DNA from: a virus
Length of the DNA stretch: 64,000 nucleotides
Direction: 5' to 3' (one strand)
Virus record (IMG/VR): IMGVR_UViG_3300032038_000071
Location: 1 to 64,000 of that record
Each line of letters opens with the position of its first letter. Positions within the stretch are counted from its first letter, which is position 1. Made by a program: the position numbers and the translations under genes. Positions 1 through 64,000 of this stretch are shown here, piece after piece. The notes beneath the pieces were generated by a model. It saw nothing but the letters and a program-made list of their open reading frames with translations, did not search any database and was not told the DNA's origin.

Positions 1-492
1 GACTGAACAAGTACCATTAAGCGTGATAGTTCCATCGTCTGCCGTTGTGTATGTAACCCCGCTCAGGATTCCATTTCCAAGTGCCGGAAATAGATTTACT
101 CCACCACCACCAACCCACGGATTATCATACCCATGCAAATCCTGCTGTGGCTCAATGCTGATTTCAAGCGATGGCATCGGGTTCGCTGTGCCATCGTTAA
201 ATGAGGCGATATCCGTTGGAGTGTTGGCGATAGATTTCTTTTTGAATCCATCAACGGCAACTGTCACGCTCGAATATCCGTCTGCATTGTCAGCGCTTGC
301 GGAATATGTGCCGTTTGCGGTGATTGACTTTGTGATAAGTGTCGGCTTGGGAACTTCAACAATTACAGGCGAGTAGGCTTTGCCCTGCTCACTATATGTA
401 CCGTTTTCGGTTACATTTAACTGCTCAATATCAACAGAAGGTGAGCTTCCACCTGCTAACTTTTTAGCAAGTATGATTTCTTCAATCTTCAT
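1..492 (-). CDS. tail fibre-like structural protein, N-terminal part (runs off left edge)
   Basis: Not in ORF track. The frame is open from ATG 492-490 down to nt 1 (checked triplet by triplet). AGGAGG lies 7 nt upstream. Translation MKIEEIILAKKLAGG... has repeated NGTYS...DGYSSVTV-type segments like Firmicute phage fibre proteins. Confidence 0.5.
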   Translation of the reverse strand, partial: MKIEEIILAKKLAGGSSPSVDIEQLNVTENGTYSEQGKAYSPVIVEVPKPTLITKSITANGTYSASADNADGYSSVTVAVDGFKKKSIANTPTDIASFNDGTANPMPSLEISIEPQQDLHGYDNPWVGGGGVNLFPALGNGILSGVTYTTADDGTITLNGTCSV

Positions 493-502
493 AACTTACC
501 TC

Positions 503-715
503 CTACTCAATCCAATTCCATGTACCATCAGATTTTCTCAGTGCTATGTCACCGCTTGCTGTCATAATCCAACTGTTAAATCCTATTGTATATCCATCTG
601 GTAAACCTACAATCTCTGCTGATGTTGTAACTTCTGACTTTGTATCTGCCTTTAATCCTACATCTGCCTCTTTTGTTACAGAGTTGAGTGCCTGTACCTG
701 TACTACTTTAATCAT
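503..715 (-). CDS. hypothetical protein (70 aa)
   Basis: ORF track. Packed between the endolysin stop and the next start on the minus strand. No TM segment, so not an obvious holin. Confidence 0.5.
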   Translation of the reverse strand: MIKVVQVQALNSVTKEADVGLKADTKSEVTTSAEIVGLPDGYTIGFNSWIMTASGDIALRKSDGTWNWIE

Positions 716-730
716 CTTAATTCTCCTTCC

Positions 731-1639
731 TTACTTCTTATATGTCTTTGCTTTCTCTAATGTATTTCTGCCCCATGAGCCATCTACAGTTATTCCTACT
801 GCTTTCTGGAACTTCTTAACAGCTTTTTCAGTATCTTGTCCATACTTTCCGCTGATTGAAAGTTTTGTCCCTACTGCCCAATTAAGGAATAGCTGTATCT
901 GCTTAATCTGTGGCTGATATTCCGTCTCTGCCTTATATCCATCGCCTAAGAGGTAGTAACCTCTCGGTGGCATTTTCTCGATATATCCTTCAAACATCTC
1001 AATTCCTCCCATTATCTCTTTAACTCGTTTTCTTGCATCCGTCATATTCTTTCCAAGTATCTTTGGAAACCAATGATTAATATCTGCATGGTCACTCGCT
1101 CTATTAAGCTTTGCCGCATCATTATGACAAGTAATAACAGGAACAGAAACTCCACCGCAATCTGCATACCCATCAACATTCAGCTTAAACAATCTACAAA
1201 GATATGCTGTAAGCTGACAAGCCTCCTCAAATACTCTCTCTGCATAATTCCTATCGTTTAAGCTATCCTCACATATCTCAAATTGAATCCATCCGCTGTT
1301 GCACGTAATAGGTAAATCTTCATCTCCGCAACCCCAAGGACGAAAATCCCAAGGCATTGTCTGAACAGTTCCAATGCTTCCGTCATCAAACTTTCCTATC
1401 CAAGCATTAAGTCCTGCATTAACTTGCTGATGATTCCAGTCATTACCATTTGTATTCTTGCCTATCTTTTTAATATCTGCATCATAGTTAGGAGACCCAT
1501 ACGTAGGCTGAACATATCTCTCTAGCCAAGGGTTATCTGCTCCTGTGCTGTGCCACATGATTCCTTTTACCGTCATTTGGCTAGTGTTCTTATAGCACTT
1601 ACTATTAGTCTGCATACATATATATGGTACAAAACTCAT
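731..1639 (-). CDS. endolysin: peptidoglycan amidase domain plus C-terminal PG_binding_1-type domain
   Basis: ORF track, 302 aa. Catalytic-region motifs GIMWHSTGADNPW and VITCHNDAA..DHADINHWF. C-terminal GKYGQDTEKAVKKFQKAVGITVDGSWGRNTLEKA matches the PG_binding_1 consensus from memory. Confidence 0.85.
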   Translation of the reverse strand: MSFVPYICMQTNSKCYKNTSQMTVKGIMWHSTGADNPWLERYVQPTYGSPNYDADIKKIGKNTNGNDWNHQQVNAGLNAWIGKFDDGSIGTVQTMPWDFRPWGCGDEDLPITCNSGWIQFEICEDSLNDRNYAERVFEEACQLTAYLCRLFKLNVDGYADCGGVSVPVITCHNDAAKLNRASDHADINHWFPKILGKNMTDARKRVKEIMGGIEMFEGYIEKMPPRGYYLLGDGYKAETEYQPQIKQIQLFLNWAVGTKLSISGKYGQDTEKAVKKFQKAVGITVDGSWGRNTLEKAKTYKK

Positions 1640-1666
1640 TTCTGAAAATCTCCTTTCTTAAAAAAT

Positions 1667-1742
1667 GTGAATGAGTAGAGGCTTTATAAAAATGAAGTTA
1701 CAGTGGGTGATTACTCATATGGGAAAACTCCTACTCACTCAC
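1667..1742 (-). terminator. long imperfect hairpin plus T-run between tRNA and endolysin (terminator/attenuator-like)
   Basis: Arms 1728-1742 and 1667-1681 pair at 14 of 15 positions (2 G-U) around a ~46-nt loop. On the minus strand they are followed by ATTTTTT (plus-strand A-run 1660-1665). Confidence 0.4.
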
Positions 1743-1744
1743 AG

Positions 1745-1816
1745 CTACCCCTATTGGATTCGAACCAATAAATATGAGGGCCAAAACCTCATGCCTTACC
1801 ATTTGGCAAAGGGGCA
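1745..1816 (-). tRNA. tRNA-Gln (anticodon UUG)
   Basis: 72-nt cloverleaf read by hand. Acceptor TGCCCCT/AGGGGTA, D arm GCC-AAATGGTAA-GGC, anticodon stem TGAGG/CCTCA with loop TT-TTG-GC, T arm ATTGG-TTCGAAT-CCAAT, discriminator G, no encoded CCA. U1-A72 and the D loop resemble bacterial tRNA-Gln. Confidence 0.85.
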
Positions 1817-1914
1817 AAGAAAATGTGTCTATCAATATAACAATTATACTACATAATTTGGAATATAGCAATAAAATGCGGAACGATAATAAGAAAATTA
1901 CTTGGAAAAAAATT

Positions 1915-1995
1915 TGACTTGCGACCCTCACAATATAGGAAATAGACATTGTAAAAAATCTGTGAATTAAGATGTGACTTGCGACCCTCACAATA
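1915..1995. repeat. two perfect 21-bp direct repeats (TGACTTGCGACCCTCACAATA) exactly 60 bp apart
   Basis: Copies at 1915-1935 and 1975-1995. Each is followed 35 nt later by TGTAAAAAA(A)TC (1950-1960, 2010-2021). The flanks have diverged, so the 21-mer looks conserved. Confidence 0.85.
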
Positions 1996-2082
1996 AGAGA
2001 AAATCGTAGTGTAAAAAAATCGAAGCTAACAATCTGTAAAATTAAAATTTGAGTTGTGGAGAGCTGAATCCGCTCGACATCC

Positions 2083-2121
2083 AAAAAAAGTGCTATGCTA
2101 TATTTTACTATAGCATAGCAC
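2083..2121 (-). terminator. rho-independent terminator of the 2140-2544 gene
   Basis: Perfect 13-bp stem (2090-2102 / 2109-2121), 6-nt loop, then 7 T on the minus strand (plus-strand A-run 2083-2089). Confidence 0.8.
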
Positions 2122-2139
2122 TCAGGACAACGGATTTGA

Positions 2140-2544
2140 TTATCCAATTGCCTCATTTAACAGCTTGGTGGCTGTTTGCCAGTCAACACGGGCGGCACAG
2201 TCTCCAAAAGCTCCATGACTGCCAAGTTCGCTTTTACCTGGGATGCAAATAACAACATCGTTTTTGTTAGCACGTGCCTTGAAAAATACTTTTCCGTCAC
2301 GCTTGAGGTAAACACGTTCCTTTTTAAGCTCCCAATCAATTGTAAGTTTGTGCAGGACTTCCGACTTGGAAGCTACGATGGCTCCTGCCCAATCGATTAT
2401 GAGTTGTACTGCTGTGGTTGTCTCTGCCGGAGCGTTTATATCAGTGTAAAGCTTATTCATATTAACAGCGTTTACAAGCTCCTCATGTGATATACTACGT
2501 GCTACAACATTTTCCAGATTAACTCTTTTTGCGTCTTTTTTCAT
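2140..2544 (-). CDS. hypothetical protein (134 aa), moron-like cargo
   Basis: ORF track. SD TAGGAGGAAACCATT before the ATG. Visibly higher GC than neighbours. Its own terminator lies downstream. Confidence 0.6.
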   Translation of the reverse strand: MKKDAKRVNLENVVARSISHEELVNAVNMNKLYTDINAPAETTTAVQLIIDWAGAIVASKSEVLHKLTIDWELKKERVYLKRDGKVFFKARANKNDVVICIPGKSELGSHGAFGDCAARVDWQTATKLLNEAIG

Positions 2545-2571
2545 AATGGTTTCCTCCTAGATTTGAAATGA

Positions 2572-2694
2572 TTATAAATTGTTTACTGTAATAGTGAAGG
2601 CAGTGTCCTTGAGTAATTCAAGATAATATGCCTTGGATACGTACCCTGCATAAATGATGTATTGGGTCATACGGTCTCTAATGGTGATGTCCAT
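2572..2694 (-). CDS. small ORF (40 aa, MDITIRDRMTQYIIYAG...)
   Basis: Below the ORF-track length cutoff and found by hand. Strong SD ATAGGAGGAAATCATAT before the ATG at 2694; stop TAA at 2574-2572. Confidence 0.4.
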   Translation of the reverse strand: MDITIRDRMTQYIIYAGYVSKAYYLELLKDTAFTITVNNL

Positions 2695-2929
2695 ATATGA
2701 TTTCCTCCTATGATAGAATTGCCTCCCGTGCGGTCGCTGGTTGTTTTAAGCTGTGCAACGTGTTCCCAAGGTTCTTGTCTCAGGCATGTCCACTTATTTC
2801 ATAAATCCGGATGCTATGCTATGCAAGTGTTCCCCGGCAAGTGTGGAGCAAGGAGCGTTCTCACGACAGCGGCAGCGGTCGTCAGGTAGCGCACGTGGAT
2901 GCGATTCAATTGTCAATGTTCATGCTCTA
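2695..2929 (-). promoter_or_regulatory. about 230-nt GC-rich untranslated leader (candidate structured or cis-regulatory RNA)
   Basis: No ORF longer than about 13 codons on the minus strand. Roughly 50 percent GC by eye in a genome of about one-third GC. Contains hairpin ACGAC-CGCTGCCGCTG-GTCGT, CCGG...CCGG pairing, and direct repeats GGGAACAC(G)TTGCA x2 and CACTTGC x2. Confidence 0.45.
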
Positions 2930-2958
2930 ATGGTACTACAGGATTAATACCGTGTCAA
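2930..2958 (-). promoter_or_regulatory. sigma-70-type promoter (TTGACA-N17-TACCAT)
   Basis: On the minus strand, -35 at 2958-2953 and -10 at 2935-2930. An A/T-rich UP-like tract lies upstream. Confidence 0.6.
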
Positions 2959-3025
2959 TATAAAATTTAAAAATATTTTTAGATTTTTTATGTTTACATA
3001 ATATATGAAAATATTGCACCATTTG

Positions 3026-3093
3026 CGTTTTAAGCGTGTTTTAATGTTAATATGTACTAAACTACTATAAAAGCATAAAAAGCGCTTAAAACG
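3026..3093. repeat. 11-bp inverted repeat CGTTTTAAGCG / CGCTTAAAACG, arms 57 nt apart
   Basis: Arms at 3026-3036 and 3083-3093. A paralogous inverted repeat with near-identical spacing lies at 6855-6921. Confidence 0.7.
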
Positions 3094-3139
3094 TGCTACA
3101 GTGCGTTATATCGCTATATACTGCATGGTTATGTTATAA

Positions 3140-3169
3140 TTGACAGCATAACAACACCACAACTATAAT
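3140..3169 (+). promoter_or_regulatory. plus-strand sigma-70-type promoter (TTGACA-N18-TATAAT)
   Basis: -35 at 3140-3145 and -10 at 3164-3169. Followed by TGACAGC boxes at 3177, 3185 and 3193 (8-nt phasing); another box overlaps the -35 at 3141. Confidence 0.5.
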
Positions 3170-3175
3170 CACAGC

Positions 3176-3432
3176 ATGACAGCATGACAGCTTGACAATT
3201 TGCATCTAATCGGCTGTCCGTTAAATTGTAAACAATTAAATTGTATGTATCCACAGGAGTAATATATGAACATATGAACACATGAGGGATCCCTCATATG
3301 TGCTTTACTGCTTTACTTGGATAAAGTATATATGCACAGATGTTCATATGTGCGGGTGTGCATACGTGCTTTCTCACTTTAACGTAGTAAAGTATAGGAA
3401 CGGAGAGATTTTTCACTCTCCATTTTTATTTT
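3176..3432 (+). ncRNA. candidate ~255-nt plus-strand small RNA (function unknown)
   Basis: Bounded by the promoter at 3140-3169 and the hairpin plus T-run at 3402-3432. Only 3-codon ORFs follow its one SD-like AGGAG. Contains the perfect 16-bp palindrome ATGAGGGATCCCTCAT (3282-3297) and GAACATATGAACA / TGTTCATATGTGC inverted segments. Confidence 0.35.
3402..3432 (+). terminator. plus-strand terminator-like hairpin
   Basis: GGAGAG (3402-3407) pairs with CTCTCC (3416-3421) around an 8-nt loop, followed by ATTTTTATTTT. Confidence 0.45.
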
Positions 3433-3433
3433 A

Positions 3434-3460
3434 ATCAGATAGAAAACTACATAGTTCATA
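3434..3460. repeat. conserved element ATCAGAT-N-AAAACTACATAGTTCATA, copy 1
   Basis: The 18-nt core at 3443-3460 is identical to 9738-9755. Both copies sit 20-25 nt downstream (minus sense) of a terminator. Confidence 0.7.
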
Positions 3461-3482
3461 TAGCAAAACTTTTCCTCTTTCC

Positions 3483-3536
3483 AAAAAATAAATGGCAGCG
3501 GGTGTCTGAATAATGTCTCGCTGCCTGCTTTTTATC
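3483..3536. terminator. bidirectional terminator downstream of the Terminase_2-like gene
   Basis: GGCAGCG (3494-3500) pairs with CGCTGCC (3519-3525). T-runs are present on both strands. Confidence 0.6.
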
Positions 3537-3628
3537 TAAATATCCGTGTTTTTTGTGCATATTGACGAAAACAGTTGTATTTCCCTTAGGCCAAAAAGTT
3601 ATCCGACTATACAAATTGCATAATAAAA

Positions 3629-4114
3629 TTACTGATTATTTCTGCTCCAATCTATAGAAATCTGTATATTTGGGTTATTTTCCTTGCCTTCAAGCTTGTT
3701 TTGTAGGTCTATAGTACGCTTTGCCAACTCTACTGCGGCTCGTGTTCTCTCTGATAATGGAGCATCTAATCCGAACTGGTCTTTTATGTTTCCACGCATG
3801 ACTTCCGATAGGAAAAACATGACTTCCCCAGCACGCGCGGACCCTTCCAAACGACGTATTTCCAAGCGTTTTGCGAGTTCCCTTTGAATCTTTGGAAGTA
3901 GCTGGATTTGCTTTGCTTGCATGGATAAAAAATTATTTATTGCAGATTGTTTTTTCTTTCCTTCTGGCATATTCTGTATTTTATCTGGTAATGTATATTT
4001 AAATCCTGCATCTTTATATGCCTGTGTTAGATTAGCATTATCTATATAGGAATCTATGAATATACTTTGTTTTTTAGTTATTTGATTATCTTCTATTTTG
4101 GATAATTCCTTCAT
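3629..4114 (-). CDS. terminase small subunit-like protein (Terminase_2 family)
   Basis: ORF track, 161 aa. N-terminal ITKKQSIFIDSYIDNANLTQAYKDAGFKY resembles the Terminase_2 signature (KQ..F...Y....N.TQA...AGY). Confidence 0.6.
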   Translation of the reverse strand: MKELSKIEDNQITKKQSIFIDSYIDNANLTQAYKDAGFKYTLPDKIQNMPEGKKKQSAINNFLSMQAKQIQLLPKIQRELAKRLEIRRLEGSARAGEVMFFLSEVMRGNIKDQFGLDAPLSERTRAAVELAKRTIDLQNKLEGKENNPNIQISIDWSRNNQ

Positions 4115-4218
4115 TTTTTCCGCCTCACTTTTTATTTTTATTTCACTATTCCGCCCTCGGTTTTGAGGTTTTATTAGTGCTGATTTTTATATATTCCTAT
4201 GTTTTATTTTATATACTT

Positions 4219-4247
4219 TTTATATCATACTTATTCCATTTTTTCAA
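4219..4247 (-). promoter_or_regulatory. promoter (TTGAAA-N17-TATAAA)
   Basis: On the minus strand, -35 at 4247-4242 and -10 at 4224-4219, upstream of the terS-like gene. Confidence 0.5.
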
Positions 4248-4319
4248 GTTATTTGTATTACTACACAAAAAAATAGGACAGATAGACTTTTTTATCTATC
4301 CGCCCTATGTTTTCAGATT

Positions 4320-4454
4320 TTATTTCAGCTTTTCTAATTCCTTATTTATAGTATCCAAATCTGTCTCTAATATAGTTATCTGCCAAGGCATCCACTTTTC
4401 TGGATGTGCTAACTTCTCCTCTATTTCCTTTTTCTTTTCTAATAAATATTCCAT
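4320..4454 (-). CDS. small ORF (44 aa, MEYLLEKKKEIEEKL...)
   Basis: Found by hand. SD GGAGGTAATAAGAT before the ATG at 4454. Fills the gap below 4461. Confidence 0.4.
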   Translation of the reverse strand: MEYLLEKKKEIEEKLAHPEKWMPWQITILETDLDTINKELEKLK

Positions 4455-4460
4455 ATCTTA

Positions 4461-4742
4461 TTACCTCCATTCTATATGCTTTTCACCTGAAACTATTCCG
4501 TCACAATAAATTCCTCCATTGCGTGATGCTCTGTCCATCAGCTTGAGGAATAAAGTCATTAAATCCTTAAACTCTGCATCCTCACAATAATATTCCAAAT
4601 CCTCATCAGTTTCAGAACCATTAATATCTCCATCAGCTACTCCAAATGTTGCCCACATATCCCAAAAATAATCCTCACAATTAACACTCCTTGCGATTGT
4701 CTCCATCGCTCTTATCATTTTCGTTCTTTCCTTAATATTCAT
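4461..4742 (-). CDS. hypothetical protein (93 aa, acidic)
   Basis: ORF track; head-to-tail packing on the minus strand. Confidence 0.6.
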   Translation of the reverse strand: MNIKERTKMIRAMETIARSVNCEDYFWDMWATFGVADGDINGSETDEDLEYYCEDAEFKDLMTLFLKLMDRASRNGGIYCDGIVSGEKHIEWR

Positions 4743-4743
4743 A

Positions 4744-5004
4744 TTACATTTCCTCCTTCTTTACAAATCCTAATAAAACATATATACACTCAGTCTCACC
4801 AATTACAGTGTAACTATTATAAACCTGTGGAAAATCATCATCCTCATATATCATTATCCCATACATCTTATTGGGATTGAATATCGACTCCTCTGTAAAC
4901 AGTGGCCAGTAAACTGTTTTCCTGTTCATATTATCATATAAACTCTTTATCTCTCTTGCGGTACCGATATAATAGGTTGCCGCTGGTGCTTCCAATCTTG
5001 TCAT
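4744..5004 (-). CDS. hypothetical protein (86 aa)
   Basis: ORF track; 1-nt gap to the next gene. Confidence 0.6.
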   Translation of the reverse strand: MTRLEAPAATYYIGTAREIKSLYDNMNRKTVYWPLFTEESIFNPNKMYGIMIYEDDDFPQVYNSYTVIGETECIYVLLGFVKKEEM

Positions 5005-5021
5005 ACTATCTTACCTCCTTA

Positions 5022-5279
5022 CTAAAACCACATATTCTTAAAGCGGTTGTATATAACCACATCTGAATCTTTATCCGAATTCTTTAAAGCTATGATGTTA
5101 TCAAGGTCTACAGGATACAGCTTATCAACCTTAAGTAACTCACCGTTACCATTAAGTTCCTGTCCGAGCAATCCTTCACTCTTCTCAGTAATACCGCCAA
5201 GTTCACACTCCAGGATAAACTTGCTAACGAAGGCATCACAGCCATCATACCATACTACGTTACACATCCACCATTTCAT
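5022..5279 (-). CDS. hypothetical protein (85 aa)
   Basis: ORF track; SD GGGAGGTAAGTGAT before the ATG. Confidence 0.6.
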   Translation of the reverse strand: MKWWMCNVVWYDGCDAFVSKFILECELGGITEKSEGLLGQELNGNGELLKVDKLYPVDLDNIIALKNSDKDSDVVIYNRFKNMWF

Positions 5280-5292
5280 ATCACTTACCTCC

Positions 5293-5454
5293 CTATACTT
5301 CCTTAATTAATCCCATCTTTATCATATCGGCTTTCCAGCACTCAAAGTCTGGATAGTCCTCTTTATTGATGCTTTTAACGTAAACACACATTAAACCTAA
5401 AATACTAACAACTTTTCTTCCTTCTACCTCACATTCAATTTCCCACATACTCAT
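5293..5454 (-). CDS. small ORF (53 aa, MSMWEIECEVEGRK...)
   Basis: Found by hand. SD GGGAGGAAATCTAAT before the ATG at 5454. Fills an otherwise empty gap. Confidence 0.45.
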   Translation of the reverse strand: MSMWEIECEVEGRKVVSILGLMCVYVKSINKEDYPDFECWKADMIKMGLIKEV

Positions 5455-5455
5455 A

Positions 5456-5638
5456 TTAGATTTCCTCCCTTACGTGAACTTCAAAATATGGGTCATATGA
5501 TCCAACTTCTCTGTCAGCTTCATTTCCGTACCAGAGACTTCTGGCAAACTCATTGGCTTCCACAATATCATCAAATCTACCCCAAGGCTCAAACTTTCCG
5601 CCTGTTTCTTCGCCTCTCACATAAACTCTCCAACTCAT
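5456..5638 (-). CDS. hypothetical protein (60 aa)
   Basis: ORF track; tight packing. Confidence 0.55.
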   Translation of the reverse strand: MSWRVYVRGEETGGKFEPWGRFDDIVEANEFARSLWYGNEADREVGSYDPYFEVHVREEI

Positions 5639-5651
5639 ATCTTTTTCCTCC

Positions 5652-5879
5652 TTAATTTAAAATATCTTCCAAAACTTTTCTTATATCCGCTTCATCAAAC
5701 TCCCAGTTGAAATATTCCGCTGATATCCTTTCAGCTTCTACCCATGCATCTATTAAGTCTACCTTAAACCTTTTTGCGACACGTTCTATAATTGCCTGAT
5801 ACTTATTATCGCTTATTCCTCTTCCCTTATTTAATTCATCTGTAATCTGAAATTTGAGTTCCTTAATCATGCTATTCAT
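5652..5879 (-). CDS. hypothetical protein (75 aa)
   Basis: ORF track; tight packing. Confidence 0.6.
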   Translation of the reverse strand: MNSMIKELKFQITDELNKGRGISDNKYQAIIERVAKRFKVDLIDAWVEAERISAEYFNWEFDEADIRKVLEDILN

Positions 5880-5894
5880 ATTCTTTCCTCCTCT

Positions 5895-6719
5895 CTACGC
5901 TACCTTACATCTTGTGAGGACTGTCTGCTTCTGTCCATTATACTCGTTATGGTCTTTGATAGTTCCTGTGAGTGTGAAGGATTCCTCTTTGTTATCTATG
6001 CAATCGAGATATTTTGAGGTCTTCCATGTGAAGATATGTCCTTCTGTATCTTTGAATATATAGAGGATTGTAACTCCACCATAATATCCGAAATTGTTAT
6101 CCCATGCGGCGTGATTTACATATGTAAGGTCTACAGTAATCTTATCTCCAACTTCACCGTAATATCCTGCATCTACTTTATCCTTATTCTCCTCACGCTT
6201 CTTCCTGTCCTTAAGGTCGTTGCATTTTTCGGAATTGTATTCATATCCTTCCCATATGTTCTCATCAGCAACCTCGTCTATTGATACCTCAATAAACTCA
6301 AATCCATCAACTGGATTTGCGATATGCCAATATATCCAATTATCGAACTTTCCGCCGACTTCCTTAATCTGTTCCTTTATATCATATGTATTTCCAAGAA
6401 ATACATAGGTCTTACCTTCTGCATTAAATCCGTTCTTTTTCAACCACTCTGTCTTAAGCTGTGGAACCTTTGTAAGCTGTTCCTGATATTTCTTCTCTGC
6501 TCTTTTCTGGCGCTGTTCTGCCAACTTCTCTGCATACTCTGGAGTATATTCCTTATATATCTCAGGCTTCGGGTCTAACCCTGAACCACCGCATCTATAG
6601 CAGGTATATCCTGTATATCTCCAAGATTCTGAACCACCCTGACCACCACATTTACGACAAGTTGGGATTTCCCAATATTTAGTTCCATTCTTATCAACCT
6701 TTATAAACTTCTTTTCCAT
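5895..6719 (-). CDS. protein with two DnaJ-type CxxCxGxG zinc-finger motifs
   Basis: ORF track. Start moved to MEKKFIKV (ATG 6719) because AAGGAGG lies 7 nt upstream. Motifs CRKCGGQG and CYRCGGSG. Confidence 0.6.
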   Translation of the reverse strand: MEKKFIKVDKNGTKYWEIPTCRKCGGQGGSESWRYTGYTCYRCGGSGLDPKPEIYKEYTPEYAEKLAEQRQKRAEKKYQEQLTKVPQLKTEWLKKNGFNAEGKTYVFLGNTYDIKEQIKEVGGKFDNWIYWHIANPVDGFEFIEVSIDEVADENIWEGYEYNSEKCNDLKDRKKREENKDKVDAGYYGEVGDKITVDLTYVNHAAWDNNFGYYGGVTILYIFKDTEGHIFTWKTSKYLDCIDNKEESFTLTGTIKDHNEYNGQKQTVLTRCKVA

Positions 6720-6779
6720 ATGATTTTCCTCCTTAGATTGATGATATAGCATAAAATATGCTTTTCAAGTGTCAAGTAT

Positions 6780-6808
6780 AGTATATTACAGGAAAAGTCA
6801 TACGTCAA
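6780..6808 (-). promoter_or_regulatory. promoter (TTGACG-N17-TATACT) with A/T-rich UP-like tract
   Basis: On the minus strand, -35 at 6808-6803 and -10 at 6785-6780. Confidence 0.6.
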
Positions 6809-6854
6809 TAAAAAATTGATAAATATTTTTAAATTATTATAATTCATTTTAACG

Positions 6855-6921
6855 CGTTTTAAGACAATTTTATTATTATATGTATATTTATACTACTTTT
6901 ATATAAAAACGTCTTAAAACG
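6855..6921. repeat. 11-bp inverted repeat CGTTTTAAGAC / GTCTTAAAACG, arms 56 nt apart (paralog of 3026-3093)
   Basis: Arms at 6855-6865 and 6911-6921. The 28 nt from the right arm onward match 3083-3110 at 22 of 28 positions. Confidence 0.7.
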
Positions 6922-6935
6922 TACTACAGCACATT

Positions 6936-6969
6936 ATAAAAGCACGTTAAAATATAAACGTGCTTTTAT
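6936..6969 (-). terminator. terminator-like hairpin after the 6979-7491 gene
   Basis: 13-bp stem ATAAAAGCACGTT / AACGTGCTTTTAT. The U-rich tract is part of the 3-prime arm. Confidence 0.5.
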
Positions 6970-6978
6970 AATCAAATA

Positions 6979-7491
6979 TTATCTATTAATCGGTAAAAAC
7001 AAGGCGATTACCTCATCATCTTGCCACATTATGACCGGAGACTTTTTATCCGGTATTGCACTAAATGTTATATTATCAGGTACTCCGTACTTTGTAATAG
7101 GCTTATTATAAAATTCCGAAAAGAATTTACAATCTATACTAATACGTTGACCATCTTCTGCTCCATCAGGATAAAAATTAACAACTTCTTTTCCGCCAGA
7201 TAATGTCTCTGTACTGCCCATAACATAATCAATTAACCTCGGAGCTTCCGCTGTAGTCTGAATCAGGCGTTCCAGGTTTACATCTGTCCGGATACTTCCG
7301 ATATTTTTTATAGATAAAATATCCTCTATATCTGTTTTTGGTACTCTGATGATATAAACAGTCCTAACTGCAATATATACATAATCTGGGTCACTGTCAT
7401 AATCAAACATAAAATCCGAAGGAGTATAATGATATCCTTTTGTCCTAAATCTATAAAGGGCATTGTTTAACTTCTTTACACTTATTTCCAT
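6979..7491 (-). CDS. hypothetical protein (170 aa)
   Basis: ORF track. Start moved to MEISVKKL (GGAGGTAATTATT before the ATG at 7491). Confidence 0.6.
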   Translation of the reverse strand: MEISVKKLNNALYRFRTKGYHYTPSDFMFDYDSDPDYVYIAVRTVYIIRVPKTDIEDILSIKNIGSIRTDVNLERLIQTTAEAPRLIDYVMGSTETLSGGKEVVNFYPDGAEDGQRISIDCKFFSEFYNKPITKYGVPDNITFSAIPDKKSPVIMWQDDEVIALFLPINR

Positions 7492-7496
7492 AATAA

Positions 7497-7691
7497 TTAC
7501 CTCCAATCTTGGCATTTATCGTTTATATCTTCCATAGGCTCATCATGCTTTGTACAACATGGATAACCATACTCTTCATAATAATATATACAGTTGACAC
7601 AACAAGGATTTGCGTGACGTTCTGTTTCTTCCTTCTGACATATCTCATAATATTTCTCCAAACTCATCATTTCCTCTAAACTCATCGTCAT
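7497..7691 (-). CDS. small Cys-rich protein
   Basis: ORF track. Start moved to the ATG at 7691, preceded by GGGAGGGAGGATAAT. Several CxxC-like pairs. Confidence 0.5.
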   Translation of the reverse strand: MTMSLEEMMSLEKYYEICQKEETERHANPCCVNCIYYYEEYGYPCCTKHDEPMEDINDKCQDWR

Positions 7692-7731
7692 ATTATCCTC
7701 CCTCCCCGTCAAGCCGTTAGGTCAGCTATAA

Positions 7732-7920
7732 TCAAAATTCCTCTATTCTATATATACGGTCTGGATATTTCCTCTTTTCTATATCTGTATATATACCTGC
7801 ATACTCATAGTCCTCAAATACCTTCTCATATGTCCACTGTAATGAAAAGGGTAAGTTGTTAGGTCGTTTAAGTTTCCATCCAACCACATAGACTGTATCC
7901 GATTTTTTCTTCTTTGCCAT
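7732..7920 (-). CDS. hypothetical protein (62 aa)
   Basis: ORF track; tight packing. Confidence 0.55.
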   Translation of the reverse strand: MAKKKKSDTVYVVGWKLKRPNNLPFSLQWTYEKVFEDYEYAGIYTDIEKRKYPDRIYRIEEF

Positions 7921-7921
7921 A

Positions 7922-8149
7922 TCAGCACCTCATACACTCATCTAATGGGATGCGATACCCATGATATTTGAAATATGGTCCATATGTAGTATAATACACC
8001 TTACACCTGTGTACTGAATTTCCTGACGCTACAAATATAATATAGTCATCTATACCATATTCAATCTTTTTAATTTCAAATCCTGCAAGCCCGAAGCTGA
8101 CTGCTACTGTTGGCATATCCATAACTTCTTCTTTTTCCTGTTTTGTCAT
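7922..8149 (-). CDS. hypothetical protein (75 aa)
   Basis: ORF track; tight packing. Confidence 0.55.
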   Translation of the reverse strand: MTKQEKEEVMDMPTVAVSFGLAGFEIKKIEYGIDDYIIFVASGNSVHRCKVYYTTYGPYFKYHGYRIPLDECMRC

Positions 8150-8153
8150 AATC

Positions 8154-8303
8154 TTAATCCTCCTTCTTTACTATCTGAATTTCATATCCTTTCTCCTGCA
8201 TCAGCTTCCAAGTATGCTGAATCATATGGATATCTCCCTGTTCAATATACTCGGTGAGAATATACTTAATAAAATCCTCACACAGAGTTGACTTAAATTC
8301 CAT
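8154..8303 (-). CDS. possible small ORF (49 aa, MEFKSTLCEDF...)
   Basis: Found by hand. Fills the 8150-8292 gap and overlaps the upstream stop by 11 nt. SD is weak. Confidence 0.3.
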   Translation of the reverse strand: MEFKSTLCEDFIKYILTEYIEQGDIHMIQHTWKLMQEKGYEIQIVKKED

Positions 8304-8706
8304 ATAAACCCATCTCCTCTCTATACATTATCCAGACTGTTCTATAAATCAATCTGAATGCCTGACCGAGGGCTCTTGCCTGTGTATCGAGCCATTCCTC
8401 TCTGCTGTTAGGTCTGCGCTCTCCGTACTTGGTCTTTTTCAATTCAGACGGAGTGCAAAGGCGCTGTGCTATAGCGGAATCATATATCTCGGCACATCCT
8501 CTCCAACTATATTCGTTCCAGTTATCTGCTCCGTTGAGACAGATTGCCTTGAGTTCCTCAAATATCTTCTTGTTATCCTGAATAACGATAACCTCATCTA
8601 ACGTATCCAGAATATCAAGAGCATATTCAGATACACCCTTTTTCCAAGCACTTCTTGCCTTTGTGTTCATAACTCTTTCCATTACCTCTGCTACTCTAAC
8701 TTCCAT
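8293..8706 (-). CDS. hypothetical protein (137 aa)
   Basis: ORF track. Confidence 0.6.
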   Translation of the reverse strand: MEVRVAEVMERVMNTKARSAWKKGVSEYALDILDTLDEVIVIQDNKKIFEELKAICLNGADNWNEYSWRGCAEIYDSAIAQRLCTPSELKKTKYGERRPNSREEWLDTQARALGQAFRLIYRTVWIMYREEMGLYGI

Positions 8707-8708
8707 AT

Positions 8709-8858
8709 CTACACCTCCTCATCATATGGGATAATACCCACATCAAATAAACCCATACTTGAATCCCATCCAAGTGCTACGTTGTCCAAATACTCACACG
8801 CCTCATCATATGTTGGGAATACCATTGTAATCATTCCGTGTTCTAATACTGCATACAT
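8709..8858 (-). CDS. hypothetical protein (49 aa; shorter than the track ORF)
   Basis: Track ORF 8709-8990 overlaps 8947-9237. The internal ATG at 8858 is preceded by AAGGAGGAAATGAAT. Confidence 0.4.
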   Translation of the reverse strand: MYAVLEHGMITMVFPTYDEACEYLDNVALGWDSSMGLFDVGIIPYDEEV

Positions 8859-8946
8859 ATTCATTTCCTCCTTTGATTTTGCTTGGCTTACCATCATCAG
8901 ATAACAAGTTGCCATCTTGCTATGACCCTCCGAAGAGGGTTTCGAC

Positions 8947-9237
8947 TTATCTGCTTCCATCCACAATGTATGTATTGGATGCAGTCTCAATTCGGGTCAT
9001 CAGTTCTCCAGTTTCAGAGTCATCATACTCCCAAGCTACTGAAAACTGGAAGCTATTATGAGATATGATACGGAAGTTTCTTCCGTTGGTCTCATAACAC
9101 CAACGCTTGCAATCTTCCATTGCTCTCATCTTTGCTGATGAAATATTTCCATATACGTGATACAGTTCTGTACCTTCATTATGTCTTGCCCTTGCAAGTA
9201 ACTCCTGACCTCTTTTTGTTGTTCCCTTAATTATCAT
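8947..9237 (-). CDS. hypothetical protein (96 aa)
   Basis: ORF track. SD AAGGAGGAAATCAAT. First gene after the 9354-9382 promoter. Confidence 0.6.
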   Translation of the reverse strand: MIIKGTTKRGQELLARARHNEGTELYHVYGNISSAKMRAMEDCKRWCYETNGRNFRIISHNSFQFSVAWEYDDSETGELMTRIETASNTYIVDGSR

Positions 9238-9353
9238 ATTGATTTCCTCCTTGAGATTTGATTTTTTAATTCCTCTATCGTAGCACGCTGATTTTTCAGC
9301 CTCGGCTGTTCAGCTAACCGATAGCACTTAAAACGCTTTTTTAAGTTATCTTA

Positions 9354-9382
9354 ATATTACTACTGAAATTATCATATGTCAA
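9354..9382 (-). promoter_or_regulatory. promoter (TTGACA-N17-TAATAT)
   Basis: On the minus strand, -35 at 9382-9377 and -10 at 9359-9354. Followed by a ~100-nt leader with the long-range stem CTATCG...CGATAG. Confidence 0.6.
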
Positions 9383-9410
9383 TAAAAAAATTAAAAATAT
9401 TTTTATGCTT

Positions 9411-9531
9411 TTTTTTTACATTATAATAAGAAGAAACACGTTTTTTTTCCTAATATTCTATAAAAATATAAATAAATCTTTTTTACATTATAATAAGAAG
9501 AAACACGTTTTTTTCCTAATATTCTATAAAA
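9411..9531. repeat. tandem direct repeat, ~67-bp period, about 1.8 copies
   Basis: TACATTATAATAAGAAGAAACACGTTTTTTT(T)CCTAATATTCTATAAAA occurs at 9417-9465 and 9484-9531. The copies differ only by one T in the T-run. Confidence 0.85.
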
Positions 9532-9726
9532 TTAATTCCAAATCATTTACTTTTTAACTGTTCCAATTCCTTAATTGGTTTTTATTCATCCTCAGATATA
9601 CAGTCTCTTTTCTCCAATTCCTGATTTTTGACTTATCCAATCCAACCGAGCCTCCACATATCAAACAAGTGTTCGAGTAGTCAAAAAACGATTTCAAAAA
9701 TATTTTTTCAATCCTTTCCGAAGAAT

Positions 9727-9755
9727 ATCAGATTATAAAAACTACATAGTTCATA
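9727..9755. repeat. conserved element ATCAGAT-N-AAAACTACATAGTTCATA, copy 2
   Basis: Core at 9738-9755 is identical to 3443-3460, with the same position relative to a terminator. Confidence 0.7.
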
Positions 9756-9774
9756 CAGTGGAATTTTTCGATGC

Positions 9775-9810
9775 AAAAAAAAAGAAGTACCTGCTGATAC
9801 AGGTACTTCT
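9775..9810 (-). terminator. rho-independent terminator after the 9830-10129 gene
   Basis: 11-bp stem AGAAGTACCTG / CAGGTACTTCT, 6-nt loop, 9 T on the minus strand. Confidence 0.8.
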
Positions 9811-9829
9811 CAAAGCGAGTATTAAAATT

Positions 9830-10129
9830 TTAATCAGGTCTTAACATATTCCACATCTTATTATCTGTAGGAAGTGGAATATCATTCAGTTTAAACCAAT
9901 AATCTCTTAAAAATAATACTATTTGTATTTGGGAGTATGCGCTGAATAACTCTACATTATGTGTTCTTTTTGGATTATCTTCATCCGGCACAGCTTTCTT
10001 TATAGTGTACTTTGTTATAGGACAATGTTTCTGCTCACTATAAAACTGGGATGTATTATAAGTTATTCTTTCGCCTTTTGAGTTTATTGCCATTTGCAGT
10101 TTATGTATCATAGTTGAATTGCTATTCAC
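9830..10129 (-). CDS. hypothetical protein (99 aa)
   Basis: ORF track. Confidence 0.55.
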   Translation of the reverse strand: MNSNSTMIHKLQMAINSKGERITYNTSQFYSEQKHCPITKYTIKKAVPDEDNPKRTHNVELFSAYSQIQIVLFLRDYWFKLNDIPLPTDNKMWNMLRPD

Positions 10130-10159
10130 AGCTATCTCCTCCTACGTCTTGCGCCACCT

Positions 10160-10426
10160 CTACTTCTCGTTGCTCTGCGTATTCTGGTCACTCTCTGGTA
10201 TGCTCTTGCCATTGTAATCACCTACATTCTGATTAATGTTACTATTGTCAATATCTTCCACACCTTGTTCGATAACAGTTTCATCTACAGGTAATGTTAT
10301 GTACCATAAAAACCCAGCTATAGTACCTATTTCTAACCCTACCATCACACAAAACGCTATGAACCACCTCTTTGCACTTTGCTTTATCTCTCTTAATAAC
10401 TCGGTTGCGAATCGCTCATTATCCAT
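10160..10426 (-). CDS. small membrane protein (one TM: WFIAFCVMVGLEIGTIAGFLWYI)
   Basis: ORF track; hydrophobic segment visible in the translation. Confidence 0.6.
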   Translation of the reverse strand: MDNERFATELLREIKQSAKRWFIAFCVMVGLEIGTIAGFLWYITLPVDETVIEQGVEDIDNSNINQNVGDYNGKSIPESDQNTQSNEK

Positions 10427-10445
10427 AGAAATACTCCTTTCTTGA

Positions 10446-10474
10446 ATTATAACACGTTAATTAGGTATTGTAAA
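10446..10474 (-). promoter_or_regulatory. promoter (TTTACA-N17-TATAAT)
   Basis: On the minus strand, -35 at 10474-10469 and -10 at 10451-10446. Confidence 0.55.
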
Positions 10475-10557
10475 TAACGCATCTTTTTCAGTCTCAGTAT
10501 GTTTTATCTTTTCCCAACAGACTTTTCCATACCCACGTATTTGATATTCCGGGTTCT

Positions 10558-10809
10558 TTAATTTTCTCCCACATCTGAGGCATTTTGTATAATTAGTTTT
10601 TCCTTTCTCACTTTCCATCTTTCGCTATTCTCCCAATTATTTCTAAATTCATCATTTGCCATTGACTTTATCTTCTCTTCTGAAAAATACCATTCACCAC
10701 AGTTTTTACATTCCATTTTCCGATATATCTCTGGCTTACTCTGATAATTTGGTCGAGTATCTAATACGGTAAGTCTGTGTTTACATCGTGGACAAATCAT
10801 CTTAATCAC
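10558..10809 (-). CDS. NrdR-like zinc-ribbon protein without an ATP-cone
   Basis: ORF track, 83 aa. CPRCKHRLTVLDTR...RKMECKNCGEWYFSEE parallels the NrdR N-terminal ribbon (CP.C....V.DSR...RRR.C..C..RFTT.E). Confidence 0.45.
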   Translation of the reverse strand: MIKMICPRCKHRLTVLDTRPNYQSKPEIYRKMECKNCGEWYFSEEKIKSMANDEFRNNWENSERWKVRKEKLIIQNASDVGEN

Positions 10810-10815
10810 CTTCTT

Positions 10816-11733
10816 TCACAATATGTTAGAAACTACATACTCCACTGCTATGGATTCTTCTATCTCTCCAGTTTTGATCCTACGTTCCGTTGACTGTATC
10901 AGCTTCATAATGTATATCAGATTGTTTATGCTATATACTCCACAGCACTCTTTAGCGTTCTTAATCTGCCAATACTGTAATCCGGTTGTCTTTTCTATGT
11001 CTTTACTTTCACAAGTCTGCACCTGTAATACTTGTTTAGCATTATTGAATAACACGGATAGAATAGCAAGATTAGATTCTCCTACTGCTTTACATTCCTC
11101 TAACAAGCTGTATGCAAGTCTGGCATGATTCTGCAACACTGCTTTTACAAAATCAAATATTGCATCTTTAGGTGGCTGATGTATTGTACCGTCTGCTAAT
11201 AGCTGTTCAAACGCTTTATTTGAATTACCTGTGTATCTCTTAATCTTATCTATTTCCAGTAAGCATCTGCTGTAACTTCCCTCGCACGCTTCTATCAGTC
11301 TATCACAGTTCTTGTCGGATAAGTCTATTTCTTTCTGTATGTATCGCTTCACCATTTCGCTTTTAAGCGCATTAAACTCAACAAATGACTGTTTATACGT
11401 CTTATAGAATTTAAGTCGCTTATCAACGCTTGTAAGCGTTAAAATGAGTATATCTGTTTTCAGTCTGTCTATTAATTCAGTCTGTAGTTTCTCATTACTG
11501 ATAAGTTCCTTATCGTCTAATACCACATACAGATAATTTACTTTCAGAAATGATATACTACCTAATTCTGTCAGAATATCCATAACGCTGTCTATATATC
11601 GCACTGTCAGATTTTTTACCTTTGCTATCTGCTTTATATAGATTTTCTGTATGGCATATTCTTCTCCTGTAAATACAAGAAAATTAGGAATATTATTATC
11701 TTTTATCAGACATTTCAATTCCTGTATTTCCAT
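10816..11733 (-). CDS. holA: DNA polymerase III delta subunit-like clamp-loader protein
   Basis: ORF track. Start set at the ATG at 11733 (TAATG overlap with the upstream stop). Overall HolA-like pattern (FLVFTGEEYAI...; C-terminal helical domain) and position next to the DnaX and delta-prime genes. Confidence 0.7.
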   Translation of the reverse strand: MEIQELKCLIKDNNIPNFLVFTGEEYAIQKIYIKQIAKVKNLTVRYIDSVMDILTELGSISFLKVNYLYVVLDDKELISNEKLQTELIDRLKTDILILTLTSVDKRLKFYKTYKQSFVEFNALKSEMVKRYIQKEIDLSDKNCDRLIEACEGSYSRCLLEIDKIKRYTGNSNKAFEQLLADGTIHQPPKDAIFDFVKAVLQNHARLAYSLLEECKAVGESNLAILSVLFNNAKQVLQVQTCESKDIEKTTGLQYWQIKNAKECCGVYSINNLIYIMKLIQSTERRIKTGEIEESIAVEYVVSNIL

Positions 11734-12554
11734 TACGACCACACCTTTCTGATTTTGATTATAAACGTATCAAGCAAAGCACTTTTATTTATTCCTGTCA
11801 CAGCCTGTAATACTGATAATGTGTCAGATGCTATTTTGATACCGTCTATCCAATAATCTCTATCATCTTTATCGGACAAACATTTCATCAGCTCTTTTGT
11901 GCATACACGCTCAAACGCTATAAGGAATAATCTTAAATCATATCCTTTTGCTTCTGGTTTGAGTGCTATCTTCTCTGTCAGTTTGAACACGTTAGATGTA
12001 CCAACATAAGCTATATTATCAACCACTTTTTCAACATAGCTGTAAAACTCATCTACTCCCATGCTATACAGTAAATCTATATCTCCCGGTGTGGCACATA
12101 TATCTGTCACAATATCTGCATCTACTGTTGGCTTACCATACTCTAATAATTCAGCTTTACTGTACGGTTGCATATAGAATGTGGTTGCCCTGCTTAATAT
12201 AGTTGGCAATACAGTTGATATATCATTTACAGTCATTATAAAGTAAGCATTTTTTGGTGGTTCTTCTACTATCTTCAATAGTGCGTTTTTTGCCTGTACT
12301 GACATATCATCTACATCAGCAAATACATAACACGTTGGTGAACCTGCTTTATACGCATCTATAATAACATTTCTCACTGTCTCAACTTTATTGTCCGGCT
12401 CAAAACAGGCAAACACATTCAGCTTTTGAAATATCTCACTACATAATGTTTTCTTTCCACTTCCTCGCTGACCTACTATTATAGCAAACTGTGGAAATAT
12501 CTGCTGTTTTATCAGACTATCTATTCTGCTGATTAACGCTTTCTGTCCTATCAT
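11733..12554 (-). CDS. holB: AAA+ clamp-loader subunit, delta-prime-like
   Basis: ORF track, 273 aa. Walker A GQRGSGKKT, LKIVEEPP box, SRAT sensor-like motif. Confidence 0.7.
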   Translation of the reverse strand: MIGQKALISRIDSLIKQQIFPQFAIIVGQRGSGKKTLCSEIFQKLNVFACFEPDNKVETVRNVIIDAYKAGSPTCYVFADVDDMSVQAKNALLKIVEEPPKNAYFIMTVNDISTVLPTILSRATTFYMQPYSKAELLEYGKPTVDADIVTDICATPGDIDLLYSMGVDEFYSYVEKVVDNIAYVGTSNVFKLTEKIALKPEAKGYDLRLFLIAFERVCTKELMKCLSDKDDRDYWIDGIKIASDTLSVLQAVTGINKSALLDTFIIKIRKVWS

Positions 12555-13582
12555 TTCATACCCTCCAGTAACATAGCTTCTATAAGATACTTTGGATTGC
12601 TGTCATACTTAACCGCTGAATTGATTTTTATAACTATATCTAACAAGTCACATATACTATCCCAACTATCAACACCGTCTAAATCATCAATAAATTCTTT
12701 GATTGTATCTATTTCCGGTATCTGTAGATACTTGAAGTCACCTATGATAAACCACTTCTTTATATCAAGTACAAAATTAAGATACTGACGGATAAACTGC
12801 TTCATATCAACACCTGTACTGTGTATAGTTTCTATGGATTTTATCAGCTTATCTGGTTCATTAAAGATATAAGCACTTGTTACCTCTATCATATTATCAT
12901 AGTTTGCTACACCTAATGCTTTCACAACATTTTCCATTGTCAATTCTGTATTGTATGATAAACATTTGTCCATCATAGTGATTGCATCTCTCATACCACC
13001 CTCTGCAAGTTTTGCTATATATTCAAGTGATGATAACGGAATAAAAGCATCTGTATGTCCTAACTCTGCCTCTGTGATATATGTAAGTCTATCAACAATA
13101 CCTTCCTGACTTATCTTATTGAAATCGTAGCGTTGAACTCTCGACAGTATTGTTTTTGGTATCTTCTGTGGGTCTGTAGTGCAAAATATAAAGATGGACT
13201 TTGCTGGTGGTTCTTCTATCAGTTTCAGAAATGCCTGCCACCCTGTATTACTGATTGCATGGCACTCATCTACAATGAATACCTTATATTCACTATCCAA
13301 ACTCTTTGTCTTTGCTTGCTGTATGATATTCCTTACATCATCAACACTTGAATTACTAGCGGCATCTAATTCTATTGGATTACCTACATGATTATTTATC
13401 TCATTTGCGAATATTCTAGCACAAGTTGTTTTACCTGTGCCTGCCCCTCCGCAAAATAGATAAGCGTGTTTCACTTCTCCACTTTCTAACTGCTGTTGTA
13501 AAATTACCTTTGTGCTGTTCTGCTCTACCACATCGTTAAATGTGGTAGGGCGATATTTTACAGCTAATGTCTGTTTTGCCAT
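12551..13582 (-). CDS. dnaX: DNA polymerase III gamma/tau-like clamp-loader ATPase
   Basis: ORF track, 343 aa. YRP..F..VVEQ, Walker A GGAGTGKTT, DECH Walker B, LKLIEEPP, SRVQ motifs. Confidence 0.85.
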   Translation of the reverse strand: MAKQTLAVKYRPTTFNDVVEQNSTKVILQQQLESGEVKHAYLFCGGAGTGKTTCARIFANEINNHVGNPIELDAASNSSVDDVRNIIQQAKTKSLDSEYKVFIVDECHAISNTGWQAFLKLIEEPPAKSIFIFCTTDPQKIPKTILSRVQRYDFNKISQEGIVDRLTYITEAELGHTDAFIPLSSLEYIAKLAEGGMRDAITMMDKCLSYNTELTMENVVKALGVANYDNMIEVTSAYIFNEPDKLIKSIETIHSTGVDMKQFIRQYLNFVLDIKKWFIIGDFKYLQIPEIDTIKEFIDDLDGVDSWDSICDLLDIVIKINSAVKYDSNPKYLIEAMLLEGMK

Positions 13583-13596
13583 ATTGATTTTCCTTT

Positions 13597-13923
13597 CTAT
13601 ACTGAGAATAATCCGAGACTTCTTAACATTCCAGTATCTATCTTATTCATAAGATGTTCTGACACGATTGCCAGCTTTTCAACTAGATACTTTCTCTGTG
13701 TATATGTGATAAGGTCTGTTCTGACACAATAAGTAGTTCCATTAAACTCAAATCTTACTACATCATCTGCTATATTTCCTCTATCTGTTGTGAAGAAAAG
13801 GATTGATATAATATTGTCTTTGCTTCTTCTTCCAGATGATACTACAACACAATACTTATCTTCGCCACCATTATTAAATCTATATACTCCGCCTCTCTCT
13901 GCTACTAAAAGATTGTCTCCCAT
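13597..13923 (-). CDS. MazF/PemK-like (CcdB/MazF fold) protein
   Basis: ORF track, 108 aa. The pattern RGGVY....CVVVSS....N.ISILFFTT....TYCVRTDLITYTQRKYLVEKLAIVSEHLMNKID follows PemK/MazF topology when aligned by eye to E. coli MazF. Confidence 0.55.
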   Translation of the reverse strand: MGDNLLVAERGGVYRFNNGGEDKYCVVVSSGRRSKDNIISILFFTTDRGNIADDVVRFEFNGTTYCVRTDLITYTQRKYLVEKLAIVSEHLMNKIDTGMLRSLGLFSV

Positions 13924-13927
13924 TGAT

Positions 13928-14155
13928 TTAATCCTCCTTAATTAATTCATATTCTGCAAATGTTACTATTTTGCCATATCTATTCTTGCTGACAATATCA
14001 TGTGTCTTGATATTATATCCGGCTTTTCTCAAATCAAATATTATAGCCGAAAGTCTGGTTGCACCAAACATATCTATTGCGGTCATACTTGTTATTTTAT
14101 GCCCTGCCTGCATATAGGCTAAAATTTCACTCATCTGTGTTGGTCTGTTCATCAT
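13928..14155 (-). CDS. winged-helix DNA-binding protein (HTH_39-like)
   Basis: ORF track, 75 aa. ILAYMQAGHKITSMTAIDMFGATRLSAIIFDLRKAGYNI resembles HTH_39. SD AAGGAGGG lies 5 nt before the ATG. Confidence 0.5.
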   Translation of the reverse strand: MMNRPTQMSEILAYMQAGHKITSMTAIDMFGATRLSAIIFDLRKAGYNIKTHDIVSKNRYGKIVTFAEYELIKED

Positions 14156-14384
14156 CTATGCCCTCCTTATCCCATACAACTGTATTTATAAAATTATCTT
14201 TATCTGTTACATCCAAATTATCATTAGCTATTACAGAAATATAGCCATTGTGCTTAAACATACACATATCTATGTAATCAATATCTGAAAAACTCTCTAC
14301 TATCAGACTTCTTATCTCCTTTAATTTTTTAGTGATTTCCTTTTCAACATCTGTAAAACCTTCGTAATTATACTTACGTGCCAT
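14127..14384 (-). CDS. hypothetical acidic protein (85 aa)
   Basis: ORF track; first gene after the promoter at 14433-14461. Confidence 0.5.
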   Translation of the reverse strand: MARKYNYEGFTDVEKEITKKLKEIRSLIVESFSDIDYIDMCMFKHNGYISVIANDNLDVTDKDNFINTVVWDKEGIDDEQTNTDE

Positions 14385-14432
14385 AATTCATTCCTCCTGT
14401 TATTTTTTATTTTGTAGCTTGTCTACTCTTAT

Positions 14433-14461
14433 ATTGTACTACACATTTATATAGATGTCAA
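14433..14461 (-). promoter_or_regulatory. promoter (TTGACA-N17-TACAAT) with conserved AATGTGTAG upstream of the -10
   Basis: On the minus strand, -35 at 14461-14456 and -10 at 14438-14433. Confidence 0.65.
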
Positions 14462-14473
14462 CAAAATCTTGTG

Positions 14474-14815
14474 TTAAAATGTTTCCTCATTTCTCATTAA
14501 ATTTATTAGTAATCTAAAGGTGTATTCATCTATAACATAATAATTCTGTGTATCAGGTCCGAAATTAAATGCAAGCGCATTATAATCTTTTCCCATATCA
14601 AATGCTTCTTCTTTATTCTTTATCAACCAATCTTCTTTGATTGTAAATGACCGCTTTTCTCTGGTACAAGTCTTTGCTTCTATCAACCACTTATCAGTAG
14701 TCACATCACCTTTGGCAAATCTTGTTGCTCCACTGTTGGAAACTTGTTTGCCACCAACAGCTTTGGCTATCTGCTTCTCTTGCTTATTACTGTAAAATCT
14801 TGTTGGTCTGTTCAT
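14474..14815 (-). CDS. small PD-(D/E)XK-type nuclease (resolvase-like)
   Basis: ORF track, 113 aa. Contains the GDV....LIEAKT motif. Confidence 0.45.
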   Translation of the reverse strand: MNRPTRFYSNKQEKQIAKAVGGKQVSNSGATRFAKGDVTTDKWLIEAKTCTREKRSFTIKEDWLIKNKEEAFDMGKDYNALAFNFGPDTQNYYVIDEYTFRLLINLMRNEETF

Positions 14816-14823
14816 ACTAACCT

Positions 14824-15369
14824 CTATTTAAACTTCTGGGATAAATCTCTCACTCTGCCTGCTATACCTGCAACACTTGACTTATTCTCACGCATAACAT
14901 TCTCTAACTCTTTGGTATTATCTTTAATCCCTATAGTGTTAGCGTGCAACTGTCCTAATAAATTCTCAAATCTTCCCAGCTTTATATTAGTCGCTCTTAC
15001 TTGCTCTAACAACTGCTTCATCGTTTCAGCGTTATCCTTTTCAATCTGATACAGATTGTTTATTCCAAGAATAAGTGCATCAAGATTAATTATCGGTACT
15101 GGTGCTTTCTGCTCATCTGCAACTGCTGGTGTTTCCGGTGATTTTATAATTTCACTACAATTCAAATCCAGAAAATCACATAACTTCTTCAAGTCTGCTA
15201 AACTGCATCTTGAATCCCTTAATGATTCTGATATGTATGTACTTCCTCTTCCAAGCACCACAGTGCTTAACTTTGTCATTGTAATACCACTCTTTTTGAT
15301 TGCTTCTAACAGCTTATCACTGTCAATTAATACGGTGTCCTTCTTTAATCCACCTTTTCTTTCGCTCAT
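14824..15369 (-). CDS. putative HTH transcriptional regulator with coiled-coil C-terminus
   Basis: ORF track, 181 aa. ITMTKLSTVVLGRGSTYISESL looks like an XRE-type HTH. Confidence 0.45.
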   Translation of the reverse strand: MSERKGGLKKDTVLIDSDKLLEAIKKSGITMTKLSTVVLGRGSTYISESLRDSRCSLADLKKLCDFLDLNCSEIIKSPETPAVADEQKAPVPIINLDALILGINNLYQIEKDNAETMKQLLEQVRATNIKLGRFENLLGQLHANTIGIKDNTKELENVMRENKSSVAGIAGRVRDLSQKFK

Positions 15370-15382
15370 AGATTTGTCTCCT

Positions 15383-15538
15383 TTACTTTACTTCTTCGAT
15401 TGATATTATTCTGTAATCACAGTCAACTCCAAGTCCATAAATACGTTTACATTCTTCTACTGATGATACATTACACTCCTGCTTTCTCCACTCCCAATTA
15501 CTTAAAGCATCTGCATATTCAAACTTAATGTGTAGCAT
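15383..15538 (-). CDS. small ORF (51 aa, MLHIKFEYADAL...)
   Basis: Found by hand. GGAGG lies 8 nt before the ATG at 15538. Fills the 170-nt gap. Confidence 0.35.
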   Translation of the reverse strand: MLHIKFEYADALSNWEWRKQECNVSSVEECKRIYGLGVDCDYRIISIEEVK

Positions 15539-15541
15539 ATA

Positions 15542-16090
15542 TTACACCTCCTTCCTTTCTGTGATTGCAGACCGAATAATCCAGCCTTCCCACTTTACAT
15601 CTATAAGTTTTTCCCTTATCTCGTCTACATCTGTTATGTCACAAAACATTCCTACTTTCTTCATGCACTCTGGACCGATACCATAATGTCTACTGACCGG
15701 ATGTGTGAGTTCTTTTCCACAGCGCATACAAGTTATTGTTTCAAGTGCTTGTCCGTGTAAGTTCATATAGACCATGCCTGCTGTTTCTTTTTCGATTGTT
15801 CCGGTCATTGTTCTTAATGGCATCGGGTTGTCGTTATTCCACTTTGCCATAAAATCAAACTCTGGAGTTGCCGGTTTAGTCATATACTGTTTGACTGTTA
15901 TCTGATATTCAGTCTGACTATCTGTATTTTGCACTGTAGTGCGATTTGAGACACTTTTATTAGCTGATTTGAGAATTATATGTATATTATCTGAAAGTGT
16001 CTTAAAAACGCTCTCAGCGTCTTGTACGCTATCATACTCTACATCATTTATTATAATCTTACCTTTCCAATTAATAAGCATATTTACCAT
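15542..16090 (-). CDS. protein with DUF6011-like C..CG..LT.P.S...GIGP.C motif
   Basis: ORF track, 182 aa. Contains CMRCGKELTHPVSRHYGIGPEC. Confidence 0.5.
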   Translation of the reverse strand: MVNMLINWKGKIIINDVEYDSVQDAESVFKTLSDNIHIILKSANKSVSNRTTVQNTDSQTEYQITVKQYMTKPATPEFDFMAKWNNDNPMPLRTMTGTIEKETAGMVYMNLHGQALETITCMRCGKELTHPVSRHYGIGPECMKKVGMFCDITDVDEIREKLIDVKWEGWIIRSAITERKEV

Positions 16091-16328
16091 AAGCTATCTC
16101 CTCTAACATTTCAACTATCTGCTTTGTTGTAGCGGTGTCCTGCATTGACGTTCTTATTATCTTCTGAAGCTTTCCTCTCATAGCTTTATAACCCATTTCG
16201 TATGCTTTTTCCAAATCAGCATCTTCCTCTAAAGCATACGCTTCACAATCTGGACAATCATCACGCTCTAATATATCATTCTCTGTAAATATGTGTCCAC
16301 ACTTATTACATCTATATACACCCATCAT
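16071..16328 (-). CDS. small zinc-ribbon protein
   Basis: ORF track. Start moved to MMGVYRCNKCGH (AAGGAGGACAAATAAT before the ATG at 16328). CxxC...CxxC. Confidence 0.5.
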   Translation of the reverse strand: MMGVYRCNKCGHIFTENDILERDDCPDCEAYALEEDADLEKAYEMGYKAMRGKLQKIIRTSMQDTATTKQIVEMLEEIAYGKYAY

Positions 16329-16329
16329 A

Positions 16330-16668
16330 TTATTTGTCCTCCTTGATTTTCTCAACCTGTTCATCAGTAAAGAACGCTGATGTTTTCATATACATATGTC
16401 CTGTGCCTATTGAATTTTCTTCATCTTCATCTGATTTCTTCTTGGCTGAATAAGTCCAGATAGGGAATTTAGCTACTGCTTTCTCTCCCTTTTTAACTTG
16501 ATAGCCTCTTGACTTCCACCCTTTGTAAGTGTGGATAGGCTGAATCTCATCTATCTCGATAAGTTCTCCGGACATATCTACTACTGTCATTTTCTTTCCG
16601 GTAAACTTTAAGATACCTTCTTTTTGAAGTTCTACTTGCTGTGTTAAAATAATCATCTGATTTGTCAT
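16330..16668 (-). CDS. protein with ArdC-N-like motif (possible ssDNA binding)
   Basis: ORF track. Start moved to MTNQMIIL (AAGGAGGAAATCAAT before the ATG). TYKGWKSRGYQVKKGEKA resembles the Tf.Q...G..V.KGEK motif. Weak call. Confidence 0.35.
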   Translation of the reverse strand: MTNQMIILTQQVELQKEGILKFTGKKMTVVDMSGELIEIDEIQPIHTYKGWKSRGYQVKKGEKAVAKFPIWTYSAKKKSDEDEENSIGTGHMYMKTSAFFTDEQVEKIKEDK

Positions 16669-16724
16669 ATTGATTTCCTCCTTGATTTGTTCTAATCTTG
16701 TAGTACACATTTGCTACTGTGTAT

Positions 16725-16753
16725 AATATATCACAGGCAAACGTGTATGTCAA
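16725..16753 (-). promoter_or_regulatory. promoter (TTGACA-N17-TATATT) with conserved leader
   Basis: On the minus strand, -35 at 16753-16748 and -10 at 16730-16725. Paralogous to 17255-17283 and 23454-23482. Confidence 0.6.
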
Positions 16754-16770
16754 CAAGATTTTGTAAAAGT

Positions 16771-17202
16771 TTAGAATAAATTTAATTCCTCTAAAGTTTT
16801 GTAGTGTTTTGCATCATAGAATATAATTGTCTTTGGATAAGCACAACCTCTGCATACTCCTAAATGCTCATATGTATATCCGTGCGTTATTGTATAATGA
16901 ACATTCTTAAATCCTCTGATACCCCAACATCTGTCGATATATGCAAATATGGTTCTTTCAAAATTCTGTGCTGTTTCATAGTCTGTATAGTGTTCGCAAG
17001 TATCTTTAAGAGATTCGGCAAGTTTCTTTAATTCCTTTATGTACTTCTCCTTTGGCTTGATTGCAAATCTGTTCTTATTAACAGTCTTTACAAATTCAGC
17101 TTTACTTAAATTAGTTGCCATATACATCGGCTCAATTATGTCGTTGTAGTCTGCCCAACTTACTTCATATCCAGCAAGTGCTTCAAATTCATGTTTCATC
17201 AT
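16771..17202 (-). CDS. hypothetical protein (143 aa)
   Basis: ORF track. Start moved to MMKHEF (AAGGAGGACAATCACT before the ATG at 17202). Confidence 0.55.
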   Translation of the reverse strand: MMKHEFEALAGYEVSWADYNDIIEPMYMATNLSKAEFVKTVNKNRFAIKPKEKYIKELKKLAESLKDTCEHYTDYETAQNFERTIFAYIDRCWGIRGFKNVHYTITHGYTYEHLGVCRGCAYPKTIIFYDAKHYKTLEELNLF

Positions 17203-17254
17203 AGTGATTGTCCTCCTTGATTTAATCTTGTAGTACACATTAGCTACTGTCTAT

Positions 17255-17283
17255 ACAATACTACAGGTATTTTCATATGTCAA
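17255..17283 (-). promoter_or_regulatory. promoter (TTGACA-N17-TATTGT) with conserved leader
   Basis: On the minus strand, -35 at 17283-17278 and -10 at 17260-17255. Confidence 0.55.
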
Positions 17284-17309
17284 GAAAAAATTTATAAATT
17301 TTTTTTACT

Positions 17310-17350
17310 ATATAAAAGAAAAGCACTTGCAGGGGGTACAAGTGCTTTTC
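17310..17350 (-). terminator. rho-independent terminator after the recA-like gene
   Basis: 12-bp stem GAAAAGCACTTG / CAAGTGCTTTTC, 9-nt loop, then TTTTAT on the minus strand. Confidence 0.75.
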
Positions 17351-17407
17351 CGATTAGGGGATAGTTAAAACATGAAATTGAGCTATTTACGATTTTCACT
17401 TTATATA

Positions 17408-18424
17408 TTAATCTTCATTCATGGATTTGTCAACTAATTGCTCTACTTTGGCTAATAATTCCTCATCATTCTCTAACAGTGCATATACATTAGCTTGACC
17501 CTGTACTTTGTCTGATATAACTTCTCCAGTTTCTATATCAACTATTTCAAACCATGCTCCTGACTTCTTAATAATATCATACTTAATAGCTACTTCAATT
17601 AGGTCATTCAGATAGTCTATTCCTGTATCATATCTTAAAGTATAAAATCCTGTTCTTCTTGTTGGCGGGCATACTTTGCTCTTAATGAGTGCTACATTGA
17701 CTATATTACCTGCCGGGTTCTCTGCTGAACGTGACAGTTCATTTCTCTTAACGTCTATGAATTTCCCACGTCTAAATTCAAGTCTCAATACAGTATTATG
17801 TTTCCATGCTTTACCGCCTGTCGTTGTTGTACCACCATACATACTGTTCATATCATCACGCATCTGATTTATTCCTATGACAGTACAATTATTTCTCATG
17901 CACAGACCTTCTGCCTTTTTACTGAAGTTAGTTAATGCCATAGCTATTCCACCATAAGTTTTCTGGTCTACAGTCTTTTCCATAGCTTGATTTGACACCA
18001 TTACTCCCAGACTGTCTATGATTACAAGACCTACTTCATTTGTGTCTATCATATCGAGTATAAACTGAAATATATCTTCTGCTCCTTGTGATGTCGGGTT
18101 AAGTATAATCAGTTCATCAAGATTAACTCCTAACTTTGTTGCCCATACTGTATCAAGTGTATTCTCTGCATCAACATACAGAACTTTTCTGTCATACACC
18201 TGCTGATAATTAGCCACCACATCAAGCGCTGTTGTGGTTTTACCGCCATGCTCTTCTCCATAAAACTCTATGAGCTTTCCGAGTGGAATACCGCCGAATG
18301 TCATATAATTCAGTCTAGGGCTTGTAAATGGTATTCGCTCATAATCGTATGTAGCAACACCTGTATGGACTAACTCTTCTTTCCAAGTCTTGTTAAAGTT
18401 TTTCATAACCTCATCAATCTTCAT
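17408..18424 (-). CDS. recA: RecA-family recombinase
   Basis: ORF track, 338 aa. Walker A GEEHGGKTT, Walker B LVIIDS, RecA-like length and layout. Confidence 0.8.
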   Translation of the reverse strand: MKIDEVMKNFNKTWKEELVHTGVATYDYERIPFTSPRLNYMTFGGIPLGKLIEFYGEEHGGKTTTALDVVANYQQVYDRKVLYVDAENTLDTVWATKLGVNLDELIILNPTSQGAEDIFQFILDMIDTNEVGLVIIDSLGVMVSNQAMEKTVDQKTYGGIAMALTNFSKKAEGLCMRNNCTVIGINQMRDDMNSMYGGTTTTGGKAWKHNTVLRLEFRRGKFIDVKRNELSRSAENPAGNIVNVALIKSKVCPPTRRTGFYTLRYDTGIDYLNDLIEVAIKYDIIKKSGAWFEIVDIETGEVISDKVQGQANVYALLENDEELLAKVEQLVDKSMNED

Positions 18425-18639
18425 TTCTCAGCCTCCAATTCTAAATACTTCTTTAAATACCAAGTCGCTTTTTCTACATCCTCTGTTCCGTTCTTTCTTG
18501 TGCATCTGTAAATGTACTTAAAAGCATTACACAAACAGAAATGCTTTACAGCTTCTGTTCCTAAAGCTTCTTCCATTACATCAATACATTCAAATTTACC
18601 TGTTGCATAATGACTTGGGTTATTTACATTATCTGACAC
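18421..18639 (-). CDS. DUF3310-family protein
   Basis: ORF track, 72 aa. NPSHYATGKFECIDVME...NAFKYIYR...EDVEKATWYL matches the DUF3310 pattern. Confidence 0.6.
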   Translation of the reverse strand: MSDNVNNPSHYATGKFECIDVMEEALGTEAVKHFCLCNAFKYIYRCTRKNGTEDVEKATWYLKKYLELEAEK

Positions 18640-19274
18640 TCTTCTGTACCTCCTGTAATTTCTTTTATATATGGCAACGTCTTAAGTATATCTACAAATT
18701 TATTCCATTCATCAAGTTTATGTCCAGTTCTCTCTTTGATAATCTTAAATACAGTTTCATAGGACATACATATAGTTCTTCTCTGATTGTATGATGATGG
18801 GAGAAGTTGTATCATCTGCCACCAATCATCTTTATCTCTTGTTTCTAAAAATTTCTTTCTGCAAAGATTAAGATGTTGTATTAAGTCATCTAACCTATTC
18901 CAACTAAAATCTAATAAATGGTCTGTACTAAAATCATCAAGCGTAAATTCTTTTTCAGTTATCTTGTGCATGGTACTACACGATACCTGTGACTTACCTA
19001 TTGTATATCTATCCATTTCTTTCCACCAATACAGCGGTGCAGTTATATCCATAGATACTTGTATCATTCTTGCATAGGTTCTGTGTTCTACTCCTGCTTT
19101 ATAAAGTTTTCTCATAAGACCTAAATCATTTTCGCCTACAATAAATGAATATTCTCCATTTATCATAATACCTGAACCCATACTATCACTCTTATCCCAA
19201 CTATTCATAGCGTTTCTCATTCCACGTATAGCGTGTTTAAAACCCCACACATCTATATTTTCTATCTTAATCAT
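18624..19274 (-). CDS. ThyX (Thy1)-like protein with non-canonical signature
   Basis: ORF track, 216 aa. APLYWWKEMDRYTIGKSQVSCSTMH aligns by eye to the ThyX segment [24 protein letters not shown], but RHR is RYT and the S...S.R positions are not conserved. Confidence 0.45.
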   Translation of the reverse strand: MIKIENIDVWGFKHAIRGMRNAMNSWDKSDSMGSGIMINGEYSFIVGENDLGLMRKLYKAGVEHRTYARMIQVSMDITAPLYWWKEMDRYTIGKSQVSCSTMHKITEKEFTLDDFSTDHLLDFSWNRLDDLIQHLNLCRKKFLETRDKDDWWQMIQLLPSSYNQRRTICMSYETVFKIIKERTGHKLDEWNKFVDILKTLPYIKEITGGTEECQIM

Positions 19275-19488
19275 TTCTTACCTTCACTTTCTGCTTGTGG
19301 CTCAACTCTGCACCTGTAACTTTGCACCCTTGTTTTTCCAATAGCTCTAACTTTGCAAGTGCCATTCCGATAGATGATGCTGTTCCGTATGGTAGACCTT
19401 TCTGAATAAGTGAAAAATCCTCTTGTGCTATCTCCGACATATTATCATTCCAATCAAACGGCATCACTCTAATCTCTTCTCTTGTCAT
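19267..19488 (-). CDS. hypothetical protein (73 aa)
   Basis: ORF track; overlaps its neighbour by 8 nt. Confidence 0.5.
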   Translation of the reverse strand: MTREEIRVMPFDWNDNMSEIAQEDFSLIQKGLPYGTASSIGMALAKLELLEKQGCKVTGAELSHKQKVKVRND

Positions 19489-19498
19489 TCCTTATCTC

Positions 19499-19777
19499 TC
19501 ACTCCTCAAATATATTATCATTTGCCCACATTCCACATTTATTAGCCCAGTGCCACATATAATCATATTTTTTCCCTGTGACACATTCATATAATAGATT
19601 ATGTAATGTAGCTATAATATCTGATACATAATAATATTTATCTTTATCTTTATCTATAACGGGTGGAAACTCTGTATATAAAGGAATCATTATATCAGCA
19701 TTAGTATATAATCCGTTTACTAATATATCAGTAATCTTATCAAGTTCTTCTTCAGTTATCATCCTTCTCCTCCTCAC
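19499..19777 (-). CDS. hypothetical protein (92 aa)
   Basis: ORF track. Confidence 0.5.
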   Translation of the reverse strand: MRRRRMITEEELDKITDILVNGLYTNADIMIPLYTEFPPVIDKDKDKYYYVSDIIATLHNLLYECVTGKKYDYMWHWANKCGMWANDNIFEE

Positions 19778-19788
19778 TTTTTGCTTAC

Positions 19789-20007
19789 TTATCTATCATT
19801 TCCTCTTAATTTTGTTATTGCATATAAAACATCAAACAATGCACTCTTATATCCAGTATAGTAATTTTTATCTACACCTACTGGTACGGACTTTGATAAA
19901 TCCTTTAGATGACAGACCACATCATCTAATGCCTTATTATAAGACTTGAATCCTATCTCAGCTTTAGATAGATTATCTTCCAAACTGTCAAAAAACTCTT
20001 TTGTCAT
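19789..20007 (-). CDS. hypothetical protein (72 aa)
   Basis: ORF track. Confidence 0.5.
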   Translation of the reverse strand: MTKEFFDSLEDNLSKAEIGFKSYNKALDDVVCHLKDLSKSVPVGVDKNYYTGYKSALFDVLYAITKLRGNDR

Positions 20008-20018
20008 ATCTTCACCTC

Positions 20019-20684
20019 TTATCTGTAACAGAAATACACACCATCTATACAGTCATACACACCACTACCCTGTGAGAAGTTAGCTTGAAAGACTACATTG
20101 TTAGGTAGCCATGAGCCATTTTCAAGTAAGTCTTTAGCTATCTCATAACAACGCTGACTTGGTGTTCTGTCATAATTACCATCCCATGTGCAAGCATATT
20201 GACCTGACTGAAATATAACTCCGTATATTGTATCTGGAAATTCAGAGTGATTTACTCTATTAAGAACAACTGAACCAACGTAATATCTTGTTGTATCACT
20301 GCACCAATCTGCGCCAGCTTCGCCATTAATAAGATGAGCAAGCATTTCAACTTCATCATACGAATAATCGGTGCTTACAGATTTTGCAACATAGTAGGTT
20401 GTTTCTGTAATTTCTTCTGTTGTAAGTTTATCTCCAATTTCTATCTCAACAATATCTGTAGATTCGGGATTAATGAACTGTACTGTTGTTGCTTCTGTAG
20501 TTAATTCCTCAGATATTTCTTCTGTTGATAATTCTTCTTCTGCAAAACAATTATTAATTACGTTCCAATTAGCATATTCATAATCTGTAGTGTTATGTGC
20601 TACAACATCTGCTACACACGCCCCTATGTATAATAATGCACATCCACTTACAACATATAAACTTGTTATGAGCTTCTTTTTCAT
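20019..20684 (-). CDS. SleB-like cell-wall hydrolase (Hydrolase_2) with lipoprotein-type signal
   Basis: ORF track, 221 aa. N-terminal KKKLITSLYVVSGC lipobox-like signal. LAHLINGEAG....YVGSVVLNRV.HSEFPDTIYGVIFQSGQYAC matches the SleB-domain consensus. Confidence 0.7.
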   Translation of the reverse strand: MKKKLITSLYVVSGCALLYIGACVADVVAHNTTDYEYANWNVINNCFAEEELSTEEISEELTTEATTVQFINPESTDIVEIEIGDKLTTEEITETTYYVAKSVSTDYSYDEVEMLAHLINGEAGADWCSDTTRYYVGSVVLNRVNHSEFPDTIYGVIFQSGQYACTWDGNYDRTPSQRCYEIAKDLLENGSWLPNNVVFQANFSQGSGVYDCIDGVYFCYR

Positions 20685-21211
20685 TACTGATTTCCTCCTA
20701 ATCTTGTCAACTCCATTTCCTGCATACGTCTTGATAATGCTTTCTTACATGAACTCATTAATTCCTGTGCGTTCTCTATCTTACTGCGCATTGTCTTGTA
20801 AGCTCTGGAATAGCATACATTTATTATCTGCTCCTGCTGACTTGCTAACTCAGCTAAACTGTCTTTATCCTGTACTGTACCTTTACTCTGACTTGCTCTG
20901 GCTGTATGATACATTTCCTTATATACTGCTCTGCTTATATCATCACGAATACCAAGCTGTTCACACATACCGCCTGCAAAGTAGATATATGTTGATAAAT
21001 TCAGACACCAATCTTCAAGTTCTTCATCTGTAGCCGGGTTAGTTCCGTCTTTTAAACACTCTCTGATAAAATCCACATACTTATCAAGGTCTTTACAGTA
21101 TGGATTGATAATGTCTTTAACAATACTATCAATCTGACTACTATGGTTCTCGACTTTATATCTGATACCATCTAATTCTTTCATATCTTCTGCTGATAAT
21201 TCTATTTTCAT
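20684..21211 (-). CDS. hypothetical protein (175 aa)
   Basis: ORF track; ATGA-type overlaps on both sides. Confidence 0.55.
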   Translation of the reverse strand: MKIELSAEDMKELDGIRYKVENHSSQIDSIVKDIINPYCKDLDKYVDFIRECLKDGTNPATDEELEDWCLNLSTYIYFAGGMCEQLGIRDDISRAVYKEMYHTARASQSKGTVQDKDSLAELASQQEQIINVCYSRAYKTMRSKIENAQELMSSCKKALSRRMQEMELTRLGGNQ

Positions 21212-21711
21212 ACTTCCCTCCTATTTGACTTTTCTATAGTATGAAAAAAGTAGTCCATATCGTAATCGAAAAACACTCTTTTCTTTTTACCCGGAATTGT
21301 AATACAACTTATCCAATTCTCAAATTCAACACCATCTGCTAACCCATAAGGTAAACTTTTTCTTCCTAGAGTTTTCTGCCATTCAATGAACTGAATAGGA
21401 ACAAACGCTGTTACATCTTTATCTACCCACCACACTATTAGTCCGGCAAACACACCTTGTATCTTCGACTTCTCTAATAAGCCTTTATACTGATTATCTG
21501 TTATATTACTGAATGGGAATGTATTACCATGTACTGACTTACATTCTATGTGATATTCATATGGTTTCTTATAAACTATAAAGTCACAGTGATTAGAACT
21601 TCCAAGAAATCCAGTTGTTTGGTCATGTAATCTAACAACACTTACATCTGGTACTCTTTCAAAGGCTTCTTTAATTATATTCTCAAATTGTTTCCCTCGA
21701 TTCTGGCTCAT
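21208..21711 (-). CDS. recU: RecU-like Holliday junction resolvase
   Basis: ORF track. Start moved to MSQNRGKQFE. NRGKQFE, CDFIVY...YHIECKS (D..E.K) and GRKSLPY parallel B. subtilis RecU. Confidence 0.65.
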   Translation of the reverse strand: MSQNRGKQFENIIKEAFERVPDVSVVRLHDQTTGFLGSSNHCDFIVYKKPYEYHIECKSVHGNTFPFSNITDNQYKGLLEKSKIQGVFAGLIVWWVDKDVTAFVPIQFIEWQKTLGRKSLPYGLADGVEFENWISCITIPGKKKRVFFDYDMDYFFHTIEKSNRREV

Positions 21712-22132
21712 TCTCTTCCTCTTTCTTCTTTTCCCAATATGCTTTAGCCGATTCACTTAAATGTTTTCTATGTTCCTCACTTAATACTTTCTTTTCAGGC
21801 ACCATCATTTCATTCCAATTTTCTACTGCCTGATATACATTTTTACCTACTGAATATCTTTCACACTTCTTACACTCGATATAAATATTTCCGTTCTTCT
21901 CTACTCGTCTACGCTTATTACACCCACAAAGACACGGAATTAGCTTTGTATAATTTCTCTTTACTACCATATACCCAAGTTTATCTGCGGCAAGCCTTAC
22001 CTCTTTAAGTGACACATTGTAGTCAGTTAATAACTTTAACACATCATCACGTTCCACATATACAGTCTCTTCACCTTCATACATCTTATACGTCTGTAAC
22101 TTCTTTACCTTTTCATTCAGTTTACTCTGCAT
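21683..22132 (-). CDS. protein with C-terminal Lar-like zinc ribbon (possible restriction alleviation)
   Basis: ORF track, 149 aa. LIPCLCGC...GNIYIECKKCERY...YQAVENWNE parallels the Lar-family pattern PCPFCG...y.v.C..C......Ai..WN. Confidence 0.45.
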   Translation of the reverse strand: MQSKLNEKVKKLQTYKMYEGEETVYVERDDVLKLLTDYNVSLKEVRLAADKLGYMVVKRNYTKLIPCLCGCNKRRRVEKNGNIYIECKKCERYSVGKNVYQAVENWNEMMVPEKKVLSEEHRKHLSESAKAYWEKKKEEENEPESRETI

Positions 22133-22133
22133 C

Positions 22134-22940
22134 TTAATCCTCCTTATTACATCTATTTCTAAACTGACAATAACTACAAGTCTTTTTACTTACGTTTTTC
22201 GACTTTGGTGGAACTTTCAGCTTCTTAATATAACTGTCACATTCCTCTATATAACTGATAAGTTCCTCTTTCATTTCATTAGTAACCTCAAACAAAAATG
22301 CTTTCTTATCACAGTTATCCCTGCACTCATATACAAACAACACCTCATTAATTCCAAATGCTATGCTATAAGCTGTAGCTTGGTGATAGTGACTTGGGTC
22401 TACTCCACCTCTCATAAAAAACTTATTACTGTTTTCTGTCTTAATTTCCAGTATATAATAATGATTGTGATACTTGATTATTCCGTCACATAAAAAACTC
22501 ATATTAAGTTTTTTATGGTATAACTTTGTTTCAAACCCACCTTTTTCTAAAGTTGGTTCTTTCACTATATCAAGATAGTCAAGTCCACGCTGTCTTACAA
22601 AGTCTGCAACATTTACATATTCACAATCAATACCATTATCTTTCATGTGCAATACAGCTTCCTGTATTCTTTCGTGCCTGTCAGAACCGCTTTCACAAAT
22701 ACCTATAATCATACTACTGCTATCTGTATCGTCTGGTTCTGCTCCTGTAATTGTGTAAAAACTCTGTCTGATACAATTCATTCCGGATGGCTTATATGTC
22801 TTACTTCCCGGTTGTTTATTATTCTTATCATTAATCTCTATCGACCGTTTTAGGTCATTTAAGAACGATTGCTCAGGCGAAAGTTCCGCCTTTGCAACGT
22901 CTATAAGATTAAAGATATTCTGTAATGATTTTCTTGCCAT
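22134..22940 (-). CDS. Cas4/RecB-like PD-(D/E)XK exonuclease with Cys cluster
   Basis: ORF track, 268 aa. N-terminal Cys (NCIRQSFY), D...EIKT, QATAY, C-terminal CSYCQFRNRC. Confidence 0.7.
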   Translation of the reverse strand: MARKSLQNIFNLIDVAKAELSPEQSFLNDLKRSIEINDKNNKQPGSKTYKPSGMNCIRQSFYTITGAEPDDTDSSSMIIGICESGSDRHERIQEAVLHMKDNGIDCEYVNVADFVRQRGLDYLDIVKEPTLEKGGFETKLYHKKLNMSFLCDGIIKYHNHYYILEIKTENSNKFFMRGGVDPSHYHQATAYSIAFGINEVLFVYECRDNCDKKAFLFEVTNEMKEELISYIEECDSYIKKLKVPPKSKNVSKKTCSYCQFRNRCNKED

Positions 22941-23080
22941 TATAAATAGTATTCCTCTCCGTTATTATCAACAAAACAATCAAGCATAGCCTCAACTAAT
23001 TCTGCAACAGTTATACCCTGTCTGTCTGCTGTATCTTCTAATGTAGCGACAGTTGTGTCATATACACCTATATTAGTCAT
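22940..23080 (-). CDS. small ORF (46 aa, MTNIGVYDTTVATLED...)
   Basis: Found by hand. GAGGAGGAATAATACT before the ATG at 23080. TAATG coupling to the next gene. Confidence 0.4.
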   Translation of the reverse strand: MTNIGVYDTTVATLEDTADRQGITVAELVEAMLDCFVDNNGEEYYL

Positions 23081-23084
23081 AGTA

Positions 23085-23402
23085 TTATTCCTCCTCATCT
23101 AACATATAACAATAATCAACTTCCCACTCACCTCTGTACCAATCAAGTCGTATATAGTTATCTGTACCATCAAGATTAGAAGCGAAAATAGAACTACCAA
23201 GCTGTCCTGGAATAAACGCTTTATTGTCACTGCTTACCTTGTAACTTCTTGATTCAAGGCTGTACTCTTCCTTCCAATTACTTGCTTTGTAGACAACAAC
23301 TCCGTATATTGAGTTCTTATCAGTTCCCTTACAAGTAATATTGTTGTCCTCATTGTGCTTCCATAAAGCATCTGTCATTTGTGTCCATGTGATTTTCTTC
23401 AT
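23085..23402 (-). CDS. hypothetical protein (105 aa)
   Basis: ORF track. Start moved to MKKITW (CAGGAGGACAAATAT before the ATG at 23402). Confidence 0.55.
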   Translation of the reverse strand: MKKITWTQMTDALWKHNEDNNITCKGTDKNSIYGVVVYKASNWKEEYSLESRSYKVSSDNKAFIPGQLGSSIFASNLDGTDNYIRLDWYRGEWEVDYCYMLDEEE

Positions 23403-23453
23403 ATATTTGTCCTCCTGTGATATATTGTAGTACACATTAACTACTGTGCTTAT

Positions 23454-23482
23454 AATATATCACAGGCATAAAACACTGTCAA
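23454..23482 (-). promoter_or_regulatory. promoter (TTGACA-N17-TATATT) with conserved leader
   Basis: On the minus strand, -35 at 23482-23477 and -10 at 23459-23454. Confidence 0.6.
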
Positions 23483-23515
23483 TAAAAATATTTATAAATT
23501 TTTTCAAATTTGTAC

Positions 23516-23550
23516 AAGATAGACTTGGCTGTTTACACCAAGTCTATCTT
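23516..23550 (-). terminator. strong hairpin after the clamp gene (terminator-like)
   Basis: Perfect 13-bp stem AAGATAGACTTGG / CCAAGTCTATCTT, 9-nt loop. The T-tract is better on the plus than on the minus strand. Confidence 0.5.
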
Positions 23551-23556
23551 TATTAT

Positions 23557-24633
23557 TTATGCTACAAAAAGTGCTATAACCTGTGTAATGCTTCCGTCTA
23601 CAAACTTTATCAACTTATCATTTCCATAGTGTATCTCCACTACATCACCTGAATATGATTTAAGCTGTGCTGTAAGAAGTGCTATATTTATCCAACACTC
23701 AAAATCATCACTTTTATCTGTATCTTCTGTGTAACATATATCTTCACAGCTTTTACCCGACTTGTTAGATACTGTAAGCGCACCGCTACCGAAACTCAAC
23801 TTAACAGGTGCAAGCTGTCTTGTTACATCATTGGCAAACAATGTCATTCTATCTAACAGATTAAGAAGTTCAGATTTATTTATCTTGCAGATATATGGGA
23901 AGTCCATTGAAAGTAATTCACTTAATGTCTGCGCTGGATACTCATTTATATCCATATTATTCTTTGAATATACTATACAACCTGTTCCTTTGAAAATAAC
24001 ATACTCATCACTCATTACCATATCTATTGTCTCATCAGTCATATTATCAAGTAAATCCATACACTCTGCTGATATGAGCATATCATCTGGACAAAGCCTG
24101 TTGGCAATCTCTGCAACCATATGTCTATTTGTAGCAAGTATTGTATCTCCTGCATAATACTGTGTGATTACAGGCATTTCCATTGTAGTTGCAAGTGAAC
24201 CTTTAAGTGATTCAAGTATTGTCTTAATAAGACTTAAACTTACGGTTGCTGTTCTTTTAGTTACCTGAGTATCTTCTACAGGGTTTGGGTACTTAATGAG
24301 CGTACCATTCTCATCTAATGGAAGTTCCAGTGTATATACACCATTACCCCTAACTTCAAGATTGCCATTCTCAATCTTCAACTCTGTATACTCACTTGTC
24401 ATTTTAGATATAAGTTTGGCAAATTGGTCTGCATATACTGTAGCTGAAAAATCTTCACCATCTATCTGATTTGTAATATACAGATAGTTTGTAGCATCTG
24501 TGGTGATGATAGATAACTCACCATCTTTCATTTCAATACCCATAAGCTGTGTTATAGGTATTAACTTGTTATTACCAACACCACTTGTTGCTTTTGCTAC
24601 CATTCCCTTTAATACTTCTGTGTTTACTTTCAT
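23557..24633 (-). CDS. dnaN: DNA polymerase III beta-type sliding clamp
   Basis: ORF track, 358 aa. DnaN-like size and N-terminus (MKVNTEVLKGMVAKAT...IPITQLMGIEMKDGELSIITTDATNY). Confidence 0.75.
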   Translation of the reverse strand: MKVNTEVLKGMVAKATSGVGNNKLIPITQLMGIEMKDGELSIITTDATNYLYITNQIDGEDFSATVYADQFAKLISKMTSEYTELKIENGNLEVRGNGVYTLELPLDENGTLIKYPNPVEDTQVTKRTATVSLSLIKTILESLKGSLATTMEMPVITQYYAGDTILATNRHMVAEIANRLCPDDMLISAECMDLLDNMTDETIDMVMSDEYVIFKGTGCIVYSKNNMDINEYPAQTLSELLSMDFPYICKINKSELLNLLDRMTLFANDVTRQLAPVKLSFGSGALTVSNKSGKSCEDICYTEDTDKSDDFECWINIALLTAQLKSYSGDVVEIHYGNDKLIKFVDGSITQVIALFVA

Positions 24634-24646
24634 TTCTGTTCCTCCT

Positions 24647-25849
24647 TTAGAATAAATTACAGTTCATTATTTTATTTAATGTATGCTCACCAATAATAGT
24701 ATTTTCATCTCCTATATATTCATGTGAATAACATATTCGTGTTAATGATTGTATGCAGGATTCTCTTGTGCTATTACGACCTTTAGGTCTAATCATTCTT
24801 TGTATTTCTTCCTCTGATATATCTTCTATATTCTTAACACGTTTTAAATTACTCGAAGTTGGTCTCCACAATGAACTACGTTGTCTATATTCGCCTATTA
24901 TAGGATTAGCAGTTTTTGAAAAATATCTATATCCTTGAGAAATATACAATTCAGCCATATATTCAGATAATTTTCTTCCTATACCTATTCCTTGATAATC
25001 TGGTAAAACTACAGTTCTATGCTCACTTACACAAATACGCTTATCCGTTTTACTAAATCTTCCAGGCATAGCAATAACCGCACCGAACGCTATTGGTAAC
25101 ATATTGTAAGTAACCAAATAACAATCAGATGATGGGTTCAAATCAGCACTTAAATAGTGATAGGGCTTAAACATATACCAAATTTGCTTGGAACACTGAT
25201 GGACGTCAAGAACAATCTGCGGTCTTTGCCTGACACACCTCCCCACAGATAACTTTTTAGTATCTGTGTTATATATCCAATCTGGCTGTAAATATTCAAT
25301 TATATCATCGTGACAACTGGCAAATACAATATTTTTTAAATCGTGCTTTCTTATATATTTAGCTATACTAACACTACAACTTATGGCACACTCTCTATTA
25401 ACAACCGATGTAAACTCATCAATAACTGAATTACTTTTTAACTTTCTGGCTACATCACATCTAAATTTTTCACCTGTTGATAACACCTGATACGGTTTTA
25501 ACCACGTGATTATAGAATTAAATCCTACTGCACCTAATTTCTCACACGCATCATCAAAATTGTCAAAATGATTAGCCACACATTCATCACTTTTCCATTC
25601 ATTATCAGTATCATCACCAAATAACTTTAATAATGAAGATTTACCAGAACCACTTGAACCAACAATTAATCCAATATTAAACTCTTTTGGAAAATCTGGT
25701 ATATTTATTTCTGTAACGATTTCACCATCAAAATCAAAATCAAATGAATTTGAAATTCTATCAGTTATTTCATTTTGATTGATATGTGACTTTAAAGTTA
25801 TGACGTTTGATTTTTTTACAGTAATATCAAACAATTTTCCTTCGTTCAT
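24647..25849 (-). CDS. ABC-type ATPase fused to a GNAT acetyltransferase domain
   Basis: ORF track, 400 aa. Walker A GSSGSGKSS, signature-like LSTGEKFRCDVARKL, Walker B VIDEFTS, SCHDD. C-terminal GNAT motif A RTVVLPDYQGIGIGRKL. Confidence 0.65.
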   Translation of the reverse strand: MNEGKLFDITVKKSNVITLKSHINQNEITDRISNSFDFDFDGEIVTEINIPDFPKEFNIGLIVGSSGSGKSSLLKLFGDDTDNEWKSDECVANHFDNFDDACEKLGAVGFNSIITWLKPYQVLSTGEKFRCDVARKLKSNSVIDEFTSVVNRECAISCSVSIAKYIRKHDLKNIVFASCHDDIIEYLQPDWIYNTDTKKLSVGRCVRQRPQIVLDVHQCSKQIWYMFKPYHYLSADLNPSSDCYLVTYNMLPIAFGAVIAMPGRFSKTDKRICVSEHRTVVLPDYQGIGIGRKLSEYMAELYISQGYRYFSKTANPIIGEYRQRSSLWRPTSSNLKRVKNIEDISEEEIQRMIRPKGRNSTRESCIQSLTRICYSHEYIGDENTIIGEHTLNKIMNCNLF

Positions 25850-25861
25850 AAACTCTCTCCC

Positions 25862-28156
25862 TTATGATATTTCAATCTCATCACCGTACCATGCCTTTGT
25901 AATCTCTACATCGCACTTTATAGGCATTTCAAGTATCTTTTCAGCCGCCTTACTCATTGTTTCTGCTAATAGCTTTGAACATTCTTTAACATTCTCTTCA
26001 GGACACTCTGCTATAACTTCATCGTGTACTGGAATAAGAAGTCTGAAACCTAATTCTTTAAGTCTCTGGTTGTTATTCAACTCTATCATAGCTAACTTTG
26101 TAAGGTCTGCGGCACTTCCCTGTATTCTACTGTTTACACATTGTCTTGTAGCATCTGCAATCTTACCACCATTATCTACTATCCATATATCTTCTTCATT
26201 TGCCTTTTCAAAGATTTTTCTTTTCTCTCCGAATTTTGCTTTGTGAAGCTGTGTAAGATATTTTCTTATGATACGTTCTGGTATCTCTGTTTCTGCTTCA
26301 TCATCAAAGTCTAACACATCTACAGTAGGTGCAACACCATTCTTCCACTTAAACTCATACTCATCAAGCTGTAAATCTGGTAGTCTACGTTTTCTACCAC
26401 ATACAGTTGTTACATAACCTGTTTCATATGCCATATCAAGACTTTCATCTTCAAACTTCTTTATAGCAGGAAAACCTCTGAATACGCTGTCTTTTATAGC
26501 TTGTGCTTTTTCAGGTGTGCAATTAAGCTGTTCGGCTATACTGTTTACACCTCTGCCATAAAGCACTCCTAACAAGATACTCTTTGCTTGTGTTCTTCTT
26601 TCTTTACCAGCTTTATTTGTAGTACCATCAGCATTAAACTCCCGGCATTCTTCATAAGGTTTATTAAATGCCTTACTTGCAATTTCAGAATACAAATCCT
26701 TGCCCTGCATAAATGTGTTATACATCTGACTATCACCATCTTTTCTACAAAGAGCGGCAAGACATTTTGGTTCTTGCTGTGAGAAGTCACTCGACATTAA
26801 TACATATCCGTCTGATGCAACGAACATCTTACGAATATCTTTGTTATGACTTGGAATGTTCTGTAGATTAGGGTCACTACTTGACATTCTACCTGTATTA
26901 GCACCATATTGATTGAAGCTACAATGTATTCTACCATCCTTCGGATTTACACACTCCGGTAACTTATCAATATATGTGCTTATCAATTTCTCCACTTCTC
27001 TATATTCTAGTATTGAATTAGCAAGAGGGCTGTCCATCTTTCTCAGAATATCTACACCTGTACCTCTTGGTGATTTACTGTCAATCACATCATATCCAAG
27101 TATATCATAGAATAAAATTGCAAGCTGTGTAGGACTTGCTATATTGATAGGGTTATCTAACTTACAATCAGTGTGCTTTAATCTGTATGTTGTAATCTTA
27201 TCATTATAAGCGTTTAAATGCTCATAGAACGCATTTAGTTTGTCTTTTAGTATATTATTATATCTTTCAGATAAAACTTGATTATAAGTCAAATCAAAGA
27301 GTATTCCGTTATCTTCCATATCACAACATACTTTTACACAAGGCATTTCTATATTCTTAAATACCCAATATAGCTTTCTCATATCTTCCCTATCGCTGTC
27401 TGCTCTGAGATACTTTCGCTGATAATCATATAATTCATATGTAATCTCTGGGTCATGTGCGGCATACAGAACTGCTGTCTGTAAAGGAACAAGAGTAAAT
27501 GGTATTCCTTTAAACAACTCTTCAAATGTAAACGCATCTTCTTCGCCATTAAGCACATATTTCTGATGTAACTTTTTAAGTGCATTTGTTGGTTCATTTT
27601 CATTAAGCAATCTCTGTGCTAAATAACAATCCCAAGTACAGTATATGTCTTTAAGTCCAACTTGATTGCGTAAAAATCTTATATCAAACTTTGCGTTGAA
27701 CATGATTATATCTGTATTAGATTTAATCATTCGGTCAAACTCAGCTTTGATTATATCTACACTCAACTGGTCTGGCACAACCATATTTGTTATAAAACTC
27801 ACATGATTTATTGGTATGTATGCTCCAGGCATATTCGATGTATAGATACATATTCCAGCTATCTCATCTTGTAACGGGTCAAGCCCTGTTGTTTCTGTAT
27901 CTATACTTATAACTCCATTATCAATGCACTTGTTAAGATATTTTACCAACGACATTGTATCTTGAATAAGTATGTATTTATCCTTAAACTTTCCAAGATG
28001 TGTTTCAACCAATTTCTGTGCCTGAGTTATTCTATCAAGTAAGCTGTTCCCACCTCTTACAGTAGGAACAGCTTTTCTTGTGGAATTAGACTGCTTTGCT
28101 AACTTCATATCGTTAGTTTTACTATTTGCTCTTGTAGGAATTTCAAATAGTGCCAT
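25862..28156 (-). CDS. polA: family A DNA polymerase with 3-5 exonuclease domain
   Basis: ORF track, 764 aa. Exo I ISIDTETTGLDP, motif A SDFSQQEPK, motif B RRTQAKSILLGVLYG, motif C IPVHDEVI. Confidence 0.95.
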   Translation of the reverse strand: MALFEIPTRANSKTNDMKLAKQSNSTRKAVPTVRGGNSLLDRITQAQKLVETHLGKFKDKYILIQDTMSLVKYLNKCIDNGVISIDTETTGLDPLQDEIAGICIYTSNMPGAYIPINHVSFITNMVVPDQLSVDIIKAEFDRMIKSNTDIIMFNAKFDIRFLRNQVGLKDIYCTWDCYLAQRLLNENEPTNALKKLHQKYVLNGEEDAFTFEELFKGIPFTLVPLQTAVLYAAHDPEITYELYDYQRKYLRADSDREDMRKLYWVFKNIEMPCVKVCCDMEDNGILFDLTYNQVLSERYNNILKDKLNAFYEHLNAYNDKITTYRLKHTDCKLDNPINIASPTQLAILFYDILGYDVIDSKSPRGTGVDILRKMDSPLANSILEYREVEKLISTYIDKLPECVNPKDGRIHCSFNQYGANTGRMSSSDPNLQNIPSHNKDIRKMFVASDGYVLMSSDFSQQEPKCLAALCRKDGDSQMYNTFMQGKDLYSEIASKAFNKPYEECREFNADGTTNKAGKERRTQAKSILLGVLYGRGVNSIAEQLNCTPEKAQAIKDSVFRGFPAIKKFEDESLDMAYETGYVTTVCGRKRRLPDLQLDEYEFKWKNGVAPTVDVLDFDDEAETEIPERIIRKYLTQLHKAKFGEKRKIFEKANEEDIWIVDNGGKIADATRQCVNSRIQGSAADLTKLAMIELNNNQRLKELGFRLLIPVHDEVIAECPEENVKECSKLLAETMSKAAEKILEMPIKCDVEITKAWYGDEIEIS

Positions 28157-28170
28157 CTAATTATCTCCTT

Positions 28171-28854
28171 TTAAAATCTTCTGTCGTTATCGTTTGCAGG
28201 TGTCCTTCTGCCAGGTCTACGTCTTGGCATTTCATCTTCTGCTGATTCTTCATTCCTTGCAGTACGTCTTACCGGTGCTTCACTATCTGTTGGTGGAAAA
28301 TATCCTTCTGATAAATAGAATTCCATATCTTCTGCTGACTTATCGAGAATAACACTGCCAAGTACCTCTGGAATATCAAAATCCTCTATCTGTGTATCGT
28401 CAGCCGGATCCTCAGTTCTGTAAATCTCATAAGTAGTCTTTGTGTCTTTTGGCTTACCGTGTCTCTCTATCTCAAATATCTGTGATACAATAGGTGCTTT
28501 ATTGTATCTTGCACAAATACCAGAAATTTTACTAAAGAATGTCTTACCACGTTCCCAAAGCTGTACTTTATCCTCATCAATATTGTATACAGGGATAAAC
28601 AGCTTTGCTACCTGAAACTTCTTTGCTTTACAGAATGGACAATCATCAACTGGCTGGTTGTATTCCCTTATACAGTTGACATACCTCTTCTTTCCATCAA
28701 TCTCTACTTCATGCACAGCATATCCTTCAATATCATCGGCTGTGTTGTAGAGAAATCTGACAGAAGCTACATCCATATCATTCTGTAATGAGAAGAATCC
28801 TGCTCCGCCCTTTCCACCATACTTGTCAACAGTGTCTGCATTAAATCGTGCCAT
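28171..28854 (-). CDS. putative ssDNA-binding protein (Zn-knuckle type)
   Basis: ORF track, 227 aa. Directly downstream of polA. H...C....CPFC cluster, disordered acidic/basic C-terminal tail ending in RRF. Weak call. Confidence 0.4.
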   Translation of the reverse strand: MARFNADTVDKYGGKGGAGFFSLQNDMDVASVRFLYNTADDIEGYAVHEVEIDGKKRYVNCIREYNQPVDDCPFCKAKKFQVAKLFIPVYNIDEDKVQLWERGKTFFSKISGICARYNKAPIVSQIFEIERHGKPKDTKTTYEIYRTEDPADDTQIEDFDIPEVLGSVILDKSAEDMEFYLSEGYFPPTDSEAPVRRTARNEESAEDEMPRRRPGRRTPANDNDRRF

Positions 28855-28899
28855 AGTTTTTACCTCTCTTTCGTTTTTATAGTTTTATGGCTTTATATA

Positions 28900-29301
28900 C
28901 TAATCCTCTGTAAAGAGGTCAGCTACTGTATTAATAACTTCAAAGGCATCTGTAAGTAGAAATCTTGTTACGTTGTATTCAAGTCCAAGTGCCTCTTTTA
29001 CTTCATCTGTCATATCAACTTTTAAATTATCATCTTCTATGGAGAAGATAATGCGCTCATCGTCAATGTCAACCTTAATACCATCTGCAAAGTATTCAAC
29101 TTTACCTCTTTTAAAGAGAGTTGCTATAGTGTCTCTATACTGATAGATAGAATTGCACTTTACATAGTTGTCATTAAAATATTCCAGCTTTATTGTGCTT
29201 TCTACTCCTATAATACTCTGCAACTTTACAGTCTGTCCTATCTTTGTTACTTTCTCAACATACTTATTGAACTTATTAAAGTAATACTCGCCAACTTTCA
29301 T
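28900..29301 (-). CDS. hypothetical protein (133 aa)
   Basis: ORF track. Confidence 0.55.
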   Translation of the reverse strand: MKVGEYYFNKFNKYVEKVTKIGQTVKLQSIIGVESTIKLEYFNDNYVKCNSIYQYRDTIATLFKRGKVEYFADGIKVDIDDERIIFSIEDDNLKVDMTDEVKEALGLEYNVTRFLLTDAFEVINTVADLFTED

Positions 29302-29303
29302 AT

Positions 29304-29528
29304 CTACACCTCCATATCACCAAAGGTGTCATTTACACCTCTTGCTGTCACTGATAATACGGCAAGTGTCTGTGCTGTATTAAAATCTTTGTGTACAGCG
29401 GCATACTTATCACAGATGCTTCCAACAACACTCATTATTGTAAACACATCATAGTCGAGTAGTATGTTTGACAGATTTTCTGCTACTTCAAGTTCCTTTG
29501 AGTTAATAAATTCCATTACTGTTTTCAT
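29304..29528 (-). CDS. hypothetical protein (74 aa)
   Basis: ORF track; first gene after the promoter at 29588-29616. Confidence 0.55.
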   Translation of the reverse strand: MKTVMEFINSKELEVAENLSNILLDYDVFTIMSVVGSICDKYAAVHKDFNTAQTLAVLSVTARGVNDTFGDMEV

Positions 29529-29587
29529 TTCTTTTCTCCTTTACGTTTCTATAGTGTTTATAGTGTCTGTAGTTGTCTACATTGAAT

Positions 29588-29616
29588 ATTGTACTACACA
29601 TTATATTATATGTCAA
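29588..29616 (-). promoter_or_regulatory. promoter (TTGACA-N17-TACAAT) with AATGTGTAG box
   Basis: On the minus strand, -35 at 29616-29611 and -10 at 29593-29588. Confidence 0.65.
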
Positions 29617-29625
29617 CAAAAATAT

Positions 29626-30933
29626 TTATAAATTTTTTATACTCTTTTCAAGTGCATCTACTAAATCTAAATCATCAAACCACAATGCACGTACCTGCTT
29701 ATCTTTTCTTACTGGATTTACTATACTGCCACCTAAAAGATAATCAACGTGGTCTACAAGATTAGATTTCAGATTAAGGACATACTCATTAGGATAATAA
29801 TTTTCCATATATATTCTGAATATGGTATCATCGTACTTCTTTTCTTTTATCCACTTTTCATACTGCGGGTCATGCCATACCCACTTGTTAAACCACTCTA
29901 CATATGACTTTACTATCTTTGTTGGAATGTAGATACATGGAAATGAATACCACATCTTTAAGCCATTTGAATCACCCGGAACCCATTTCTTCATTTCATC
30001 ATAATAAGAAGCAAAACCACAAACTGTAAAATCTTTACTTAACTCCTTTGTTCGTTCTGCAAAATCTCTACATATTATTACATCATCTTGTAAATGCCAT
30101 ATTCCGTCTACGCTCATCTTTGATGCTTGCGTAAAGCTGTCTACAGAACTCTTTAAACAGCCCTGTTTTTGCCTATCAACATACACTATGATATTCTCAT
30201 TCTTTATCCCCTGTTCTAACATAGACGGTATCAGATAATCATTAACATACCATTCTCTCTGTAAGCAGGTGTGTATCATATATAATGACTTTATTGTCTT
30301 TACAAAAGGTTCTATCTTCTCTACGTCTTTTGGTTCATCTATATCGCAAGTATAATCATTTATAGCTGTATAGTTTGTATAATCAATCTTGTTTATCTCT
30401 GTACCTTTAATTACTTGCCATAATTCCCATGCTATAGGCTCTCTTCTAAACTTTTTCTGTTCGTGTAAAGTCTGTATTTCTTTAAGACTATTCTGGAAAT
30501 GTTGTAAATCTACAACTTTAAAGGCAAAAGGTTCTGCATAAGGCTTACTATAATTCTTTGCAAACGGTGGCGCTGATGCAAAGAACTCTATATCATCTGT
30601 TTCTGTTTTCACTATTGTTTGTATAGCTTCTTCCGAAAACACTACATCACCAAAGATATAGCATACAGGTTCTTTAGTTTTATAAAATCCGTTATACCAC
30701 CCACCTGTTGATACACCCGGTCTTATTACAGTCCAGTTATTATCAGACTTTAATACGGGAACACCAAGTCCTTCAAATCTGCTGTCATTACTGCTGATAG
30801 CTATATCTTCTACTCCGGCTTCTCTTAACAGTCTTATTGTTCTGACTACAATAGGTTCATTGTTTATTCGAGTAAGTTGTCTTGGTTCTTTCCATATCTG
30901 ATAATTACCGCCACACATTATAATATATTTCAT
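29626..30933 (-). CDS. two-domain protein: N-terminal nucleotidyltransferase-like domain plus an unidentified C-terminal (possible glycosyl- or phospho-transferase) domain
   Basis: ORF track, 435 aa. N-terminus MKYIIMCGG....PRQLTRINNEPIVVRTIRLL resembles NTP_transf_3 / sugar-phosphate nucleotidyltransferases. The C-terminal half has WHLQDDVIICRDF (DxD-like). Confidence 0.5.
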   Translation of the reverse strand: MKYIIMCGGNYQIWKEPRQLTRINNEPIVVRTIRLLREAGVEDIAISSNDSRFEGLGVPVLKSDNNWTVIRPGVSTGGWYNGFYKTKEPVCYIFGDVVFSEEAIQTIVKTETDDIEFFASAPPFAKNYSKPYAEPFAFKVVDLQHFQNSLKEIQTLHEQKKFRREPIAWELWQVIKGTEINKIDYTNYTAINDYTCDIDEPKDVEKIEPFVKTIKSLYMIHTCLQREWYVNDYLIPSMLEQGIKNENIIVYVDRQKQGCLKSSVDSFTQASKMSVDGIWHLQDDVIICRDFAERTKELSKDFTVCGFASYYDEMKKWVPGDSNGLKMWYSFPCIYIPTKIVKSYVEWFNKWVWHDPQYEKWIKEKKYDDTIFRIYMENYYPNEYVLNLKSNLVDHVDYLLGGSIVNPVRKDKQVRALWFDDLDLVDALEKSIKNL

Positions 30934-30934
30934 A

Positions 30935-31075
30935 TTACTTCTCCTCTTTATATTGCCTTACTGCATCAATAGCAATATCTAACCATATAACTGCATATCC
31001 TCTAGCTTTATTTCTTAATTCTTCAAGATAATATATGGTTTATCTTATATCTTCATCAGAATCTCTTGTCATCAT
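30935..31075 (-). pseudogene. mini-ORF (46 sense codons) interrupted by an in-frame TAA at 31042-31040
   Basis: Found by hand. ATGATGA overlap with the upstream stop and TAATATG junction with the downstream start. Reads MMTRDSDEDIR*TIYYLEELRNKARGYAVIWLDIAIDAVRQYKEEK. Confidence 0.3.
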
Positions 31076-31269
31076 TCTTCCCTCACCTTCTGTTTTATCC
31101 ATTCTTCCATAGCATCATTAAACTTCTTCACCTCTTCTGGGTGATAATACATATACATAGGACATTGATATACTGCCTCCTGTATGAATGACGTACATCC
31201 ACAATCAGGATCATTCCAACTACATTTCATACAAAATTTTCTGTAATCATCCATTCTCTTCTTCCTCAC
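31072..31269 (-). CDS. small Cys-rich protein (65 aa)
   Basis: ORF track. Confidence 0.5.
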   Translation of the reverse strand: MRKKRMDDYRKFCMKCSWNDPDCGCTSFIQEAVYQCPMYMYYHPEEVKKFNDAMEEWIKQKVREE

Positions 31270-31469
31270 TTTCCATCATAATCCCAATTAAGTTTATGAT
31301 TAACTTCGTTGAGGTCTCGTCTTAATTTAATAATATCGGCTTGTATAACTGTATGATGATTGTCGTACGGAGAGTCCTTGTAACTTCTCTCGGTATACTT
31401 AACAATCCTATCAAGTGATTCTTTGCAATACTTAAGGTCTGATATAACCTCTTCTTTTGTTGCACTCAT
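31266..31469 (-). CDS. hypothetical protein (67 aa)
   Basis: ORF track; 4-nt overlaps. Confidence 0.5.
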   Translation of the reverse strand: MSATKEEVISDLKYCKESLDRIVKYTERSYKDSPYDNHHTVIQADIIKLRRDLNEVNHKLNWDYDGK

Positions 31470-31753
31470 TTTTCTTCCCCCTTATCTGCCTCTATGATGG
31501 TTGGTGCATGTAGTATATCTATTTCGGGAATTACAGTATCTCCATTTTTCAGATGATAAAGAAATGGTCGTATTTCTGGTCTGACAAGTTTATCCGCATC
31601 AATCAAATTTCCATGTCCTTTTGGTAATGGCGTGCCATTTCTTAAGGCTTCCCTTAAATGAAGTAATGCACTCAGAGGGATTGTATTTTCTCCTGTTAGT
31701 GTAAGGTCATTATAATTTTCTTCGTCTATCTCAATTACTATCTGCATATTCAC
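31466..31753 (-). CDS. hypothetical protein (95 aa) with PLPKGHGNLIDADKL motif
   Basis: ORF track; the motif recurs in many phage small proteins (from memory). Confidence 0.5.
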   Translation of the reverse strand: MNMQIVIEIDEENYNDLTLTGENTIPLSALLHLREALRNGTPLPKGHGNLIDADKLVRPEIRPFLYHLKNGDTVIPEIDILHAPTIIEADKGEEK

Positions 31754-31756
31754 TCC

Positions 31757-32071
31757 TCACTTTCTGTCTACCATAGGCTTAACCCACATATCGAGACTTG
31801 CCCTATATACTCCAAAATACTCATCGTATTCTGTTTCTATCGGCAACTCCATGATTGAATCCTCAAATACCTTAACCATTCTACGTACAAGTAAAGGCGA
31901 AATAATATCTTTGGGCATATTTACTACTTCTTTCGCACTAACCGTACTTCGTAATCTCAAATGGTTCAATTCGGTTGTACATGCTAGATGTTTCACAGGA
32001 AATTGTCTTTTATAAAAATATATTTCATTTTTTAACGCTCTAATGATGTTGACTTTCCTTTCTCTCCTCAT
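31757..32071 (-). CDS. hypothetical protein (104 aa)
   Basis: ORF track. Confidence 0.5.
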   Translation of the reverse strand: MRRERKVNIIRALKNEIYFYKRQFPVKHLACTTELNHLRLRSTVSAKEVVNMPKDIISPLLVRRMVKVFEDSIMELPIETEYDEYFGVYRASLDMWVKPMVDRK

Positions 32072-32098
32072 TCTTCTCCCTACCTATCTGCCTATAAT

Positions 32099-32242
32099 TC
32101 AAAATTGCTCTCTATAAACACATTCGTTCATATATTCTTCTGCCTGTGCTTCTTTATACTCTATATATTCTCGTCTTGCTTCTTCCTCAGTCATTTCTCC
32201 ACTTTCAACAAGTTTATCTAACCTTTCGTATACCCAATCCAT
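32099..32242 (-). CDS. hypothetical protein (47 aa; shortened)
   Basis: The track ORF overlaps the upstream gene by 62 nt. The ATG at 32242 (MDWVYERL) follows GTGAGGGATAAT and forms a TAATATG junction. Confidence 0.4.
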   Translation of the reverse strand: MDWVYERLDKLVESGEMTEEEARREYIEYKEAQAEEYMNECVYREQF

Positions 32243-32243
32243 A

Positions 32244-32516
32244 TTATCCCTCACTTTCTGTCTTGTACTTGTCGATAATCTGTAACACATCAATTTTGCT
32301 GACATACTGATTGTAGCTAACTCCCATTGTATCGGTTATCTGCTCTATCTCAGTTCTTATCTTATCAAGCACATCTTCTTGCTCTAATGCCTTGATTGCC
32401 AATTTGCATAATTCTTCTAATCTCTCATGCAATTTCATTTTTGAGTCTACCATTACACTTTTATCAATCATAAAATCAACAATTTCGGGAGTATTTAAAA
32501 TTTCTTGTCTTGTCAT
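32244..32516 (-). CDS. hypothetical protein (90 aa)
   Basis: ORF track. Confidence 0.55.
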   Translation of the reverse strand: MTRQEILNTPEIVDFMIDKSVMVDSKMKLHERLEELCKLAIKALEQEDVLDKIRTEIEQITDTMGVSYNQYVSKIDVLQIIDKYKTESEG

Positions 32517-32517
32517 T

Positions 32518-33543
32518 CTACCACACCTCCCAATCTTTAATATTCTTAATCTCTTCTGATGTACATTCGCCTATATCTTTTCTGTATTCTGGAAATTGTA
32601 TCTCTGTGATTATCTTATTTGACAGTCTTTCTCTTATCTTCTTTCTTGCATCTTGTCCTGCTTTGTCATTATCTGTAGCAAGTATTATGTGTCTTATAGG
32701 AAGTCTTTTTAATTGCTCAAGCTGTAGTCCATCACCTGTGCCGTTAAGTGCTACTGCATAATGATGATATTGCCATAATAGTATGCAATCTATCATAGAT
32801 TCAGTTACATACAAATCTATAACATTACTTACCCCATAATCAAGTGGTGTTCCTATATATGAACTTGTATGGTACAATTCATATAATCCGTAGAGTGATT
32901 TTGATACATCTTTGGGATAGTTAAACCACTTTGTGCGTACATTCCTGCGTGCGACGAACAGGCAATCGCCATTTTTATCTCTGACAGGGAATGTAATACA
33001 ATCGGTTTTTCTATCATATCCCAAATCAAATAATTCAATGATATTTTCATCTGTTATTCCTCTTTTCTTCCAGTATGAATGATAGTATCTATAGCTATCA
33101 AGTTCCTCTTCTGTTACTCCATTAAATTCAGTATCACTACTATTCCCCAAAACACTATTCTTATTGGTAGTGTTACTACGTTCCATATCAATCTCAACAT
33201 CTTTTCTATCCTCCACTTGTACTGTAGCAAAGTTCTTCATTATCCATTTGAAGCCTTGCTTACCGAATATATCTTCTGTATTACCTAAGCAATAGCTTAT
33301 CACTTCGGGTAGTGTATGTGTTTCGCCACAAGCAAAGCAGTGGAGCATTCCATCACTTTTTCTTATACCCGCTGATGGCTTACGTTCTTGTCCGTTACCG
33401 TGGTATGGACACTGTACCATTATATTATCACCGCTGTCTTTAAATTTCTGTAAAAGCGGTATCTGATTTATCATCAGTTGTCTTTGTAACTCTGTCAGAA
33501 TCTCCTCGCAAGTTGCGTTTATCATTATATCGTTTACTATCAT
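32518..33543 (-). CDS. dnaG: DNA primase (CHC2 zinc finger plus TOPRIM)
   Basis: ORF track, 341 aa. CPYHGNGQERKPSAGI...LHCFACGETH and ILATDNDKAGQ. Confidence 0.85.
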   Translation of the reverse strand: MIVNDIMINATCEEILTELQRQLMINQIPLLQKFKDSGDNIMVQCPYHGNGQERKPSAGIRKSDGMLHCFACGETHTLPEVISYCLGNTEDIFGKQGFKWIMKNFATVQVEDRKDVEIDMERSNTTNKNSVLGNSSDTEFNGVTEEELDSYRYYHSYWKKRGITDENIIELFDLGYDRKTDCITFPVRDKNGDCLFVARRNVRTKWFNYPKDVSKSLYGLYELYHTSSYIGTPLDYGVSNVIDLYVTESMIDCILLWQYHHYAVALNGTGDGLQLEQLKRLPIRHIILATDNDKAGQDARKKIRERLSNKIITEIQFPEYRKDIGECTSEEIKNIKDWEVW

Positions 33544-33655
33544 TCATTTTCTCCTCTCGTGAAAACAAAATGGCTAACCATATCGTAATTAAGTTTGCCC
33601 CACAAATTACACCAATACAAAATGCTATAATAGTGTCCATATACCTACCTCCCAT
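33440..33655 (-). CDS. possible small membrane protein (overlaps the primase start by ~100 nt)
   Basis: ORF track. TM segment IIAFCIGVICGANLITIWLAILF. The large overlap makes the boundaries uncertain. Confidence 0.3.
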   Translation of the reverse strand: MGGRYMDTIIAFCIGVICGANLITIWLAILFSREEKMNDSKRYNDKRNLRGDSDRVTKTTDDKSDTAFTEI

Positions 33656-33656
33656 T

Positions 33657-33932
33657 TTAAAATCTACATGACCTAAATGCGTTCCTCTCTTTATTCTTTA
33701 TTAAAGCACCTTCAACAAACAGCTTACAGTTATCATATTCTTCCCCTCGTCTATCACAGGTCTTGTTTGTTGCATCTGAGTATAAACAAGTATGACCTGT
33801 TATACCAGAATAATTGCATATTACATTTACTACTGTCCTTGTATAGTGACGTTTTGTAGCTCCGCTTATTGCTCCTCTGTACTTACACTTCTGACACTTC
33901 TCTATGTTAAACTTTGTTTCTGCTTTCATCAA
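33657..33932 (-). CDS. Cys-rich protein (91 aa)
   Basis: ORF track. Confidence 0.5.
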   Translation of the reverse strand: MMKAETKFNIEKCQKCKYRGAISGATKRHYTRTVVNVICNYSGITGHTCLYSDATNKTCDRRGEEYDNCKLFVEGALIKNKERNAFRSCRF

Positions 33933-35224
33933 AATACATCCTCCTTGTCATTTCTGAACTTCTCTCTTGCTCTCTTTACTCGTTTTTCTGTTTCTTCTTT
34001 AGGCTGTGCATCATCATAGCTTGGTATATTTACAAACTCCCCTGTATCTATACTCCATTGATATATCAGCTTTCCACCAACAGCACCAAATCTCTGCTTC
34101 TTGATTTGCATTGTAAGTGTTCCTTCTTTTGTCTGTTTGATTGAAAGAACCTTACTTGCGTTATGTGCTATACCGTCACTATCTCTTATGCTTTCAAGTT
34201 CTGGTACATCATTACTATCCTCTGTGCTGACACCATTTCTGTTAGCTTGCACTACTACTAATACAGGTATCTTTAATTCTATAGATAACTCCATCAAATC
34301 TTCGCTTATGTTGGTAAGACTTGTGGTTTTGTTATCACCACGCTTATATCTTTCGTCAGACATATATGTGATACCATCTATTGCTATCATATCAAGTTTG
34401 TATTTCTTTACCCATTGTTTCAGCTTCGATACTGTTATCTGACGATTGAAGTCCATCGATGTTGATACTATAAACTTGTGTTTATTGTCTTTCAGCTTTT
34501 CTATATAGTCCTTATACTTATCTGTATCTTCATTACCCCACATAAGACCTTTATTAGAAAACTGATTGTACAATGTATCAAATCTATATCCTATACTATT
34601 AGCTGACATTTCTGGTGATACATAACCCACATTAAACCCTAACTGCCAAACGTGTGTACATATCTTTTCAAGTACCCAAGACTTACCTTGATTTGTTCTT
34701 GCAAACAATACGAACAATTCTTCGCCACGTTGTATGCCATGAATTAAATCATCAAGTTCTTCAAACCCTGTTGTAAAGAACCATTCGTTTTGATGTTCTT
34801 TTACTTGTGTAAACTGTTCATATCTGTTTAACGCATCTTGTATTATATCTACGCCTGTTATAGAGTAATTCGGCTGTAAGTCTTTTATAGACTGTATCAT
34901 ATACTCTATTGCCGCATTACTATCTGTTTTCATCAGCTTTGCTATCTGCTGAACAACTGGAACAGATTTATAATATAGATATTCTTCTCTGATTGTATCT
35001 ACTAAATATCTATCACTTTCCTGTACTTCTACAATCTCAAAATCTGGAAACTGCGCTATGAATGTTGCTTTATCAGGTACGTTTCCATATTCTGTATTAT
35101 GATTTAAGATAAACTCTATCTCATCTTGATACTCGGGAAAGTAATCCTTTGTTATCTGATTTTCTTCCAACAGACTAATATCTTGTGTCTGTAAAATTTT
35201 ACTGATAATTTGTAAAGCAACCAT
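33929..35224 (-). CDS. dnaB: DnaB-type replicative helicase
   Basis: ORF track, 431 aa. Walker A ARTNQGKS, Walker B MIAIDGI, VVVQANR. Confidence 0.9.
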   Translation of the reverse strand: MVALQIISKILQTQDISLLEENQITKDYFPEYQDEIEFILNHNTEYGNVPDKATFIAQFPDFEIVEVQESDRYLVDTIREEYLYYKSVPVVQQIAKLMKTDSNAAIEYMIQSIKDLQPNYSITGVDIIQDALNRYEQFTQVKEHQNEWFFTTGFEELDDLIHGIQRGEELFVLFARTNQGKSWVLEKICTHVWQLGFNVGYVSPEMSANSIGYRFDTLYNQFSNKGLMWGNEDTDKYKDYIEKLKDNKHKFIVSTSMDFNRQITVSKLKQWVKKYKLDMIAIDGITYMSDERYKRGDNKTTSLTNISEDLMELSIELKIPVLVVVQANRNGVSTEDSNDVPELESIRDSDGIAHNASKVLSIKQTKEGTLTMQIKKQRFGAVGGKLIYQWSIDTGEFVNIPSYDDAQPKEETEKRVKRAREKFRNDKEDVF

Positions 35225-35228
35225 GCTA

Positions 35229-35381
35229 TTACTCCTTGTCTTTGATTATTTTTGTGCCATTCTTTTCACATTTCCACAAATAAGTATCAAATGGTATAAT
35301 ATCATCTAAACCACTTTTTAACCAATTATCAAACAATTCATCCTCAGTAGCCTCTACGATTTTATTATTCTCTATCTTCAT
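35229..35381 (-). CDS. small ORF (50 aa, MKIENNKIVEATEDE...)
   Basis: Found by hand. ATGA coupling to the upstream stop. Fills the gap. Confidence 0.4.
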   Translation of the reverse strand: MKIENNKIVEATEDELFDNWLKSGLDDIIPFDTYLWKCEKNGTKIIKDKE

Positions 35382-36028
35382 CTGCCCCTCCTGTCTTTAC
35401 CTTTAAACTCTACTACACTACCTGTTCTGTATATTCTGCTTGCCAATCTTACTCCAACAGCATTTGCAAGTGCATCAAAATCTGTCATATTTCCTGTAAA
35501 TATATTAGCTTTTTCGCTGAATATACGCTGGTCAACATATGACAATAGCTGTGAATGGTCGTAAGCACTCATATCTGTACTTGCTATATCATCCCATACA
35601 ACTAAATCACATTCAAGTAGATTATGTTTATACGTTTCTGATAATGGTTTCTGAAAATTCTTTAACTGATTCAGTAATGTTGGAACGTGTACGAACATAC
35701 CTCTTACTCTAAAACCATTTCCTGCCCATATACTATCAAAGTATTTCATCATTAACTTTATTGCCCATGTTGTCTTGCCATTACCCGTACAACTACTTGT
35801 GATATACAGATTAAATCCTTCATCAACATATCGTGCTATATCATCTTTAAACTCTGCCAATGTACAAAACGCATCATAGTCAACACCTGCTTGTAATGAT
35901 ATAGGATATTGTTTTGATTTTGGTATATTGCTGTTATCTACAAGATACTTCATTTCAAGGTATCTAATGCAAGTATCAGTACATTCATTCTCACATACTT
36001 CTTTGTACCAACAATATTGTATCTTCAA
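35378..36028 (-). CDS. DnaC/IstB-like AAA+ helicase loader
   Basis: ORF track, 216 aa. Walker A SCTGNGKTT, Walker B LVVWDDI. Confidence 0.7.
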   Translation of the reverse strand: MKIQYCWYKEVCENECTDTCIRYLEMKYLVDNSNIPKSKQYPISLQAGVDYDAFCTLAEFKDDIARYVDEGFNLYITSSCTGNGKTTWAIKLMMKYFDSIWAGNGFRVRGMFVHVPTLLNQLKNFQKPLSETYKHNLLECDLVVWDDIASTDMSAYDHSQLLSYVDQRIFSEKANIFTGNMTDFDALANAVGVRLASRIYRTGSVVEFKGKDRRGR

Positions 36029-36867
36029 AACTTTGTCCTCATTCCTTTCTTCTCACGTTCTTTGTTTATACGTTCTTCTTCTTTCTCATCTTCTTCTGTA
36101 TAGCCACTACTATTGACTGTATTCTGTTCACCAAATGTATCTTTCTTTTTATACTTCTTATCTTCTTTCAATTCATAAAATCCAGACCATCCATTATCAA
36201 GTGTTTGTAATGCTATTTTACGCTGAATATAATTATCTGTCGATAACTGTTTTAACTTATTCAATTTACCTTTAAATGTATTCTGATATATTGGTATTCC
36301 ACTTTCTTTGCTGTTCTCTAAACATCTTTTCAAAAACTGTATAAGATATTCTCTTAATATGATATCATCTGTAAAATCATCTATAAGACTAACACACTTA
36401 TCCCATAAAGATTGCTTTTTAGGTTTGACTATATCAGTTCCAAATTCAAAATTTTCTACTATATCTTTAGATATAGTTTTATTATTTTGTTTAGTAGTAT
36501 TACTAGTATTATTGTGTAAAGTTTCTTTACTACCCTCGTAAAGTTTCTTTACTACCCCCATAAGATAATTTATTTGTTTCTGATTTACTCGATACTCATT
36601 GTGTCTTCCTGTTCTAGCGTCATCTACAAGTGTTACCTCGATTAGATTTTTCTCTTCAAGATTATCTATAGCCTTATCGACAGTAGGTAATGATATATTA
36701 AATGTATTAGCCATATAGCTTCTACTGCCATAGAACCATGTATCACCATCTTGACTAAATCCATATATTAAGGCAAATATTAAAAGTTCATTACCTTTTA
36801 ACCCAAGTTCATTACACATCCAACCTTGTATCACTACATAATTATTACTACTTAATTCTTTAGACAT
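36025..36867 (-). CDS. replisome organizer / replication initiator (N-terminal winged helix)
   Basis: ORF track, 280 aa. LGLKGNELLIFALIYGFSQ...YGSRSYMANTFNISLPTVDKAIDNLEEKNLI. Sits upstream of the loader and helicase. Confidence 0.6.
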   Translation of the reverse strand: MSKELSSNNYVVIQGWMCNELGLKGNELLIFALIYGFSQDGDTWFYGSRSYMANTFNISLPTVDKAIDNLEEKNLIEVTLVDDARTGRHNEYRVNQKQINYLMGVVKKLYEGSKETLHNNTSNTTKQNNKTISKDIVENFEFGTDIVKPKKQSLWDKCVSLIDDFTDDIILREYLIQFLKRCLENSKESGIPIYQNTFKGKLNKLKQLSTDNYIQRKIALQTLDNGWSGFYELKEDKKYKKKDTFGEQNTVNSSGYTEEDEKEEERINKEREKKGMRTKF

Positions 36868-36891
36868 ATCAATCTCCTTTGTTATAAAACA

Positions 36892-36937
36892 AATAGCTTG
36901 TATAAAAGAGAGTGCAGTCTCGATTATACAAGCTATT
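36892..36937 (-). promoter_or_regulatory. perfect 14-bp hairpin in the leader of the organizer gene (attenuator-like)
   Basis: AATAGCTTGTATAA (36892-36905) pairs with TTATACAAGCTATT (36924-36937), followed on the minus strand by TGTTTTAT. A second 8-bp stem GGTTAGCT/AGCTAACC lies at 36941-36993. Confidence 0.5.
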
Positions 36938-37028
36938 GCTGGTTAGCTAAATTATGAGGTCTTGTTGCCAAGTTCTGCACAACTCAGCTAACCTATTTTA
37001 AGAAAGAGTAAAATTCTCGTTCACAAGT

Positions 37029-37057
37029 ATAATAACATTATACTACACATTTGTCAA
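37029..37057 (-). promoter_or_regulatory. promoter (TTGACA-N17-TATTAT; an AATGTGTAGTATAAT box is also present)
   Basis: -35 at 37057-37052. Which -10 is used is ambiguous. Confidence 0.45.
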
Positions 37058-37279
37058 CTACTTTTTTCTTTCCTTATACATTTCATATATTTCTTCAATC
37101 TGACGGTCAACTTCTCCGTTGCAAGATTCCCAAAGCTTTGCTCTTGCTTCTTCTAAATCTTCTCCCGGCTCTACACTTCTTTCTTCGCCATATTCTATTG
37201 TGTAAAACTGGTCTCCGCTCCTTGTAGCTATCTTAATACTTGTTCTACTTGTAGCTTTAATTATCGTTGTCTGTGCCAT
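37058..37279 (-). CDS. hypothetical protein (73 aa)
   Basis: ORF track. Confidence 0.5.
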   Translation of the reverse strand: MAQTTIIKATSRTSIKIATRSGDQFYTIEYGEERSVEPGEDLEEARAKLWESCNGEVDRQIEEIYEMYKERKK

Positions 37280-37694
37280 CTTTCTTCTCCTTTACTTTTG
37301 ATACTCTAAGTGTCATTACTTCCTTTTTCTCACGACAGTTGTCCATTTCAATCAGCACTTCTTTAGGTATTGCACCGTTATAGATAGCTGATTCAAGCGC
37401 ATCCATATCAACATATTTCTTTGTCTTTACAATTCCTGATTCAGCACTAACTTTATCTTGCAGGAGGGCTAATAGCTTATCCTCGTTCATTGTATTTCTT
37501 TCAGATACAGAATATGTTATTTTGTAACCTCCAGATGATATACTATCAATACCTTCTTCTTCCATTATCTTCTTTATCTCTGCATTTTCAGCTTTACATA
37601 TATTTGTATATTCATCTAAGGTTTCTTTGTGACTACCATATTCTGGTATTAAAGTTAATAATCTGTCTGTGTTTGGTATTTTATTCGTCCTCAT
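37257..37694 (-). CDS. hypothetical protein (145 aa)
   Basis: ORF track. Confidence 0.5.
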   Translation of the reverse strand: MRTNKIPNTDRLLTLIPEYGSHKETLDEYTNICKAENAEIKKIMEEEGIDSISSGGYKITYSVSERNTMNEDKLLALLQDKVSAESGIVKTKKYVDMDALESAIYNGAIPKEVLIEMDNCREKKEVMTLRVSKVKEKKDGTDNDN

Positions 37695-37980
37695 CGTCTA
37701 TATATTTCTCCTTTTTTGTATATAATTTATGTGTGATACTTCCCATAAGACCGTTACGACCTCTTGGTATAGCTTGCTTAAATGTAATTACTTTCCACAC
37801 ATCATCACGTTTCCAATAACGTGTCTGTCTACCACCTTGCTGTATATAATCTGGAAGTAGCTGTGCATATTCATTATCAGGATTTGATTTCTTAAACCAA
37901 TACCAATAATTAATTGCTTTTGTTGATACTCCTGCAAGCATGGCAAGTTCTTCAACTTTGATATATTCTTTGTAATCCAC
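37681..37980 (-). CDS. small HTH DNA-binding protein
   Basis: ORF track, 99 aa. VEELAMLAGVSTKAINYWYW looks like an HTH. Confidence 0.45.
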   Translation of the reverse strand: MDYKEYIKVEELAMLAGVSTKAINYWYWFKKSNPDNEYAQLLPDYIQQGGRQTRYWKRDDVWKVITFKQAIPRGRNGLMGSITHKLYTKKEKYIDDEDE

Positions 37981-37996
37981 TTCTTACACCTCCTTT

Positions 37997-40720
37997 CTAA
38001 CTTAATAAGAAGTCAAGTACCTCTGACTTACTCATATCAACCTTACCATCCACAAGAGCATCTGACATAGCACCTTTCTTCTGTACAAGTTCATGGATTC
38101 TTTCGTCTATTGTATCCTTACACATAAGGTTGTAGATTGTAACATTATGCTTCTGTCCTACTCTGTGGCATCTATCTGTTGCTTGGTCGTATAATGCTCT
38201 GTTCCAAGGTTCGTCAAGAAATATCTCAACTGTTCCTGCGGTGAGAGTGAGACCTGTACCCATAGCGCCAATTGTACCTATAATGTATTTACACTCAGGA
38301 TTATTCTGAAAATGATTTACATTTACCTGTCTATCAGCATCGTTTGTCTGACCAGTAATGACAACACCTTTATACTTCTTTGCAAGTCTGGCTCTAATAA
38401 CATCTGTCATCTGCGTCCAGTTAGAAAAGATAACAACTTTCTTTCCATTCTCTATTGCTTCTTCAACAAGTTCTTCCATTCTATCAAGCTTTGCACTTTC
38501 CTGTATCTTGCTTGAAAGAATACCTGTATAACCTGTAGCTTGTCTCATTCTGATTAATTCTGCAAGTGGATTAGGTGCTGTCTTTATGTTATCAATATTA
38601 CTCTGAATATCTGCTGTGACCTCTTTATAGATAACAGCTTGCTTTGGTGTCATATCAACGTATTCATCTATGTATGTCTTTTCCGGTAAGTCTAATACAT
38701 CATCTTTAAGTCTACGTAACATTATGTCATTAAGTCTTTCCTGTAACTCGTCAAGATTCTTATAGCCGACTACTTCATATCCGCCATAGCCACCCATTAC
38801 ACAATAATGATTTTTAAATCTGTAAAAGGCATTCTTTTCATAACCAAGCCATTTAAGAATTATGTATAAGTCCATAGGCTGATTCATAAGTGGTGTACCT
38901 GTCATAGCTATACGACATTCAGATTGTAATTTAAGAATACCTTTGCCCTGCTGACTTGATGGGTTCTTACACTTATGTATCTCATCAATAGCTATAATAC
39001 CTATCTCACCCGATTTGCATTTATTTGCGATTTCAGACACGATTTTTTCATCACGCATAGTTTCTACATTCGTTATAATAAAATACGCTCCAAGTGCTTC
39101 CAAATTGCAAATATCAGTATATTTATCTGCATTAGACCCTATAACAATTTTATCGTTCTTAATTCTCTGTCCAAGAATGTATGCTTCCTCATCTGAATGT
39201 GTATGAATTTCATTAACCCAGTTCCATTTAAGACCATTAACTCCGCATACTATAAGACAATGCTTGTATCCTTTCTGTAATTTCTTTGCTACTGCTATAT
39301 CAATGACTTGTTTTGTGTTATGAGTTACTACAAAATGCTCGGCTAAATACAGATGGTCATTACTATCAACTGTAATACACTTTGCGTCTGCATTATCAAT
39401 CTTTTCAATAGCAATTATATTTCTTCTTGTCTTGAAATGTCGGTCTTTCAATAATGATTTTTTACGAGTAAGAGTACAATACAGTTGAGGTCTATCAAAT
39501 TTAATAGTCAGATTGTAACTTGTTCCCGTAATCTTTCCATCATAACCACACTCACTTTCAGAGTAACTTACAATACCACCTAAACTTTCAACTAAAAATC
39601 TTACATCTTCACATAACTGTTTTGATACAGTTGAATAAGTTAATAAATTATCAGATGTTGCATAGCCATCCGTATCAATAAGTCCTTGTAATACTTCTGT
39701 TCTAACTGCGATTGAATTGTACTTGTATATATCTGGAATGAATTTTGTGTGAGAGTTTCTTCCATGTAAATCTAAATCAGTAAGTGCTTTTCTTATTATA
39801 TTAGTTTTGCCTTGTATATCAGTACCTTTAATATAATATTCAATATCTCCCATACTTGGTGCTGAATACAACTCATAGCCTTTAGGTAATCTTGAATTGA
39901 TATTATCTACCATTTCACTATCAATCGTAGTAAATCTTATTGTATGGGTAGTAATTCCACCATCACCTAACAATGCACCTAATACATAAGGCTCTATTGG
40001 CACTTCTTGATATTCAAATTGAACAGGTTTACATCTATCTATGTAATATTTGTAACTTCCAGAACCTTCGCTGAATAGATTATCTTTTCGTACATTTCCG
40101 AATTGGTCTTTCTTAGTAAACCATTCTGTATCAACTACTTTAGTTCCATGTTGGTCATGTATCTGCCATAAATGGTCTTTACAACAATCAATACTTACTC
40201 CATCAGAAAATGTAATACGATACATTTCAACATTCTTATGATAGTATGTGGCAGTTACTTTAGTTGGGCTACCGTCTTTACCAAATACATAATCTCCAAC
40301 TTCAATATCTTTCATTTCCTTGTACCCTGTTGGAGTATATATTTTAGTATTTAATGCAAGTGCTTTTCCAAGACCCTGTTCATCACCTAACAGCCATCTG
40401 TCGTACTTCAATCCAAAATTAAACCCATCAATCTGATGCTCAAAAGGTTTTGTTTTGAAGTTGAAGTTAGCTGGTGTTTCAGCTTTCTTATCTTCAAATG
40501 ATATGTACTTGCCTGAAATATCAAAATCAAAGTCCTGTAAGTTATCTATAAGATACTGTATCTTTTTTACAGGTATTTCCCACTCTTTTGTATCTTTGTT
40601 CCAATATCTTGTGGGCAGTTCTCTTACTGTATCAACCACTTTCTGGTTGTAGTCAAATGATACAAAAGCTGAATAATCATCATCTATATTTTTAGAGTTT
40701 TTAATCTGTATCGTTATCAT
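37997..40720 (-). CDS. SNF2-family helicase interrupted by an intein in the P-loop
   Basis: ORF track, 907 aa. DEQGLGK | intein | TKQVIDIAV restores the GLGKT Walker A. Also AIDEIH (DExH), MTGTPL, DEPWN, QATDRCHRVGQ. Confidence 0.9.
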   Translation of the reverse strand: MITIQIKNSKNIDDDYSAFVSFDYNQKVVDTVRELPTRYWNKDTKEWEIPVKKIQYLIDNLQDFDFDISGKYISFEDKKAETPANFNFKTKPFEHQIDGFNFGLKYDRWLLGDEQGLGKALALNTKIYTPTGYKEMKDIEVGDYVFGKDGSPTKVTATYYHKNVEMYRITFSDGVSIDCCKDHLWQIHDQHGTKVVDTEWFTKKDQFGNVRKDNLFSEGSGSYKYYIDRCKPVQFEYQEVPIEPYVLGALLGDGGITTHTIRFTTIDSEMVDNINSRLPKGYELYSAPSMGDIEYYIKGTDIQGKTNIIRKALTDLDLHGRNSHTKFIPDIYKYNSIAVRTEVLQGLIDTDGYATSDNLLTYSTVSKQLCEDVRFLVESLGGIVSYSESECGYDGKITGTSYNLTIKFDRPQLYCTLTRKKSLLKDRHFKTRRNIIAIEKIDNADAKCITVDSNDHLYLAEHFVVTHNTKQVIDIAVAKKLQKGYKHCLIVCGVNGLKWNWVNEIHTHSDEEAYILGQRIKNDKIVIGSNADKYTDICNLEALGAYFIITNVETMRDEKIVSEIANKCKSGEIGIIAIDEIHKCKNPSSQQGKGILKLQSECRIAMTGTPLMNQPMDLYIILKWLGYEKNAFYRFKNHYCVMGGYGGYEVVGYKNLDELQERLNDIMLRRLKDDVLDLPEKTYIDEYVDMTPKQAVIYKEVTADIQSNIDNIKTAPNPLAELIRMRQATGYTGILSSKIQESAKLDRMEELVEEAIENGKKVVIFSNWTQMTDVIRARLAKKYKGVVITGQTNDADRQVNVNHFQNNPECKYIIGTIGAMGTGLTLTAGTVEIFLDEPWNRALYDQATDRCHRVGQKHNVTIYNLMCKDTIDERIHELVQKKGAMSDALVDGKVDMSKSEVLDFLLS
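39317..40363 (-). mobile_element. 349-aa intein with LAGLIDADG homing endonuclease; class-3-type (Ala1, Trp-Cys-Thr signature)
   Basis: Residues 120-468 of the helicase. Block A ALALNTKIYTPTG (Ala in place of Cys/Ser), block B CKDHLW, LAGLIDADG motifs YVLGALLGDGG and LQGLIDTDGY, block F AKCITVD, block G VVTHN followed by Thr+1. Confidence 0.8.
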
Positions 40721-41069
40721 AGTTTTTATACCTTTCTTCTTTCATCTTTTTATATCGTTCTCTGTCTTTCTTTGGCAGATGATTTATTGACCACTCTTTG
40801 TCAGGCCACACATCTATCTTACTCCAAATATCATCATCACTTATTGGCTCATTTCTTATAAATCTCCAAGCCGCTTCACTTGTCTTAAACATATAATTGT
40901 AATCATAATATCTGTCTGTTACATAACCTCTTCTTCCGGGCATTTTCTGTATTACTCGATTCATTATGATTACAAGTTGTTCTGACGGTATCATTACAAC
41001 ATTCCAACCATCTTTATCTTTGATCGGAAAGTAAACTAACATTTGCTTCACCTCCTTGTTGTTTATCAA
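40701..41069 (-). CDS. hypothetical protein (122 aa)
   Basis: ORF track; first gene after the promoter at 41079-41107. Confidence 0.55.
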   Translation of the reverse strand: MINNKEVKQMLVYFPIKDKDGWNVVMIPSEQLVIIMNRVIQKMPGRRGYVTDRYYDYNYMFKTSEAAWRFIRNEPISDDDIWSKIDVWPDKEWSINHLPKKDRERYKKMKEERYKNYDNDTD

Positions 41070-41078
41070 CTTATAAAC

Positions 41079-41107
41079 ATTGTACTACACATTTATAATC
41101 TTGTCAA
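41079..41107 (-). promoter_or_regulatory. promoter (TTGACA-N17-TACAAT) with AATGTGTAG box
   Basis: On the minus strand, -35 at 41107-41102 and -10 at 41084-41079. Confidence 0.65.
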
Positions 41108-41108
41108 C

Positions 41109-41141
41109 AAAAAAATCGTCACTCGCTGAAAAGTGACGATT
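41109..41141 (-). terminator. rho-independent terminator ending the 44.4-41.1 kb cassette
   Basis: 10-bp stem AATCGTCACT / AGTGACGATT, 8-nt loop, 7 T on the minus strand. Confidence 0.8.
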
Positions 41142-41146
41142 TTACG

Positions 41147-41497
41147 TTATATATTAAGTTGTTTAATCATAGAAACAATAGCATCTCTTTCAGCTTGGGT
41201 ATCTGTACTACTATATAATGTATGTATAAATTCACTCAACTCTTTACATACATTGTATATAGAATTGATTACTGCTGATTCCGTTACTTCTTGCATCTGA
41301 TATTTACGTTTGATTTCTCTATATAATTGATATTGAGGTAGTATGTCATTGAGTTCCTTTTCAACTCTGTTTGAGTTCTTACTATAATAAGCATTTTTTA
41401 TGATATACATATCTGCTAATATGCGACAGTTTTCCAATGTTGTATCACTGTTTTCAAGGTCTTGTATAGTATCTTCAATCTCCTGTATATCTAACAT
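41147..41497 (-). CDS. hypothetical helical protein (116 aa)
   Basis: ORF track. Confidence 0.5.
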   Translation of the reverse strand: MLDIQEIEDTIQDLENSDTTLENCRILADMYIIKNAYYSKNSNRVEKELNDILPQYQLYREIKRKYQMQEVTESAVINSIYNVCKELSEFIHTLYSSTDTQAERDAIVSMIKQLNI

Positions 41498-41648
41498 TCA
41501 GCACCTCCAATATCTTATCCAACTTCTTATTCTGTTCTTGCAGAATATCATGGATTTCTGCTATCTGCTTATTGTTGGTGTCAATCGTCTGTAGCTGTAA
41601 ACAGAAATCCATAATATTCACAAGGTCAATCATGCCAAGATTATTCAT
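41475..41648 (-). CDS. possible small ORF (57 aa, MNNLGMIDLVNIMDF...)
   Basis: Found by hand. TAATG coupling to the upstream stop. Overlaps the next start by 23 nt. Confidence 0.3.
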   Translation of the reverse strand: MNNLGMIDLVNIMDFCLQLQTIDTNNKQIAEIHDILQEQNKKLDKILEVLNVRYTGD

Positions 41649-42100
41649 TAATCTTCTATCTGACTAATACATCTTTCCATAGCCTGACGAGTTTTTTCAT
41701 CTGGTGCTGACTGCATCATAGAACGAAGCTGGTTTATCATACGCTTTGAATCACGGGAATATCCACTGTCACGACTATAGTCATTGGAATAATTAGAATA
41801 TCCATCACGGCTATAACCATCATTAGCATATCCGTCATAACTCATTCCACTCGAATAACCATTGTCGCTACTATATCTCCCCATGCTGTCACGTTTTGCA
41901 TTTCTACCTCTTCCACGTGCATTAGAATATCCATCGTTAGAATATCCACTTTCTTCCATCTGCATTATCTCATCAATGTAGTGGATAGAAGCTGTAAGTT
42001 TTTCAATTAACTCCAAAGAACCGGAAGTTACTTGACCCTTGCCTGCAAGTTTATCAAGTTCTTCACAAAGCATATCTCGGAGTTCTTCCATCTTCTTCAT
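41648..42100 (-). CDS. low-complexity protein with (D/N)GYS(R/N) repeats between helical ends
   Basis: ORF track, 150 aa. Central SGYSNDGYSNARGRGRN...DGYANDGYSRDGYSNYSNDYSRDSGYSRDS. Confidence 0.55.
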   Translation of the reverse strand: MKKMEELRDMLCEELDKLAGKGQVTSGSLELIEKLTASIHYIDEIMQMEESGYSNDGYSNARGRGRNAKRDSMGRYSSDNGYSSGMSYDGYANDGYSRDGYSNYSNDYSRDSGYSRDSKRMINQLRSMMQSAPDEKTRQAMERCISQIED

Positions 42101-42116
42101 AATGTTTACCTCCTGT

Positions 42117-42560
42117 CTATGCTACCCTATTGATTACTATGTTTGCGTTCTGTACATCTATAGGCTGTGTACTGCTATTCTCGATTGCAATAGTTGTACA
42201 GCAACCTTTAGGTACTGTAATGTAGGTAAATTCAGCCACGTTCCAGAAATCTCCAACTGCCGCCGGTGTCACGATTGCTCTACTTGTTGGTACTTGCTCA
42301 CCGTCTATAGTGAGTGTTACCTGTATAGGTTCAACTGTTCCACCTTCTGCTATTGCTATGTTAGAACCAAACATAACTGAATATCTCGCAAAGCAACCTG
42401 TAGGATTATTAACTATGCCTCGTAAAGTGAAGATACCCGAACCAGCACGATGAAAAACATATCCGCTGTTGCAAGGTATAATATCCTCAGTAAACAAAAC
42501 ATTCTGATTAGCAGGAATTGTCTGTAAAGCGTTTGCTACATACTCTGCCATAGTCAACAC
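42117..42560 (-). CDS. stand-alone C1q/TNF-like (BclA C-terminal-domain-like) protein
   Basis: ORF track, 147 aa. Beta-rich pattern and C-terminus ...IENSSTQPIDVQNANIVINRVA resemble the end of the B. anthracis BclA CTD (...SASIIIEKVA). Called from memory. Confidence 0.45.
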   Translation of the reverse strand: MLTMAEYVANALQTIPANQNVLFTEDIIPCNSGYVFHRAGSGIFTLRGIVNNPTGCFARYSVMFGSNIAIAEGGTVEPIQVTLTIDGEQVPTSRAIVTPAAVGDFWNVAEFTYITVPKGCCTTIAIENSSTQPIDVQNANIVINRVA

Positions 42561-42563
42561 CTC

Positions 42564-43412
42564 CTAAAAGCTACCGTTGCAACCACATCCGCAACCTGTA
42601 TTATTATTGCACTGGAATATAGGCTGTCTGCCATATACAGGAACAGTAGGAACAGGACAGTTAGAAAGTCTGTTATAAAGCTGGTCAACCTCATTGTTAA
42701 GACCCTGTGCTATAAATGCGTTCTGTGCTGTCTGACTTGCCGCAAGATTAGCCATTGTAAGCTGTCTCTCAAGGTCTGCAATCTTTGTATTCTTGCCATC
42801 CAGTTCAAGCTGGCAAAGTTTATCAATGATTGTCTGTGTTCCTCTTGTCTGACTGTCTATAATATCCCTTGTGTTCATCATAGACTGTGTTCTATCAGCA
42901 CAATTCTCTGTAGCTACTGTGTACTTGAGGTCTGCAATACCAAGTCTGTTTTCACAGCAACAATCGGCAAGCTGTGACTGAACACCATTAAAGCCCTGAT
43001 TCATGGCTGTCTGTGTGGCAAAAGCTGTCTGCATATTAGCCATCTGTCTTGCGTTTGCACCCTGTTCTACACCTGCAAAACCGTTGCAAAGTGCCATCTG
43101 AATATCACTGCCTGTATTGCAAAGCTGTGTTGACAGATTGTTTACTCCGTCTCTTATGGATGTGATGTTGTCATTAAGCATCTGATTCTGGAATCCTTCA
43201 CTTGTAATGTTAGCTTGGTTCATCCATGGATATATTGAATTATATCCACCACCAAAGCCACCATTACCGCCCCAACCATTACCGTTGAAAGCGAAAAGGA
43301 AAAGAACGAGAAGCCACCAAGCACCGTCTCCACCAAAACCACCGAAACCATTGTTACCGGTTACTGCGGCTACATCTGCGGCGGAAAGTCCGCCATTTTC
43401 TGCTAAAGACAT
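42564..43412 (-). CDS. Gly-rich, Cys-rich membrane-anchored protein
   Basis: ORF track, 282 aa. GNNGFGGFGGDG, TM AWWLLVLFLFAF, GNGWGGNGGFGGG, Q/N/A-rich helical region, CCC, and C-terminal CNNNTGCGCGCNGSF. Confidence 0.55.
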   Translation of the reverse strand: MSLAENGGLSAADVAAVTGNNGFGGFGGDGAWWLLVLFLFAFNGNGWGGNGGFGGGYNSIYPWMNQANITSEGFQNQMLNDNITSIRDGVNNLSTQLCNTGSDIQMALCNGFAGVEQGANARQMANMQTAFATQTAMNQGFNGVQSQLADCCCENRLGIADLKYTVATENCADRTQSMMNTRDIIDSQTRGTQTIIDKLCQLELDGKNTKIADLERQLTMANLAASQTAQNAFIAQGLNNEVDQLYNRLSNCPVPTVPVYGRQPIFQCNNNTGCGCGCNGSF

Positions 43413-43453
43413 AAGTTTGTCCTCCTTTGTGATTTATTTATAATTTTGCAAAA

Positions 43454-43651
43454 TTATTTCAGTAGGGATTGCATTTCATTTGCCATCTGTGACAGTCTGT
43501 TAAACTGCTCTTGTGACATTTTTCCAGAATTAAGAAGTTCTTGCACTTGCTGTTTAGGGTCTCCCTTAAAGCTATTTCTGAATTGCTGAAACTGTGCAAG
43601 CATATTATTCTGTGGTTTACGATTGAATAGATTATAGATAGGATTAGCCAT
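43454..43651 (-). CDS. hypothetical Q-rich protein (65 aa)
   Basis: ORF track. Confidence 0.5.
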   Translation of the reverse strand: MANPIYNLFNRKPQNNMLAQFQQFRNSFKGDPKQQVQELLNSGKMSQEQFNRLSQMANEMQSLLK

Positions 43652-44063
43652 TGTTATTCCTCCTTGTCATAGACCTGTTATTATGATTGTCAGATTGCGT
43701 TTTAAGAATGATTTGTTCAAGTCGCTTATCTAATTCAGCTTTAGTTACATAATCGTCTAAATTGACGTTTGGTGCGCTTGTAGCTGTATCTGTGTGTTGC
43801 TCTGCTGTGCGTTCTGAATAGTCAAATATTCTTAAAGGCATTGGCATACCACTTGTGTCGGTTGACTTGATGTAGAATACAGAATTTTCACTGTCCATAA
43901 GTAAGACTGAATTTCCTGCACCAACTAAATAACTCTTTGCACCTGCTTCACCTTGTACCCAGACTATTCCACTCTGCTGATTAGTCTGCGGTGGTTGATA
44001 TACTTGTGGCATTTGTTGATACTGTGGGTACTGATAGTTCATCGGAAAATAATTGTAAGCCAT
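43644..44063 (-). CDS. hypothetical protein with Y/Q/P-rich N-terminus (139 aa)
   Basis: ORF track. MAYNYFPMNYQYPQYQQMPQVYQPPQTNQQ followed by a beta-rich domain. Confidence 0.5.
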   Translation of the reverse strand: MAYNYFPMNYQYPQYQQMPQVYQPPQTNQQSGIVWVQGEAGAKSYLVGAGNSVLLMDSENSVFYIKSTDTSGMPMPLRIFDYSERTAEQHTDTATSAPNVNLDDYVTKAELDKRLEQIILKTQSDNHNNRSMTRRNNNG

Positions 44064-44068
44064 TTCTC

Positions 44069-44446
44069 TTACTCCTTTCTTTGCCAGTAATAGGTTACAA
44101 CTTCATCGCCACTGTCCCAACTGTCATAATAATTTCCGTCTATTGCGGTGACAACGTGTGTTCCTGTACATAAGATATAATTGCCTTGCGGATAATCTAT
44201 GCAGAAATCTCTGACTGTATAACAGTCCGGACAAGTGTTAGGTATAATATGTCTGCTATAATCATTGTTGCGTAAGAAGTTACCCCATACATTATTAGCA
44301 GATGGCATATCAGATAACATAAGTCCTTGTATTGCAAGTCTGATATAGACTTCTTCCCAAGACATTCCTAAAGATTTTGAGATAGCACGAATAACGCAGT
44401 CACCGACATATACGCTGTGAGGATTAGGGTTATATCTAATGAACAT
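44069..44446 (-). CDS. putative papain-like cysteine peptidase-fold protein
   Basis: ORF track, 125 aa. GDCVIRAIS (candidate Cys) and TGTHVVTAIDGNYYDSWD (candidate His/Asp). Called on motif only. Confidence 0.4.
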   Translation of the reverse strand: MFIRYNPNPHSVYVGDCVIRAISKSLGMSWEEVYIRLAIQGLMLSDMPSANNVWGNFLRNNDYSRHIIPNTCPDCYTVRDFCIDYPQGNYILCTGTHVVTAIDGNYYDSWDSGDEVVTYYWQRKE

Positions 44447-44482
44447 CGTGCTATCTCCTTTCTCTTTATAGACTTACAATAC

Positions 44483-44517
44483 AATAAAAAAGAGACTGTA
44501 GATTATACAGTCTCTTT
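44483..44517 (-). terminator. rho-independent terminator after the regulator gene
   Basis: 12-bp stem AAAGAGACTGTA / TACAGTCTCTTT, 5-nt loop, T-run on the minus strand. Confidence 0.8.
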
Positions 44518-44543
44518 ACGAAATCTATACGATTTTTATATGC

Positions 44544-44753
44544 TTACAGCACTTTTATCATCTTGTCCTTGATGCGCCTGATTAACTTACTCACCTTTGC
44601 TTCTGAAATATTCATCTGTAATGCTATATAGGTATTTGATTTGTTCTTTGCTCTGAGGTTGAAACATTCCAATTCCTCATCAGAGAAGTTACAACTATCT
44701 CTAAAATATTGCAATTCAAATTCAACAAAATCTTGAATAGGCGGTAATTTCAT
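44544..44753 (-). CDS. sigma-70 region-4-like HTH protein (candidate late-gene regulator)
   Basis: ORF track, 69 aa. SNTYIALQMNISEAKVSKLIRRIKDKM resembles a sigma r4 / ArpU-type HTH. Sits at the boundary of the structural module. Confidence 0.5.
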   Translation of the reverse strand: MKLPPIQDFVEFELQYFRDSCNFSDEELECFNLRAKNKSNTYIALQMNISEAKVSKLIRRIKDKMIKVL

Positions 44754-44763
44754 ATATCAACTC

Positions 44764-46206
44764 CTAGTCTGTAAAGCTAAGAACATACGTTATCTTCATG
44801 GTCTTATCTGCTGTCTTTGTAACTTGTTCATCCAAGTTATCTATTGTTGCAAGATAGTTGGTTGTCTTAATCATATTAAACCATTCGCTGTATGACGATT
44901 CCCATATAGCACTTACTAACTTATTGTCATCCAATATCTGTGAGACCATGTTGTAGCTCGGAACATTACTGTTGGTTAGATATACTGCACGAGCGCCCAT
45001 ATCAGCTTTCATGCCAGCAAAGTATGCCACCTCTTCAGTCGGATAGCTAAATCCTAGATACGTGCATCCGAATGTCGCTGTCACCGTCGTGATGTCAGCA
45101 TTATTCGTGATGTCCTCGAAGTAATGAATGCTATTGTTTGAATCTCCCGCATTGTATCGCTGAATAAGAATTGTGTCTGTCGAGAATGCTATGCCTGGAA
45201 TAAGGAAGTCAAGCTGTTCGCCTGCCGGATTCGCTACTGTAAATGCAGATATTGTGTTGTCCGGATTGATTCGAACAACCTGCAACGTCGCTCCGTTTTC
45301 AAGTCTGCCCCATTGACCTTGTCCGTAGCCAGGATATCCAATGCCTGCAATCATGTAATAGTATTCGCCCTGTTTTAAGTACCACGATGGCTCTCTGCCG
45401 TTTAATGCACTTACAAATGCTGACGGTAAACTTATCTCTGTTTCTGTAACAGGTAAGTATTCAGAGCCACTACCGCTTGCATATGCTGGATAGTTGTTTC
45501 TTAAATCAAGCTTTGACATTGGAACTTTGTATGTCTTTAGCTTAATTTTTCCTGTAGCACTCATGTGTTCTGCTGTATGGTCAGTTGTTGGAACTAAATT
45601 GTAATAGTCAACAAGTGTAAGTGTTGAATTTGTCCATGAACCCCTTACAATTCTCTGTCTTATACTTGGCATATTATCTACACCAACAGCTTGAGGTGTT
45701 CCACCAAGAGCAAAGTCACTTCTCTTTGTTGATTTAGCAAGTAAGCTTGTTGAATTTCCTTCACCTATATAGCCATGATTTGCTGAGGTAAGGCAAACAC
45801 AGTTTATGTTTCCGTTTGCCTGCGTAGTTGTAAAATCCCATACCATCTTGTATTTACCATCAGATAGCCAACCAGATTCTGATGAGTTATAAGAACCCAT
45901 TTCTGTGACAGAATCATTTGAGGTAACATCATATACTCCATTGGCTATCATCTTAACACCAGATGGGCATATTATATTGTTTGCATTTTCTGTGATAGCT
46001 GTGTCAAAAGCAAGCACTCCGCCCAATAAAGTAGGAATAAGACTTTGACGAACAGCATCCATATGAATCGGAGATATATTGAACATTCCCAAATCGTTAA
46101 GATATAGCTGAATGGCATTTGTAACCATGTTGTCATCTTCGTAGCGCTCAACTTCGCCAGTTTTAACATTCGTTAATTCTATGGTTGAATGTCCTTTTAT
46201 TTTCAT
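44764..46206 (-). CDS. tail-associated / receptor-binding candidate (480 aa)
   Basis: ORF track; last gene of the tail module. No motif recognised. Confidence 0.4.
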   Translation of the reverse strand: MKIKGHSTIELTNVKTGEVERYEDDNMVTNAIQLYLNDLGMFNISPIHMDAVRQSLIPTLLGGVLAFDTAITENANNIICPSGVKMIANGVYDVTSNDSVTEMGSYNSSESGWLSDGKYKMVWDFTTTQANGNINCVCLTSANHGYIGEGNSTSLLAKSTKRSDFALGGTPQAVGVDNMPSIRQRIVRGSWTNSTLTLVDYYNLVPTTDHTAEHMSATGKIKLKTYKVPMSKLDLRNNYPAYASGSGSEYLPVTETEISLPSAFVSALNGREPSWYLKQGEYYYMIAGIGYPGYGQGQWGRLENGATLQVVRINPDNTISAFTVANPAGEQLDFLIPGIAFSTDTILIQRYNAGDSNNSIHYFEDITNNADITTVTATFGCTYLGFSYPTEEVAYFAGMKADMGARAVYLTNSNVPSYNMVSQILDDNKLVSAIWESSYSEWFNMIKTTNYLATIDNLDEQVTKTADKTMKITYVLSFTD

Positions 46207-46218
46207 TTTGACCCTCCT

Positions 46219-48183
46219 TTATGATGTCGTTACTTTGGTGTATCGTATTACACCACATATTGTGACTACTCCTGAACTTCCTGCGAATTCGCCTGTAAGC
46301 GTTCCATTACTTTCCATATACAATCTATTGCTATACATATCGTAGCTAATCTGATCCGTAACATTGTCAAGAGGATTCCATCTACCATTTTGAAGTCCTG
46401 CATCTCTATACATCAAACTGTATTCAATGAGTACATCTATGTTGGTTTCTATATCTATCGTGAATGAAGCATTATCGTGTATTGTGGTTTCTTCGATGTT
46501 AATAGTTTTCTCCCATACATCACTGCCATCAATCCATGTGCCTACTTTCTGTTCTGTGGTTGAGTATGTGTGCAAAGATGAACTACCTCCACCTACAAAC
46601 TTATAGCCTTTTATCGAGTGGATATACGGAGCGTTCATAGCTATCGTTATTGATGTTCCACTACAAGCGGTGATATTCACCCATCTGTCAGAAGCTCCGA
46701 TAAGGTTTACTATAATTCCATCACTCAAAGTATTTAGGATATCTTCAACTGCAACTGTTCTTATATCTGATTCATGCGATGCACCACTAACAATCGTTAC
46801 AAAATCATAATTTTCAAGGGCATCTTCAAGCGTATATGTTCCTCCTGTGCTTATGGTGGATGATAATAACTCGGTTGATTCAAACCTTGTGTTTTCTCCT
46901 CCACTAGAACCACCACTGTTCGAAATATAAGCAACCGTATAGTCTACTGAATACACACCATCTTGAGCGTAACTTCCACCCTGTGTATTATATAGCTTAC
47001 ATAAATATCTATCACTGTCTGTATCAACGCAAACATTCAAGCCATTGTAATAAGGTGGTGCTCCACTCATATCTGCTTCTGCAAATATAGAAAGTAGTGT
47101 TACTTCTGATGGTTTTAATGGGTTTCCATTTGCGTCACAAGGTATTAACCAAGCGTATCCATTTGTATTATCAGTTCTGCTAACAATGGTAATATCACTC
47201 TCACTTCCACTACCAATACCATAAGTCTTATCCATATATCTTATCTGTGATGGATAAGTAAATCCTATTTTTTCAAGCACAAAATCATCTATAATAGCAT
47301 TCCATCCATGTGCATTAATTACAAGATAGTATTGACCTGTTAATTCTGAAATGTCTAATTCTTGATTACTGTATACAGTGTTAGCGTTTGCATAATCAAC
47401 AACCGCCGCCCACCTTGAATCAGTGGCATCTATTACTTGAACGCTTGAAGGGGCACTGGCTTGCAAACCAATTTGAACGTTCCATCGTGCTTGCTGTGCT
47501 GAACTTCCTCCACCATAGCAAGATGACGTGGTCAAGTCGAAACCGATTTTATCCCAAGATGTAACATCAATAGGTGTTGCATAGTAGAACGTACCACCTA
47601 TCTGCATTCCGCCATCCCAACTTACAGTGATTTGGTCTGATGTACTACTTACATTCATTGCAGATTCCATTTTTGATGATATAGATGACATATCAATAGT
47701 GGTAGTTGAGGATATTGTACTTCCATTAGGAATAAATCTAATTGTTCCATCGTTCTTTTGGTCTGTGGTGAGAGCATTGTACTCGTCAAGTGTAATTTCT
47801 TCAGCACTTGATCCGCCACTCTCATATGCGTTCTCCCATTTCTGCGTGGCTGAATTGTACTTTAGTACCTGTCCATTTGTCGGACTTGATAAATCTACAT
47901 CAGTTAATCCTGAAAGCGTAGACGAACCGCCACCACCCGAAGGTGTGTCCCATGTGCCGTCAGCTTTGAGATATTTATCCTCATCTCCTGCATTTGGTTG
48001 TGGCACTCGCCCACTCTCGCCATCTTCGTTTGCGGATGCTCCGACCATAATCTTGGCTGCACTTTGCTGATTATTATACATCTGCTGGTCGATTATGTCT
48101 GTATTGGCATTAATTACACCAAGATTATAATAATCAGTTGTTGCAGGCTTCGTTAGATTGAAATGTGCGCTCTGTGAAGCCAT
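46219..48183 (-). CDS. tail fibre protein
   Basis: ORF track, 654 aa. N-terminus FNLTKPATTDYYNLGVINANTDIIDQ is the common fibre N-terminal motif of Firmicute phages. Has Gly/Ser linkers. Confidence 0.65.
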   Translation of the reverse strand: MASQSAHFNLTKPATTDYYNLGVINANTDIIDQQMYNNQQSAAKIMVGASANEDGESGRVPQPNAGDEDKYLKADGTWDTPSGGGGSSTLSGLTDVDLSSPTNGQVLKYNSATQKWENAYESGGSSAEEITLDEYNALTTDQKNDGTIRFIPNGSTISSTTTIDMSSISSKMESAMNVSSTSDQITVSWDGGMQIGGTFYYATPIDVTSWDKIGFDLTTSSCYGGGSSAQQARWNVQIGLQASAPSSVQVIDATDSRWAAVVDYANANTVYSNQELDISELTGQYYLVINAHGWNAIIDDFVLEKIGFTYPSQIRYMDKTYGIGSGSESDITIVSRTDNTNGYAWLIPCDANGNPLKPSEVTLLSIFAEADMSGAPPYYNGLNVCVDTDSDRYLCKLYNTQGGSYAQDGVYSVDYTVAYISNSGGSSGGENTRFESTELLSSTISTGGTYTLEDALENYDFVTIVSGASHESDIRTVAVEDILNTLSDGIIVNLIGASDRWVNITACSGTSITIAMNAPYIHSIKGYKFVGGGSSSLHTYSTTEQKVGTWIDGSDVWEKTINIEETTIHDNASFTIDIETNIDVLIEYSLMYRDAGLQNGRWNPLDNVTDQISYDMYSNRLYMESNGTLTGEFAGSSGVVTICGVIRYTKVTTS

Positions 48184-48197
48184 TTATATACCCTCCT

Positions 48198-49949
48198 TTA
48201 TCCATGTATGAATGAGTTTTCCAAATCTTCATGTGTATAAGGTGTTAAGCCTTGATGTGTATAATTGCTCATAGCATCCTTATTCATAAACAACATATCT
48301 GTAAATCCTTGAAGCTGTATGCTTGTAAGATTAAACATATCTAATTCATTTGTAAGACTTGCTCTGTCTGGTGTGTGTTTAACAAGCGTAGCCACAGGAG
48401 TAAAGTTATTCTGTACTTGTGGACTTGTGAAGTTGATTACATTAAGGCTTTCTTCAACTTCGATATTTCCATCCCAATCTCCAACTTCAAGCAATCCTTG
48501 TCCATGTATGGCTGCCTTGATATTCTCTATTGGAATACTAGCACTTCCACCTGACATATTAAGCTTTACAACAAATTTGAATGTTCTTGCACTTGTTATT
48601 GTGATGAAATAAAGAAGTCTGAGAACGTGTTTACCATCTATCCATGTTTCAGTTGGATAGTAATTTGTAACCTCAGCACTATTAATCTCATAAGTTATCT
48701 TTCCTATTGCTGTAGTCTGTGTGTCTACATCTAACAATATCTCAGCATCAAATACTGCCAATGTTGTTTGGGTTGACGTAAATCTTATGCTGATAATATT
48801 CTTATTCTCATTGTTTAGTACATTCAACGCCACAGCATTTGTATATGTGTAATACTGTTCTTTTGTTATCTGTATATCATCTTTTAAATCCTGCTCTGTA
48901 ACGCTGTATTCATATCCAGCAATAGTAGCCTGTTCTGTATAATCCTCTGTTCCTGATGCTCTAATATTCTGTTCAATCAGTAAAGGTCCAGAATATTCAA
49001 TCTCACATACAAGACTATCTCCAAACTCTGTTTGAACAATGCTACCAAGTTGAATGTTGTAATCAGATACAATCATATTAATCTTAGCAGGACTGTATGC
49101 GACTTTGGCAACGCTTGTAAGAATTGCATTTGCAATAACTGTCAATTCTGCATTTGTCTTGTCCAGAATAAGTAAGTTGTTCTGAATACAGATTGTTTTA
49201 TCGCCATCACCAACAGTAGCTGTTGTTCCTCTTACTGAATTATCAAGAATAACTTGAGAGAATACAGGAACTGTAAATGATTCAAATTCCGATGTGTTCT
49301 TTTCATAGCTGTCTGTTATGTCATAGTTTGAGTATGTGGATATGAATTGTAATACACCTTCTCTTGAAATGTTAGCATTACAAGCCTGTATTGCACATAT
49401 ATACCTGAGCATATCCACGAAGCTGACACCCTTTATCTTCTGTGTCTTTGCTATCATAAGATTATCATTTGGAAGTGATACAGTATTGTCATATGGAAGA
49501 TTTACAAATTCACATAGACCTTCTCTGAAATCCTTCAGAGATATTTCAGAATGAGTAGCGAATAATTCATTCCAATATCGTGTTACATTTATCTTTGCTT
49601 TGTAATACAAGGCATCATATGCCACAATATGTCTTGATGTATCACTTCTTGAACGATTACGCACACAGGAATCAACTCTACCATAGAATAATGGAACTTT
49701 CACAGCGGTTGAACTTTCATCAGCTTTGACCATCTGATAGACTTCTATAAATTTCTTCTCTATGTCTGGAATGTCATGTACATCAACCTCAAACTTATTG
49801 GCATTACATTGTCCAATAGTAAATCCCTCTGTGCATAACACTTCATCTAAAGACAGACTACCAGATTCAATTCCTGTTGTTATATCTGGTATGTTAGGAT
49901 TATAAGGAAAATGTATTACCGTTTCTCTATATACTCTAATATCAGCCAT
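48198..49949 (-). CDS. tail-associated (Tal-like) baseplate protein
   Basis: ORF track, 583 aa; called on position after the Dit-like gene. Confidence 0.5.
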   Translation of the reverse strand: MADIRVYRETVIHFPYNPNIPDITTGIESGSLSLDEVLCTEGFTIGQCNANKFEVDVHDIPDIEKKFIEVYQMVKADESSTAVKVPLFYGRVDSCVRNRSRSDTSRHIVAYDALYYKAKINVTRYWNELFATHSEISLKDFREGLCEFVNLPYDNTVSLPNDNLMIAKTQKIKGVSFVDMLRYICAIQACNANISREGVLQFISTYSNYDITDSYEKNTSEFESFTVPVFSQVILDNSVRGTTATVGDGDKTICIQNNLLILDKTNAELTVIANAILTSVAKVAYSPAKINMIVSDYNIQLGSIVQTEFGDSLVCEIEYSGPLLIEQNIRASGTEDYTEQATIAGYEYSVTEQDLKDDIQITKEQYYTYTNAVALNVLNNENKNIISIRFTSTQTTLAVFDAEILLDVDTQTTAIGKITYEINSAEVTNYYPTETWIDGKHVLRLLYFITITSARTFKFVVKLNMSGGSASIPIENIKAAIHGQGLLEVGDWDGNIEVEESLNVINFTSPQVQNNFTPVATLVKHTPDRASLTNELDMFNLTSIQLQGFTDMLFMNKDAMSNYTHQGLTPYTHEDLENSFIHG

Positions 49950-49963
49950 AGCATCTTCCTCAC

Positions 49964-50398
49964 TTAATACTCAATCAATTCCATCTTTAATTCTTTGTAC
50001 TTGATATTCTCACCTTCAATATGATTTATAGGGAACTCCATGTTTGGTCTATAGAAATAACCCTCATCATATCTGTTATTCTCGTCATCCCAGTATTGAA
50101 GATGTACTTTTCTCTGCACATGGTCAACCTCTGCGCTGTAGAAGAAATTTTGTAGCTCTATCTTATCATCTAAATCCAAAGGTCTTACCGTGAATGTAAT
50201 CTTTGTTTTCTTACCTTCTGCTGTTACTCTGGTAAGTTCACGACTATTATCATCACGATAAGCCTTTAATTCTTCTCTTTGCTTTGGATTACTGCTCCAA
50301 GAATCAAATTTAATGAAACGGTTAGGAAAGACAGTATATACAGGTGTTGTACCGTTCATTACTATTGACCTGAGTAAATAGCCTTTAAAATTTCCCAT
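49964..50398 (-). CDS. distal tail protein-like
   Basis: ORF track, 144 aa. Immediately downstream of the tape measure. Short for a Dit. Confidence 0.4.
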   Translation of the reverse strand: MGNFKGYLLRSIVMNGTTPVYTVFPNRFIKFDSWSSNPKQREELKAYRDDNSRELTRVTAEGKKTKITFTVRPLDLDDKIELQNFFYSAEVDHVQRKVHLQYWDDENNRYDEGYFYRPNMEFPINHIEGENIKYKELKMELIEY

Positions 50399-50403
50399 AT
50401 ATT

Positions 50404-53400
50404 CTATCTCCTTCCCGTCTGCTTATATTTCTTATCTTCCTCATCCCACACAGCTTGTGCAACAACTTTACTGTTTAATTGTAACACAACAGGTGCGTTA
50501 TTGCTACTAATATTCATATCTGCTAGGGCAGTCTTAAATGCGTCAATCATTGTAGCAAGAGGTGTTTCAATATTAGTACCGCTAGACTGGTCACCCAACA
50601 TAGCAAGAAACTCTCTGTTTGGTGGTATAACCGCACCCTGTGCCAGTAGAGGTATTTTTGGGATTGAAGAGAAAAATGGTAAAGAAGAGAATAAACTTGT
50701 AGCACCAAATTTAATCCCTCTCAATCTGTTCAAAGCAGTATTAATTGCACTGAATGGAGTAGCTACTACAGTATTCATTCCAGAAAGCAGACCATTTACA
50801 GTATTCTTCATTGATTCTGATATATCTGTGTTAAATTCTCCAAAGACTGTACTTCCGTTGCTGAACGCTTCTTGTACTGTATTCCATGAATCTTCAAAAG
50901 TTGTTCCAAAGAAAGTAGGTAAGTCTGTAAATGCACCTTCAATATTATCTTTAACACTTGTAAAATGGTTTGTCAGAGAATCCTCAGCGAATGCTTGTTT
51001 AGCTCCTGACAATGTTTCAGCAAATCTCTCTTGCACATCAGATGGCATACCATTAAATGATGTAACAACCTCTTCGGCTCTTGCTTCAAAAGTAGGTTTA
51101 ATAGAATCCTCATTGAACTCTTCCTTGATACCTTCTTTTGTTTGAGCAAATAATTCTTGAACATCGGATGGCATACCATTAAATGATTCTACAGTATTAT
51201 CCTTTGTCTGTTGCATCAATTCTTGTACTTCTGAAGGCATACCGTTGAATGTTTGTACTGCATCATCCCTTGTTTGTTGCATGAGTTCCTGAACATCTGA
51301 CGGCATACCATTGAATGTCTGAACAACAGTATCTTTGGTTTCCTGCACTTTTTCTTGAACGTCTGACGGCATACCGTTAAATGTCTGAGTGACAGCTTTT
51401 TCGGTTTTCTTCATAGCTTCTTCAACGTCAGACGGAATGCCATTAGCCATAACGTGTACTGATTCTGTTATATTCTCTGTACCCCCACTCGTTTCTTGGG
51501 CGGCTTTTTGCATAGCCTCTTTTGCAGATGTAGGAATAGAATCAAGAGAATCCTTTACGTCTTTTGTACTCTTTTTTGTTTCTTCCTGTAGTCTGTTTAT
51601 TTCTTCAACATAATTATCACAGCTATTTTTAAACTTCTCCCATTCTTCATCTGAAACAAGTTCGTGAAGTCCAAGAACATCATACGAATACTGCGCACGT
51701 TGGAATGTTTCATTTACTGAATCAGAAATCTCTTTAGCTTTTTTGTTAGCTTTATCAAGTGTGTCTGGTCCACCTGTAAGCATATCAGATATAGCATTTC
51801 CAAGAGTAGTACCACCAGTTGTTTGCGAATATTCTGTTGCGGCTTTACCAATTTCATCTGCGGCTTCATACAAATACTTTGTAGGACCGTGTGACATTTT
51901 CTGATATTCAGCCGCCATTTCATCGTCACCAAAAGCAGTTGCTATAACAGAACCTATGCTACCAGCTAAACTACTTCCAAACTCAAACAGCGCATACCCA
52001 GCGCCAATAGCACCGACTACCTTACCGACTGATGTACTAAAGAATTTAGACAATGCACCCGAAACTTTGCCCGCTAAACCACCACCTGTGGCAGATGTAA
52101 CTCCACCACTGATAGCATCTGCTATATTTGTGCTGAATAATCCAGTTATTTTACCCCATAGCCATTTAGCACCAAATATAGCTAATAAGGCTGTACCTAT
52201 ATCTGCAAGTGCTTCTGGATTTGAGGCAAGTCCAAGTAACGCTTTTCCTAATCCTTTGATTAATGCAAGTGCTACTTTACCAAGTTCGACAATTAATCCT
52301 AGCCAATCTATATTAGTAAGTAAATCAGCTATTGCTTTTCCTACTTCATACCAGTCCACTGTTTCTATAAAGTCTGCAATCGCACCAATTATATTCTTTG
52401 CACAATCTGATAAGTCAGTTGCTAGTTGTGCAAAATCAATACCATTTAAAAATTCATTGATAGCATTACCTACTGTTACGCCTAATTGAGAAGATACAAT
52501 GAAACTACTTAATCCTGTAAGTATTCCACTTGCAAGATTTGATAGGTCAGCACCAAGTGTGTCCCAATGAATATCTTGTATAAGGTTCTTTAAACTTTCA
52601 CCAAGTTTAGAACCAAGTTGTTCCCACTTAAGACCCTTCTCTGGGTCTACAAGTCCTGCGGCAAAGTCGATAATAGCATTTATCTTTCCAGCAAAAAATC
52701 TTCCTACCGTCTCTGGTTCTATTGTATCAACAAGACCATTAACAGCATCAGCTATCTTGCCACCCAGCTTCTTCCAAGGTACTGTTTCCCACCAAGTAGC
52801 AACTGTATCCATGAATGCCATAACAGTATCACCGATAGTTCTGCCAAGTAAATCAGCATCCCAACCGTCAATGAAACCACCAAGTATTCTGCCGATATTC
52901 TGTGCCCATTTAACACTCTTTGGTCTAAATTTCTTAACCCAATCATCAAACCTCTCTGTGATTATATTAAGTTTATCAGCAAATGCACTTCCGACACCTT
53001 CCCAATCGCCTTTTGCAATAGCTTCTTTTATAATCTTTGCTAAATCACTTTCAGCGGCAACTTTCTCAAACTCACCTGTAAGTCCGTCTGCGGCTCCACT
53101 TCCACCGCCACCACTATCCTTAGGCTGGTCTATAACAAGAAGATTATCATACTCGGCAAGTTCTTTATTAGCTTCTTTAGCCGCACTACCTACACCCTTA
53201 ATGCTATCAGCATAACTATCGTCAGCTTTCTTGGCTTTATAGATATAAGACTGTCCTGTAATTATTGCAAAGAAATTTGCTAAAGCGGTTGCGGCGGCAG
53301 ATATTAAATCAATGATATAAACAAGTGCGGGTGCTAAAGCGTGCATGAGAGGTTGTGCCATAGTTCCCATACTTAACTTCATGGCATTAAATGAGTTCAT

Positions 53401-54261
53401 AAGTGCTGATACATCAGCATCAACTTCCTCAAATTGTGTAGCCATAAGTTTTAATGCGTCCTGTGTATATGCTCTTAATTTTCTCCATAAGATGAAAACA
53501 GAACGAATACCCAAGCCCCATTTCAAAGTATTTTTTATTATCTTCTTCATTGACATATTATGTGCTTCTGATGCCTTATTTATGCCAAGAAGTTTTGAAC
53601 CAATATTAGAAATACCTTTGACTGCTTTAGATACCGAATGTGCAACTTTTGTAAATGCTTTGACAATATTACTTGCGGTTTGTTTAATTCTACTAATACG
53701 TTCCTTAAATCGGTTCCAAGAACTGCTAGCACGGTAACCTTCTTTAGCGACCTCTCTTGCACTACTCGTCAGCATAGCCATTCTATTATTAGCATCACCT
53801 AATCGTTCCGCAAGTCTCTGATACTCATCCGTATCTTTACCGAGTAGCCACTTTTGACCTTTTTGTTCAAGTGCCTGCTGATATGTTTGAGTATCTCTAA
53901 TCCGTTTTTGCGTGAATTGTAGTGCTACAGTTGCCTTTGTAATATCAGTGGGATTTGTAAGTGTTTTAAGTTGCTGTTTATAATTCTCAACTTCTTTTTC
54001 CAATCTTTCAATATCATTTATTGTTTTTTGAAAAATTGGTGTATATCCCACTCTCTTATTTTCAAGTTTAGCCATTTGACGTTCAAGATTCCAAGCGGCT
54101 GAACTAGCACTACTCATCTGTTTCTTGATATTATCAAATTGTTTACCAAGATTTTTGCCAGATGTTTTATCAAATATATCTTTTATTTCCAATTGTAGGT
54201 CATGTGCTTTGTCGATGGCATCTTGCGGGTCAAGCCCTATCGACATTGTTATATCAGCCAT
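50404..54261 (-). CDS. tail tape measure protein
   Basis: ORF track, 1285 aa. Coiled-coil N-terminus, Gly/Ala-rich TM-like central region, tandem repeats. Position matches. Confidence 0.9.
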   Translation of the reverse strand: MADITMSIGLDPQDAIDKAHDLQLEIKDIFDKTSGKNLGKQFDNIKKQMSSASSAAWNLERQMAKLENKRVGYTPIFQKTINDIERLEKEVENYKQQLKTLTNPTDITKATVALQFTQKRIRDTQTYQQALEQKGQKWLLGKDTDEYQRLAERLGDANNRMAMLTSSAREVAKEGYRASSSWNRFKERISRIKQTASNIVKAFTKVAHSVSKAVKGISNIGSKLLGINKASEAHNMSMKKIIKNTLKWGLGIRSVFILWRKLRAYTQDALKLMATQFEEVDADVSALMNSFNAMKLSMGTMAQPLMHALAPALVYIIDLISAAATALANFFAIITGQSYIYKAKKADDSYADSIKGVGSAAKEANKELAEYDNLLVIDQPKDSGGGGSGAADGLTGEFEKVAAESDLAKIIKEAIAKGDWEGVGSAFADKLNIITERFDDWVKKFRPKSVKWAQNIGRILGGFIDGWDADLLGRTIGDTVMAFMDTVATWWETVPWKKLGGKIADAVNGLVDTIEPETVGRFFAGKINAIIDFAAGLVDPEKGLKWEQLGSKLGESLKNLIQDIHWDTLGADLSNLASGILTGLSSFIVSSQLGVTVGNAINEFLNGIDFAQLATDLSDCAKNIIGAIADFIETVDWYEVGKAIADLLTNIDWLGLIVELGKVALALIKGLGKALLGLASNPEALADIGTALLAIFGAKWLWGKITGLFSTNIADAISGGVTSATGGGLAGKVSGALSKFFSTSVGKVVGAIGAGYALFEFGSSLAGSIGSVIATAFGDDEMAAEYQKMSHGPTKYLYEAADEIGKAATEYSQTTGGTTLGNAISDMLTGGPDTLDKANKKAKEISDSVNETFQRAQYSYDVLGLHELVSDEEWEKFKNSCDNYVEEINRLQEETKKSTKDVKDSLDSIPTSAKEAMQKAAQETSGGTENITESVHVMANGIPSDVEEAMKKTEKAVTQTFNGMPSDVQEKVQETKDTVVQTFNGMPSDVQELMQQTRDDAVQTFNGMPSEVQELMQQTKDNTVESFNGMPSDVQELFAQTKEGIKEEFNEDSIKPTFEARAEEVVTSFNGMPSDVQERFAETLSGAKQAFAEDSLTNHFTSVKDNIEGAFTDLPTFFGTTFEDSWNTVQEAFSNGSTVFGEFNTDISESMKNTVNGLLSGMNTVVATPFSAINTALNRLRGIKFGATSLFSSLPFFSSIPKIPLLAQGAVIPPNREFLAMLGDQSSGTNIETPLATMIDAFKTALADMNISSNNAPVVLQLNSKVVAQAVWDEEDKKYKQTGRR
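51041..51450 (-). repeat. in-frame tandem repeats inside the tape measure (FNGMPSDVQE units, 66-nt period)
   Basis: Six copies of GGCATACC(A/G)TT(A/G)AATG-like cores at about 51041, 51166, 51235, 51298, 51364 and 51428. Confidence 0.8.
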
Positions 54262-54288
54262 TTACATTCACCTACTTTCTATAATAAT

Positions 54289-54870
54289 CTATTTTGCGTT
54301 CCACAAACTCATTACCCAATCATCAGCTTCTCTATCTTCAAGTGTTTTAGAGTTCCAAGTAAAGTATTGTGGATTATCACGTTTAAACTGTTGTTCGTAT
54401 TTTTCCAATTTCTTATTAGTGACTATCTTATGTCTGATACTAACAACCTGTGATAACAAAGAATCACCGACTGCTGTGTAGTAACCCATAAAAGTCCACC
54501 AATGAATATAAGGTGCTAAACGAATCTCTGTATTAGCTACTTTATTGATTGCGGCACAAATCATCTGTTCATCTTTATCCCAATCAATAAGTCTGTAATT
54601 AAACTTTGCACCTATACTTTCTTCTTCTCCGCAATTAAAGAATTTATACATTTCCTTAATTGCCTGCCCTATATCCGGTATATTATCTATGTCCTCGATG
54701 CTATTTACATCTTCATAAAAAATAATAAGGCAGGCTATCGCACGTTCTTGTTCAGTCAATTCCGTATCATTTAATGCAGAAAAACAATCAAGAACGACAC
54801 GATAATCTCCCTTATTTCTTATACCGAAAGACTTGTCTTGTATTGTGATTGAAGTTGGTATATTATACAT
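54289..54870 (-). CDS. Gp15-family tail assembly protein
   Basis: ORF track, 193 aa. The N-terminal pattern resembles the Phage_Gp15 family. Position is just before the tape measure. Confidence 0.5.
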   Translation of the reverse strand: MYNIPTSITIQDKSFGIRNKGDYRVVLDCFSALNDTELTEQERAIACLIIFYEDVNSIEDIDNIPDIGQAIKEMYKFFNCGEEESIGAKFNYRLIDWDKDEQMICAAINKVANTEIRLAPYIHWWTFMGYYTAVGDSLLSQVVSIRHKIVTNKKLEKYEQQFKRDNPQYFTWNSKTLEDREADDWVMSLWNAK

Positions 54871-54873
54871 ATA

Positions 54874-55413
54874 TTATTTCCTAATATATTTATCGGTATG
54901 CTTGTTAATACGTTTCCTCATCAGTGCATATTCCTTATCAAGGTTTGTCTCATACAGTTTGGTAAGTTTATCAAGTACATACTCATATGTAAACTGACCG
55001 TTGTGTGGGTCAAACATTGAACCTGAAGGAACAACTTTAGCTGAAACATCAGCATCAAATATATAATCCATAATTTCTCTCATTTCAGAATCAATTTCAC
55101 GAAGTACCTGTGATATATTTCCCTTTTCTACTACTTCATCAAGAGAATCATCATCTGAACTTTCACTCTGCACTTTCATAAGATTTGCCTTCTGTTCAAG
55201 TGCAACAAGTTTAGGGTAGGAATCCTCGATACGATTGATTACTGATAAATCAGATGTATTAAGTTCCAGTATTCTGTTATTATCTCCATCAATTCTAAAC
55301 TTCTTTTTTCTAATATCATCAAAATTGACATCCACAATATCATTGTCTACTGGTGCTTCTACCTTAACTTCTTCTTTTACCTCTTCACTAATTGGATTAG
55401 ACTTCTTTGTCAT
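54874..55413 (-). CDS. tail assembly chaperone-like acidic protein
   Basis: ORF track, 179 aa; called on position. Confidence 0.45.
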   Translation of the reverse strand: MTKKSNPISEEVKEEVKVEAPVDNDIVDVNFDDIRKKKFRIDGDNNRILELNTSDLSVINRIEDSYPKLVALEQKANLMKVQSESSDDDSLDEVVEKGNISQVLREIDSEMREIMDYIFDADVSAKVVPSGSMFDPHNGQFTYEYVLDKLTKLYETNLDKEYALMRKRINKHTDKYIRK

Positions 55414-55435
55414 ATCTTGTACCTCCTAATATTAA

Positions 55436-55981
55436 TTAAACATCTGCTGTAAACTCAAAGTCTGCTGTAATCTTATCAACTGTACCTGTCTGTGGCTTGC
55501 CTGAACCATTCCAGTCATTACTGTAATATACAGTGATTGGGAAGTTTACGTTAGAATCTCCACCAAATGAATCATAAGAGATTGTGCATCCGCTATGTCT
55601 CTCAGCCTCATAACCGTCCTGTGCATTACCAATAAATGCAGTAATTACATAAAGGTTAAACTGATTAAGTTCTGATACAGCATTTCTCCTACGAATATCA
55701 TTGAGAAGTGCGCCCAGCTTACTTCCACCCAGTACAAGAAACGGGTCGAATGGTTGCTGTGGCTGTGTTCTGTTTACATCGGTGTAATTGATACCACGAA
55801 TATCAGTTGTAGTTTCAATGTCAGCATTGTACTCAATGCTTGAATCTTCTGTACGAGTACCAAGAATTTCTCTTACTTCTGTTGATGTTGTACCGACTGT
55901 TTCAGTCCACTCAACAACTGTGATAAGAAGCTTTCTTTCGGCTCTCTGACCTGCGTTTAAGTTAAACTGCTTAACTGCCAT
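55436..55981 (-). CDS. major tail protein
   Basis: ORF track, 181 aa; called on position upstream of the chaperones and tape measure. Confidence 0.55.
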   Translation of the reverse strand: MAVKQFNLNAGQRAERKLLITVVEWTETVGTTSTEVREILGTRTEDSSIEYNADIETTTDIRGINYTDVNRTQPQQPFDPFLVLGGSKLGALLNDIRRRNAVSELNQFNLYVITAFIGNAQDGYEAERHSGCTISYDSFGGDSNVNFPITVYYSNDWNGSGKPQTGTVDKITADFEFTADV

Positions 55982-55999
55982 TGTAGTAGTCTCCTTTCA

Positions 56000-56482
56000 T
56001 TATTTCCATATTACTTTTGAGTTATCTACATATTTTATTCTTATTGCTATACTATATCTTCCTAATGCTGGTTGCACTGATGTATCAACATCTTCAAGTA
56101 CCGGTGTGGAGGTTAAAGTTTCCATTGAATCGACTATACAATCTTCTCCAAAATCCGGAAAGTTGTAAACGGAAGCTTGTTCATTTATCCAGTCAATCAG
56201 ACTTTGAACATCTGCAAGGTCACTGACGTTTTCATCAGGATAACCCTCTGCCTTTACCACAGCATTTTGAGATACAGATTTGAATAAGATTATTGTAAAT
56301 ATATATTCCTTCAATATACTTCCATCAACATACTTTACTTGTAAAGCTGTATCATTTCCGGAAGTAATAATCTGATTATTATTATCCTTTGCATTTATGA
56401 AGTTAAAGAAAAGTGGATTATTAGCAATAACAGGACAGTCTAAAAGAAAACTGATTATTGCTTCATTCTTATCTACTGTCAT
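56000..56482 (-). CDS. tail completion / terminator-like protein
   Basis: ORF track; called on position only. Confidence 0.4.
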   Translation of the reverse strand: MTVDKNEAIISFLLDCPVIANNPLFFNFINAKDNNNQIITSGNDTALQVKYVDGSILKEYIFTIILFKSVSQNAVVKAEGYPDENVSDLADVQSLIDWINEQASVYNFPDFGEDCIVDSMETLTSTPVLEDVDTSVQPALGRYSIAIRIKYVDNSKVIWK

Positions 56483-56892
56483 TTCTTTATCTCCTTTTTG
56501 ACAAGTGGTGTTGCATAGTTTACAAGAGTTCTATATCCAGGACTTCCTGAAGCAATCTGCTTTGTCCAGAATGACTTAGCGTATTTGTGAACAGTTCTTG
56601 TTCTGTGTCTGAATATATGATTATGCTGATAAGCGGCATACGACATTGTTTTTCCAACACCTGGTTGTCCCCAAACTACTTGGGTATATCTTGCGTGTTG
56701 TACTATATGTGCGCTTGAATTAAGTGCGCCAGTTTTGTACGGAACATAAGGTTCTACAATTTGAAGCGCACGCTTGGCAATCTGTTGCATAACAACAGGA
56801 TTCTTGCCTAATGCAATTAATGGATTTGTTACCTTTTCACGAATTGCACTTTTTAAATCCTTTGCACTTATATTAAAAGTCATTTGTGCCAT
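56479..56892 (-). CDS. neck / head-tail joining protein
   Basis: ORF track; called on position only. Confidence 0.4.
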   Translation of the reverse strand: MAQMTFNISAKDLKSAIREKVTNPLIALGKNPVVMQQIAKRALQIVEPYVPYKTGALNSSAHIVQHARYTQVVWGQPGVGKTMSYAAYQHNHIFRHRTRTVHKYAKSFWTKQIASGSPGYRTLVNYATPLVKKEIKK

Positions 56893-56895
56893 ATA

Positions 56896-57342
56896 TTACA
56901 CACCCTTTACATAATAATGTTCATTACATCTTCCTGCTCCAACATTAACTGCAAACTCTTGTACTTCCATACACCCTTGCAATTCTTTGTACCTCTTTAA
57001 TAAATCTGTTGACCTTTGACCTGACTGATATTCATTAACAATGTCATCTACTTCACCTTTAATTATAATATCTCCTTGACCAAGTGTAAAGTAATTACCC
57101 ATCTCGTCATTAGGTAATTTATTCCATACATACTTTTCAAGAAATCTATCATCTTTAGGTATTCTGCATATGATATTGTTAGTCTCTAATACAGTTTCCC
57201 CTACAGTTATTTTATCTCCTGTGTACTTCCAGAAACAATTAGGCACAGTGTTTCTAAACCACATAACTATATTGGTTACAGGGTCCTCATAACGATTATA
57301 TATGGTTAATGTTGTTTCCCACCACGGTGCATAATTACTCAT
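56896..57342 (-). CDS. head closure / head-tail joining protein
   Basis: ORF track. Start moved to MSNYAPWW (ATGAGTAA overlap with the upstream stop). Confidence 0.4.
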   Translation of the reverse strand: MSNYAPWWETTLTIYNRYEDPVTNIVMWFRNTVPNCFWKYTGDKITVGETVLETNNIICRIPKDDRFLEKYVWNKLPNDEMGNYFTLGQGDIIIKGEVDDIVNEYQSGQRSTDLLKRYKELQGCMEVQEFAVNVGAGRCNEHYYVKGV

Positions 57343-57748
57343 CTGGATATATACCTCTATAAAGAACTCGTCTACCTGCTTCATTTCTTACATCAACCAA
57401 ATATTGACGTATCATATCTTCTGTTTCATTTCGGGTTAAACTAAATAATATATCTGCCCTTGGAACATTGTATGATATTGAAACACCGTCATTTGACTGT
57501 GAAGCTATTGCAGGTTCTGTACTGCCGTCAGATTTCCAACCCATTGATAAAGCATCCGTTTGTTGCTGTACCAACTTTATCAATCTGAATACGCAATACT
57601 TTAACTCTATCGGAAATGTTGTATCAGCTACCAATCGGTTAAAGGTAACATAATCTATTAACGCTTTAGCTTGGAAATAATAATCATTAAAAGTGGTTTC
57701 ATCTAATGTTCCACCCATATTCTGATATTCTTCATACGTTAAATACAT
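57335..57748 (-). CDS. head-tail connector (adaptor) protein
   Basis: ORF track, 137 aa. An MYLTYEEY... N-terminus is typical of gp6/gp15-like connectors. Position matches. Confidence 0.5.
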   Translation of the reverse strand: MYLTYEEYQNMGGTLDETTFNDYYFQAKALIDYVTFNRLVADTTFPIELKYCVFRLIKLVQQQTDALSMGWKSDGSTEPAIASQSNDGVSISYNVPRADILFSLTRNETEDMIRQYLVDVRNEAGRRVLYRGIYPDE

Positions 57749-57769
57749 TGATTACACCACCTTTATATA

Positions 57770-58087
57770 TTACTCATCATTTCGCTTATTTCGTGCTTTT
57801 GTTGTCTGCTTGATAGATTTATCAGCTTGCGCTTTTAAAGTCTCTATTTCAGCTTTCAGTTGCGTTATTTCAGCATTTAATTTATCAATCGTTTCTGACT
57901 TTTCAATAAATGCTTTTCGTAAGATATTAGGGTCATGTGGTACACTCGCCTGTACCACATTTCCCTTTTCATCTATTACGTCATACCCTGTTGCGGTATA
58001 TTTAGCAACTTCATTTTCGCTTACTCGTAAAACCTTATTAGCTTTTCTAATTCGGATTTCTTTCTGCATAAGTCGCACCTCACTCAC
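57770..58087 (-). CDS. coiled-coil protein (105 aa)
   Basis: ORF track; directly after the capsid gene. Confidence 0.5.
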   Translation of the reverse strand: MSEVRLMQKEIRIRKANKVLRVSENEVAKYTATGYDVIDEKGNVVQASVPHDPNILRKAFIEKSETIDKLNAEITQLKAEIETLKAQADKSIKQTTKARNKRNDE

Positions 58088-59097
58088 TAGGCTGTTGTAG
58101 TTGAAGTAGAAGTTCCGCCACCAGCAGATACGTTGAACTGAATAGCATTTGACTTATTTTCAAGTACGAATACGTCCTCGAATGATTCCTCGTAGTAAAC
58201 GTACTTGCCCTCTGACATAGCAGATGGAGCATCAAGTCTACTGAATGTGTAGCTTACAGGTGTGATAACTGCCATTGGGTGAACAAGGAACATATTAATC
58301 TGCTGTGCATCAGCATCAACCGCATAGTCACTTGAAAAGTCATAAAGTGTTTTCATAAGTGTTGAAGGAACACCGATTACCTGTACCTGGTCAAGTCTAT
58401 TAACTCGTCTATCAATAGCGTTTGGACCACTTGTAATATCCATTGAACGAGAAATCGTCTCTGCGTCTTTGAGAATCTGAAGAACCTCAAATGGAACATA
58501 GAGAATACGTCCATTAGCAGGAACTCTACCGTTATCCATAGCAAGCATAAGAGAATCAAATACTGAAAGGATATTAGCTGTTGTAAGAACAGTTGTATTG
58601 GCAGAATGTGTCTGTGCTGTATCAGGATTCTTCATAGAAGTCCAATCTGCATAAATCTTGCTTATGCAGTAAGCGTCCATTTCTGGGAACTTATGCTCCT
58701 CATTGAATACCTGTGTGATATTTCCGATTGTTGCAACCATATTGGTTTCATCAATATCTCTCGGATGAACAAGTGTTGACCACTTTCTCTGATTTTCAAG
58801 TGTCTTACTTACCCAATTGTTGCTGTAATTTCTCTGTGCAAATGCGATTGTATCTCTGTCGGCATCAATACGACCTGTTGTTGAGATACTTGGAATCTCA
58901 ATAGTCTTTGAGTTTACCCATCTATACTTATTATTGTTTGGTGTTGCATAAAGAGCGCCATAGTTAAGAACGTATGGGAAGTTCTGCTCTAATGCTCTCT
59001 GATATTCGTCAGCGTAATTAAGTGCGCCCATGGCTGTTGAGCCATCGTATGTACCGGTTGTACCATTGTTAGCTGGTGCTACATAAGATGTTGGCAT
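58087..59097 (-). CDS. major capsid protein
   Basis: ORF track, 336 aa. Follows the scaffold gene. Strong SD. Confidence 0.75.
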   Translation of the reverse strand: MPTSYVAPANNGTTGTYDGSTAMGALNYADEYQRALEQNFPYVLNYGALYATPNNNKYRWVNSKTIEIPSISTTGRIDADRDTIAFAQRNYSNNWVSKTLENQRKWSTLVHPRDIDETNMVATIGNITQVFNEEHKFPEMDAYCISKIYADWTSMKNPDTAQTHSANTTVLTTANILSVFDSLMLAMDNGRVPANGRILYVPFEVLQILKDAETISRSMDITSGPNAIDRRVNRLDQVQVIGVPSTLMKTLYDFSSDYAVDADAQQINMFLVHPMAVITPVSYTFSRLDAPSAMSEGKYVYYEESFEDVFVLENKSNAIQFNVSAGGGTSTSTTTA

Positions 59098-59114
59098 AGT
59101 TTTAATCTCCTTTT

Positions 59115-59774
59115 CTAATTATTATTTGGTTTCTGTCTAATACCTGCAAAGTGGAATCCGAATGGATTTTCATTAGTATTAGGCACGTTTGTCTGTGAAC
59201 TTACTGATTGTGCAAATGCAGGCTTTGGTGTGTCATCTTCTTTCTTTTCAACTACAAAAGCATCTGCATTTTCTGTGGAATAGCTTGTCACAAAATCATC
59301 TGCTCCAAGTATCTTACCGTTGTCCATCTTCAATTCTTTTGCAATCATTGAATTAATAAAGTCTCTCTTTGCGGCATTACTTGTAAACTTCTTTGAACTT
59401 GCAAAGTCCTTTACTGCAAACTCATATGCCTGCTTACTCAACTGTTCCTGATAAGACTTAATATCATTATCATACTTTGTCTGTAGAGAATTAAATTCTC
59501 CGGTGAGTGCGGTCAACTTATCTACATCTGTACCAGCCGCTTCAAGTTTTCCCTTTAAGTCTGCTAAATCATTATCTCTTGTAGTGATTGTAGCGTTAAG
59601 GGTTTCGATTGCGGAATCTTTTGCTTTTAAATCATCTTCATACTTATTCTTGCTGACATACTTTCCCTCACCTAAATCAGTAAAGTTAGCATTAGATTCC
59701 TTTGATAGTTTCTGGAACATTTCATAGGTAAGTGTTCCGTTTTCAGACTTCTTAAATAATTCCTCGATTGTCAT
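59115..59774 (-). CDS. capsid scaffolding protein (Phage_GP20-like)
   Basis: ORF track, 219 aa. Helical and coiled-coil. The N-terminus resembles the GP20 family. Confidence 0.7.
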   Translation of the reverse strand: MTIEELFKKSENGTLTYEMFQKLSKESNANFTDLGEGKYVSKNKYEDDLKAKDSAIETLNATITTRDNDLADLKGKLEAAGTDVDKLTALTGEFNSLQTKYDNDIKSYQEQLSKQAYEFAVKDFASSKKFTSNAAKRDFINSMIAKELKMDNGKILGADDFVTSYSTENADAFVVEKKEDDTPKPAFAQSVSSQTNVPNTNENPFGFHFAGIRQKPNNN

Positions 59775-59886
59775 AATCTGTTTCTCCTTTACATTCTTTT
59801 ATATCCGTTTAGCTTGTAAATCCGCAGGTACGGTACTGCGTTTGAATGTGCATTTGTTTAAATGTCTTTATGCTCGACTATATATC

Positions 59887-60102
59887 TTATATCAACTCAT
59901 TTTTGGAGTTGTTATAATTCTTACTTGATATTCCGATTAATGCTCCAAGAAATACTGTAATAGCACCCATTGTCGCACCTATCGGCTCTCCGTATGGTAT
60001 ATTCCATATGCTTGCGATTGTAAGCCATAAAGTTGTTACTGCTGGTAATACAATCGTGACTATATATTTTAAAATATCATATGTCTTATTCTTTAATTCC
60101 AT
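59887..60102 (-). CDS. holin (Dp-1-type, two TM)
   Basis: ORF track, 71 aa. NKTYDILKYIVTIVLPAVTTLWLTIASIWNIPYGEPIGATMGAITVFLGALIGISS resembles Phage_holin_Dp1. Confidence 0.7.
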   Translation of the reverse strand: MELKNKTYDILKYIVTIVLPAVTTLWLTIASIWNIPYGEPIGATMGAITVFLGALIGISSKNYNNSKNELI

Positions 60103-60361
60103 GCTTTAACTCCTTTACTGTGACTTCCAATACGTCTACTCTATTTTCAAGAACTGGTATCTTGCTTGCAAACTCATTATGTTTTCTAACTTCTTCTGTA
60201 AGATTTTCCAGCTTTGTATCTGTTACTGCCTGATTTGTGATTATTTTATTTTCAATGGATTTGTTGCTTGCTGAATTTGTAAGAACCACTCCAACAAATC
60301 CTATTAATGCAACTATGATTGAACCAATTAAAGATATAATAGCTGTACTCATTTTATTCAT
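60086..60361 (-). CDS. N-terminally membrane-anchored coiled-coil protein (possible holin partner)
   Basis: ORF track, 91 aa. TM AIISLIGSIIVALIGFVGVVL followed by a heptad-like region. Overlaps the holin start. Confidence 0.45.
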   Translation of the reverse strand: MNKMSTAIISLIGSIIVALIGFVGVVLTNSASNKSIENKIITNQAVTDTKLENLTEEVRKHNEFASKIPVLENRVDVLEVTVKELKHGIKE

Positions 60362-60376
60362 CCTTTCAAGTTATTC

Positions 60377-60409
60377 GCTATACCGGGTGTATGACGAACC
60401 CGGTATAGC
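60377..60409. other. perfect 12-bp GC-containing hairpin without a clear U-tract
   Basis: GCTATACCGGGT (60377-60388) pairs with ACCCGGTATAGC (60398-60409). Confidence 0.7.
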
Positions 60410-60480
60410 TTTAACAGGAGGTGACAGATATATGCAAAGTAATCTATTCCCAATTAAAATATAACATATATTCCATAAGT

Positions 60481-60502
60481 TGTAAACAATTAATTGTTTA
60501 CA
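60481..60502. repeat. perfect 22-bp palindrome TGTAAACAATTAATTGTTTACA spanning the stop codon of the head-morphogenesis gene
   Basis: Read directly. The centre lies at 60491/60492. Confidence 0.8.
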
Positions 60503-61626
60503 TAAAGTCGTTTGTCCAGTTGATTTTTAAATGTATCGTACAAAGATTTGTACTTGTTATAGGACACTTCAAATTGCTCTGCCAACTTATCATTATGTGC
60601 AGATTTAGCAAGTCTAATTCCATCTTCTGCTTTCTTCATCTGTCGTCTAAAATAATTCAGCTTTTGTGTACATTCATAAAATGTATAATGTTTTCCATCT
60701 TTAGTTGTATATCCACGTTCATTAGCTTTTAAGATATTAGCAAGTTTCTGTTCATCGTATTCCTGTTTTGTAAATCCGACTATTATAGGCTTTGTTAAAT
60801 GCTTACAATTACAGGTACCTATATGTCTATCAAACCCTATATATTTTCTACCTTGTACGTCTATAAAGTCTAATCCACTTTGAATAAACTCCCAATTCTG
60901 ATTTGTGAATTGATGCCCTTGACAGGGAGCATGGTCTGGTGCTGGTGCCATATGCGCTGATATTTCTACACCGTCACATTTTAGCTGAATACCAACTGTA
61001 TCATAAACTTTCTGTGATGTTTCTACCAATACTTGACTTACAATGTTTTCCAGCCCCGTATCTGAATTGTAATACCCGTCATTGAATATCTTTAGTCCGC
61101 CTATCAAATCAGTTTCGGTATCACGCATCAATGTGTCAAAATCAAGTTTGGATTTCTTTGCTGTAGTTGCCTTGTCTATTATCTGATTATACGCTTTCTC
61201 AATAGGAAGATAAACTTTACCGCCCGGATATTTACTATCAGGTAACTTAACATAATAATTGTCTGCTTCACTATATAATCCATTATATAGCAATATCATC
61301 ATTGTTATTATCTCATTAGTTAAATCAAATATAGGTCTGTTTGATTTAAACTCTGGAAGTGTAGCTATATCTTCGCAATCAACATAGGTAAAATTAGCAA
61401 TCGTAAGTATGGCAATTTCTATTTGTTTTCTAATTTCAACAGCATACTTATTGTTTATTTTACCAATTTCAAATAAATCATCGTAGGAAGCCGAACTTTT
61501 AATGTCCGGCTCCTCTTTGATTTTTCCTATTCTCTGCATTAGCACATTGATTATTTCTGTGCTACATTCAGTCTGCAAATCTCTTATAGGTTTGGATAAT
61601 TTGTTAAAGATTCTTTCATCTATCAT
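60490..61626 (-). CDS. head morphogenesis / minor capsid protein (SPP1 gp7 / Mu F-like)
   Basis: ORF track, 378 aa. Immediately downstream of the portal. Confidence 0.6.
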   Translation of the reverse strand: MIDERIFNKLSKPIRDLQTECSTEIINVLMQRIGKIKEEPDIKSSASYDDLFEIGKINNKYAVEIRKQIEIAILTIANFTYVDCEDIATLPEFKSNRPIFDLTNEIITMMILLYNGLYSEADNYYVKLPDSKYPGGKVYLPIEKAYNQIIDKATTAKKSKLDFDTLMRDTETDLIGGLKIFNDGYYNSDTGLENIVSQVLVETSQKVYDTVGIQLKCDGVEISAHMAPAPDHAPCQGHQFTNQNWEFIQSGLDFIDVQGRKYIGFDRHIGTCNCKHLTKPIIVGFTKQEYDEQKLANILKANERGYTTKDGKHYTFYECTQKLNYFRRQMKKAEDGIRLAKSAHNDKLAEQFEVSYNKYKSLYDTFKNQLDKRLYVNN

Positions 61627-61629
61627 ACA

Positions 61630-63378
61630 TTAATCCTTCTTTGGGTCTTTTGGCTTACGCTCATTATCAGTTTCGTCTTTCTTATCCATAGCCTTTTGAG
61701 ATTCAGTTTTTCTATCCTCTGTATCTCGTCTATCTTTAAGATTAGACTGCTGGAACGTATTGCCAAGTACAGACTGAACAGCCATATTATCTTCCATATC
61801 TTGTAGAGTTTCTTCCTTAATCTTATCAAGTGCTTCAATAGCCTGTCTTTCAGTTTCACCAAAGTACCACATTCTGTTCTCAACTTTACTAACAAGTCCG
61901 TTCTGTTGTAATGAAAGTCGCTTACTTAATTCTGTGTCCATATCTACAAGAATACTATCATCCCACTCGAATGATACATCATACTCACCATCAGGTGTAA
62001 TCTCGTATAAATGACAATAAGTGTCCATAATATAGATAACATCTTCAAGTGTGTACTGTAATGCTCTTTGTATCTCACTATTGGCAGAATAGCTACGCTG
62101 TTTAAGTATCTTAATCTCTGTAGCTGTCTTTGCCTCAATACCAACATCTGAAAGTGTACCTCTTGAAAGACCAGTTGCATCCTCTATGTGCATAAGAATT
62201 GAATTAAGTCCGTTTGTGTATGAATTATCTCTTAATGCTGGAGCAAATGGCTCATATGTATCACTGTTGTTTCCTAAATCTACTTCTCGGAAAAGTCTCT
62301 GTTGTAATATAGGCTTTATTGTATGATGTACACCCTTTTCATCTGTCCACTCTCTTAAAGCATCACGGTCTACATCTATAGCCATTTCACCGCCTTCATA
62401 CTCCCAAAGAAGTCTGCTGTACTGCATATCCGCATCCTTAATGAGATTAACTACTCTACTATAACCACTAACTCCTAAAGGACTTAATGTGTCAATAGTG
62501 TTAGCCTCTGGCATTTTGAAATACGCAAACAACGGTCTATCAACATCAGTAATAACTGTTTCTTCACTTAATGCAGACCATTCCGGAACTGCTGTAAGAG
62601 GAATAGGATTTCCTAAATCAGCTCCACTATTGTCTGTTCTTGTATTAGATGATTTGTATGCTTTGTTAATAACTGTTACAGTATTGTTTTCAAACTTATG
62701 GTACTCTAATCGTCTATAGATTGTACCTTTATCAGTCTTTGACTGAATAAAAGCGGCTTCTGTTATCTTACCATTAGCATCAAAGGCAAGTGGATAAAAG
62801 TTATCAGCTTGAATGAAGTCGAACTCCATATCATATTCAGGCTTTAATGTGTTGGTAACTCTATTACCGTCCTCTGTAATCATCGTCTTAACATTAGCTG
62901 TTTCATTCTTAACAACATATGGTTTAATGATAAGACCACCCATAGCAATTCCGTATTCCAACTGCCTTCTTATCTGACGTTTCAGTTTCTTATATTGCAA
63001 ATCAAGGTATTCAGCACGTTTAGAATTTCCTACAGTTTCAACTTGTTTATCTCCGCCAACTCCTGCTGATGGTGTTATTGTTGTTTTTACTTTAGGTGCT
63101 GTAATCTCACTCTGCCATTCAAGTAATGCCATACGTGCCTTTTCACTTGCAATCAGTGACGGAAGTCCTAAAGATGTAACCCTTGAAGCATCTGCATATG
63201 ATGGCTCGTGCAACCACGGTGCATGATTTTTATACATATCCTGCCATAACTGTATAGCATTTTCCATTTCAGCAGATATAGTAGGATTAATATGTAATGT
63301 TTGTTCAATCGTTGTTCTGCCTATCATCTTATTTATTATCTCCTTTATACGCTGTGCGATTGTTGAGAATACTGACAT
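61630..63378 (-). CDS. portal protein (SPP1 gp6-like)
   Basis: ORF track, 582 aa. The N-terminal pattern (...LWQDMYKNHAPWL...LGLPSLIASEKARMALLE) resembles the Gp6 portal family. Position matches. Confidence 0.8.
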   Translation of the reverse strand: MSVFSTIAQRIKEIINKMIGRTTIEQTLHINPTISAEMENAIQLWQDMYKNHAPWLHEPSYADASRVTSLGLPSLIASEKARMALLEWQSEITAPKVKTTITPSAGVGGDKQVETVGNSKRAEYLDLQYKKLKRQIRRQLEYGIAMGGLIIKPYVVKNETANVKTMITEDGNRVTNTLKPEYDMEFDFIQADNFYPLAFDANGKITEAAFIQSKTDKGTIYRRLEYHKFENNTVTVINKAYKSSNTRTDNSGADLGNPIPLTAVPEWSALSEETVITDVDRPLFAYFKMPEANTIDTLSPLGVSGYSRVVNLIKDADMQYSRLLWEYEGGEMAIDVDRDALREWTDEKGVHHTIKPILQQRLFREVDLGNNSDTYEPFAPALRDNSYTNGLNSILMHIEDATGLSRGTLSDVGIEAKTATEIKILKQRSYSANSEIQRALQYTLEDVIYIMDTYCHLYEITPDGEYDVSFEWDDSILVDMDTELSKRLSLQQNGLVSKVENRMWYFGETERQAIEALDKIKEETLQDMEDNMAVQSVLGNTFQQSNLKDRRDTEDRKTESQKAMDKKDETDNERKPKDPKKD

Positions 63379-63380
63379 TT

Positions 63381-63626
63381 TTATTCTCCTCTCTTACGCT
63401 TTCTACCACGCTTATGTTCATACTTCTTACGTCCAACTGTATTAAGTGCTGAATCAATACCCTTCTGATTACTTCCTTTTCTTATGTATCTATCTACTTC
63501 ATAATCAGAACGAGTAGTGCCTGTAGAACCGGAACTCTGTGAACGTGTTTCATACTCATACCGCTGTCGTGGTGACTTTGGTCTTTCTTGTTTCTTACGT
63601 TTAGCATATATTCCGCCATTACCCAT
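63381..63626 (-). CDS. small highly basic protein (81 aa)
   Basis: ORF track. K/R/S-rich. SD AAAGGAGTAATATA. Confidence 0.55.
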   Translation of the reverse strand: MGNGGIYAKRKKQERPKSPRQRYEYETRSQSSGSTGTTRSDYEVDRYIRKGSNQKGIDSALNTVGRKKYEHKRGRKRKRGE

Positions 63627-63639
63627 TATATTACTCCTT

Positions 63640-64000
63640 TCATATAGATACTTTTGAACTGATTACTTTTTTATGCACAATGTTTCCTTTAAATTCCACA
63701 TTTCTCTTACTGTTGCCATATAATAAAATTGCATCAGGTTCAAGTGTGTCTAACATTTCATCCCAATGCTTTCTATGTGCTTCACCATCATTATACCAAA
63801 AATCTCCCATAGTCGATATTGCTATCGTGCTGTGCTTTGGTAGTCCATCTAAACAGAACTTGAATGTTTCATCATCACTCCACGTTACAGTAGGTACAAC
63901 TGTTAATCCTTGCTCTTGCCAATAACGTGCGCACCATCTGTTCCTGTATGTGTTGTATATTCTAACAGCAAGCGGAGTATCTGTAAAACAACTAAAATCA
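63640..64000 (-). CDS. DUF4417-like protein, C-terminal part (runs off right edge)
   Basis: Not in the track. The frame is open from nt 64000 to the TGA at 63642-63640. Translation ...IYNTYRNRWCARYWQEQGLTVVPTVTWSDDETFKFCLDGLPKHSTIAISTMG... matches the DUF4417 pattern from memory. Confidence 0.55.
   Translation of the reverse strand, partial: DFSCFTDTPLAVRIYNTYRNRWCARYWQEQGLTVVPTVTWSDDETFKFCLDGLPKHSTIAISTMGDFWYNDGEAHRKHWDEMLDTLEPDAILLYGNSKRNVEFKGNIVHKKVISSKVSI

Follow-up and report, generated by a model that had tools for sequence, protein, structure and literature searches.

A two-gene cassette of the phage analysed here, lying between terS and a block with tRNA-Gln and the endolysin gene, is supported by sequence comparison as an exchangeable accessory unit with its own promoter and terminator. 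Its long leader is marked as a functional element, since it evolves as slowly as the adjoining coding DNA and is the GC-richest stretch of the phage. Our preferred, tentative reading, to which we give somewhat less than an even chance, is that the leader acts in cis as an RNA closed by a long-range helix (P1), with a role in processing, stability or translation. The hot spots of virulent gut phages are where accessory cassettes tend to carry anti-defence and host-takeover genes, and the control of such cassettes is therefore of interest. If the closing helix is a processing or gating device, it would be one with an exchangeable core; if it is not, the cassette would be nothing out of the ordinary, an accessory unit whose leader is long and whose two genes are ORFans.

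The window, that is the whole stretch of 64,000 nucleotides analysed, corresponds to positions 1-64000 of an IMG/VR virus record of 66,835 bp, which has terminal repeats and is rated complete. Its GC content is 35.6%, every long ORF is carried by the minus strand and an SD-like core precedes 48 of the 60 long ORFs. Likenesses of the portal and endolysin proteins were found in phages of Clostridia and other Firmicutes, at below 46% identity, and relatives of the cassette in animal gut metagenomes, bovine included; a member of the Clostridia from gut or rumen is the probable host. Three sources served for comparison: the homologous locus L005, with which the leader was compared at full length (two sequences in all); a related phage of 64.8 kb (G001, 94% complete), the terS of which is 71% identical to that of the window and the corresponding locus of which lies on L041; and four metagenome runs from four different studies (X1, X2, X6 and X10). 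No RNA run was among the sequencing runs listed as holding cassette sequence. Beyond these, blastn and tblastn of the cassette against GenBank phages and a protein profile search of genome contigs gave no match, and IMG/VR held no further copy of ORF134 or of three 20-21-mers from the leader. An 18-mer search of genome contigs for leader homologues returned 35 matches, mostly in GC-rich genomes, which were taken as chance because none reaches past about 29 nt. A further candidate homologue, L004, was discarded, as its resemblance came down to a local NKNDVVIC match within a 226-aa protein.

The features of the locus, in window coordinates, are the following.

4114-3629, minus strand: terS, followed by its own terminator and then by a 670-nt A/T-rich spacer before the cassette promoter
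3026-3093, minus strand: operator-like inverted repeat (CGTTTTAAGCG ... CGCTTAAAACG) upstream of the promoter
2959-2991, minus strand: A/T-rich upstream element (TAAAAATATTT...), common to the promoter family and also present in G001 and L005
2083-2958, minus strand: the cassette, an accessory transcription unit of promoter, leader, two genes and terminator
2930-2958, minus strand: sigma-70-type promoter TTGACA-N17-TACCAT, 10 of 12 consensus matches
2695-2929, minus strand: non-coding GC-rich leader, about 229 nt from the putative transcript start near 2923
2890-2907, minus strand: 5' strand of P1, a predicted long-range helix, at +17 to +34, pairing with 2716-2732
2860-2885, minus strand: predicted P2 hairpin, ACGAC/GUCGU plus GC/GC with a UGCC loop
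2789-2847, minus strand: predicted P3 domain, UCCAC/GUGGA around CCGGG/UCCGG, replaced in X10
2822-2834, minus strand: direct repeat copy 1, GGGAACACTTGCA
2754-2767, minus strand: direct repeat copy 2, GGGAACACGTTGCA, degenerate in L005
2743-2751, minus strand: GCTTAAAAC, third copy of the operator-arm motif, inside the leader
2716-2732, minus strand: 3' strand of P1, ending 6 nt before the ORF40 SD and inside a 31-nt block 100% identical in L005
2572-2694, minus strand: ORF40 (40 aa), SD AGGAGG at 2709-2704
2140-2544, minus strand: ORF134 (134 aa), SD AGGAGG at 2558-2553, an ORFan protein of predicted alpha+beta fold
2081-2123 (hairpin 2088-2123), minus strand: intrinsic terminator with a perfect 14-bp stem, a 6-nt loop and T7
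Downstream of the cassette: 60-nt repeat units, tRNA-Gln (1816-1744) and endolysin

The sequence-only reading had proposed this self-contained unit, and its promoter, TTGACA-N17-TACCAT at 2930-2958, was indeed present on the minus strand and 100% identical in L005 (29 of 29 bases), with identity remaining complete from the -35 box to about +25. Moreover, the window has two paralogues of it, at 6804-6831 and 9378-9405, which makes a family of three against an expectation of 0, and the TAAAAATATTT element and the -35 box are common to these three and to the equivalent promoter of G001. Because it is identical in L005 and belongs to a three-copy family, the promoter is not a chance match. The phage-specific family can be written as TAAAAATATTT, 10-14 nt, TTGAC(A/G)-N17-TAnnnT, with its members at 2954-2981, 6804-6831 and 9378-9405 of the window (all minus strand) and at 6440-6500 of L041. 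The idea that the cassette promoter is a late promoter like lambda PR', with an antitermination leader, was dropped since the same family includes two promoters ahead of early genes. At the other end of the unit, the terminator had been described as a perfect 13-bp hairpin; the perfect stem stands, followed by T7, but its length is 14 bp. The putative transcript start, 7 nt past the -10 box, falls on the AUG that opens a five-codon mini-ORF (MNIDN, stop; 2923-2906, minus strand), which is 100% conserved in L005 and has a TTGACA copy inside.

Comparison with G001 revealed the exchange of cargo. The two phages match through terS, and again from a point inside the cassette terminator into the region of tRNA and endolysin. 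What G001 has in place of the cassette genes, between the shared A/T-rich element with its -35 box and the shared terminator, is four unrelated small ORFs and a leader of another sequence, about 105 nt long; G001 as a whole has no homologue of ORF134. This exchange marks the site as a hot spot for cargo. Morons of temperate phages are independent promoter-gene-terminator units, following the concept of Hendrix and Juhala, and the cassette had been called moron-like. As far as build is concerned the comparison is apt: like such morons, the cassette has its own promoter and terminator, sits between conserved genes of the backbone, occurs in some relatives and not in others, with different cargo at the same backbone position in G001, and deviates in part in GC content. 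It is unlike them in that its promoter comes from the phage's own family and is not foreign, in that its GC-rich part is the leader and ORF134 only (99.9th and 97th percentile, with ORF40 ordinary at 36.6%), and in that the phage has no integrase and its own replisome. Across the complete 66.8-kb genome no match to the tyrosine or serine recombinase families (PF00589, PF00239) was found, and the replication set includes DNA polymerase, a sliding clamp, clamp loaders, SSB, a UvsX-like recombinase and a resolvase; for these two reasons the phage of about 66.8 kb looks virulent in its gene content. As the phage lacks an integrase, expression of the cassette from a prophage, as expected of a moron, appears unlikely from the sequence.

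The leader contains no conserved coding sequence. It had been proposed as an ORF-free stretch of about 230 nt, which agrees with the length of about 229 nt from the putative start; its short ORFs are not kept in L005, where indels of 1 nt and 3 nt break all frames on both strands, and the protein collection holds no gene call antisense to it. Windowed GC analysis bore out that both the leader (49.8%) and ORF134 (42.7%) are GC-richer than the phage. With a window mean of 35.6% (sd 4.1, 235-nt windows), the leader ranks at the 99.9th percentile; of all 235-nt windows in the 64 kb, the one with the highest GC falls in the leader region and is the only such window that is non-coding. Long GC-rich intergenic regions have been used in published searches for structured RNAs (PMC8723152; PMC6429828, the same line of work). 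Like leaders found by that approach, the leader of the cassette is long, GC-rich, conserved and placed upstream of genes in an A/T-rich genome; unlike them, it has so far yielded no Rfam match, no expression platform and no significant covariation (PMC6429828, PMC8723152).

Furthermore, the leader is 86.4% identical to that of L005 (204/236), in comparison with 64% and 46% at the third codon positions of ORF134 and ORF40, 68% and 60% at their four-fold sites, 71% in the spacer upstream of the promoter and 60-65% in the remaining non-coding pieces (binomial p = 5e-11 against a baseline of 0.68). It accompanies the genes in all four metagenome runs, where it aligns about as well as coding DNA (at least 97% in X1, about 93% in X6). 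In X10 the leader is retained up to 2874 and again from 2753 on, with 141 different letters in place of the intervening 120 nt. These sequence comparisons support a non-coding leader under purifying selection. Were the leader instead functionless, a GC-rich remnant of the source DNA of the cassette with its apparent conservation due to recent recombination, one would expect what is seen in some respects: the site is a recombination hot spot, identity is blockwise, from 100% over the promoter to 71% upstream, and the aligned leader parts in X6 and X10 are about as similar as coding DNA, not more. Nevertheless, we hold this explanation to be improbable, given a leader identity well above that of the synonymous sites of the adjoining genes on the same contig, the presence of the same leader with the genes in 4/4 runs from four different studies, and the P1 complementarity kept in both the window and L005.

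A fold of the leader is plausible as modelled from the two sequences. The claim that the leader is structured as a whole was not borne out, with a folding energy no better than that of dinucleotide shuffles (z +0.42). Its individual helices differ in this regard. The hairpin ACGAC...GTCGT recognised earlier is present at 2885-2860 as P2 and is clearly stable, with a predicted energy of -12.2 kcal/mol (z -4.2), and a C-to-U change in L005 leaves a G-U pair in it. P1 was predicted in separate folds of the window and L005, with pair probabilities of at least 0.84 and at least 0.71, respectively, and most at least 0.9. Over 18 nt it comprises 15 pairs in the window and 16 in L005, with two mismatches and a bulge, and the three substitutions that L005 has in the P1 strands all lie in or beside internal mismatches. 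The P1 duplex has an energy of -20.9 kcal/mol, which 0.23% of phage windows and 0.1% of shuffles attain. In addition, X10 keeps both blocks that hold the P1 strands while the segment they enclose is replaced. The stability of the P3 arm is not above that of shuffles; it contains one compensatory change, 2846/2790, from C-G to A-U in L005. Covariation among homologous leaders, which the sequence-only reading had made a test of its proposal, thus amounts to one compensatory pair and one G-U change; both fit the sense strand only, but the single pair has P = 0.22 in a comparison of two sequences, and the L005 substitutions scored on the window-only fold break 6 pairs against 8.3 expected (P = 0.20).

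The leader and its surroundings also hold signals at the DNA level. The direct repeats GGGAACAC(G)TTGCA, reported earlier as about 60 nt apart, are both there, as the only two copies in 64 kb (0.01 expected), but their spacing is 67 nt and the second is degenerate in L005. A resemblance of this second copy to CRISPR direct repeats was considered and dropped; the copy is not conserved in L005. All three copies of GCTTAAAAC in 64 kb lie less than 350 nt from the cassette promoter, and the one in the leader equals an arm of the inverted repeat upstream of the promoter. CTTAAAAC occurs 9 times in 64 kb versus 3.05 expected, with 6/9 copies near the three paralogous promoters. As a wider observation, motifs of the CTTAAAAC/GTTTTAAG type, some paired as inverted repeats and some single, are concentrated near all three promoters, at distances of up to about 200 nt. 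From the distribution of GCTTAAAAC, CTTAAAAC and GGGAACAC, part of the leader conservation may therefore reflect binding of a regulator to DNA.

Taken to its end, this would mean that the leader is conserved for DNA-level reasons, as regulator sites and promoter-proximal signals, and that the RNA fold is incidental. Candidate sites would be the GCTTAAAAC copy at 2743-2751, the two GGGAACAC repeats, which occur in the leader only, and the first 25 transcribed bases, which are invariant and lie in the stretch from -35 to about +25 unchanged in L005. The gathering of CTTAAAAC and GCTTAAAAC near promoters and a whole-leader fold not above chance are in keeping with it. The same features weigh against a cis-acting RNA, for a promoter-proximal DNA function could explain the conserved 5' block and the 3' block holds the operator-arm motif. 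On the other hand, the complementarity of the P1 strands is rarely equalled by chance, the G-U pairs and the compensatory change fit a sense-strand RNA, and a GC content of 50% in a spacer of an A/T-rich phage is not expected of operator DNA; moreover, the second direct repeat is degenerate in L005 and the CTTAAAAC motif was not found in G001. We therefore regard a purely DNA-level explanation as unlikely.

The leader had also been put forward as a riboswitch candidate. A search of 2690-2935 against Rfam 15 (4227 families) gave no match even at E up to 10; the sole Rfam matches in the window, tRNA-Gln (1816-1744) and GP20-a, lie outside the leader. The GP20-a RNA (RF02991, 67.1 bits) was located at 59780-59882 on the minus strand, upstream of the scaffold and capsid genes. 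No terminator/antiterminator pair, no hairpin with a U-run and no expression platform were found within the leader. The CTCCT segment supposed to pair with the first SD is present in the window, but as candidate anti-SD the CUCCU is lost in L005, and the ORF40 SD is unpaired in the minimum-energy folds of both sequences. Since there is no Rfam match and no U-run hairpin, the SD is unpaired, CUCCU is lost and the core is exchangeable in X10, a ligand-sensing riboswitch of a known class is not supported. A new ligand-sensing riboswitch controlling ORF40 and ORF134 would share with the leader its length, GC-richness and conservation, a closing helix and conserved unpaired stretches. We nevertheless consider it very improbable: besides the failed Rfam search at E up to 10, the lack of a terminator/antiterminator, an SD free in the predicted folds and the CUCCU lost in L005, X10 has another core between the P1 strands, the downstream genes hint at no metabolite, and the distribution is very narrow, with five close ORF134 relatives.

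In the cis-acting reading that we prefer, the cassette would be transcribed from its copy of the three paralogous sigma-70-type phage promoters, with a start near 2923. Leader bases +17 to +34 would then pair with the 17 bases ending 6 nt before the ribosome-binding site, and the resulting P1 would close a domain of about 155 nt that holds the stable P2 and the more variable P3 arm. The leader would most likely govern how the ORF40-ORF134 message is processed, how stable it is or how it is translated, and one possible route is cutting of the closing helix by a double-strand-specific RNase. Phage early mRNA leaders that are processed by RNase III or closed by a helix include the lambda N leader and the T7 early sites, and a leader helix for RNase III is double-stranded over about two turns, roughly 20 bp. 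The cassette resembles these leaders in having a long-range helix by the ribosome-binding site that encloses a folded, exchangeable segment. It is unlike leaders of the lambda N and T7 type in its mismatched helix of 15-16 pairs, a length below that of a classical RNase III site and a point against the preferred reading, in showing no sequence similarity to them, in its Gram-positive-like host and in being known from sequence alone.

The same helix-closed architecture, with its enclosed part exchanged in X10, could also serve a leader that is, or releases, a trans-acting small RNA, for example a decoy or regulator directed against the host and cut out at the closing helix, the two genes being merely co-transcribed. 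No cis effect on translation is evident, because the SD is unpaired in the folds, and this too would suit an RNA acting in trans. However, there is no terminator between the leader and ORF40, and no copies of the leader occur elsewhere in the phage or in IMG/VR, so that we judge a trans-acting RNA distinctly unlikely. The boldest form of a leader RNA would be a kind of phage leader not described before, in which a folded segment open to exchange is held by a closing helix that is conserved and lies next to the ribosome-binding site. That segment would either be released by processing as a small RNA or control the expression of an accessory cassette, possibly one with an anti-defence role, and the ORFan proteins would be its partners; as a whole, this is a conjecture that we would not expect to hold.

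Turning to the genes, the two ORFs of 40 and 134 aa with strong SDs were borne out, as AGGAGG lies 7-9 nt ahead of both ATGs and synonymous changes predominate in comparison with L005. In ORF40, codon positions 1, 2 and 3 are 95, 98 and 46% identical, with 19 synonymous versus 4 non-synonymous codon changes, and amino acid identity among the relatives is 93-98%. In ORF134 the corresponding values are 86, 91 and 64%, with 36 synonymous versus 27 non-synonymous changes. By these substitution patterns, both are real genes under purifying selection. Both are also ORFans: nothing significant was found for either in Pfam, PHROGs, NCBIfam or the PDB sequences, the ESM Atlas was uninformative, and PADLOC returned no finding on the cassette proteins. 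Among 5.8 billion clusters and 1.84 billion representatives, ORF134 has five close relatives and one at 40% identity (P0006); the multi-stretch matches also returned by the representative search were set aside as probable low-complexity matches because their targets are large repetitive proteins. The best viral match is an uncharacterised protein of Bacillus phage G (E 5e-4).

An AlphaFold model of ORF134 from six sequences (pLDDT 83) predicted a helix, a five-stranded antiparallel sheet and a C-terminal helix. In agreement with the earlier remark that the 134-aa protein has no recognisable motif, nothing in the PDB passed E 1e-3 in the fold comparison, with Foldseek values of E 0.13 or worse and VIA Z of at most 7.0, in the noise range (Z <8). 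The predicted topology is like that of the alpha+beta sandwich of Frataxin/CyaY-like and YjbR/DUF1801-like proteins (VIA Z 5-7); unlike a member of these groups, ORF134 scores within noise (Z <8) and has no sequence match to them. A likeness to AcrIIA11 was likewise set aside as within noise, with Z 5.5 that went down to 4.1 with the better model.

Several further observations concern repeated sequences at the locus. The leader segment 2809-2819, ATAGCATAGCA, is identical to the 3' arm of the cassette terminator and therefore complementary over 11 nt to its 5' arm (terminator positions 2091-2101 and 2110-2120); only 6 nt of this complementarity survive in L005. CCGCTGCC was tried as a DNA motif and dropped, its second copy in the window (3483-3536) being the stem of the terS terminator (GGCAGCG ... 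CGCTGCC, T-run). Between the cassette terminator and tRNA-Gln, at 1894-2013, units of about 60 nt with TTTCTATATTGTGAGGG and GATTTTTTAC were found, kept in kind in L005 (1090-1249) and in G001; they could be a second phage-specific promoter type, serving the tRNA and lysis block. At the G001 locus, the leader of the other cargo (L041 6501-6600) is also GC-rich and folds better than shuffles (z -2.2). G001 moreover has, in the interval from terS to the cassette promoter, a GC-rich stretch of about 450 nt (L041 5990-6440) that is absent from the window and contains neither a convincing ORF nor an Rfam match. It is crowded with CGCTGCC/GGCAGCG motifs in both orientations, with 10 in the locus against 0.33 expected.

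Follow-up and report, generated by a model that had tools for sequence, protein, structure and literature searches.

Enzymes of the GNAT fold that acylate the exocyclic amines of nucleic acid bases have two precedents, Mom and TmcA (PMC13219725). Mom of phage Mu acts on adenine in double-stranded DNA after its replication and counters restriction (PMC13219725); it lacks an ATPase, and its donor is Gly-tRNA instead of acyl-CoA. N-acyl groups on the N6 of adenine have been reported to be chemically unstable (PMC13219725). TmcA/NAT10 combines an NTPase with a GNAT domain and acetylates an exocyclic base amine in RNA from acetyl-CoA, giving N4-acetylcytidine. The ATPase of TmcA is helicase-like and is flanked by a DUF1726 and a tRNA-binding domain.

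The closest described system joins the GNAT domain to an ATPase of the ABC type. In the section of PMC7824862 (2021) that cites Iyer et al., a "GNAT coupled with an ABC ATPase" is predicted to acylate a DNA nucleobase (Iyer, Zhang, Burroughs and Aravind, NAR 2013). The assignment given there is a computational prediction with Tenacibaculum phage pT24 as the exemplar (PMC7824862). The preliminary description of the locus studied here, which knew of no described role for such a fusion, was out of date on this point. In the literature, we found no experimental study or biochemical data on this family (PHROG 11143). COG2401, the class that the preliminary description names as "ABC-type ATPase fused to acetyltransferase", would by this name fit the architecture.

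Proteins that bind to or encircle DNA are also relevant here. On double-stranded DNA, a DNA T-dioxygenase of a phage is activated by the ParB that belongs to it, and these dioxygenases fall into ParB-dependent and ParB-independent subclasses (PMC13229309). For the beta clamp, the binding consensus is QL[S/D]LF, QxxLF or xxxLF (PMC12309361). The clamp clients PolC (QLSLF-COOH) and T4 gp43 (...SLDFLFG) carry their terminal peptide after a disordered linker. To our knowledge, no acyltransferase is a sliding-clamp client.

The window analysed here is a stretch of 64,000 nucleotides of viral DNA (IMG/VR record IMGVR_UViG_3300032038_000071, positions 1 to 64,000). It encodes an ABC-GNAT protein within a unit of replication genes that has the following features.

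29588..29616, minus strand: sigma-70-like promoter TTGACA-17-TACAAT, a consensus match at 11/12 positions and the best in the region
28171..28854, minus strand: SSB gene, upstream member of the same unit (phrog_14578, E = 4.9e-43)
25862..28156, minus strand: family A DNA polymerase (PolA), 764 aa, directly upstream of the ABC-GNAT gene (phrog_17, E = 8.5e-140)
28145..28156, minus strand: N-terminus of PolA, MALF, aligned to MEQLSLFGD of the relative L169
24647..25849, minus strand: ABC-GNAT gene, 400 aa plus stop codon, ATG start (ORF list and translation)
23557..24633, minus strand: phage beta sliding clamp, 358 aa, directly downstream (full-length match to phrog_947 "DNA polymerase processivity factor", E = 5e-27)
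23516..23550, minus strand: perfect 14-bp hairpin 3' of the clamp gene, likely the terminator of the unit (MFE -21.8 kcal/mol, z = -5.2)

The gaps on both sides of the ABC-GNAT gene are 12-13 nt. The product of the clamp gene also matched DNA polymerase III beta among the PDB sequences (4tr6, 3t0p, 8xla). Elsewhere in the window, positions 10816-13582 hold clamp-loader genes. None of 200 shuffled sequences folded as well as the hairpin, which a simple terminator scan did not call because its U-tract is weak. The position between polA and the beta-clamp gene, in a unit running from this promoter to this hairpin, had been proposed in the preliminary description and was borne out by the PHROG and PDB matches, the promoter consensus and the stability of the hairpin. 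A protein identical to the window's ABC-GNAT is encoded on a metagenomic contig of 66,849 bp (P0001), and no near-identical phage genome was present in INPHARED. Within the 64-kb window we found no other recognisable base-modification gene and neither a PanD nor a CoA-transferase gene.

The protein was divided into two domains and a tail.

25226..25849, minus strand: minimal ABC nucleotide-binding domain (NBD), aa 1-208 (conserved motifs and Foldseek)
25634-25660, minus strand: Walker A GSSGSGKSS, aa 64-72 (translation)
25469-25483, minus strand: ABC signature LSTGE, aa 123-127 (translation)
25415-25426, minus strand: Walker B VIDE with the catalytic Glu, aa 142-145 (translation)
25304-25318, minus strand: H-loop SCHDD, aa 178-182 (translation)
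24695..25225, minus strand: GNAT acyltransferase domain, aa 209-385 (Pfam PF00583 and domain model)
24968-25018, minus strand: GNAT CoA-binding motif A RTVVLPDYQGIGIGRKL, aa 278-294 (translation)
24734-24865, minus strand: conserved basic insertion between beta6 and beta7, aa 329-372 (charge composition)
24650..24694, minus strand: C-terminal tail, aa 386-400, disordered and closing with ...MNCNLF-COOH, putative clamp-binding peptide (low pLDDT and tail comparison)

The N-terminal half is a member of the ABC ATPase superfamily, as both the motifs and the NBD fold are present. Conservation was followed in an alignment of 55 relatives with 48-87% identity, where G64, S66, G67, S68, K70, L123, S124, G126, D144, E145 and H180 were invariant or nearly so. 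The Pfam model ABC_tran matched only the surroundings of the P-loop and scored below its cut-off. The AlphaFold2 model of the full protein had a pLDDT of 86.4 and a pTM of 0.80, and its N-terminal half was matched by Foldseek to the transporter-type NBDs of Wzt, MalK, MacB, FtsE, LolD and MJ0796 (E 3e-7 to 1e-4); the type is thus that of transporters and not of SMC or MutS. With LolD, MJ0796, Wzt and FtsE it has in common the fold, both Walker motifs, the signature and the H-loop, whereas the fused GNAT domain, the truncated helical subdomain and the missing Q-loop glutamine set the window protein apart. No invariant glutamine occurs between Walker A and the signature among the 55 relatives, and in the alignment this stretch is about 47 residues shorter than in LolD. 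That the ATPase lacks a membrane partner, as noted earlier, was confirmed: its neighbours are PolA and the clamp, and no permease gene lies beside the ABC-GNAT gene in any of about 170 loci.

The C-terminal half is a GNAT-superfamily member with an intact CoA motif A. Acetyltransf_1 (PF00583) scored 23.8 bits against a gathering cut-off of 20.7. In the 55-sequence alignment H277, R278, G287 and G291 were invariant or nearly so, Q286 and G289 were kept in at least 90%, and the YQGIGIG stretch was conserved. All the motifs that the preliminary description had read in the single 400-aa ORF, from Walker A to GNAT motif A, are therefore present in the translation and conserved, and both folds were recovered. 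In the full-length model, Foldseek matched the C-terminal half to small GNATs. When the GNAT domain was modelled separately, AlphaFold2 gave a pLDDT of 88.4 and Foldseek matched many GNAT structures. The nearest were generic GNATs and protein N-acetyltransferases, namely Naa50/60, RimI, GCN5/PCAF and AtaT. The basic insertion at aa 329-372 contains 22.7% K+R against 10.0% D+E, with a net charge of +5.3. For the whole fusion, phmmer and profile searches of the PDB sequences gave P-loop matches only and no solved structure; Foldseek gave no full-length match, and the sole full-length structural match in the viral library was the homologue of Leptospira phage LE4.

Mom and TmcA were both considered as relatives. 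Mom shares the GNAT fold, but it appeared only at rank 35 in the viral structure library BFVD (E = 6.6e-4) and outside the PDB top 50; with this weak likeness and with the CoA-binding motif conserved in the window protein, a close kinship was not supported. TmcA was not in the Foldseek top 50 of the GNAT domain. Membership of the TmcA family was rejected, since the ATPase of the window protein is an ABC NBD and Pfam and Foldseek detected no flanking TmcA domains. The parallel to TmcA drawn in the preliminary description thus stands as a functional analogy, an NTPase working with a GNAT, here with DNA as the proposed substrate instead of RNA. It does not extend to homology beyond the GNAT fold because the ATPases are of different types.

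The relation to the predicted family was much closer. Residues 17-383 of the window protein aligned to positions 3-353 of the 357 positions of the phrog_11143 profile (E = 5e-107), and a tblastn match to Tenacibaculum phage pT24 covered 94% of the query at 37% identity (E = 1e-55). On these alignments, the window protein is a full-length member of the predicted ABC-GNAT DNA-modification family with the same order of the two domains, and it takes over the same predicted function, the acylation of a DNA base. The window's clade differs from the system as predicted in the lack of ParB, the position in a PolA-clamp operon and the clamp-motif-like tail. Counted as clusters at 50% identity, the family comprises 4030 at E<=1e-3, 2362 at E<=1e-10 and 859 at E<=1e-30, and so at least 859. 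Its members occur in tailed phages of bacteria and archaea, in prophages and even in protists. Cultured phages with such a gene include Rhodococcus phage Jace, Aeromonas phage PX29, Tenacibaculum phage pT24, Leptospira phages LE3/LE4, Nonlabens phage P12024S, Thomasclavelia phages TR-TP1/2 and Burkholderia phage phiE255. Besides the single-NBD form, there are tandem NBD-NBD-GNAT relatives, ParB-NBD-GNAT fusions (P0214 with 12 cluster members, P0224 and P0243) and a fusion of NBD-NBD-GNAT to a Strawberry-notch helicase (P0218). Because tandem relatives exist, the single-NBD phage form is predicted to act as an ATP-sandwich homodimer.

In prophages the ABC-GNAT gene comes after a gene for a ParB N-terminal domain or is joined to it. 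In 42 of the 63 cellular loci, the gene immediately upstream, on the same strand, codes for a ParB_N protein; the phages 315.4, Pmp13, Jace and LE3/LE4 have this arrangement too. With a Type II methyltransferase model, this partner matched the part that corresponds to ParB (E = 1e-12). The arrangement resembles that of the ParB-dependent 5mYOX T-dioxygenases and the ParB-methyltransferase fusions, where a short protein with the ParB N-terminal domain is adjacent or fused and where ParB-linked and ParB-less subclasses occur side by side (PMC13229309); the chemistry of the dioxygenases is unlike the acyl transfer with an ATPase predicted here. When the 64-kb window was searched with hmmsearch, no ParB-like ORF was found anywhere, which places the window member in the ParB-less class. 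In prophage 315.4 an ASCH gene lies two genes downstream (Pfam E = 1e-5). As general evidence the ASCH link was dropped, since a neighbour cluster in actinobacteria was marginal (E = 0.056) and the window has none.

The ParB-less relatives of other lineages also lie within replication modules, and this setting recurs with other types of polymerase and primase. Among the 77 viral ABC-GNAT loci, a replication or recombination neighbour was recognisable in only 33. The clamp gene is directly downstream in the 4 genomes of the window's clade that were examined (4/4) and in none of about 165 other loci. The survey of the polA/dnaN linkage that had been suggested earlier therefore came out positive throughout the window's clade. 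The order of ABC-GNAT followed by the clamp is kept in L005, L169 and L170, though their clamps are only 30-37% identical.

The C-terminal tail of the ABC-GNAT proteins was then compared with the clamp-binding consensus. In the AlphaFold2 model, residues 388-400 had a pLDDT below 50. The terminal Leu-Phe-COOH was invariant in 49 distinct tails, and the linker before it was hypervariable. An LF-COOH terminus was found in 48 of 112 close relatives, and 34 of the 112 had Q..[LIM]F among their final 12 residues, where the background rate is 0.55% per window. The tails of relatives include QQNLF, EQLSLF and GQMSLFD, and temperate phages without a nearby clamp gene have the canonical tails EQITLF and QMTIFD. 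In the T4-like phage PX29, the homologue ends with ...SGLDFMFGI. Many relatives thus match the QxxLF of PolC or the LDF[LM]FG type of gp43. The window tail NCNLF-COOH retains xxxLF only, matching positions 4 and 5 of the consensus and missing the canonical Gln. The N-termini of PolA co-vary with the tails: MEQLSLFGD goes with QQNLF in L169 and MALF with NCNLF in the window.

Since the window tail has no canonical Gln, the case for its binding to the clamp is built on homology and on the co-variation with PolA. We infer from both that the xxLF-COOH tail may dock on the phage's own beta clamp, alongside a PolA with a matching N-terminal motif. Across the ParB-less lineages it is the motif that implies a clamp partner, and its type appears to track that of the clamp: QLSLF-like with a host clamp, LDFMFG in the T4-like phage and, in the window's clade with its own adjacent clamp gene, xxLF-COOH. 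Among the cellular loci the clamp motif was found in 0 of 42 that are linked to ParB and in 4 of 21 without ParB (one-sided p about 0.01), a weak test of exclusivity because the four are mutually related. Other lineages, such as lineage B, have neither the tail nor ParB. Judged from such comparisons, ABC-GNAT enzymes across the family seem to be paired with a DNA-encircling protein, either ParB, adjacent or fused, or a clamp implied by the motif.

Some of the ParB-linked operons contain genes that may supply an acyl donor. The order ParB-ABC-GNAT-PanD-CoA_transf_3 was found in Jace and in one Planctomycete locus (PanD PF02261, E = 2e-33), and PanD and/or a CoA-transferase lies near the ABC-GNAT gene in four further loci. 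These matches were obtained with tblastn, as ORF calls were wrong in some high-GC loci. PanD is rare in phages and was found in 15 of 50,697 records. The aspartate decarboxylase PanD together with a CoA-transferase suggests beta-alanyl-CoA as the donor in these operons.

Taken together, we regard it as about an even chance that the ABC-GNAT protein is an ATP-driven acyltransferase that is recruited to DNA by the clamp and modifies the replicating phage DNA. The gene product would be soluble and acyl-CoA-dependent. Its tail would dock it on the clamp beside PolA, and the enzyme would therefore travel with the replisome. Binding and hydrolysis of ATP by the NBD dimer would clamp or distort the DNA and present a base, and the GNAT domain with its basic insertion would move the acyl group from acyl-CoA to the exocyclic amine of that base. 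For the window phage acetyl-CoA is the probable donor, and for the lineages with PanD and the CoA-transferase it is probably beta-alanyl-CoA. The phage would likely benefit from the protection of its DNA against host nucleases. This proposal agrees with the prediction of Iyer and Aravind in the form in which PMC7824862 cites it. The acylation of DNA bases had been predicted there; the ParB linkage and fusions, the clamp-type tails, the matching N-termini of PolA and the operons with PanD and the CoA-transferase are the evidence brought here. The likeness of the GNAT fold to protein acetyltransferases and not to Mom or TmcA, and the transporter type of the NBD, speak against a DNA base as the substrate, as do the lack of another recognisable base-modification gene in the window and the reported instability of N-acyl groups on adenine N6.

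This likeness is an argument for a protein acetyltransferase to which the clamp or ParB would be no more than a landing pad. It would acetylate DNA-bound or clamp-bound proteins, for example nucleoid proteins or replisome components of the host or the phage, to redirect or protect replication. Naa50/60, RimI and GCN5/PCAF are the nearest structural neighbours of the GNAT half, clamp-binding tails would place the enzyme beside other clamp clients, and there is a precedent in phage GNATs that acetylate host proteins, such as Rac of the phiKMV-like phages (cited in PMC7824862). However, GNAT fold similarity predicts the substrate poorly, the ParB domains found in DNA methyltransferases are similar to the ParB partner, and a dedicated supply by PanD and a CoA-transferase in several operons suggests a bulk chemistry other than acetylation and not regulation. 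In the window's clade a takeover of the host is unlikely because the partner clamp is phage-encoded. We consider acetylation of proteins a live rival, although an unlikely one. Three roles had been offered in the preliminary description; DNA modification is now the best supported of them, next to this rival, and the acetylation of aminoacyl-tRNAs is disfavoured. The latter belongs to a group of readings in which the substrate is a tRNA or a small molecule, with a toxin-like shut-off of the host, detoxification of an antibiotic or microcin, or acetylation of polyamines as the outcome. AtaT-type tRNA-acetylating toxins and PaiA were among the structural matches, and weak PDB sequence matches to diamine acetyltransferase were obtained. 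These readings are very improbable in our view, as they give no account of why ParB is fused or adjacent, of the tails of clamp type, of the fusion to a helicase or of the ABC dimer, and an antitoxin-like partner is absent.

ParB is known to recruit SMC, an ABC-type ATPase. By this parallel, the ABC-GNAT protein could be a non-catalytic accessory that handles DNA with ParB in loading, compaction or packaging, with the GNAT half as a sensor of CoA or a metabolite, and in prophages (27 of the 63 loci) the ParB and ABC-GNAT pair is followed directly downstream by the genes for terminase and portal. The catalytic and CoA-binding motifs of the GNAT half are invariant, however, the transporter-type NBD comes without coiled coils or other SMC-like features, and genes for donor supply would make no sense for a sensor, which makes such an accessory improbable. 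In many database records these genes carry names of ABC transporter subunits that bind ATP ("hemin importer", "iron siderophore transporter"), and transporter NBDs were in fact the best Foldseek matches. With the fused GNAT domain, the ParB partner and the replication setting, and with no adjoining permease, no Q-loop Gln and a helical membrane-coupling subdomain that is about 47 residues short, this assignment is effectively refuted by context; we give it hardly any weight, and database names of this kind ("hemin importer", "iron siderophore ABC transporter") are almost certainly wrong. A known anti-phage defence system was rejected too, since the PADLOC matches were partial and confined to the P-loop or ABC part (mad3, mad8 and PDC-M62A, E 6e-5 or weaker).

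Acylation of DNA bases by ABC-GNATs can be put more broadly, and this wider proposal is tentative. ABC-GNATs might be replisome-travelling DNA acyltransferases that are delivered by interchangeable rings: a C-terminal peptide would link them to the beta clamp or gp45, and a partner or fusion to ParB. They would install an undescribed base modification, an N-acetyl base in the window's clade and a beta-alanine-derived one where PanD and a CoA-transferase are present, perhaps rearranging like the glycyl-dA of Mom. If true, this would be the first acyl-CoA-dependent acylation of DNA bases and the first bacterial or phage DNA-modifying enzyme known as a sliding-clamp client. If the prediction is right, DNA modification would gain a new chemical class from a large family, the acyl-CoA-dependent N-acylation of bases, and the way in which such an enzyme gets to its substrate would become visible, with the tether (ParB, beta clamp or gp45) apparently swapped and the catalytic core kept. 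Eukaryotes have a DNA methyltransferase that is tethered to PCNA, and the ABC-GNATs would be its equivalent in bacteria and viruses. Three features, namely the clamp motifs, the fusions to ParB and the operons with PanD and the CoA-transferase, make the old prediction approachable by experiments in cultured phages, and they point to beta-alanyl-CoA as a specific donor.

Two cultured phages relate the ABC-GNAT gene to mom. In the Mu-like phage phiE255 it lies 3' of the tail-fibre genes, the position that mom has in Mu. A formyltransferase gene stands beside it, and phiE255 is the only locus where this was seen. The T4-like phage PX29 has a Mom-like gene in addition to its ABC-GNAT gene.

As the preliminary description had it, a single ORF of 400 aa codes for an ABC nucleotide-binding domain (NBD) fused to a GNAT domain, and all of its proposed motifs were found in the translation:

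24647-25849, minus strand: ABC-GNAT gene, 400-aa ORF
aa 64-72 of the ABC-GNAT protein: Walker A, GSSGSGKSS
aa 123-127: signature, LSTGE
aa 142-145: Walker B, VIDE
aa 178-182: H-loop, SCHDD
aa 278-294: GNAT motif A, RTVVLPDYQGIGIGRKL

The conservation of the catalytic positions was analysed in an alignment of 55 relatives with 48-87% identity. The motifs are intact and near-invariant, with K70, S124, G126, D144, E145, H180, H277, R278, Q286, G287, G289 and G291 invariant or nearly so. In Pfam, the C-terminal half scored over the gathering cut-off as Acetyltransf_1, and the ABC_tran match was confined to the surroundings of the P-loop. An AlphaFold2 model of the full protein (pLDDT 86.4, pTM 0.80) had a pLDDT below 50 only at residues 1-4 and 388-400. 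Both folds were then seen half by half with Foldseek, which matched the N-terminal half to the transporter-type NBDs Wzt, MalK, MacB, FtsE, LolD and MJ0796 and the C-terminal half to small GNATs; no solved structure among the matches spanned both halves. PADLOC gave no meaningful defence-system match.

In ABC transporters, the region from Walker A to the signature motif links the NBD functionally to the membrane domain. Here, the NBD is shorter than LolD by about 47 residues in this region, no conserved Q-loop glutamine was present in the alignment of the 55 relatives, and a permease gene adjoined ABC-GNAT in none of the loci examined, in agreement with the missing membrane partner of the preliminary description. 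For these three reasons, an ABC transporter subunit was ruled out.

The gene lies between PolA and a beta-clamp homologue in a unit with all genes on the minus strand and intergenic gaps of 12-13 nt. The promoter and the hairpin that had been cited for this unit were both recovered:

29616-29588, minus strand: promoter-like site, the best of the region
28171-28854, minus strand: SSB
25862-28156, minus strand: family A polymerase (PolA), upstream of ABC-GNAT
23557-24633, minus strand: beta-clamp homologue, with a full-length PHROG match and PDB sequence matches to DNA polymerase III beta
23516-23550, minus strand: hairpin after the clamp gene, perfect 14-bp stem, z = -5.2
23454-23482, minus strand: second strong promoter-like site, TTGACA-17-TATATT with extended -10 TG, 11/12 positions
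10816-13582, minus strand, outside this unit: three-subunit clamp loader (gamma/tau, delta', delta)

The second promoter-like site directly follows the hairpin and suggests a new unit that would begin with a 116-aa ORF at 23085-23435. The early region encodes a SNF2 helicase, DnaD-like and DnaC-like proteins, DnaB, DnaG, RecA, a Cas4-like exonuclease, a Holliday-junction resolvase and the clamp-loader subunits, and is predicted to specify a very complete replisome. The window ORFs examined included no gene for a methyltransferase, a hydroxymethylase or any other base-modification enzyme that could be recognised.

In close relatives, the last conserved GNAT motif, CYSHEYIG, is followed by a hypervariable linker (median 21 aa) and a short terminal motif. 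The pattern Q..[LIM]F was present in the last 12 residues of 34 of the 112 tails, e.g. EQLSLF-COOH, GQMSLFD, QMTLFD and DKQISLF, against a background of 0.55% per 12-aa window in protein bodies. Another 48 tails have LF-COOH as their end and belong essentially to the clade of the window itself. The Leu-Phe pair did not vary among 49 distinct tails, and the linker positions had 3-3.6 bits of entropy. The bacterial clamp-binding consensus is QL[S/D]LF, more generally QxxLF; PolC ends in QLSLF, and of the motif only xxxLF is kept by DnaE3 polymerases (PMC12309361).

In each of the four genomes examined from the window's clade, the enzyme gene is directly followed by a beta-clamp gene; about 165 other loci contained none. 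The linkage to the clamp gene, for which a neighbourhood survey had been proposed, is conserved within the clade. In the wider survey, a replication or recombination neighbour was recognisable within five genes in only 33 of 77 viral loci, and TerS in 10. The enzymes of the clade members L005, L169 and L170 share 58-63% identity with the window enzyme, whereas the adjacent clamps share 30-37%, indicating that the enzyme is under stronger constraint.

The PolA proteins carry similar motifs at their N-termini:

28145-28156, minus strand: MALF in the window
L169, 3698-3724: MEQLSLFGD
Lineage B (ParB-less relatives): MSKQIGMFKP

The PolA motif co-varies with the enzyme tail: where PolA starts with MEQLSLFGD (L169), the enzyme ends in QQNLF-COOH, and where it starts with MALF, the enzyme ends in NCNLF-COOH (window) or SFSLF-COOH (L005). 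The N-terminal motifs suggest that these phage family A polymerases would be beta-clamp clients. Where temperate phages lack a clamp gene in the vicinity, the enzyme has the canonical tails EQITLF-COOH and TQMTIFD, and its gene adjoins a primase or replication-organizer gene; these phages presumably use the host replisome. The homologue of the T4-like Aeromonas phage PX29 ends in ...AKSGLDFMFGI. T4 gp43 ends in ...EEKASLDFLFG, which we take to be the gp45-clamp-binding tail of T4-family polymerases. The candidate terminal motifs of clamp-binding type match the lineage, and the window enzyme has a probable clamp tether. An LF-COOH end was found in only two of about 100 window ORFs, ABC-GNAT and the following ORF, whose product may be another clamp client:

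16771-17238, minus strand: 155-aa ORF ending in ...EELNLF, adjoining RecA, with a weak match to phrog_15742

Along its whole length, the window protein matched PHROG 11143, annotated 'unknown function', at E = 5e-107. Homologues were found in 61 deposited phage genomes, every one with less than 60% identity to the window protein. The carriers include T4-like Aeromonas and Vibrio phages, the Tenacibaculum jumbo phage pT24, Leptospira LE3/LE4, Gordonia and Rhodococcus phages, the Mu-like Burkholderia phage phiE255 and streptococcal and lactococcal prophages; the database labels are 'hypothetical', 'hemin importer' or 'iron siderophore ABC transporter'. An exhaustive profile search gave 4030 clusters (50% identity) at E<=1e-3 and 859 at E<=1e-30. 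When the NBD and GNAT halves were mapped with an HMM each, four architectures were seen:

NBD-GNAT: 340-430 aa
Tandem NBD-NBD-GNAT: 680-1300 aa, some from protist transcriptomes
ParB-NBD-GNAT fusions: P0214 (12 cluster members), P0224 and P0243
NBD-NBD-GNAT with a Strawberry-notch helicase: P0218, a single case

The tandem relatives imply that the single-NBD phage enzyme would act as an ATP-sandwich dimer. Among the protist transcriptomes with tandem modules are those of foraminifera (P0160, P0204). P0218 has 2734 aa, comes from a Pelagodinium beii transcriptome and a JGI contig, and its helicase part matches AAA_34, Helicase_C_4 and SBNO. These protist sequences may stem from the eukaryote itself, a giant virus or contamination.

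The partners of the enzyme were analysed in 80 bacterial and archaeal loci; the target ORF was called in 63 of them. The gene directly before it codes, on the same strand, for a protein of about 200 aa with a ParB N-terminal domain in 42 of the 63, and in 27 terminase and portal genes follow downstream. ParB and the enzyme gene follow each other with overlapping stop and start codons in prophage 315.4, Pasteurella Pmp13, Rhodococcus Jace and Leptospira LE3/LE4. The adjacent gene order and the single-chain fusions show ParB and the enzyme as predicted partners that work together. Against a Type II methyltransferase model, the ParB partner aligned with the part that represents ParB (E = 1e-12). 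In a 2026 study, a phage T-dioxygenase was activated on dsDNA by its cognate ParB, which has no DNA-binding domain; these dioxygenases have ParB-dependent and ParB-independent subclasses side by side (PMC13229309). Since no ParB-like ORF was found in the 64-kb window, its enzyme belongs to the ParB-less class. None of the 42 ParB-linked cellular genes had a clamp motif, their products stopping directly behind the GNAT core, whereas 4 of the 21 ParB-less genes did (one-sided p ~0.01, the four positives being mutually related). Lineage B, with the order AEP primase, ABC-GNAT, UvrD helicase and PolA, and some other lineages have neither tail nor ParB.

In Jace, the gene order is exonuclease, ParB (gp85), ABC-GNAT (gp86), aspartate 1-decarboxylase PanD (gp87; PF02261, E = 2e-33) and a 227-aa family III CoA-transferase homologue (gp88; E = 2e-8). 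The order from ParB to the CoA-transferase recurs in a Planctomycete locus. In Alsobacter, Hyphomicrobium, Streptomyces and one viral contig, the enzyme gene has PanD, the CoA-transferase or both no more than about 4 kb away on its own strand; PanD is otherwise rare in phage records (15 of 50,697). PanD produces beta-alanine, which the CoA-transferase could turn into beta-alanyl-CoA, and for this reason the GNAT of these lineages would move a beta-alanyl rather than an acetyl group. Neither gene was found in the window.

We infer that the enzyme would be recruited to DNA by whichever DNA-encircling protein the phage supplies, that the NBD dimer would spend ATP to engage or distort the DNA, and that the GNAT would then acylate a DNA base. 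Mom on dsDNA and TmcA on tRNA are precedents for GNATs that acylate exocyclic base amines (PMC13219725). However, both were absent from the top 50 structural matches of the GNAT half, and Mom appeared at rank 35 in a viral structure library. Between its strands beta6 and beta7, the GNAT domain has a conserved insertion of basic character (net charge +5.3), which is compatible with nucleic-acid binding. A separate model of the GNAT half (pLDDT 88.4) was nearest to generic GNATs and the protein N-acetyltransferases Naa50/60, RimI, GCN5/PCAF and AtaT, and because of these neighbours the acetylation of DNA- or clamp-bound proteins has to be considered. We hold it to be less likely, as resemblance of GNAT folds says little about the substrate, and operons with donor genes of their own, PanD and the CoA-transferase, would suit an abundant substrate such as DNA more than the regulatory acetylation of proteins. 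About an even chance is given to the modification of DNA by an enzyme tethered to a clamp, and other readings share the remaining probability.

The preliminary description knew of no described role for such a fusion. However, in the part of the literature that treats ABC ATPase-coupled GNATs, the family and one of the proposed roles, DNA modification, are already present as a computational prediction, with Tenacibaculum phage pT24 as the example (Iyer et al., PMC7824862, citing 2013 work). The pT24 protein and the window protein are homologous over their full length. The source cited for the prediction is Iyer et al. 2013 (NAR 41:7635). Our literature searches found no experimental work on the family. 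As far as checked, the ParB-less variant inside a replisome operon with a probable clamp tether is undescribed so far. The domain fusion itself is no surprise to a specialist; the novelty lies in clamp tethers that would be exchanged between lineages and in an operon for a beta-alanine donor, both testable starting points towards what may be a new class of DNA modification.

Several members of the family deviate in structure or setting. The homologues P0164, P0166, P0194, P0212 and P0266 share a C-terminal extension of 160-208 aa with an HNH-like end, HLDGNTLNNLRSNL, which may be a fused homing endonuclease. The two halves are annotated as separate ORFs in prophage 315.4 (L001, 4932-6001), TR-TP1 (L174, 3447-4843) and pT24. 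In Streptococcus pyogenes prophages, the halves are separated by about 120 nt and the GNAT is just a short fragment, so this copy may be decayed or frameshifted. In TR-TP1, two full genes adjoin a Pol III alpha-type polymerase. In phiE255 (L002, 4947-6679), ABC-GNAT is gp29 and follows the tail-fibre genes, which we take to be the place of mom in Mu; a 54-aa fragment similar to ParB lies before it and a PurN-like formyltransferase (PF00551, E = 3e-21) after it. PX29 (L167, 36066-36950) has an annotated Mom-like gene besides ABC-GNAT gp085, and therefore both GNAT-type systems coexist in one genome.

Three further genes of the window were noted:

16330-16710, minus strand: small ArdC-N-like protein, possibly with an anti-restriction or ssDNA-binding role
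29626-30933, minus strand: 435-aa ORF directly upstream of the replisome promoter
37997-40720, minus strand: SNF2-family helicase, 907 aa, interrupted by an intein-like insert

The 435-aa ORF has an N-terminal MobA-like NTP-transferase domain, below the gathering score, and a C-terminal half that received no domain assignment (phrog_33187). The SNF2 Pfam match spans aa 95-713, yet covers only 262 profile positions, and within this span Pfam matched Hint (aa 134-170, weak), Hom_end (328-407) and LAGLIDADG_3 (340-390).

Follow-up and report, generated by a model that had tools for sequence, protein, structure and literature searches.

The window, a 64,000-nucleotide stretch of viral DNA, carries a conserved module composed of genes g1 to g6 and the regulatory gene g0, and hundreds of phages from gut and rumen share it with an unchanging gene order. 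The module is portable and is found in unrelated phage backbones, including siphophages of ~40 kb, 53 kb, and 65 kb and a 154-kb SPbeta-like phage. Judged from sequence, context, and predicted structures, our leading but tentative reading is that this mobile accessory module produces a stalk-and-knob assembly that is stapled by cysteines and anchored through g4.

Eight minus-strand open reading frames (g1-g8), tightly packed or overlapping, lie between two hairpins. The features of the locus are as follows.

44544..44753, minus strand: g0, LuxR/GerE-type (sigma region 4-like) HTH protein, 69 aa (Pfam GerE)
44489..44517, minus strand: upstream terminator-like hairpin with a 12-bp stem, loop TAATC, and a T-run
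44069..44446, minus strand: g1, predicted cysteine peptidase-like enzyme, 125 aa, with an invariant Cys-His-Asp triad
43644..44063, minus strand: g2, 139 aa, with a Y/Q/P-rich disordered N-terminus, a beta-rich core, and a C-terminal amphipathic helix
43454..43651, minus strand: g3, small protein rich in Gln, Asn, and Met, 65 aa (phrog_22984)
42564..43412, minus strand: g4, core protein, 282 aa, with a hydrophobic segment, a Q/N/A-rich stalk, CCC, and a GCGCGC tail
42117..42551, minus strand: g5, stand-alone TNF/C1q/BclA-CTD-type jelly roll, 144 aa (AlphaFold2 and Foldseek)
41648..42100, minus strand: g6, 150 aa, with a Gly/Tyr/Ser/Arg/Asp/Asn low-complexity center (GYS/RG)
41475..41648, minus strand: g7, coiled-coil-like, 57 aa, lineage-specific and outside the conserved module
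41147..41497, minus strand: g8, helical, 116 aa, lineage-specific
41112..41143, minus strand: downstream intrinsic-terminator-like hairpin that closes the unit, with a 13-bp stem and a T-run
41079..41107, minus strand: near-consensus sigma-70-type promoter TTGACA-17-TACAAT (11 of 12 positions match), past the downstream hairpin

The original prediction described a terminator-bounded unit, and a scan found minus-strand hairpins at 44517-44489 and 41143-41112; every protein feature it listed is present in the sequence. In this 65-kb phage, the module sits between tail fibers and replication genes. The upstream flank is made up of tail-fiber-size genes and the 69-aa GerE-type HTH gene, and the downstream flank encodes an SNF2 helicase with an intein, DnaB, primase, PolA, a sliding clamp, RecA, and a clamp loader. 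The TTGACA-17-TACAAT promoter starts this next unit of replication genes and marks the outer boundary of the module. No sigma-70-like site was found before g1, where the gap from hairpin to ATG is only ~42 nt, and the predicted lack of a consensus sigma-70 promoter ahead of the unit is borne out. Pfam, NCBIfam, PADLOC, and PDB sequence searches returned no known family for any of g1-g8, which agrees with the view that none is a standard virion, lysis, or replication protein.

The unit had been described as having seven or eight genes. It is indeed discrete, but conservation is limited to g1-g6 and the HTH gene. g7 and g8 are lineage-specific: g7 was found by tblastn in one of the first 81 loci, with a coil of similar size at a comparable position in locus L105, and g8, which has no family match, was found in 18 of 166. 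A failure of the genes to co-occur outside this genome had been named as an argument against the unit; it falls away because they co-occur, in the same order, in related loci of other genomes. g1 is encoded in 97 of the 104 fully flanked loci that encode g4. In type A, the main type of locus, all 81 loci encode g5 and keep the genes colinear on a single strand, and g6 was found by tblastn in 68 of the 81. Type B is a permuted order that keeps the same kinds of genes.

The same gene order is placed after holin and endolysin in 40-48-kb siphophages, upstream of terminase in a 53-kb phage with an integrase, and between HU and YonG/terminase in the 154-kb SPbeta-like phage. In two cultured phages, the module lies among early or recombination genes. 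Every match traces to a gut or rumen sample. The putative hosts include many Clostridia, and the host of the only cultured close relative is Butyrivibrio fibrisolvens.

g0 is probably the module's own regulator. It scores 26.9 bits against Pfam GerE (cut-off 23.5), with Sigma70_r4_2 sub-threshold, and was found by tblastn in 23 of 166 loci. Similar small HTH genes are located immediately 5' of the module in L165/L166, L170, L171, and L105; the adjacent sigma-r4-like gene of the original prediction is one instance of a small sigma-region-4/GerE-type gene that recurs directly upstream in unrelated backbones. The upstream hairpin also recurs. A hairpin and T-run occupy the equivalent position in 38 of 109 distinct related loci, compared with 1.7 +/- 1.4 in shuffles, at a median of 39 nt from g1. 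Across 1.9 Mb of loci, 19 of 20 hairpins with a TT(C/T)AT(T/C) hexaloop are found just upstream of g1. This element probably moves together with the module and serves as an insulator or attenuator.

g4 is the universal core of the module. Its N-terminus has an acidic tail followed by Gly/Phe tracts on either side of a hydrophobic segment, and its helical, Q/N/A-rich stalk of ~200 aa contains a near-invariant CCC and DKxCQLE. A Pro-rich segment precedes the terminal GCGCGC tail, and the protein has 12 cysteines in total. The hydrophobic core (AWWLLVLFLFAF) is only 12-13 residues long, and the first 75 residues include no Lys or Arg; this segment may therefore not span a membrane. g4 has at least 8000 homologues, with representatives in 510 viral contigs and full-length members in Bacteroides, crAss-like, and Clostridium perfringens phages (hhalign probability 99.8% and E 3e-29 for Bacteroides phage C3_41T2LP). 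Block insertions and deletions occur inside the helical region, a pattern that we judge to be typical of fibrous stalks. Against the PDB, the g4 profile gave weak coiled-coil-type matches and no significant match to any solved fiber protein. Neighbors of g4 in Bacteroides phages could not be matched to g5 or g2 by sequence and are called analogues on position and composition only.

g5 is always encoded directly after g4. Homologues begin with MAEY, and translation of g5 therefore probably starts at the ATG at 42551, giving 144 aa. The AlphaFold2 model (pLDDT 91.6) has a BclA/C1q-type fold, and the stand-alone C1q/TNF-like domain that was proposed is upheld by predicted-structure matches. In Foldseek, the best PDB matches are the C-terminal domains of F-BclA and BclA together with BxpB and ExsFA (E 5e-7, TM ~0.7); the cyanophage A-1(L) short tail fiber and the phi812 central spike are also matched. 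Among BFVD models, ~135-aa gut-phage proteins align at TM 0.8-0.9. The family is composed of 903 clusters at 50% identity, and the best 150 of these contain no large fusions, with lengths of ~100-196 aa. Cysteines C27 and C117-C118 are invariant. Vicinal cysteines are found in both proteins, as CCC and GCGCGC in g4 and as CC in g5 and its positional analogues.

g1 had been noted for papain-like Cys/His motifs, and its papain-like triad of C17, H97, and D108 is invariant in alignments of 46 and 52 homologues. N8, D16, and R20 are also invariant, and most family members carry a CPDC motif. g1 matches phrog_3754 at 3e-26. The AlphaFold2 model (pLDDT 94.1) is an alpha+beta fold; Foldseek gave no significant match among solved structures, the weak ones being Josephin-type deubiquitinases (E at least 0.05, TM 0.43-0.49). 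Tsamsa-like Bacillus phages carry a member of this family on its own, and a g1 homologue was not found in the g4-bearing Bacteroides and crAss-like phages; g4 therefore does not require g1.

The remaining conserved products are small. g2 has a beta-rich core of ~60 aa (IVWVQGEAGAKSY...YIKS.D.SGMP in the alignment) and matches phrog_21718 at 1e-28, with no Pfam or PDB match. Of 107 loci, 89 have a QYPN-rich N-terminus in the open reading frame that occupies the g2 position. g3 (17% Gln, 14% Asn) matches phrog_22984 at 8e-21, appears helical by eye, and has analogous small open reading frames in L105 and Clostridium phage XP41-N3. At the g6 position, at least 70% G/Y/S/R/D/N within a 40-aa window is observed in 92 of 100 loci; by eye, the stretches on either side of this center look helical.

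Several other functions can be considered. It is rather doubtful that the module decorates the capsid or tail, the alternative offered in the original prediction. Completed particles would then acquire a head or tail-side fiber made of g4 and g5 and tipped by a lectin-like knob, e.g., for adherence to mucus or plant fiber in the gut, with g1, g2, g3, and g6 as assembly factors. The g5 fold is that of fiber knobs and of phage receptor-binding tips (the A-1(L) and phi812 proteins), and it also matches viral collagen-like proteins. Depositors labeled two g4 homologues 'viral fiber' and 'spike protein', and the exclusively gut or rumen origin of the matches also fits. Both in this window and in the 40-kb siphophages, the module comes after tail and lysis genes that share its strand, and in crAss-like cr125_1 it adjoins virion structural genes. 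However, phages with unrelated capsids and tails share the module, which makes a specific docking site hard to explain; this, together with the early-gene position in two cultured phages, weakens the proposal. A terminator-like hairpin also separates the module from the morphogenesis operon, and decoration proteins do not usually have a hydrophobic N-terminus flanked by Gly. A moron-type module that protects the infected or lysogenic cell from other phages, by superinfection exclusion or abortive infection, is unlikely. In such a system, g4 would supply the membrane component, g5 would act as the sensor, and g1 would be an effector or activator protease. Insulating terminators, a dedicated HTH regulator, a variable position, usually at junctions of functional blocks (beside the integrase in L171), homing endonucleases next to the module in several loci, and a weak match of the g4 profile to the ZorA coiled-coil tail (E 0.011) speak for such a role. 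Nonetheless, PADLOC models gave no match, no sigma-70 promoter would allow expression from a prophage, and neither three low-complexity proteins nor a fiber-knob fold is typical of defense systems. Virulent-looking phages carry the module, including the present one with its full replisome; no integrase was found among the part of the window's open reading frames that was scanned.

That g1 acts like a double-glycine (C39-type) peptidase is improbable. It would strip g4 of an acidic stretch of ~20 residues at the N-terminus and expose a Gly-rich hydrophobic N-terminus that, like a fusion peptide or bacteriocin, disrupts membranes at lysis or after release. The g4 N-terminus LSAADVAAVTGN fits the LSxxELxxIxGG leader pattern, (D)xxAAVxGNNGG-like motifs are present in several homologues, and Bacteroidota homologues have comparable ...AM(N/M)..NGG stretches. 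The spacing of C17/H97/D108 resembles that of C39 and Josephin-type enzymes, the weak fold matches of g1 are enzymes that cut after Gly-Gly, and holin and endolysin genes adjoin the module in five of nine annotated contexts. Most g4 family members, however, have a Pro-rich VMPVAPMYGG rather than a helical leader, g1 has no Pfam Peptidase_C39 match, an ABC exporter is absent, and the g4-bearing phages that lack a detected g1 homologue are not accommodated; g5 and the low-complexity proteins are left unexplained. The original prediction raised the speculative idea that the products decorate or remodel a host or spore surface; in a spore-forming host, this would be the spore or its exosporium. 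Exosporium proteins are the best fold matches of g5, the products are rich in Cys, Tyr, Gly, and Gln, the regulator is of GerE type, and many putative hosts are Clostridia. Host range largely refutes this idea, which we consider highly improbable: the module is not tied to spores because the core protein, full-length and with analogous neighbors, is also found in phages of Bacteroides, including a Bacteroides uniformis phage, and in a crAss-like phage. B. fibrisolvens, which the cultured relative infects, is not known to sporulate. g5 has no collagen region, and no product belongs by sequence to an exosporium or coat family. The SleB-like Hydrolase_2 gene (20019-20684), which had been linked to the module, is ~21 kb away and was found by tblastn in only 4 of 166 loci.

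In the stalk-and-knob assembly that we favor, the module would move horizontally among phages of gut and rumen bacteria as an autonomous accessory unit made up of the g0 regulator, the g1 enzyme, the small Gln/Tyr-rich g2 and g3, the g4 stalk, the g5 knob, g6, and its own hairpin. g4 would form an elongated, oligomeric, and probably trimeric helical stalk, held by its hydrophobic segment in the infected-cell membrane or another hydrophobic surface. Trimers of g5 would cap or join the stalk, and the vicinal cysteines would staple both partners using disulfides or metal. Metal binding is favored over disulfides by the strongly reducing conditions in the hosts and their habitat. g1 would cleave, and so mature, one module protein, and g2, g3, and g6 may be adaptors, chaperones, or matrix. 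Signal peptides are not evident on inspection of the translations of products other than g4, and the membrane would therefore have to be breached before an outward-facing stalk could contact its partners. In the present phage, expression could come from late-operon read-through past the attenuating hairpin or from a g0-dependent non-sigma-70 promoter. Our guess at the purpose is a cell-envelope function, e.g., keeping other phages out or aiding exit, and not a core part of the virion. In BclA, C1q, and viral collagen-like fibers, the fold seen in g5 forms the knob, but g5 itself is unfused to a stalk.

The minus strand carries nearly all of the transcription of the window. The features needed below, in the direction of transcription, are as follows.

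61630-63378, minus: portal gene.
58087-59097, minus: major head protein gene.
50404-54261, minus: tape measure gene.
44764-49949, minus: three large genes of the size of distal tail or fibre genes.
44544-44753, minus: g0, the gene for a 69-aa GerE-type HTH protein (Pfam GerE, 26.9 bits).
44517-44489, minus: upstream hairpin, 12-bp stem with a T-run.
41143-41112, minus: downstream hairpin, 13-bp stem with a T-run.
Beyond the downstream hairpin and ahead of the replication block, minus: near-consensus promoter, TTGACA-17-TACAAT.
After this promoter, minus: replication block composed of an SNF2 helicase with a LAGLIDADG intein, DnaB, primase, PolA, sliding clamp, RecA, and clamp loader.
20019-20684: SleB-like Hydrolase_2 gene.
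1731-2156, minus: 3-TM protein, a holin candidate, preceding the endolysin.
731-1639, minus: endolysin with Amidase_2 and PG_binding_1 domains.

Structural and tail genes are thus followed by g0, the upstream hairpin, eight tightly packed ORFs (g1-g8), the downstream hairpin, the promoter, and the replication block. g1 encodes a 125-aa Cys-His-Asp protein, g2 a Tyr/Gln/Pro-rich protein, g3 a 65-aa Gln/Asn/Met-rich protein, g4 a 282-aa Cys-rich stalk-like protein, g5 a 144-aa knob-fold protein, g6 a Gly/Tyr/Ser/Arg low-complexity protein, and g7 and g8 helical proteins. Genes g1-g6, together with g0, are referred to here as the module. Both hairpins carry T-runs, in line with the original prediction that terminators bracket the unit, and its eight sequence descriptions all hold when translations, alignments, and composition are checked. 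The upstream hairpin lies ~42 nt before the g1 ATG. No sigma-70-like promoter was found in this interval, again as predicted; a hidden one was considered and dropped because the -35 region is poor and the space is insufficient.

Several other features of the window were observed. The lysis cassette directly follows the small terminase gene by transcription (731-2544 and 3629-4114, minus); with ~40 kb between it and the tail genes, it is unusually placed. A large terminase gene was not identified in the window and may be located outside it. An intein interrupts the SNF2-family helicase gene (37997-40720, minus), with the LAGLIDADG_3 match at residues ~340-390 and the SNF2 domain match at residues 95-713. 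Two small membrane-protein ORFs of 71 aa (two hydrophobic segments) and 91 aa (one) are found at 59887-60361, minus, flanked by the minor head protein gene on one side and the next genes of the head region on the other. The first gene after the module (40701-41069, minus) is listed with a TTG start that is probably wrong: an ATG at about 41040-41042, 27 nt downstream, follows AAGGAGG, and the product would begin MLVYFPIKDK.

The cassette is a real, conserved unit and is more general than could be known when it was first described. Family sizes were counted as clusters in a 90%-identity protein collection, giving >8000 clusters for g4, 3005 for g5, and 2408 for g1. A g4 relative is encoded on 510 IMG/VR contigs and in 185 stretches of species-representative genomes. 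The 80 loci kept from the latter are nearly all metagenome-assembled, chiefly from ruminant gut or rumen. Their bins are Lachnospiraceae, Acutalibacteraceae, Ruminococcus, other Clostridia, Erysipelotrichaceae, Bacilli, and a few other phyla; the loci in other phyla are read as mis-binned phage contigs. A co-occurrence survey, proposed with the original prediction, bears out the linkage. Among 104 loci with at least 2.6 kb on either side of g4, 97 also contain g1. Type A loci, in which g1 is upstream of g4, number 81; all 81 are colinear on a single strand and contain g5, and 68 contain g6. Since g2 and g3 are too divergent and low-complexity for tblastn, ORFs at their positions were scored by character. 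The first ORF after g1 has a Gln/Tyr/Pro/Asn-rich N-terminus in 89 of 107 loci, and the ORF after g5 contains a window of at least 70% Gly/Tyr/Ser/Arg/Asp/Asn in 92 of 100. Type B, made up of 16 loci, starts with the HTH gene followed by g2-like and g3-like genes, continues with g4, a Cys-Cys beta protein of another kind, and a small coil, and ends with a g6-like gene and then g1. Genes g7 and g8 are lineage-specific.

The module is portable across unrelated phage settings, nine gene neighbourhoods having been read for its position. Siphophages of 40-48 kb, among them the cultured Butyrivibrio phage Ceridwen, carry it downstream of holin and endolysin and ahead of the integrase or early genes. 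In a 53-kb phage that has an integrase, it comes after a Sigma70_r4-like gene, with terminase and portal downstream; a 154-kb SPbeta-like phage carries it between HU and YonG/terminase; and in the window phage it separates the tail fibres from the replication genes. In several backbones, the gene directly before the module encodes a small HTH protein of the sigma-region-4/GerE type. Homing-endonuclease genes (NUMOD4, HNH, or I-HmuI-like) are found beside or inside the module at three related loci (L165 8031-8576, L172 7594-8124, L168 5003-5623) and several kb downstream at a fourth (L171 15348-15959), consistent with a recombination-prone region. In the 154-kb SPbeta-like phage (L162, genes at 8083-9987) and the crAss-like phage cr125_1 (L169, genes at 5713-7661), TAG occurs in frame where homologues have Gln and these genes terminate with TAA or TGA; both phages therefore read TAG as sense. 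Such use of TAG is already known for crAss-like phages; here it extends to a large SPbeta-like phage with YonG, YonJ, YonD, and YonB domains.

Scans of ten proteins against Pfam, NCBIfam, and PADLOC gave nothing significant for g1-g8, the HTH protein being the sole exception, and PHROGs matches for g1-g5 are to 'unknown function' families only. This agrees with the earlier statement that the products are unlike standard virion, lysis, or replication proteins. Searches of PDB sequences with single sequences and profiles found nothing for g1, g2, and g5 and only a weak coiled coil for g4. The source names of ten database homologues are 'hypothetical' or absent in all cases. The paper describing Ceridwen holds no functional or proteomic data on the module genes, and no relevant publication emerged when the literature was searched for phage decoration proteins of TNF-like or BclA-like type.

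The most widespread member is g4. Its alignment begins with an acidic tail, followed by Gly/Phe tracts around a hydrophobic core of 12-13 residues, which is edged on either side by Trp and has no basic residues close by. The middle is a ~200-aa Gln/Asn/Ala-rich helical region with block insertions and deletions. Near-invariant motifs are CCC, DKxCQLE, and ASQxAQ, and a Pro-rich segment leads to a GCGCGC end. Against PDB sequences, the g4 profile gives only weak coiled-coil matches, to Med21 and ZorA. Full-length homologues occur in the Bacteroides uniformis phage C3_41T2LP (hhalign probability 99.8%, E 3e-29); in crAss-like cr125_1, adjoining endolysin, holin, and LysB-like genes; and in Clostridium perfringens phage XP41-N3, where g2-like, g3-like, g4-like, and Cys-rich beta proteins form a compact set between an antirepressor and Gam/Erf. 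Depositor labels on g4 homologues include 'viral fiber' and 'spike'. Neighbours of g4 in Bacteroidota phages are a CC-containing beta protein, a beta-domain-plus-coil protein, and a protein with an RG/DY-rich tail. They look like analogues by position and composition; the Bacteroides-phage neighbours have no detectable sequence similarity to g5 and g2. The protein at the g5 position of XP41-N3 (L173 4424-4801) is 125 aa, beta-rich, and starts with CNRRCNCCNRR, a motif reminiscent of the Cys-rich N-terminal connectors of Ena (endospore-appendage) subunits. It was tried as an Ena/DUF3992-type spore-appendage subunit and gave no Pfam match.

The product of g5 is a protein with a TNF/C1q-like jelly-roll fold, as judged from an all-beta AlphaFold2 model (pLDDT 91.6). 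Its top Foldseek PDB matches (9h38, 3tyj, 8d02, 1wck, and 7r1m) have E values of 5e-7 to 1e-5 and TM scores of 0.63-0.72. The F-BclA C-terminal domain, BclA C-terminal domain, BxpB, and ExsFA rank first, followed by EDA, C1q, cerebellin, and two phage receptor-binding tips. The modelled fold therefore supports the description of a stand-alone, BclA-like C1q/TNF domain. In BFVD, the best matches are stand-alone proteins of ~135 aa from gut siphoviruses, podoviruses, and myoviruses (TM 0.8-0.9), then collagen-like fibres. A profile search of 1.84 billion representative proteins returned 903 clusters; the best 150, of about 100-196 aa, include neither large fusions of the domain nor an N-terminally fused collagen-like stalk. 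Invariant residues are E3, N7, Q10, C27, H34, R35, and C117-C118. Pfam at E <= 1 gave a single unrelated match (0.19), NCBIfam gave none, and neither phmmer nor a profile search of PDB sequences retrieved a BclA or ExsF entry.

Members of the g1 family have invariant N8, D16-C17, R20, W30, H97, and D108. The putative triad C17, H97, and D108, with N8, is unchanged in 46 locus-derived and 52 database homologues. The AlphaFold2 model is confident (pLDDT 94.1); no solved structure matches its fold significantly, and the best Foldseek matches, YopQ and Josephin-type deubiquitinases, are all weak (E 0.05-0.3, TM 0.43-0.49). The Pfam match to Phage_YunG-like is sub-threshold (0.051), and single-sequence and profile searches of PDB sequences gave no relevant match. 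Like clan CA enzymes (Josephin/deubiquitinase, C39), g1 has a Cys at a helix start, His and Asp on C-terminal strands, and an upstream Asn; unlike them, it is much smaller (125 aa) and most members have an extra CPDC motif. This motif is absent from type B, and a thioredoxin-like assignment was dropped, its sole support being a glutaredoxin match at E 1.3. By sequence, g1 shows the clan CA catalytic triad without placement in a family and is a putative peptidase. The papain-like label is supported for the Cys/His/Asp residues. Without the module, g1 relatives occur in Tsamsa-like Bacillus phages (labelled 'putative peptidase'), Geobacillus phage GBK2, and Lak megaphages. For the low-complexity proteins, a Pfam scan of all 36 g2 family members gave no match, and Pfam did not bear out a presumed likeness between g3 and Met/Gln-rich motifs of the STI1 type.

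The upstream hairpin is part of the module. A hairpin with a stem of at least 9 bp and a T-rich tail precedes g1 in 38 of 109 distinct loci, at a median of 39 nt before the ATG; dinucleotide shuffles give a chance expectation of 1.7 +/- 1.4. One subfamily has a 10-bp stem starting GC(C/A), a near-invariant hexaloop TT(C/T)AT(T/C), and a T-run; a scan of both strands of the fetched loci (1.9 Mb) gave 20 such hairpins, 19 of them within ~200 nt upstream of g1. Compensatory changes affect 9 of its 10 base pairs; because the set was selected for pairing, the independent evidence is the position bias. Examples are listed below.

L001, ~10457-10506, minus: hexaloop hairpin.
L003, ~4575-4606: hexaloop hairpin.
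L023, ~1055-1100: hexaloop hairpin.
L115, ~1246-1271: hexaloop hairpin.

The window hairpin (44489-44517) has the loop TAATC, unlike this subfamily, and shares its loop type with two other loci (L002 and L048). No Rfam family matches the module region. The hexaloop hairpin may be a module-specific attenuator or protein-binding RNA, and perhaps a new regulatory RNA element. The g0 protein exceeds the Pfam GerE gathering score (26.9 against 23.5 bits, E 3.6e-6), and its only PADLOC 2.0 match, CasR-like, is weak (0.005). Expression of the module would proceed by read-through or regulated termination at the hairpin, or from an HTH-dependent promoter.

The strongest clue to mechanism is the pairing of g4 and g5. 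The helical, Cys-rich g4 is constantly paired with a knob-fold protein encoded immediately downstream, both proteins contain vicinal cysteines, and the g5-type knob fold caps fibres elsewhere. Together these suggest a two-gene stalk-and-knob assembly, in which g4 stalk and g5 knob would be stapled by cysteines, via disulfides or metal. The invariant triad suggests that g1 is a maturation enzyme for one module component. Adaptor or matrix roles are possible for the low-complexity g2 and g6 and the small, Met/Gln-rich g3, as is chaperoning of the hydrophobic segment. All steps past folds, motifs, and synteny are inference. The reading tentatively preferred, though short of an even chance, is a mobile accessory stalk-and-knob module acting in or on the infected cell. 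A function there is more likely than an integral virion role because of the hydrophobic g4 N-terminus, mobility between unrelated virion types, placement where functional blocks meet or with early genes, and insulation by hairpins. For the same reasons, a virion decoration fibre, the alternative already raised with the original prediction, is possible but unlikely, the fibre-capping fold of g5 notwithstanding. A moron-type exclusion or defence module would suit the insulated, mobile arrangement and is rather more doubtful; PADLOC 2.0 anti-phage defence models match no component among g1-g8. A leader-activated membrane-active protein is improbable: a C39-type GG-leader-like motif occurs in a minority of g4 sequences only, Pfam finds no Peptidase_C39 domain in the cassette, and no ABC exporter partner is present in any locus examined.

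Remodelling of the spore or exosporium, first proposed from composition and the SleB-like gene, is very improbable despite the exosporium folds that head the g5 matches. Homologues of g4, with positional analogues of g5, are found in Bacteroides and crAss-like phages, and the host of the cultured relative is Butyrivibrio. The SleB-like gene lies 21 kb from the module in the window, too distant to be tied to it, and tblastn finds such a gene in 4 of 166 loci; the link was dropped for distance and inconsistent presence, and the spore-coat interpretation should be dropped with it. Three siphophages of 40 kb do have a SleB-like Hydrolase_2 gene ~1-3 kb past the module (L171 13266-13838, L172 11944-12426, L001 3394-3969), where it may be typical of the phage group. 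A broader possibility, unlikely as it stands, is an undescribed and widespread phage system by which infected gut bacteria build a covalently cross-linked protein layer or fibre coat. It would draw on a Cys-rich stalk anchored in the membrane, a TNF-like knob, matrix proteins rich in Gln/Tyr or in Gly/Tyr/Ser/Arg, and a Cys-His-Asp enzyme, either a protease or a transglutaminase, under its own GerE-type regulator and a conserved attenuator hairpin. Such a layer would serve at the cell envelope or around particles after their release and, by analogy, would be the viral equivalent of how an exosporium or cornified envelope is assembled. That the module is something categorically new is given the same low probability. 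The remaining probability belongs to functions not yet thought of.

Gut and rumen phages commonly carry this unannotated module, and g4 spans phages of Firmicutes and Bacteroidota, crAss-like phages included. Once the function of the module is defined, thousands of 'hypothetical' genes would be annotated together, and a new way for phages to modify the infected cell or their own particles might emerge. Three cultured phages with the module are available: Butyrivibrio phage Ceridwen, Clostridium perfringens phage XP41-N3, and Bacteroides phage C3_41T2LP.

Two known kinds of phage cassette resemble the module in part. Like i-spanins (Rz-type), g4 has conserved cysteines and a long helical region behind a hydrophobic anchor at its N-terminus, and holin and endolysin genes adjoin it in several phages. 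Unlike spanins, the module is mainly found in phages of Gram-positive-type hosts, inspection of the cassette translations revealed no outer-membrane lipoprotein partner, the lysis genes of the window (731-2156) are ~40 kb away, and cr125_1 has a separate LysB-like gene. Morons and lysogenic-conversion cassettes share terminator insulation, occurrence in unrelated backbones, and, in temperate siphophages, a site between lysis genes and integrase or early genes. The module has flanking terminators, the upstream one positionally conserved, and its position varies between backbones. It differs from morons in its size, six to seven genes against one or two, in lacking a recognisable sigma-70-type promoter, and in occurring also in virulent-looking phages.

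By fold and logic, the closest known systems are the BclA-BxpB/ExsFA exosporium nap and the viral fibre-with-knob proteins. The nap proteins and F-BclA, the tip fibrillum of F-ENA, share the TNF/C1q-like jelly-roll fold predicted for g5, and BxpB/ExsFA is likewise a stand-alone domain of about 140-170 aa. In the nap, a fibrous stalk goes together with a trimeric knob and with maturation by proteolysis, and the module would share all three. In the module, however, sequence homology to BclA is not detectable, stalk and knob are separate genes, the g4 stalk is helical and Cys-rich rather than collagenous, and the genes are phage-encoded, including in phages of non-sporulating Bacteroides. The module is therefore not of the BclA type in sequence, collagen stalk, or biological context. 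Viral fibre-with-knob proteins (collagen-like/C1q proteins of Caudovirales and giant viruses, many of them among the BFVD matches of g5, and, by analogy, reovirus sigma1 and T4 fibritin) have an elongated stalk, helical or fibrous, and a trimeric beta-sandwich head, as proposed for g4 and g5. They are single chains encoded in morphogenesis modules, whereas here the head is a separate protein, g4 has a Gly-flanked hydrophobic N-terminus and Cys clusters, and the genes are mobile and apart from the structural operon. The module would be a fibre-with-knob kind of assembly with stalk and knob on separate genes, accompanied by an enzyme, a regulator, and an insulator.
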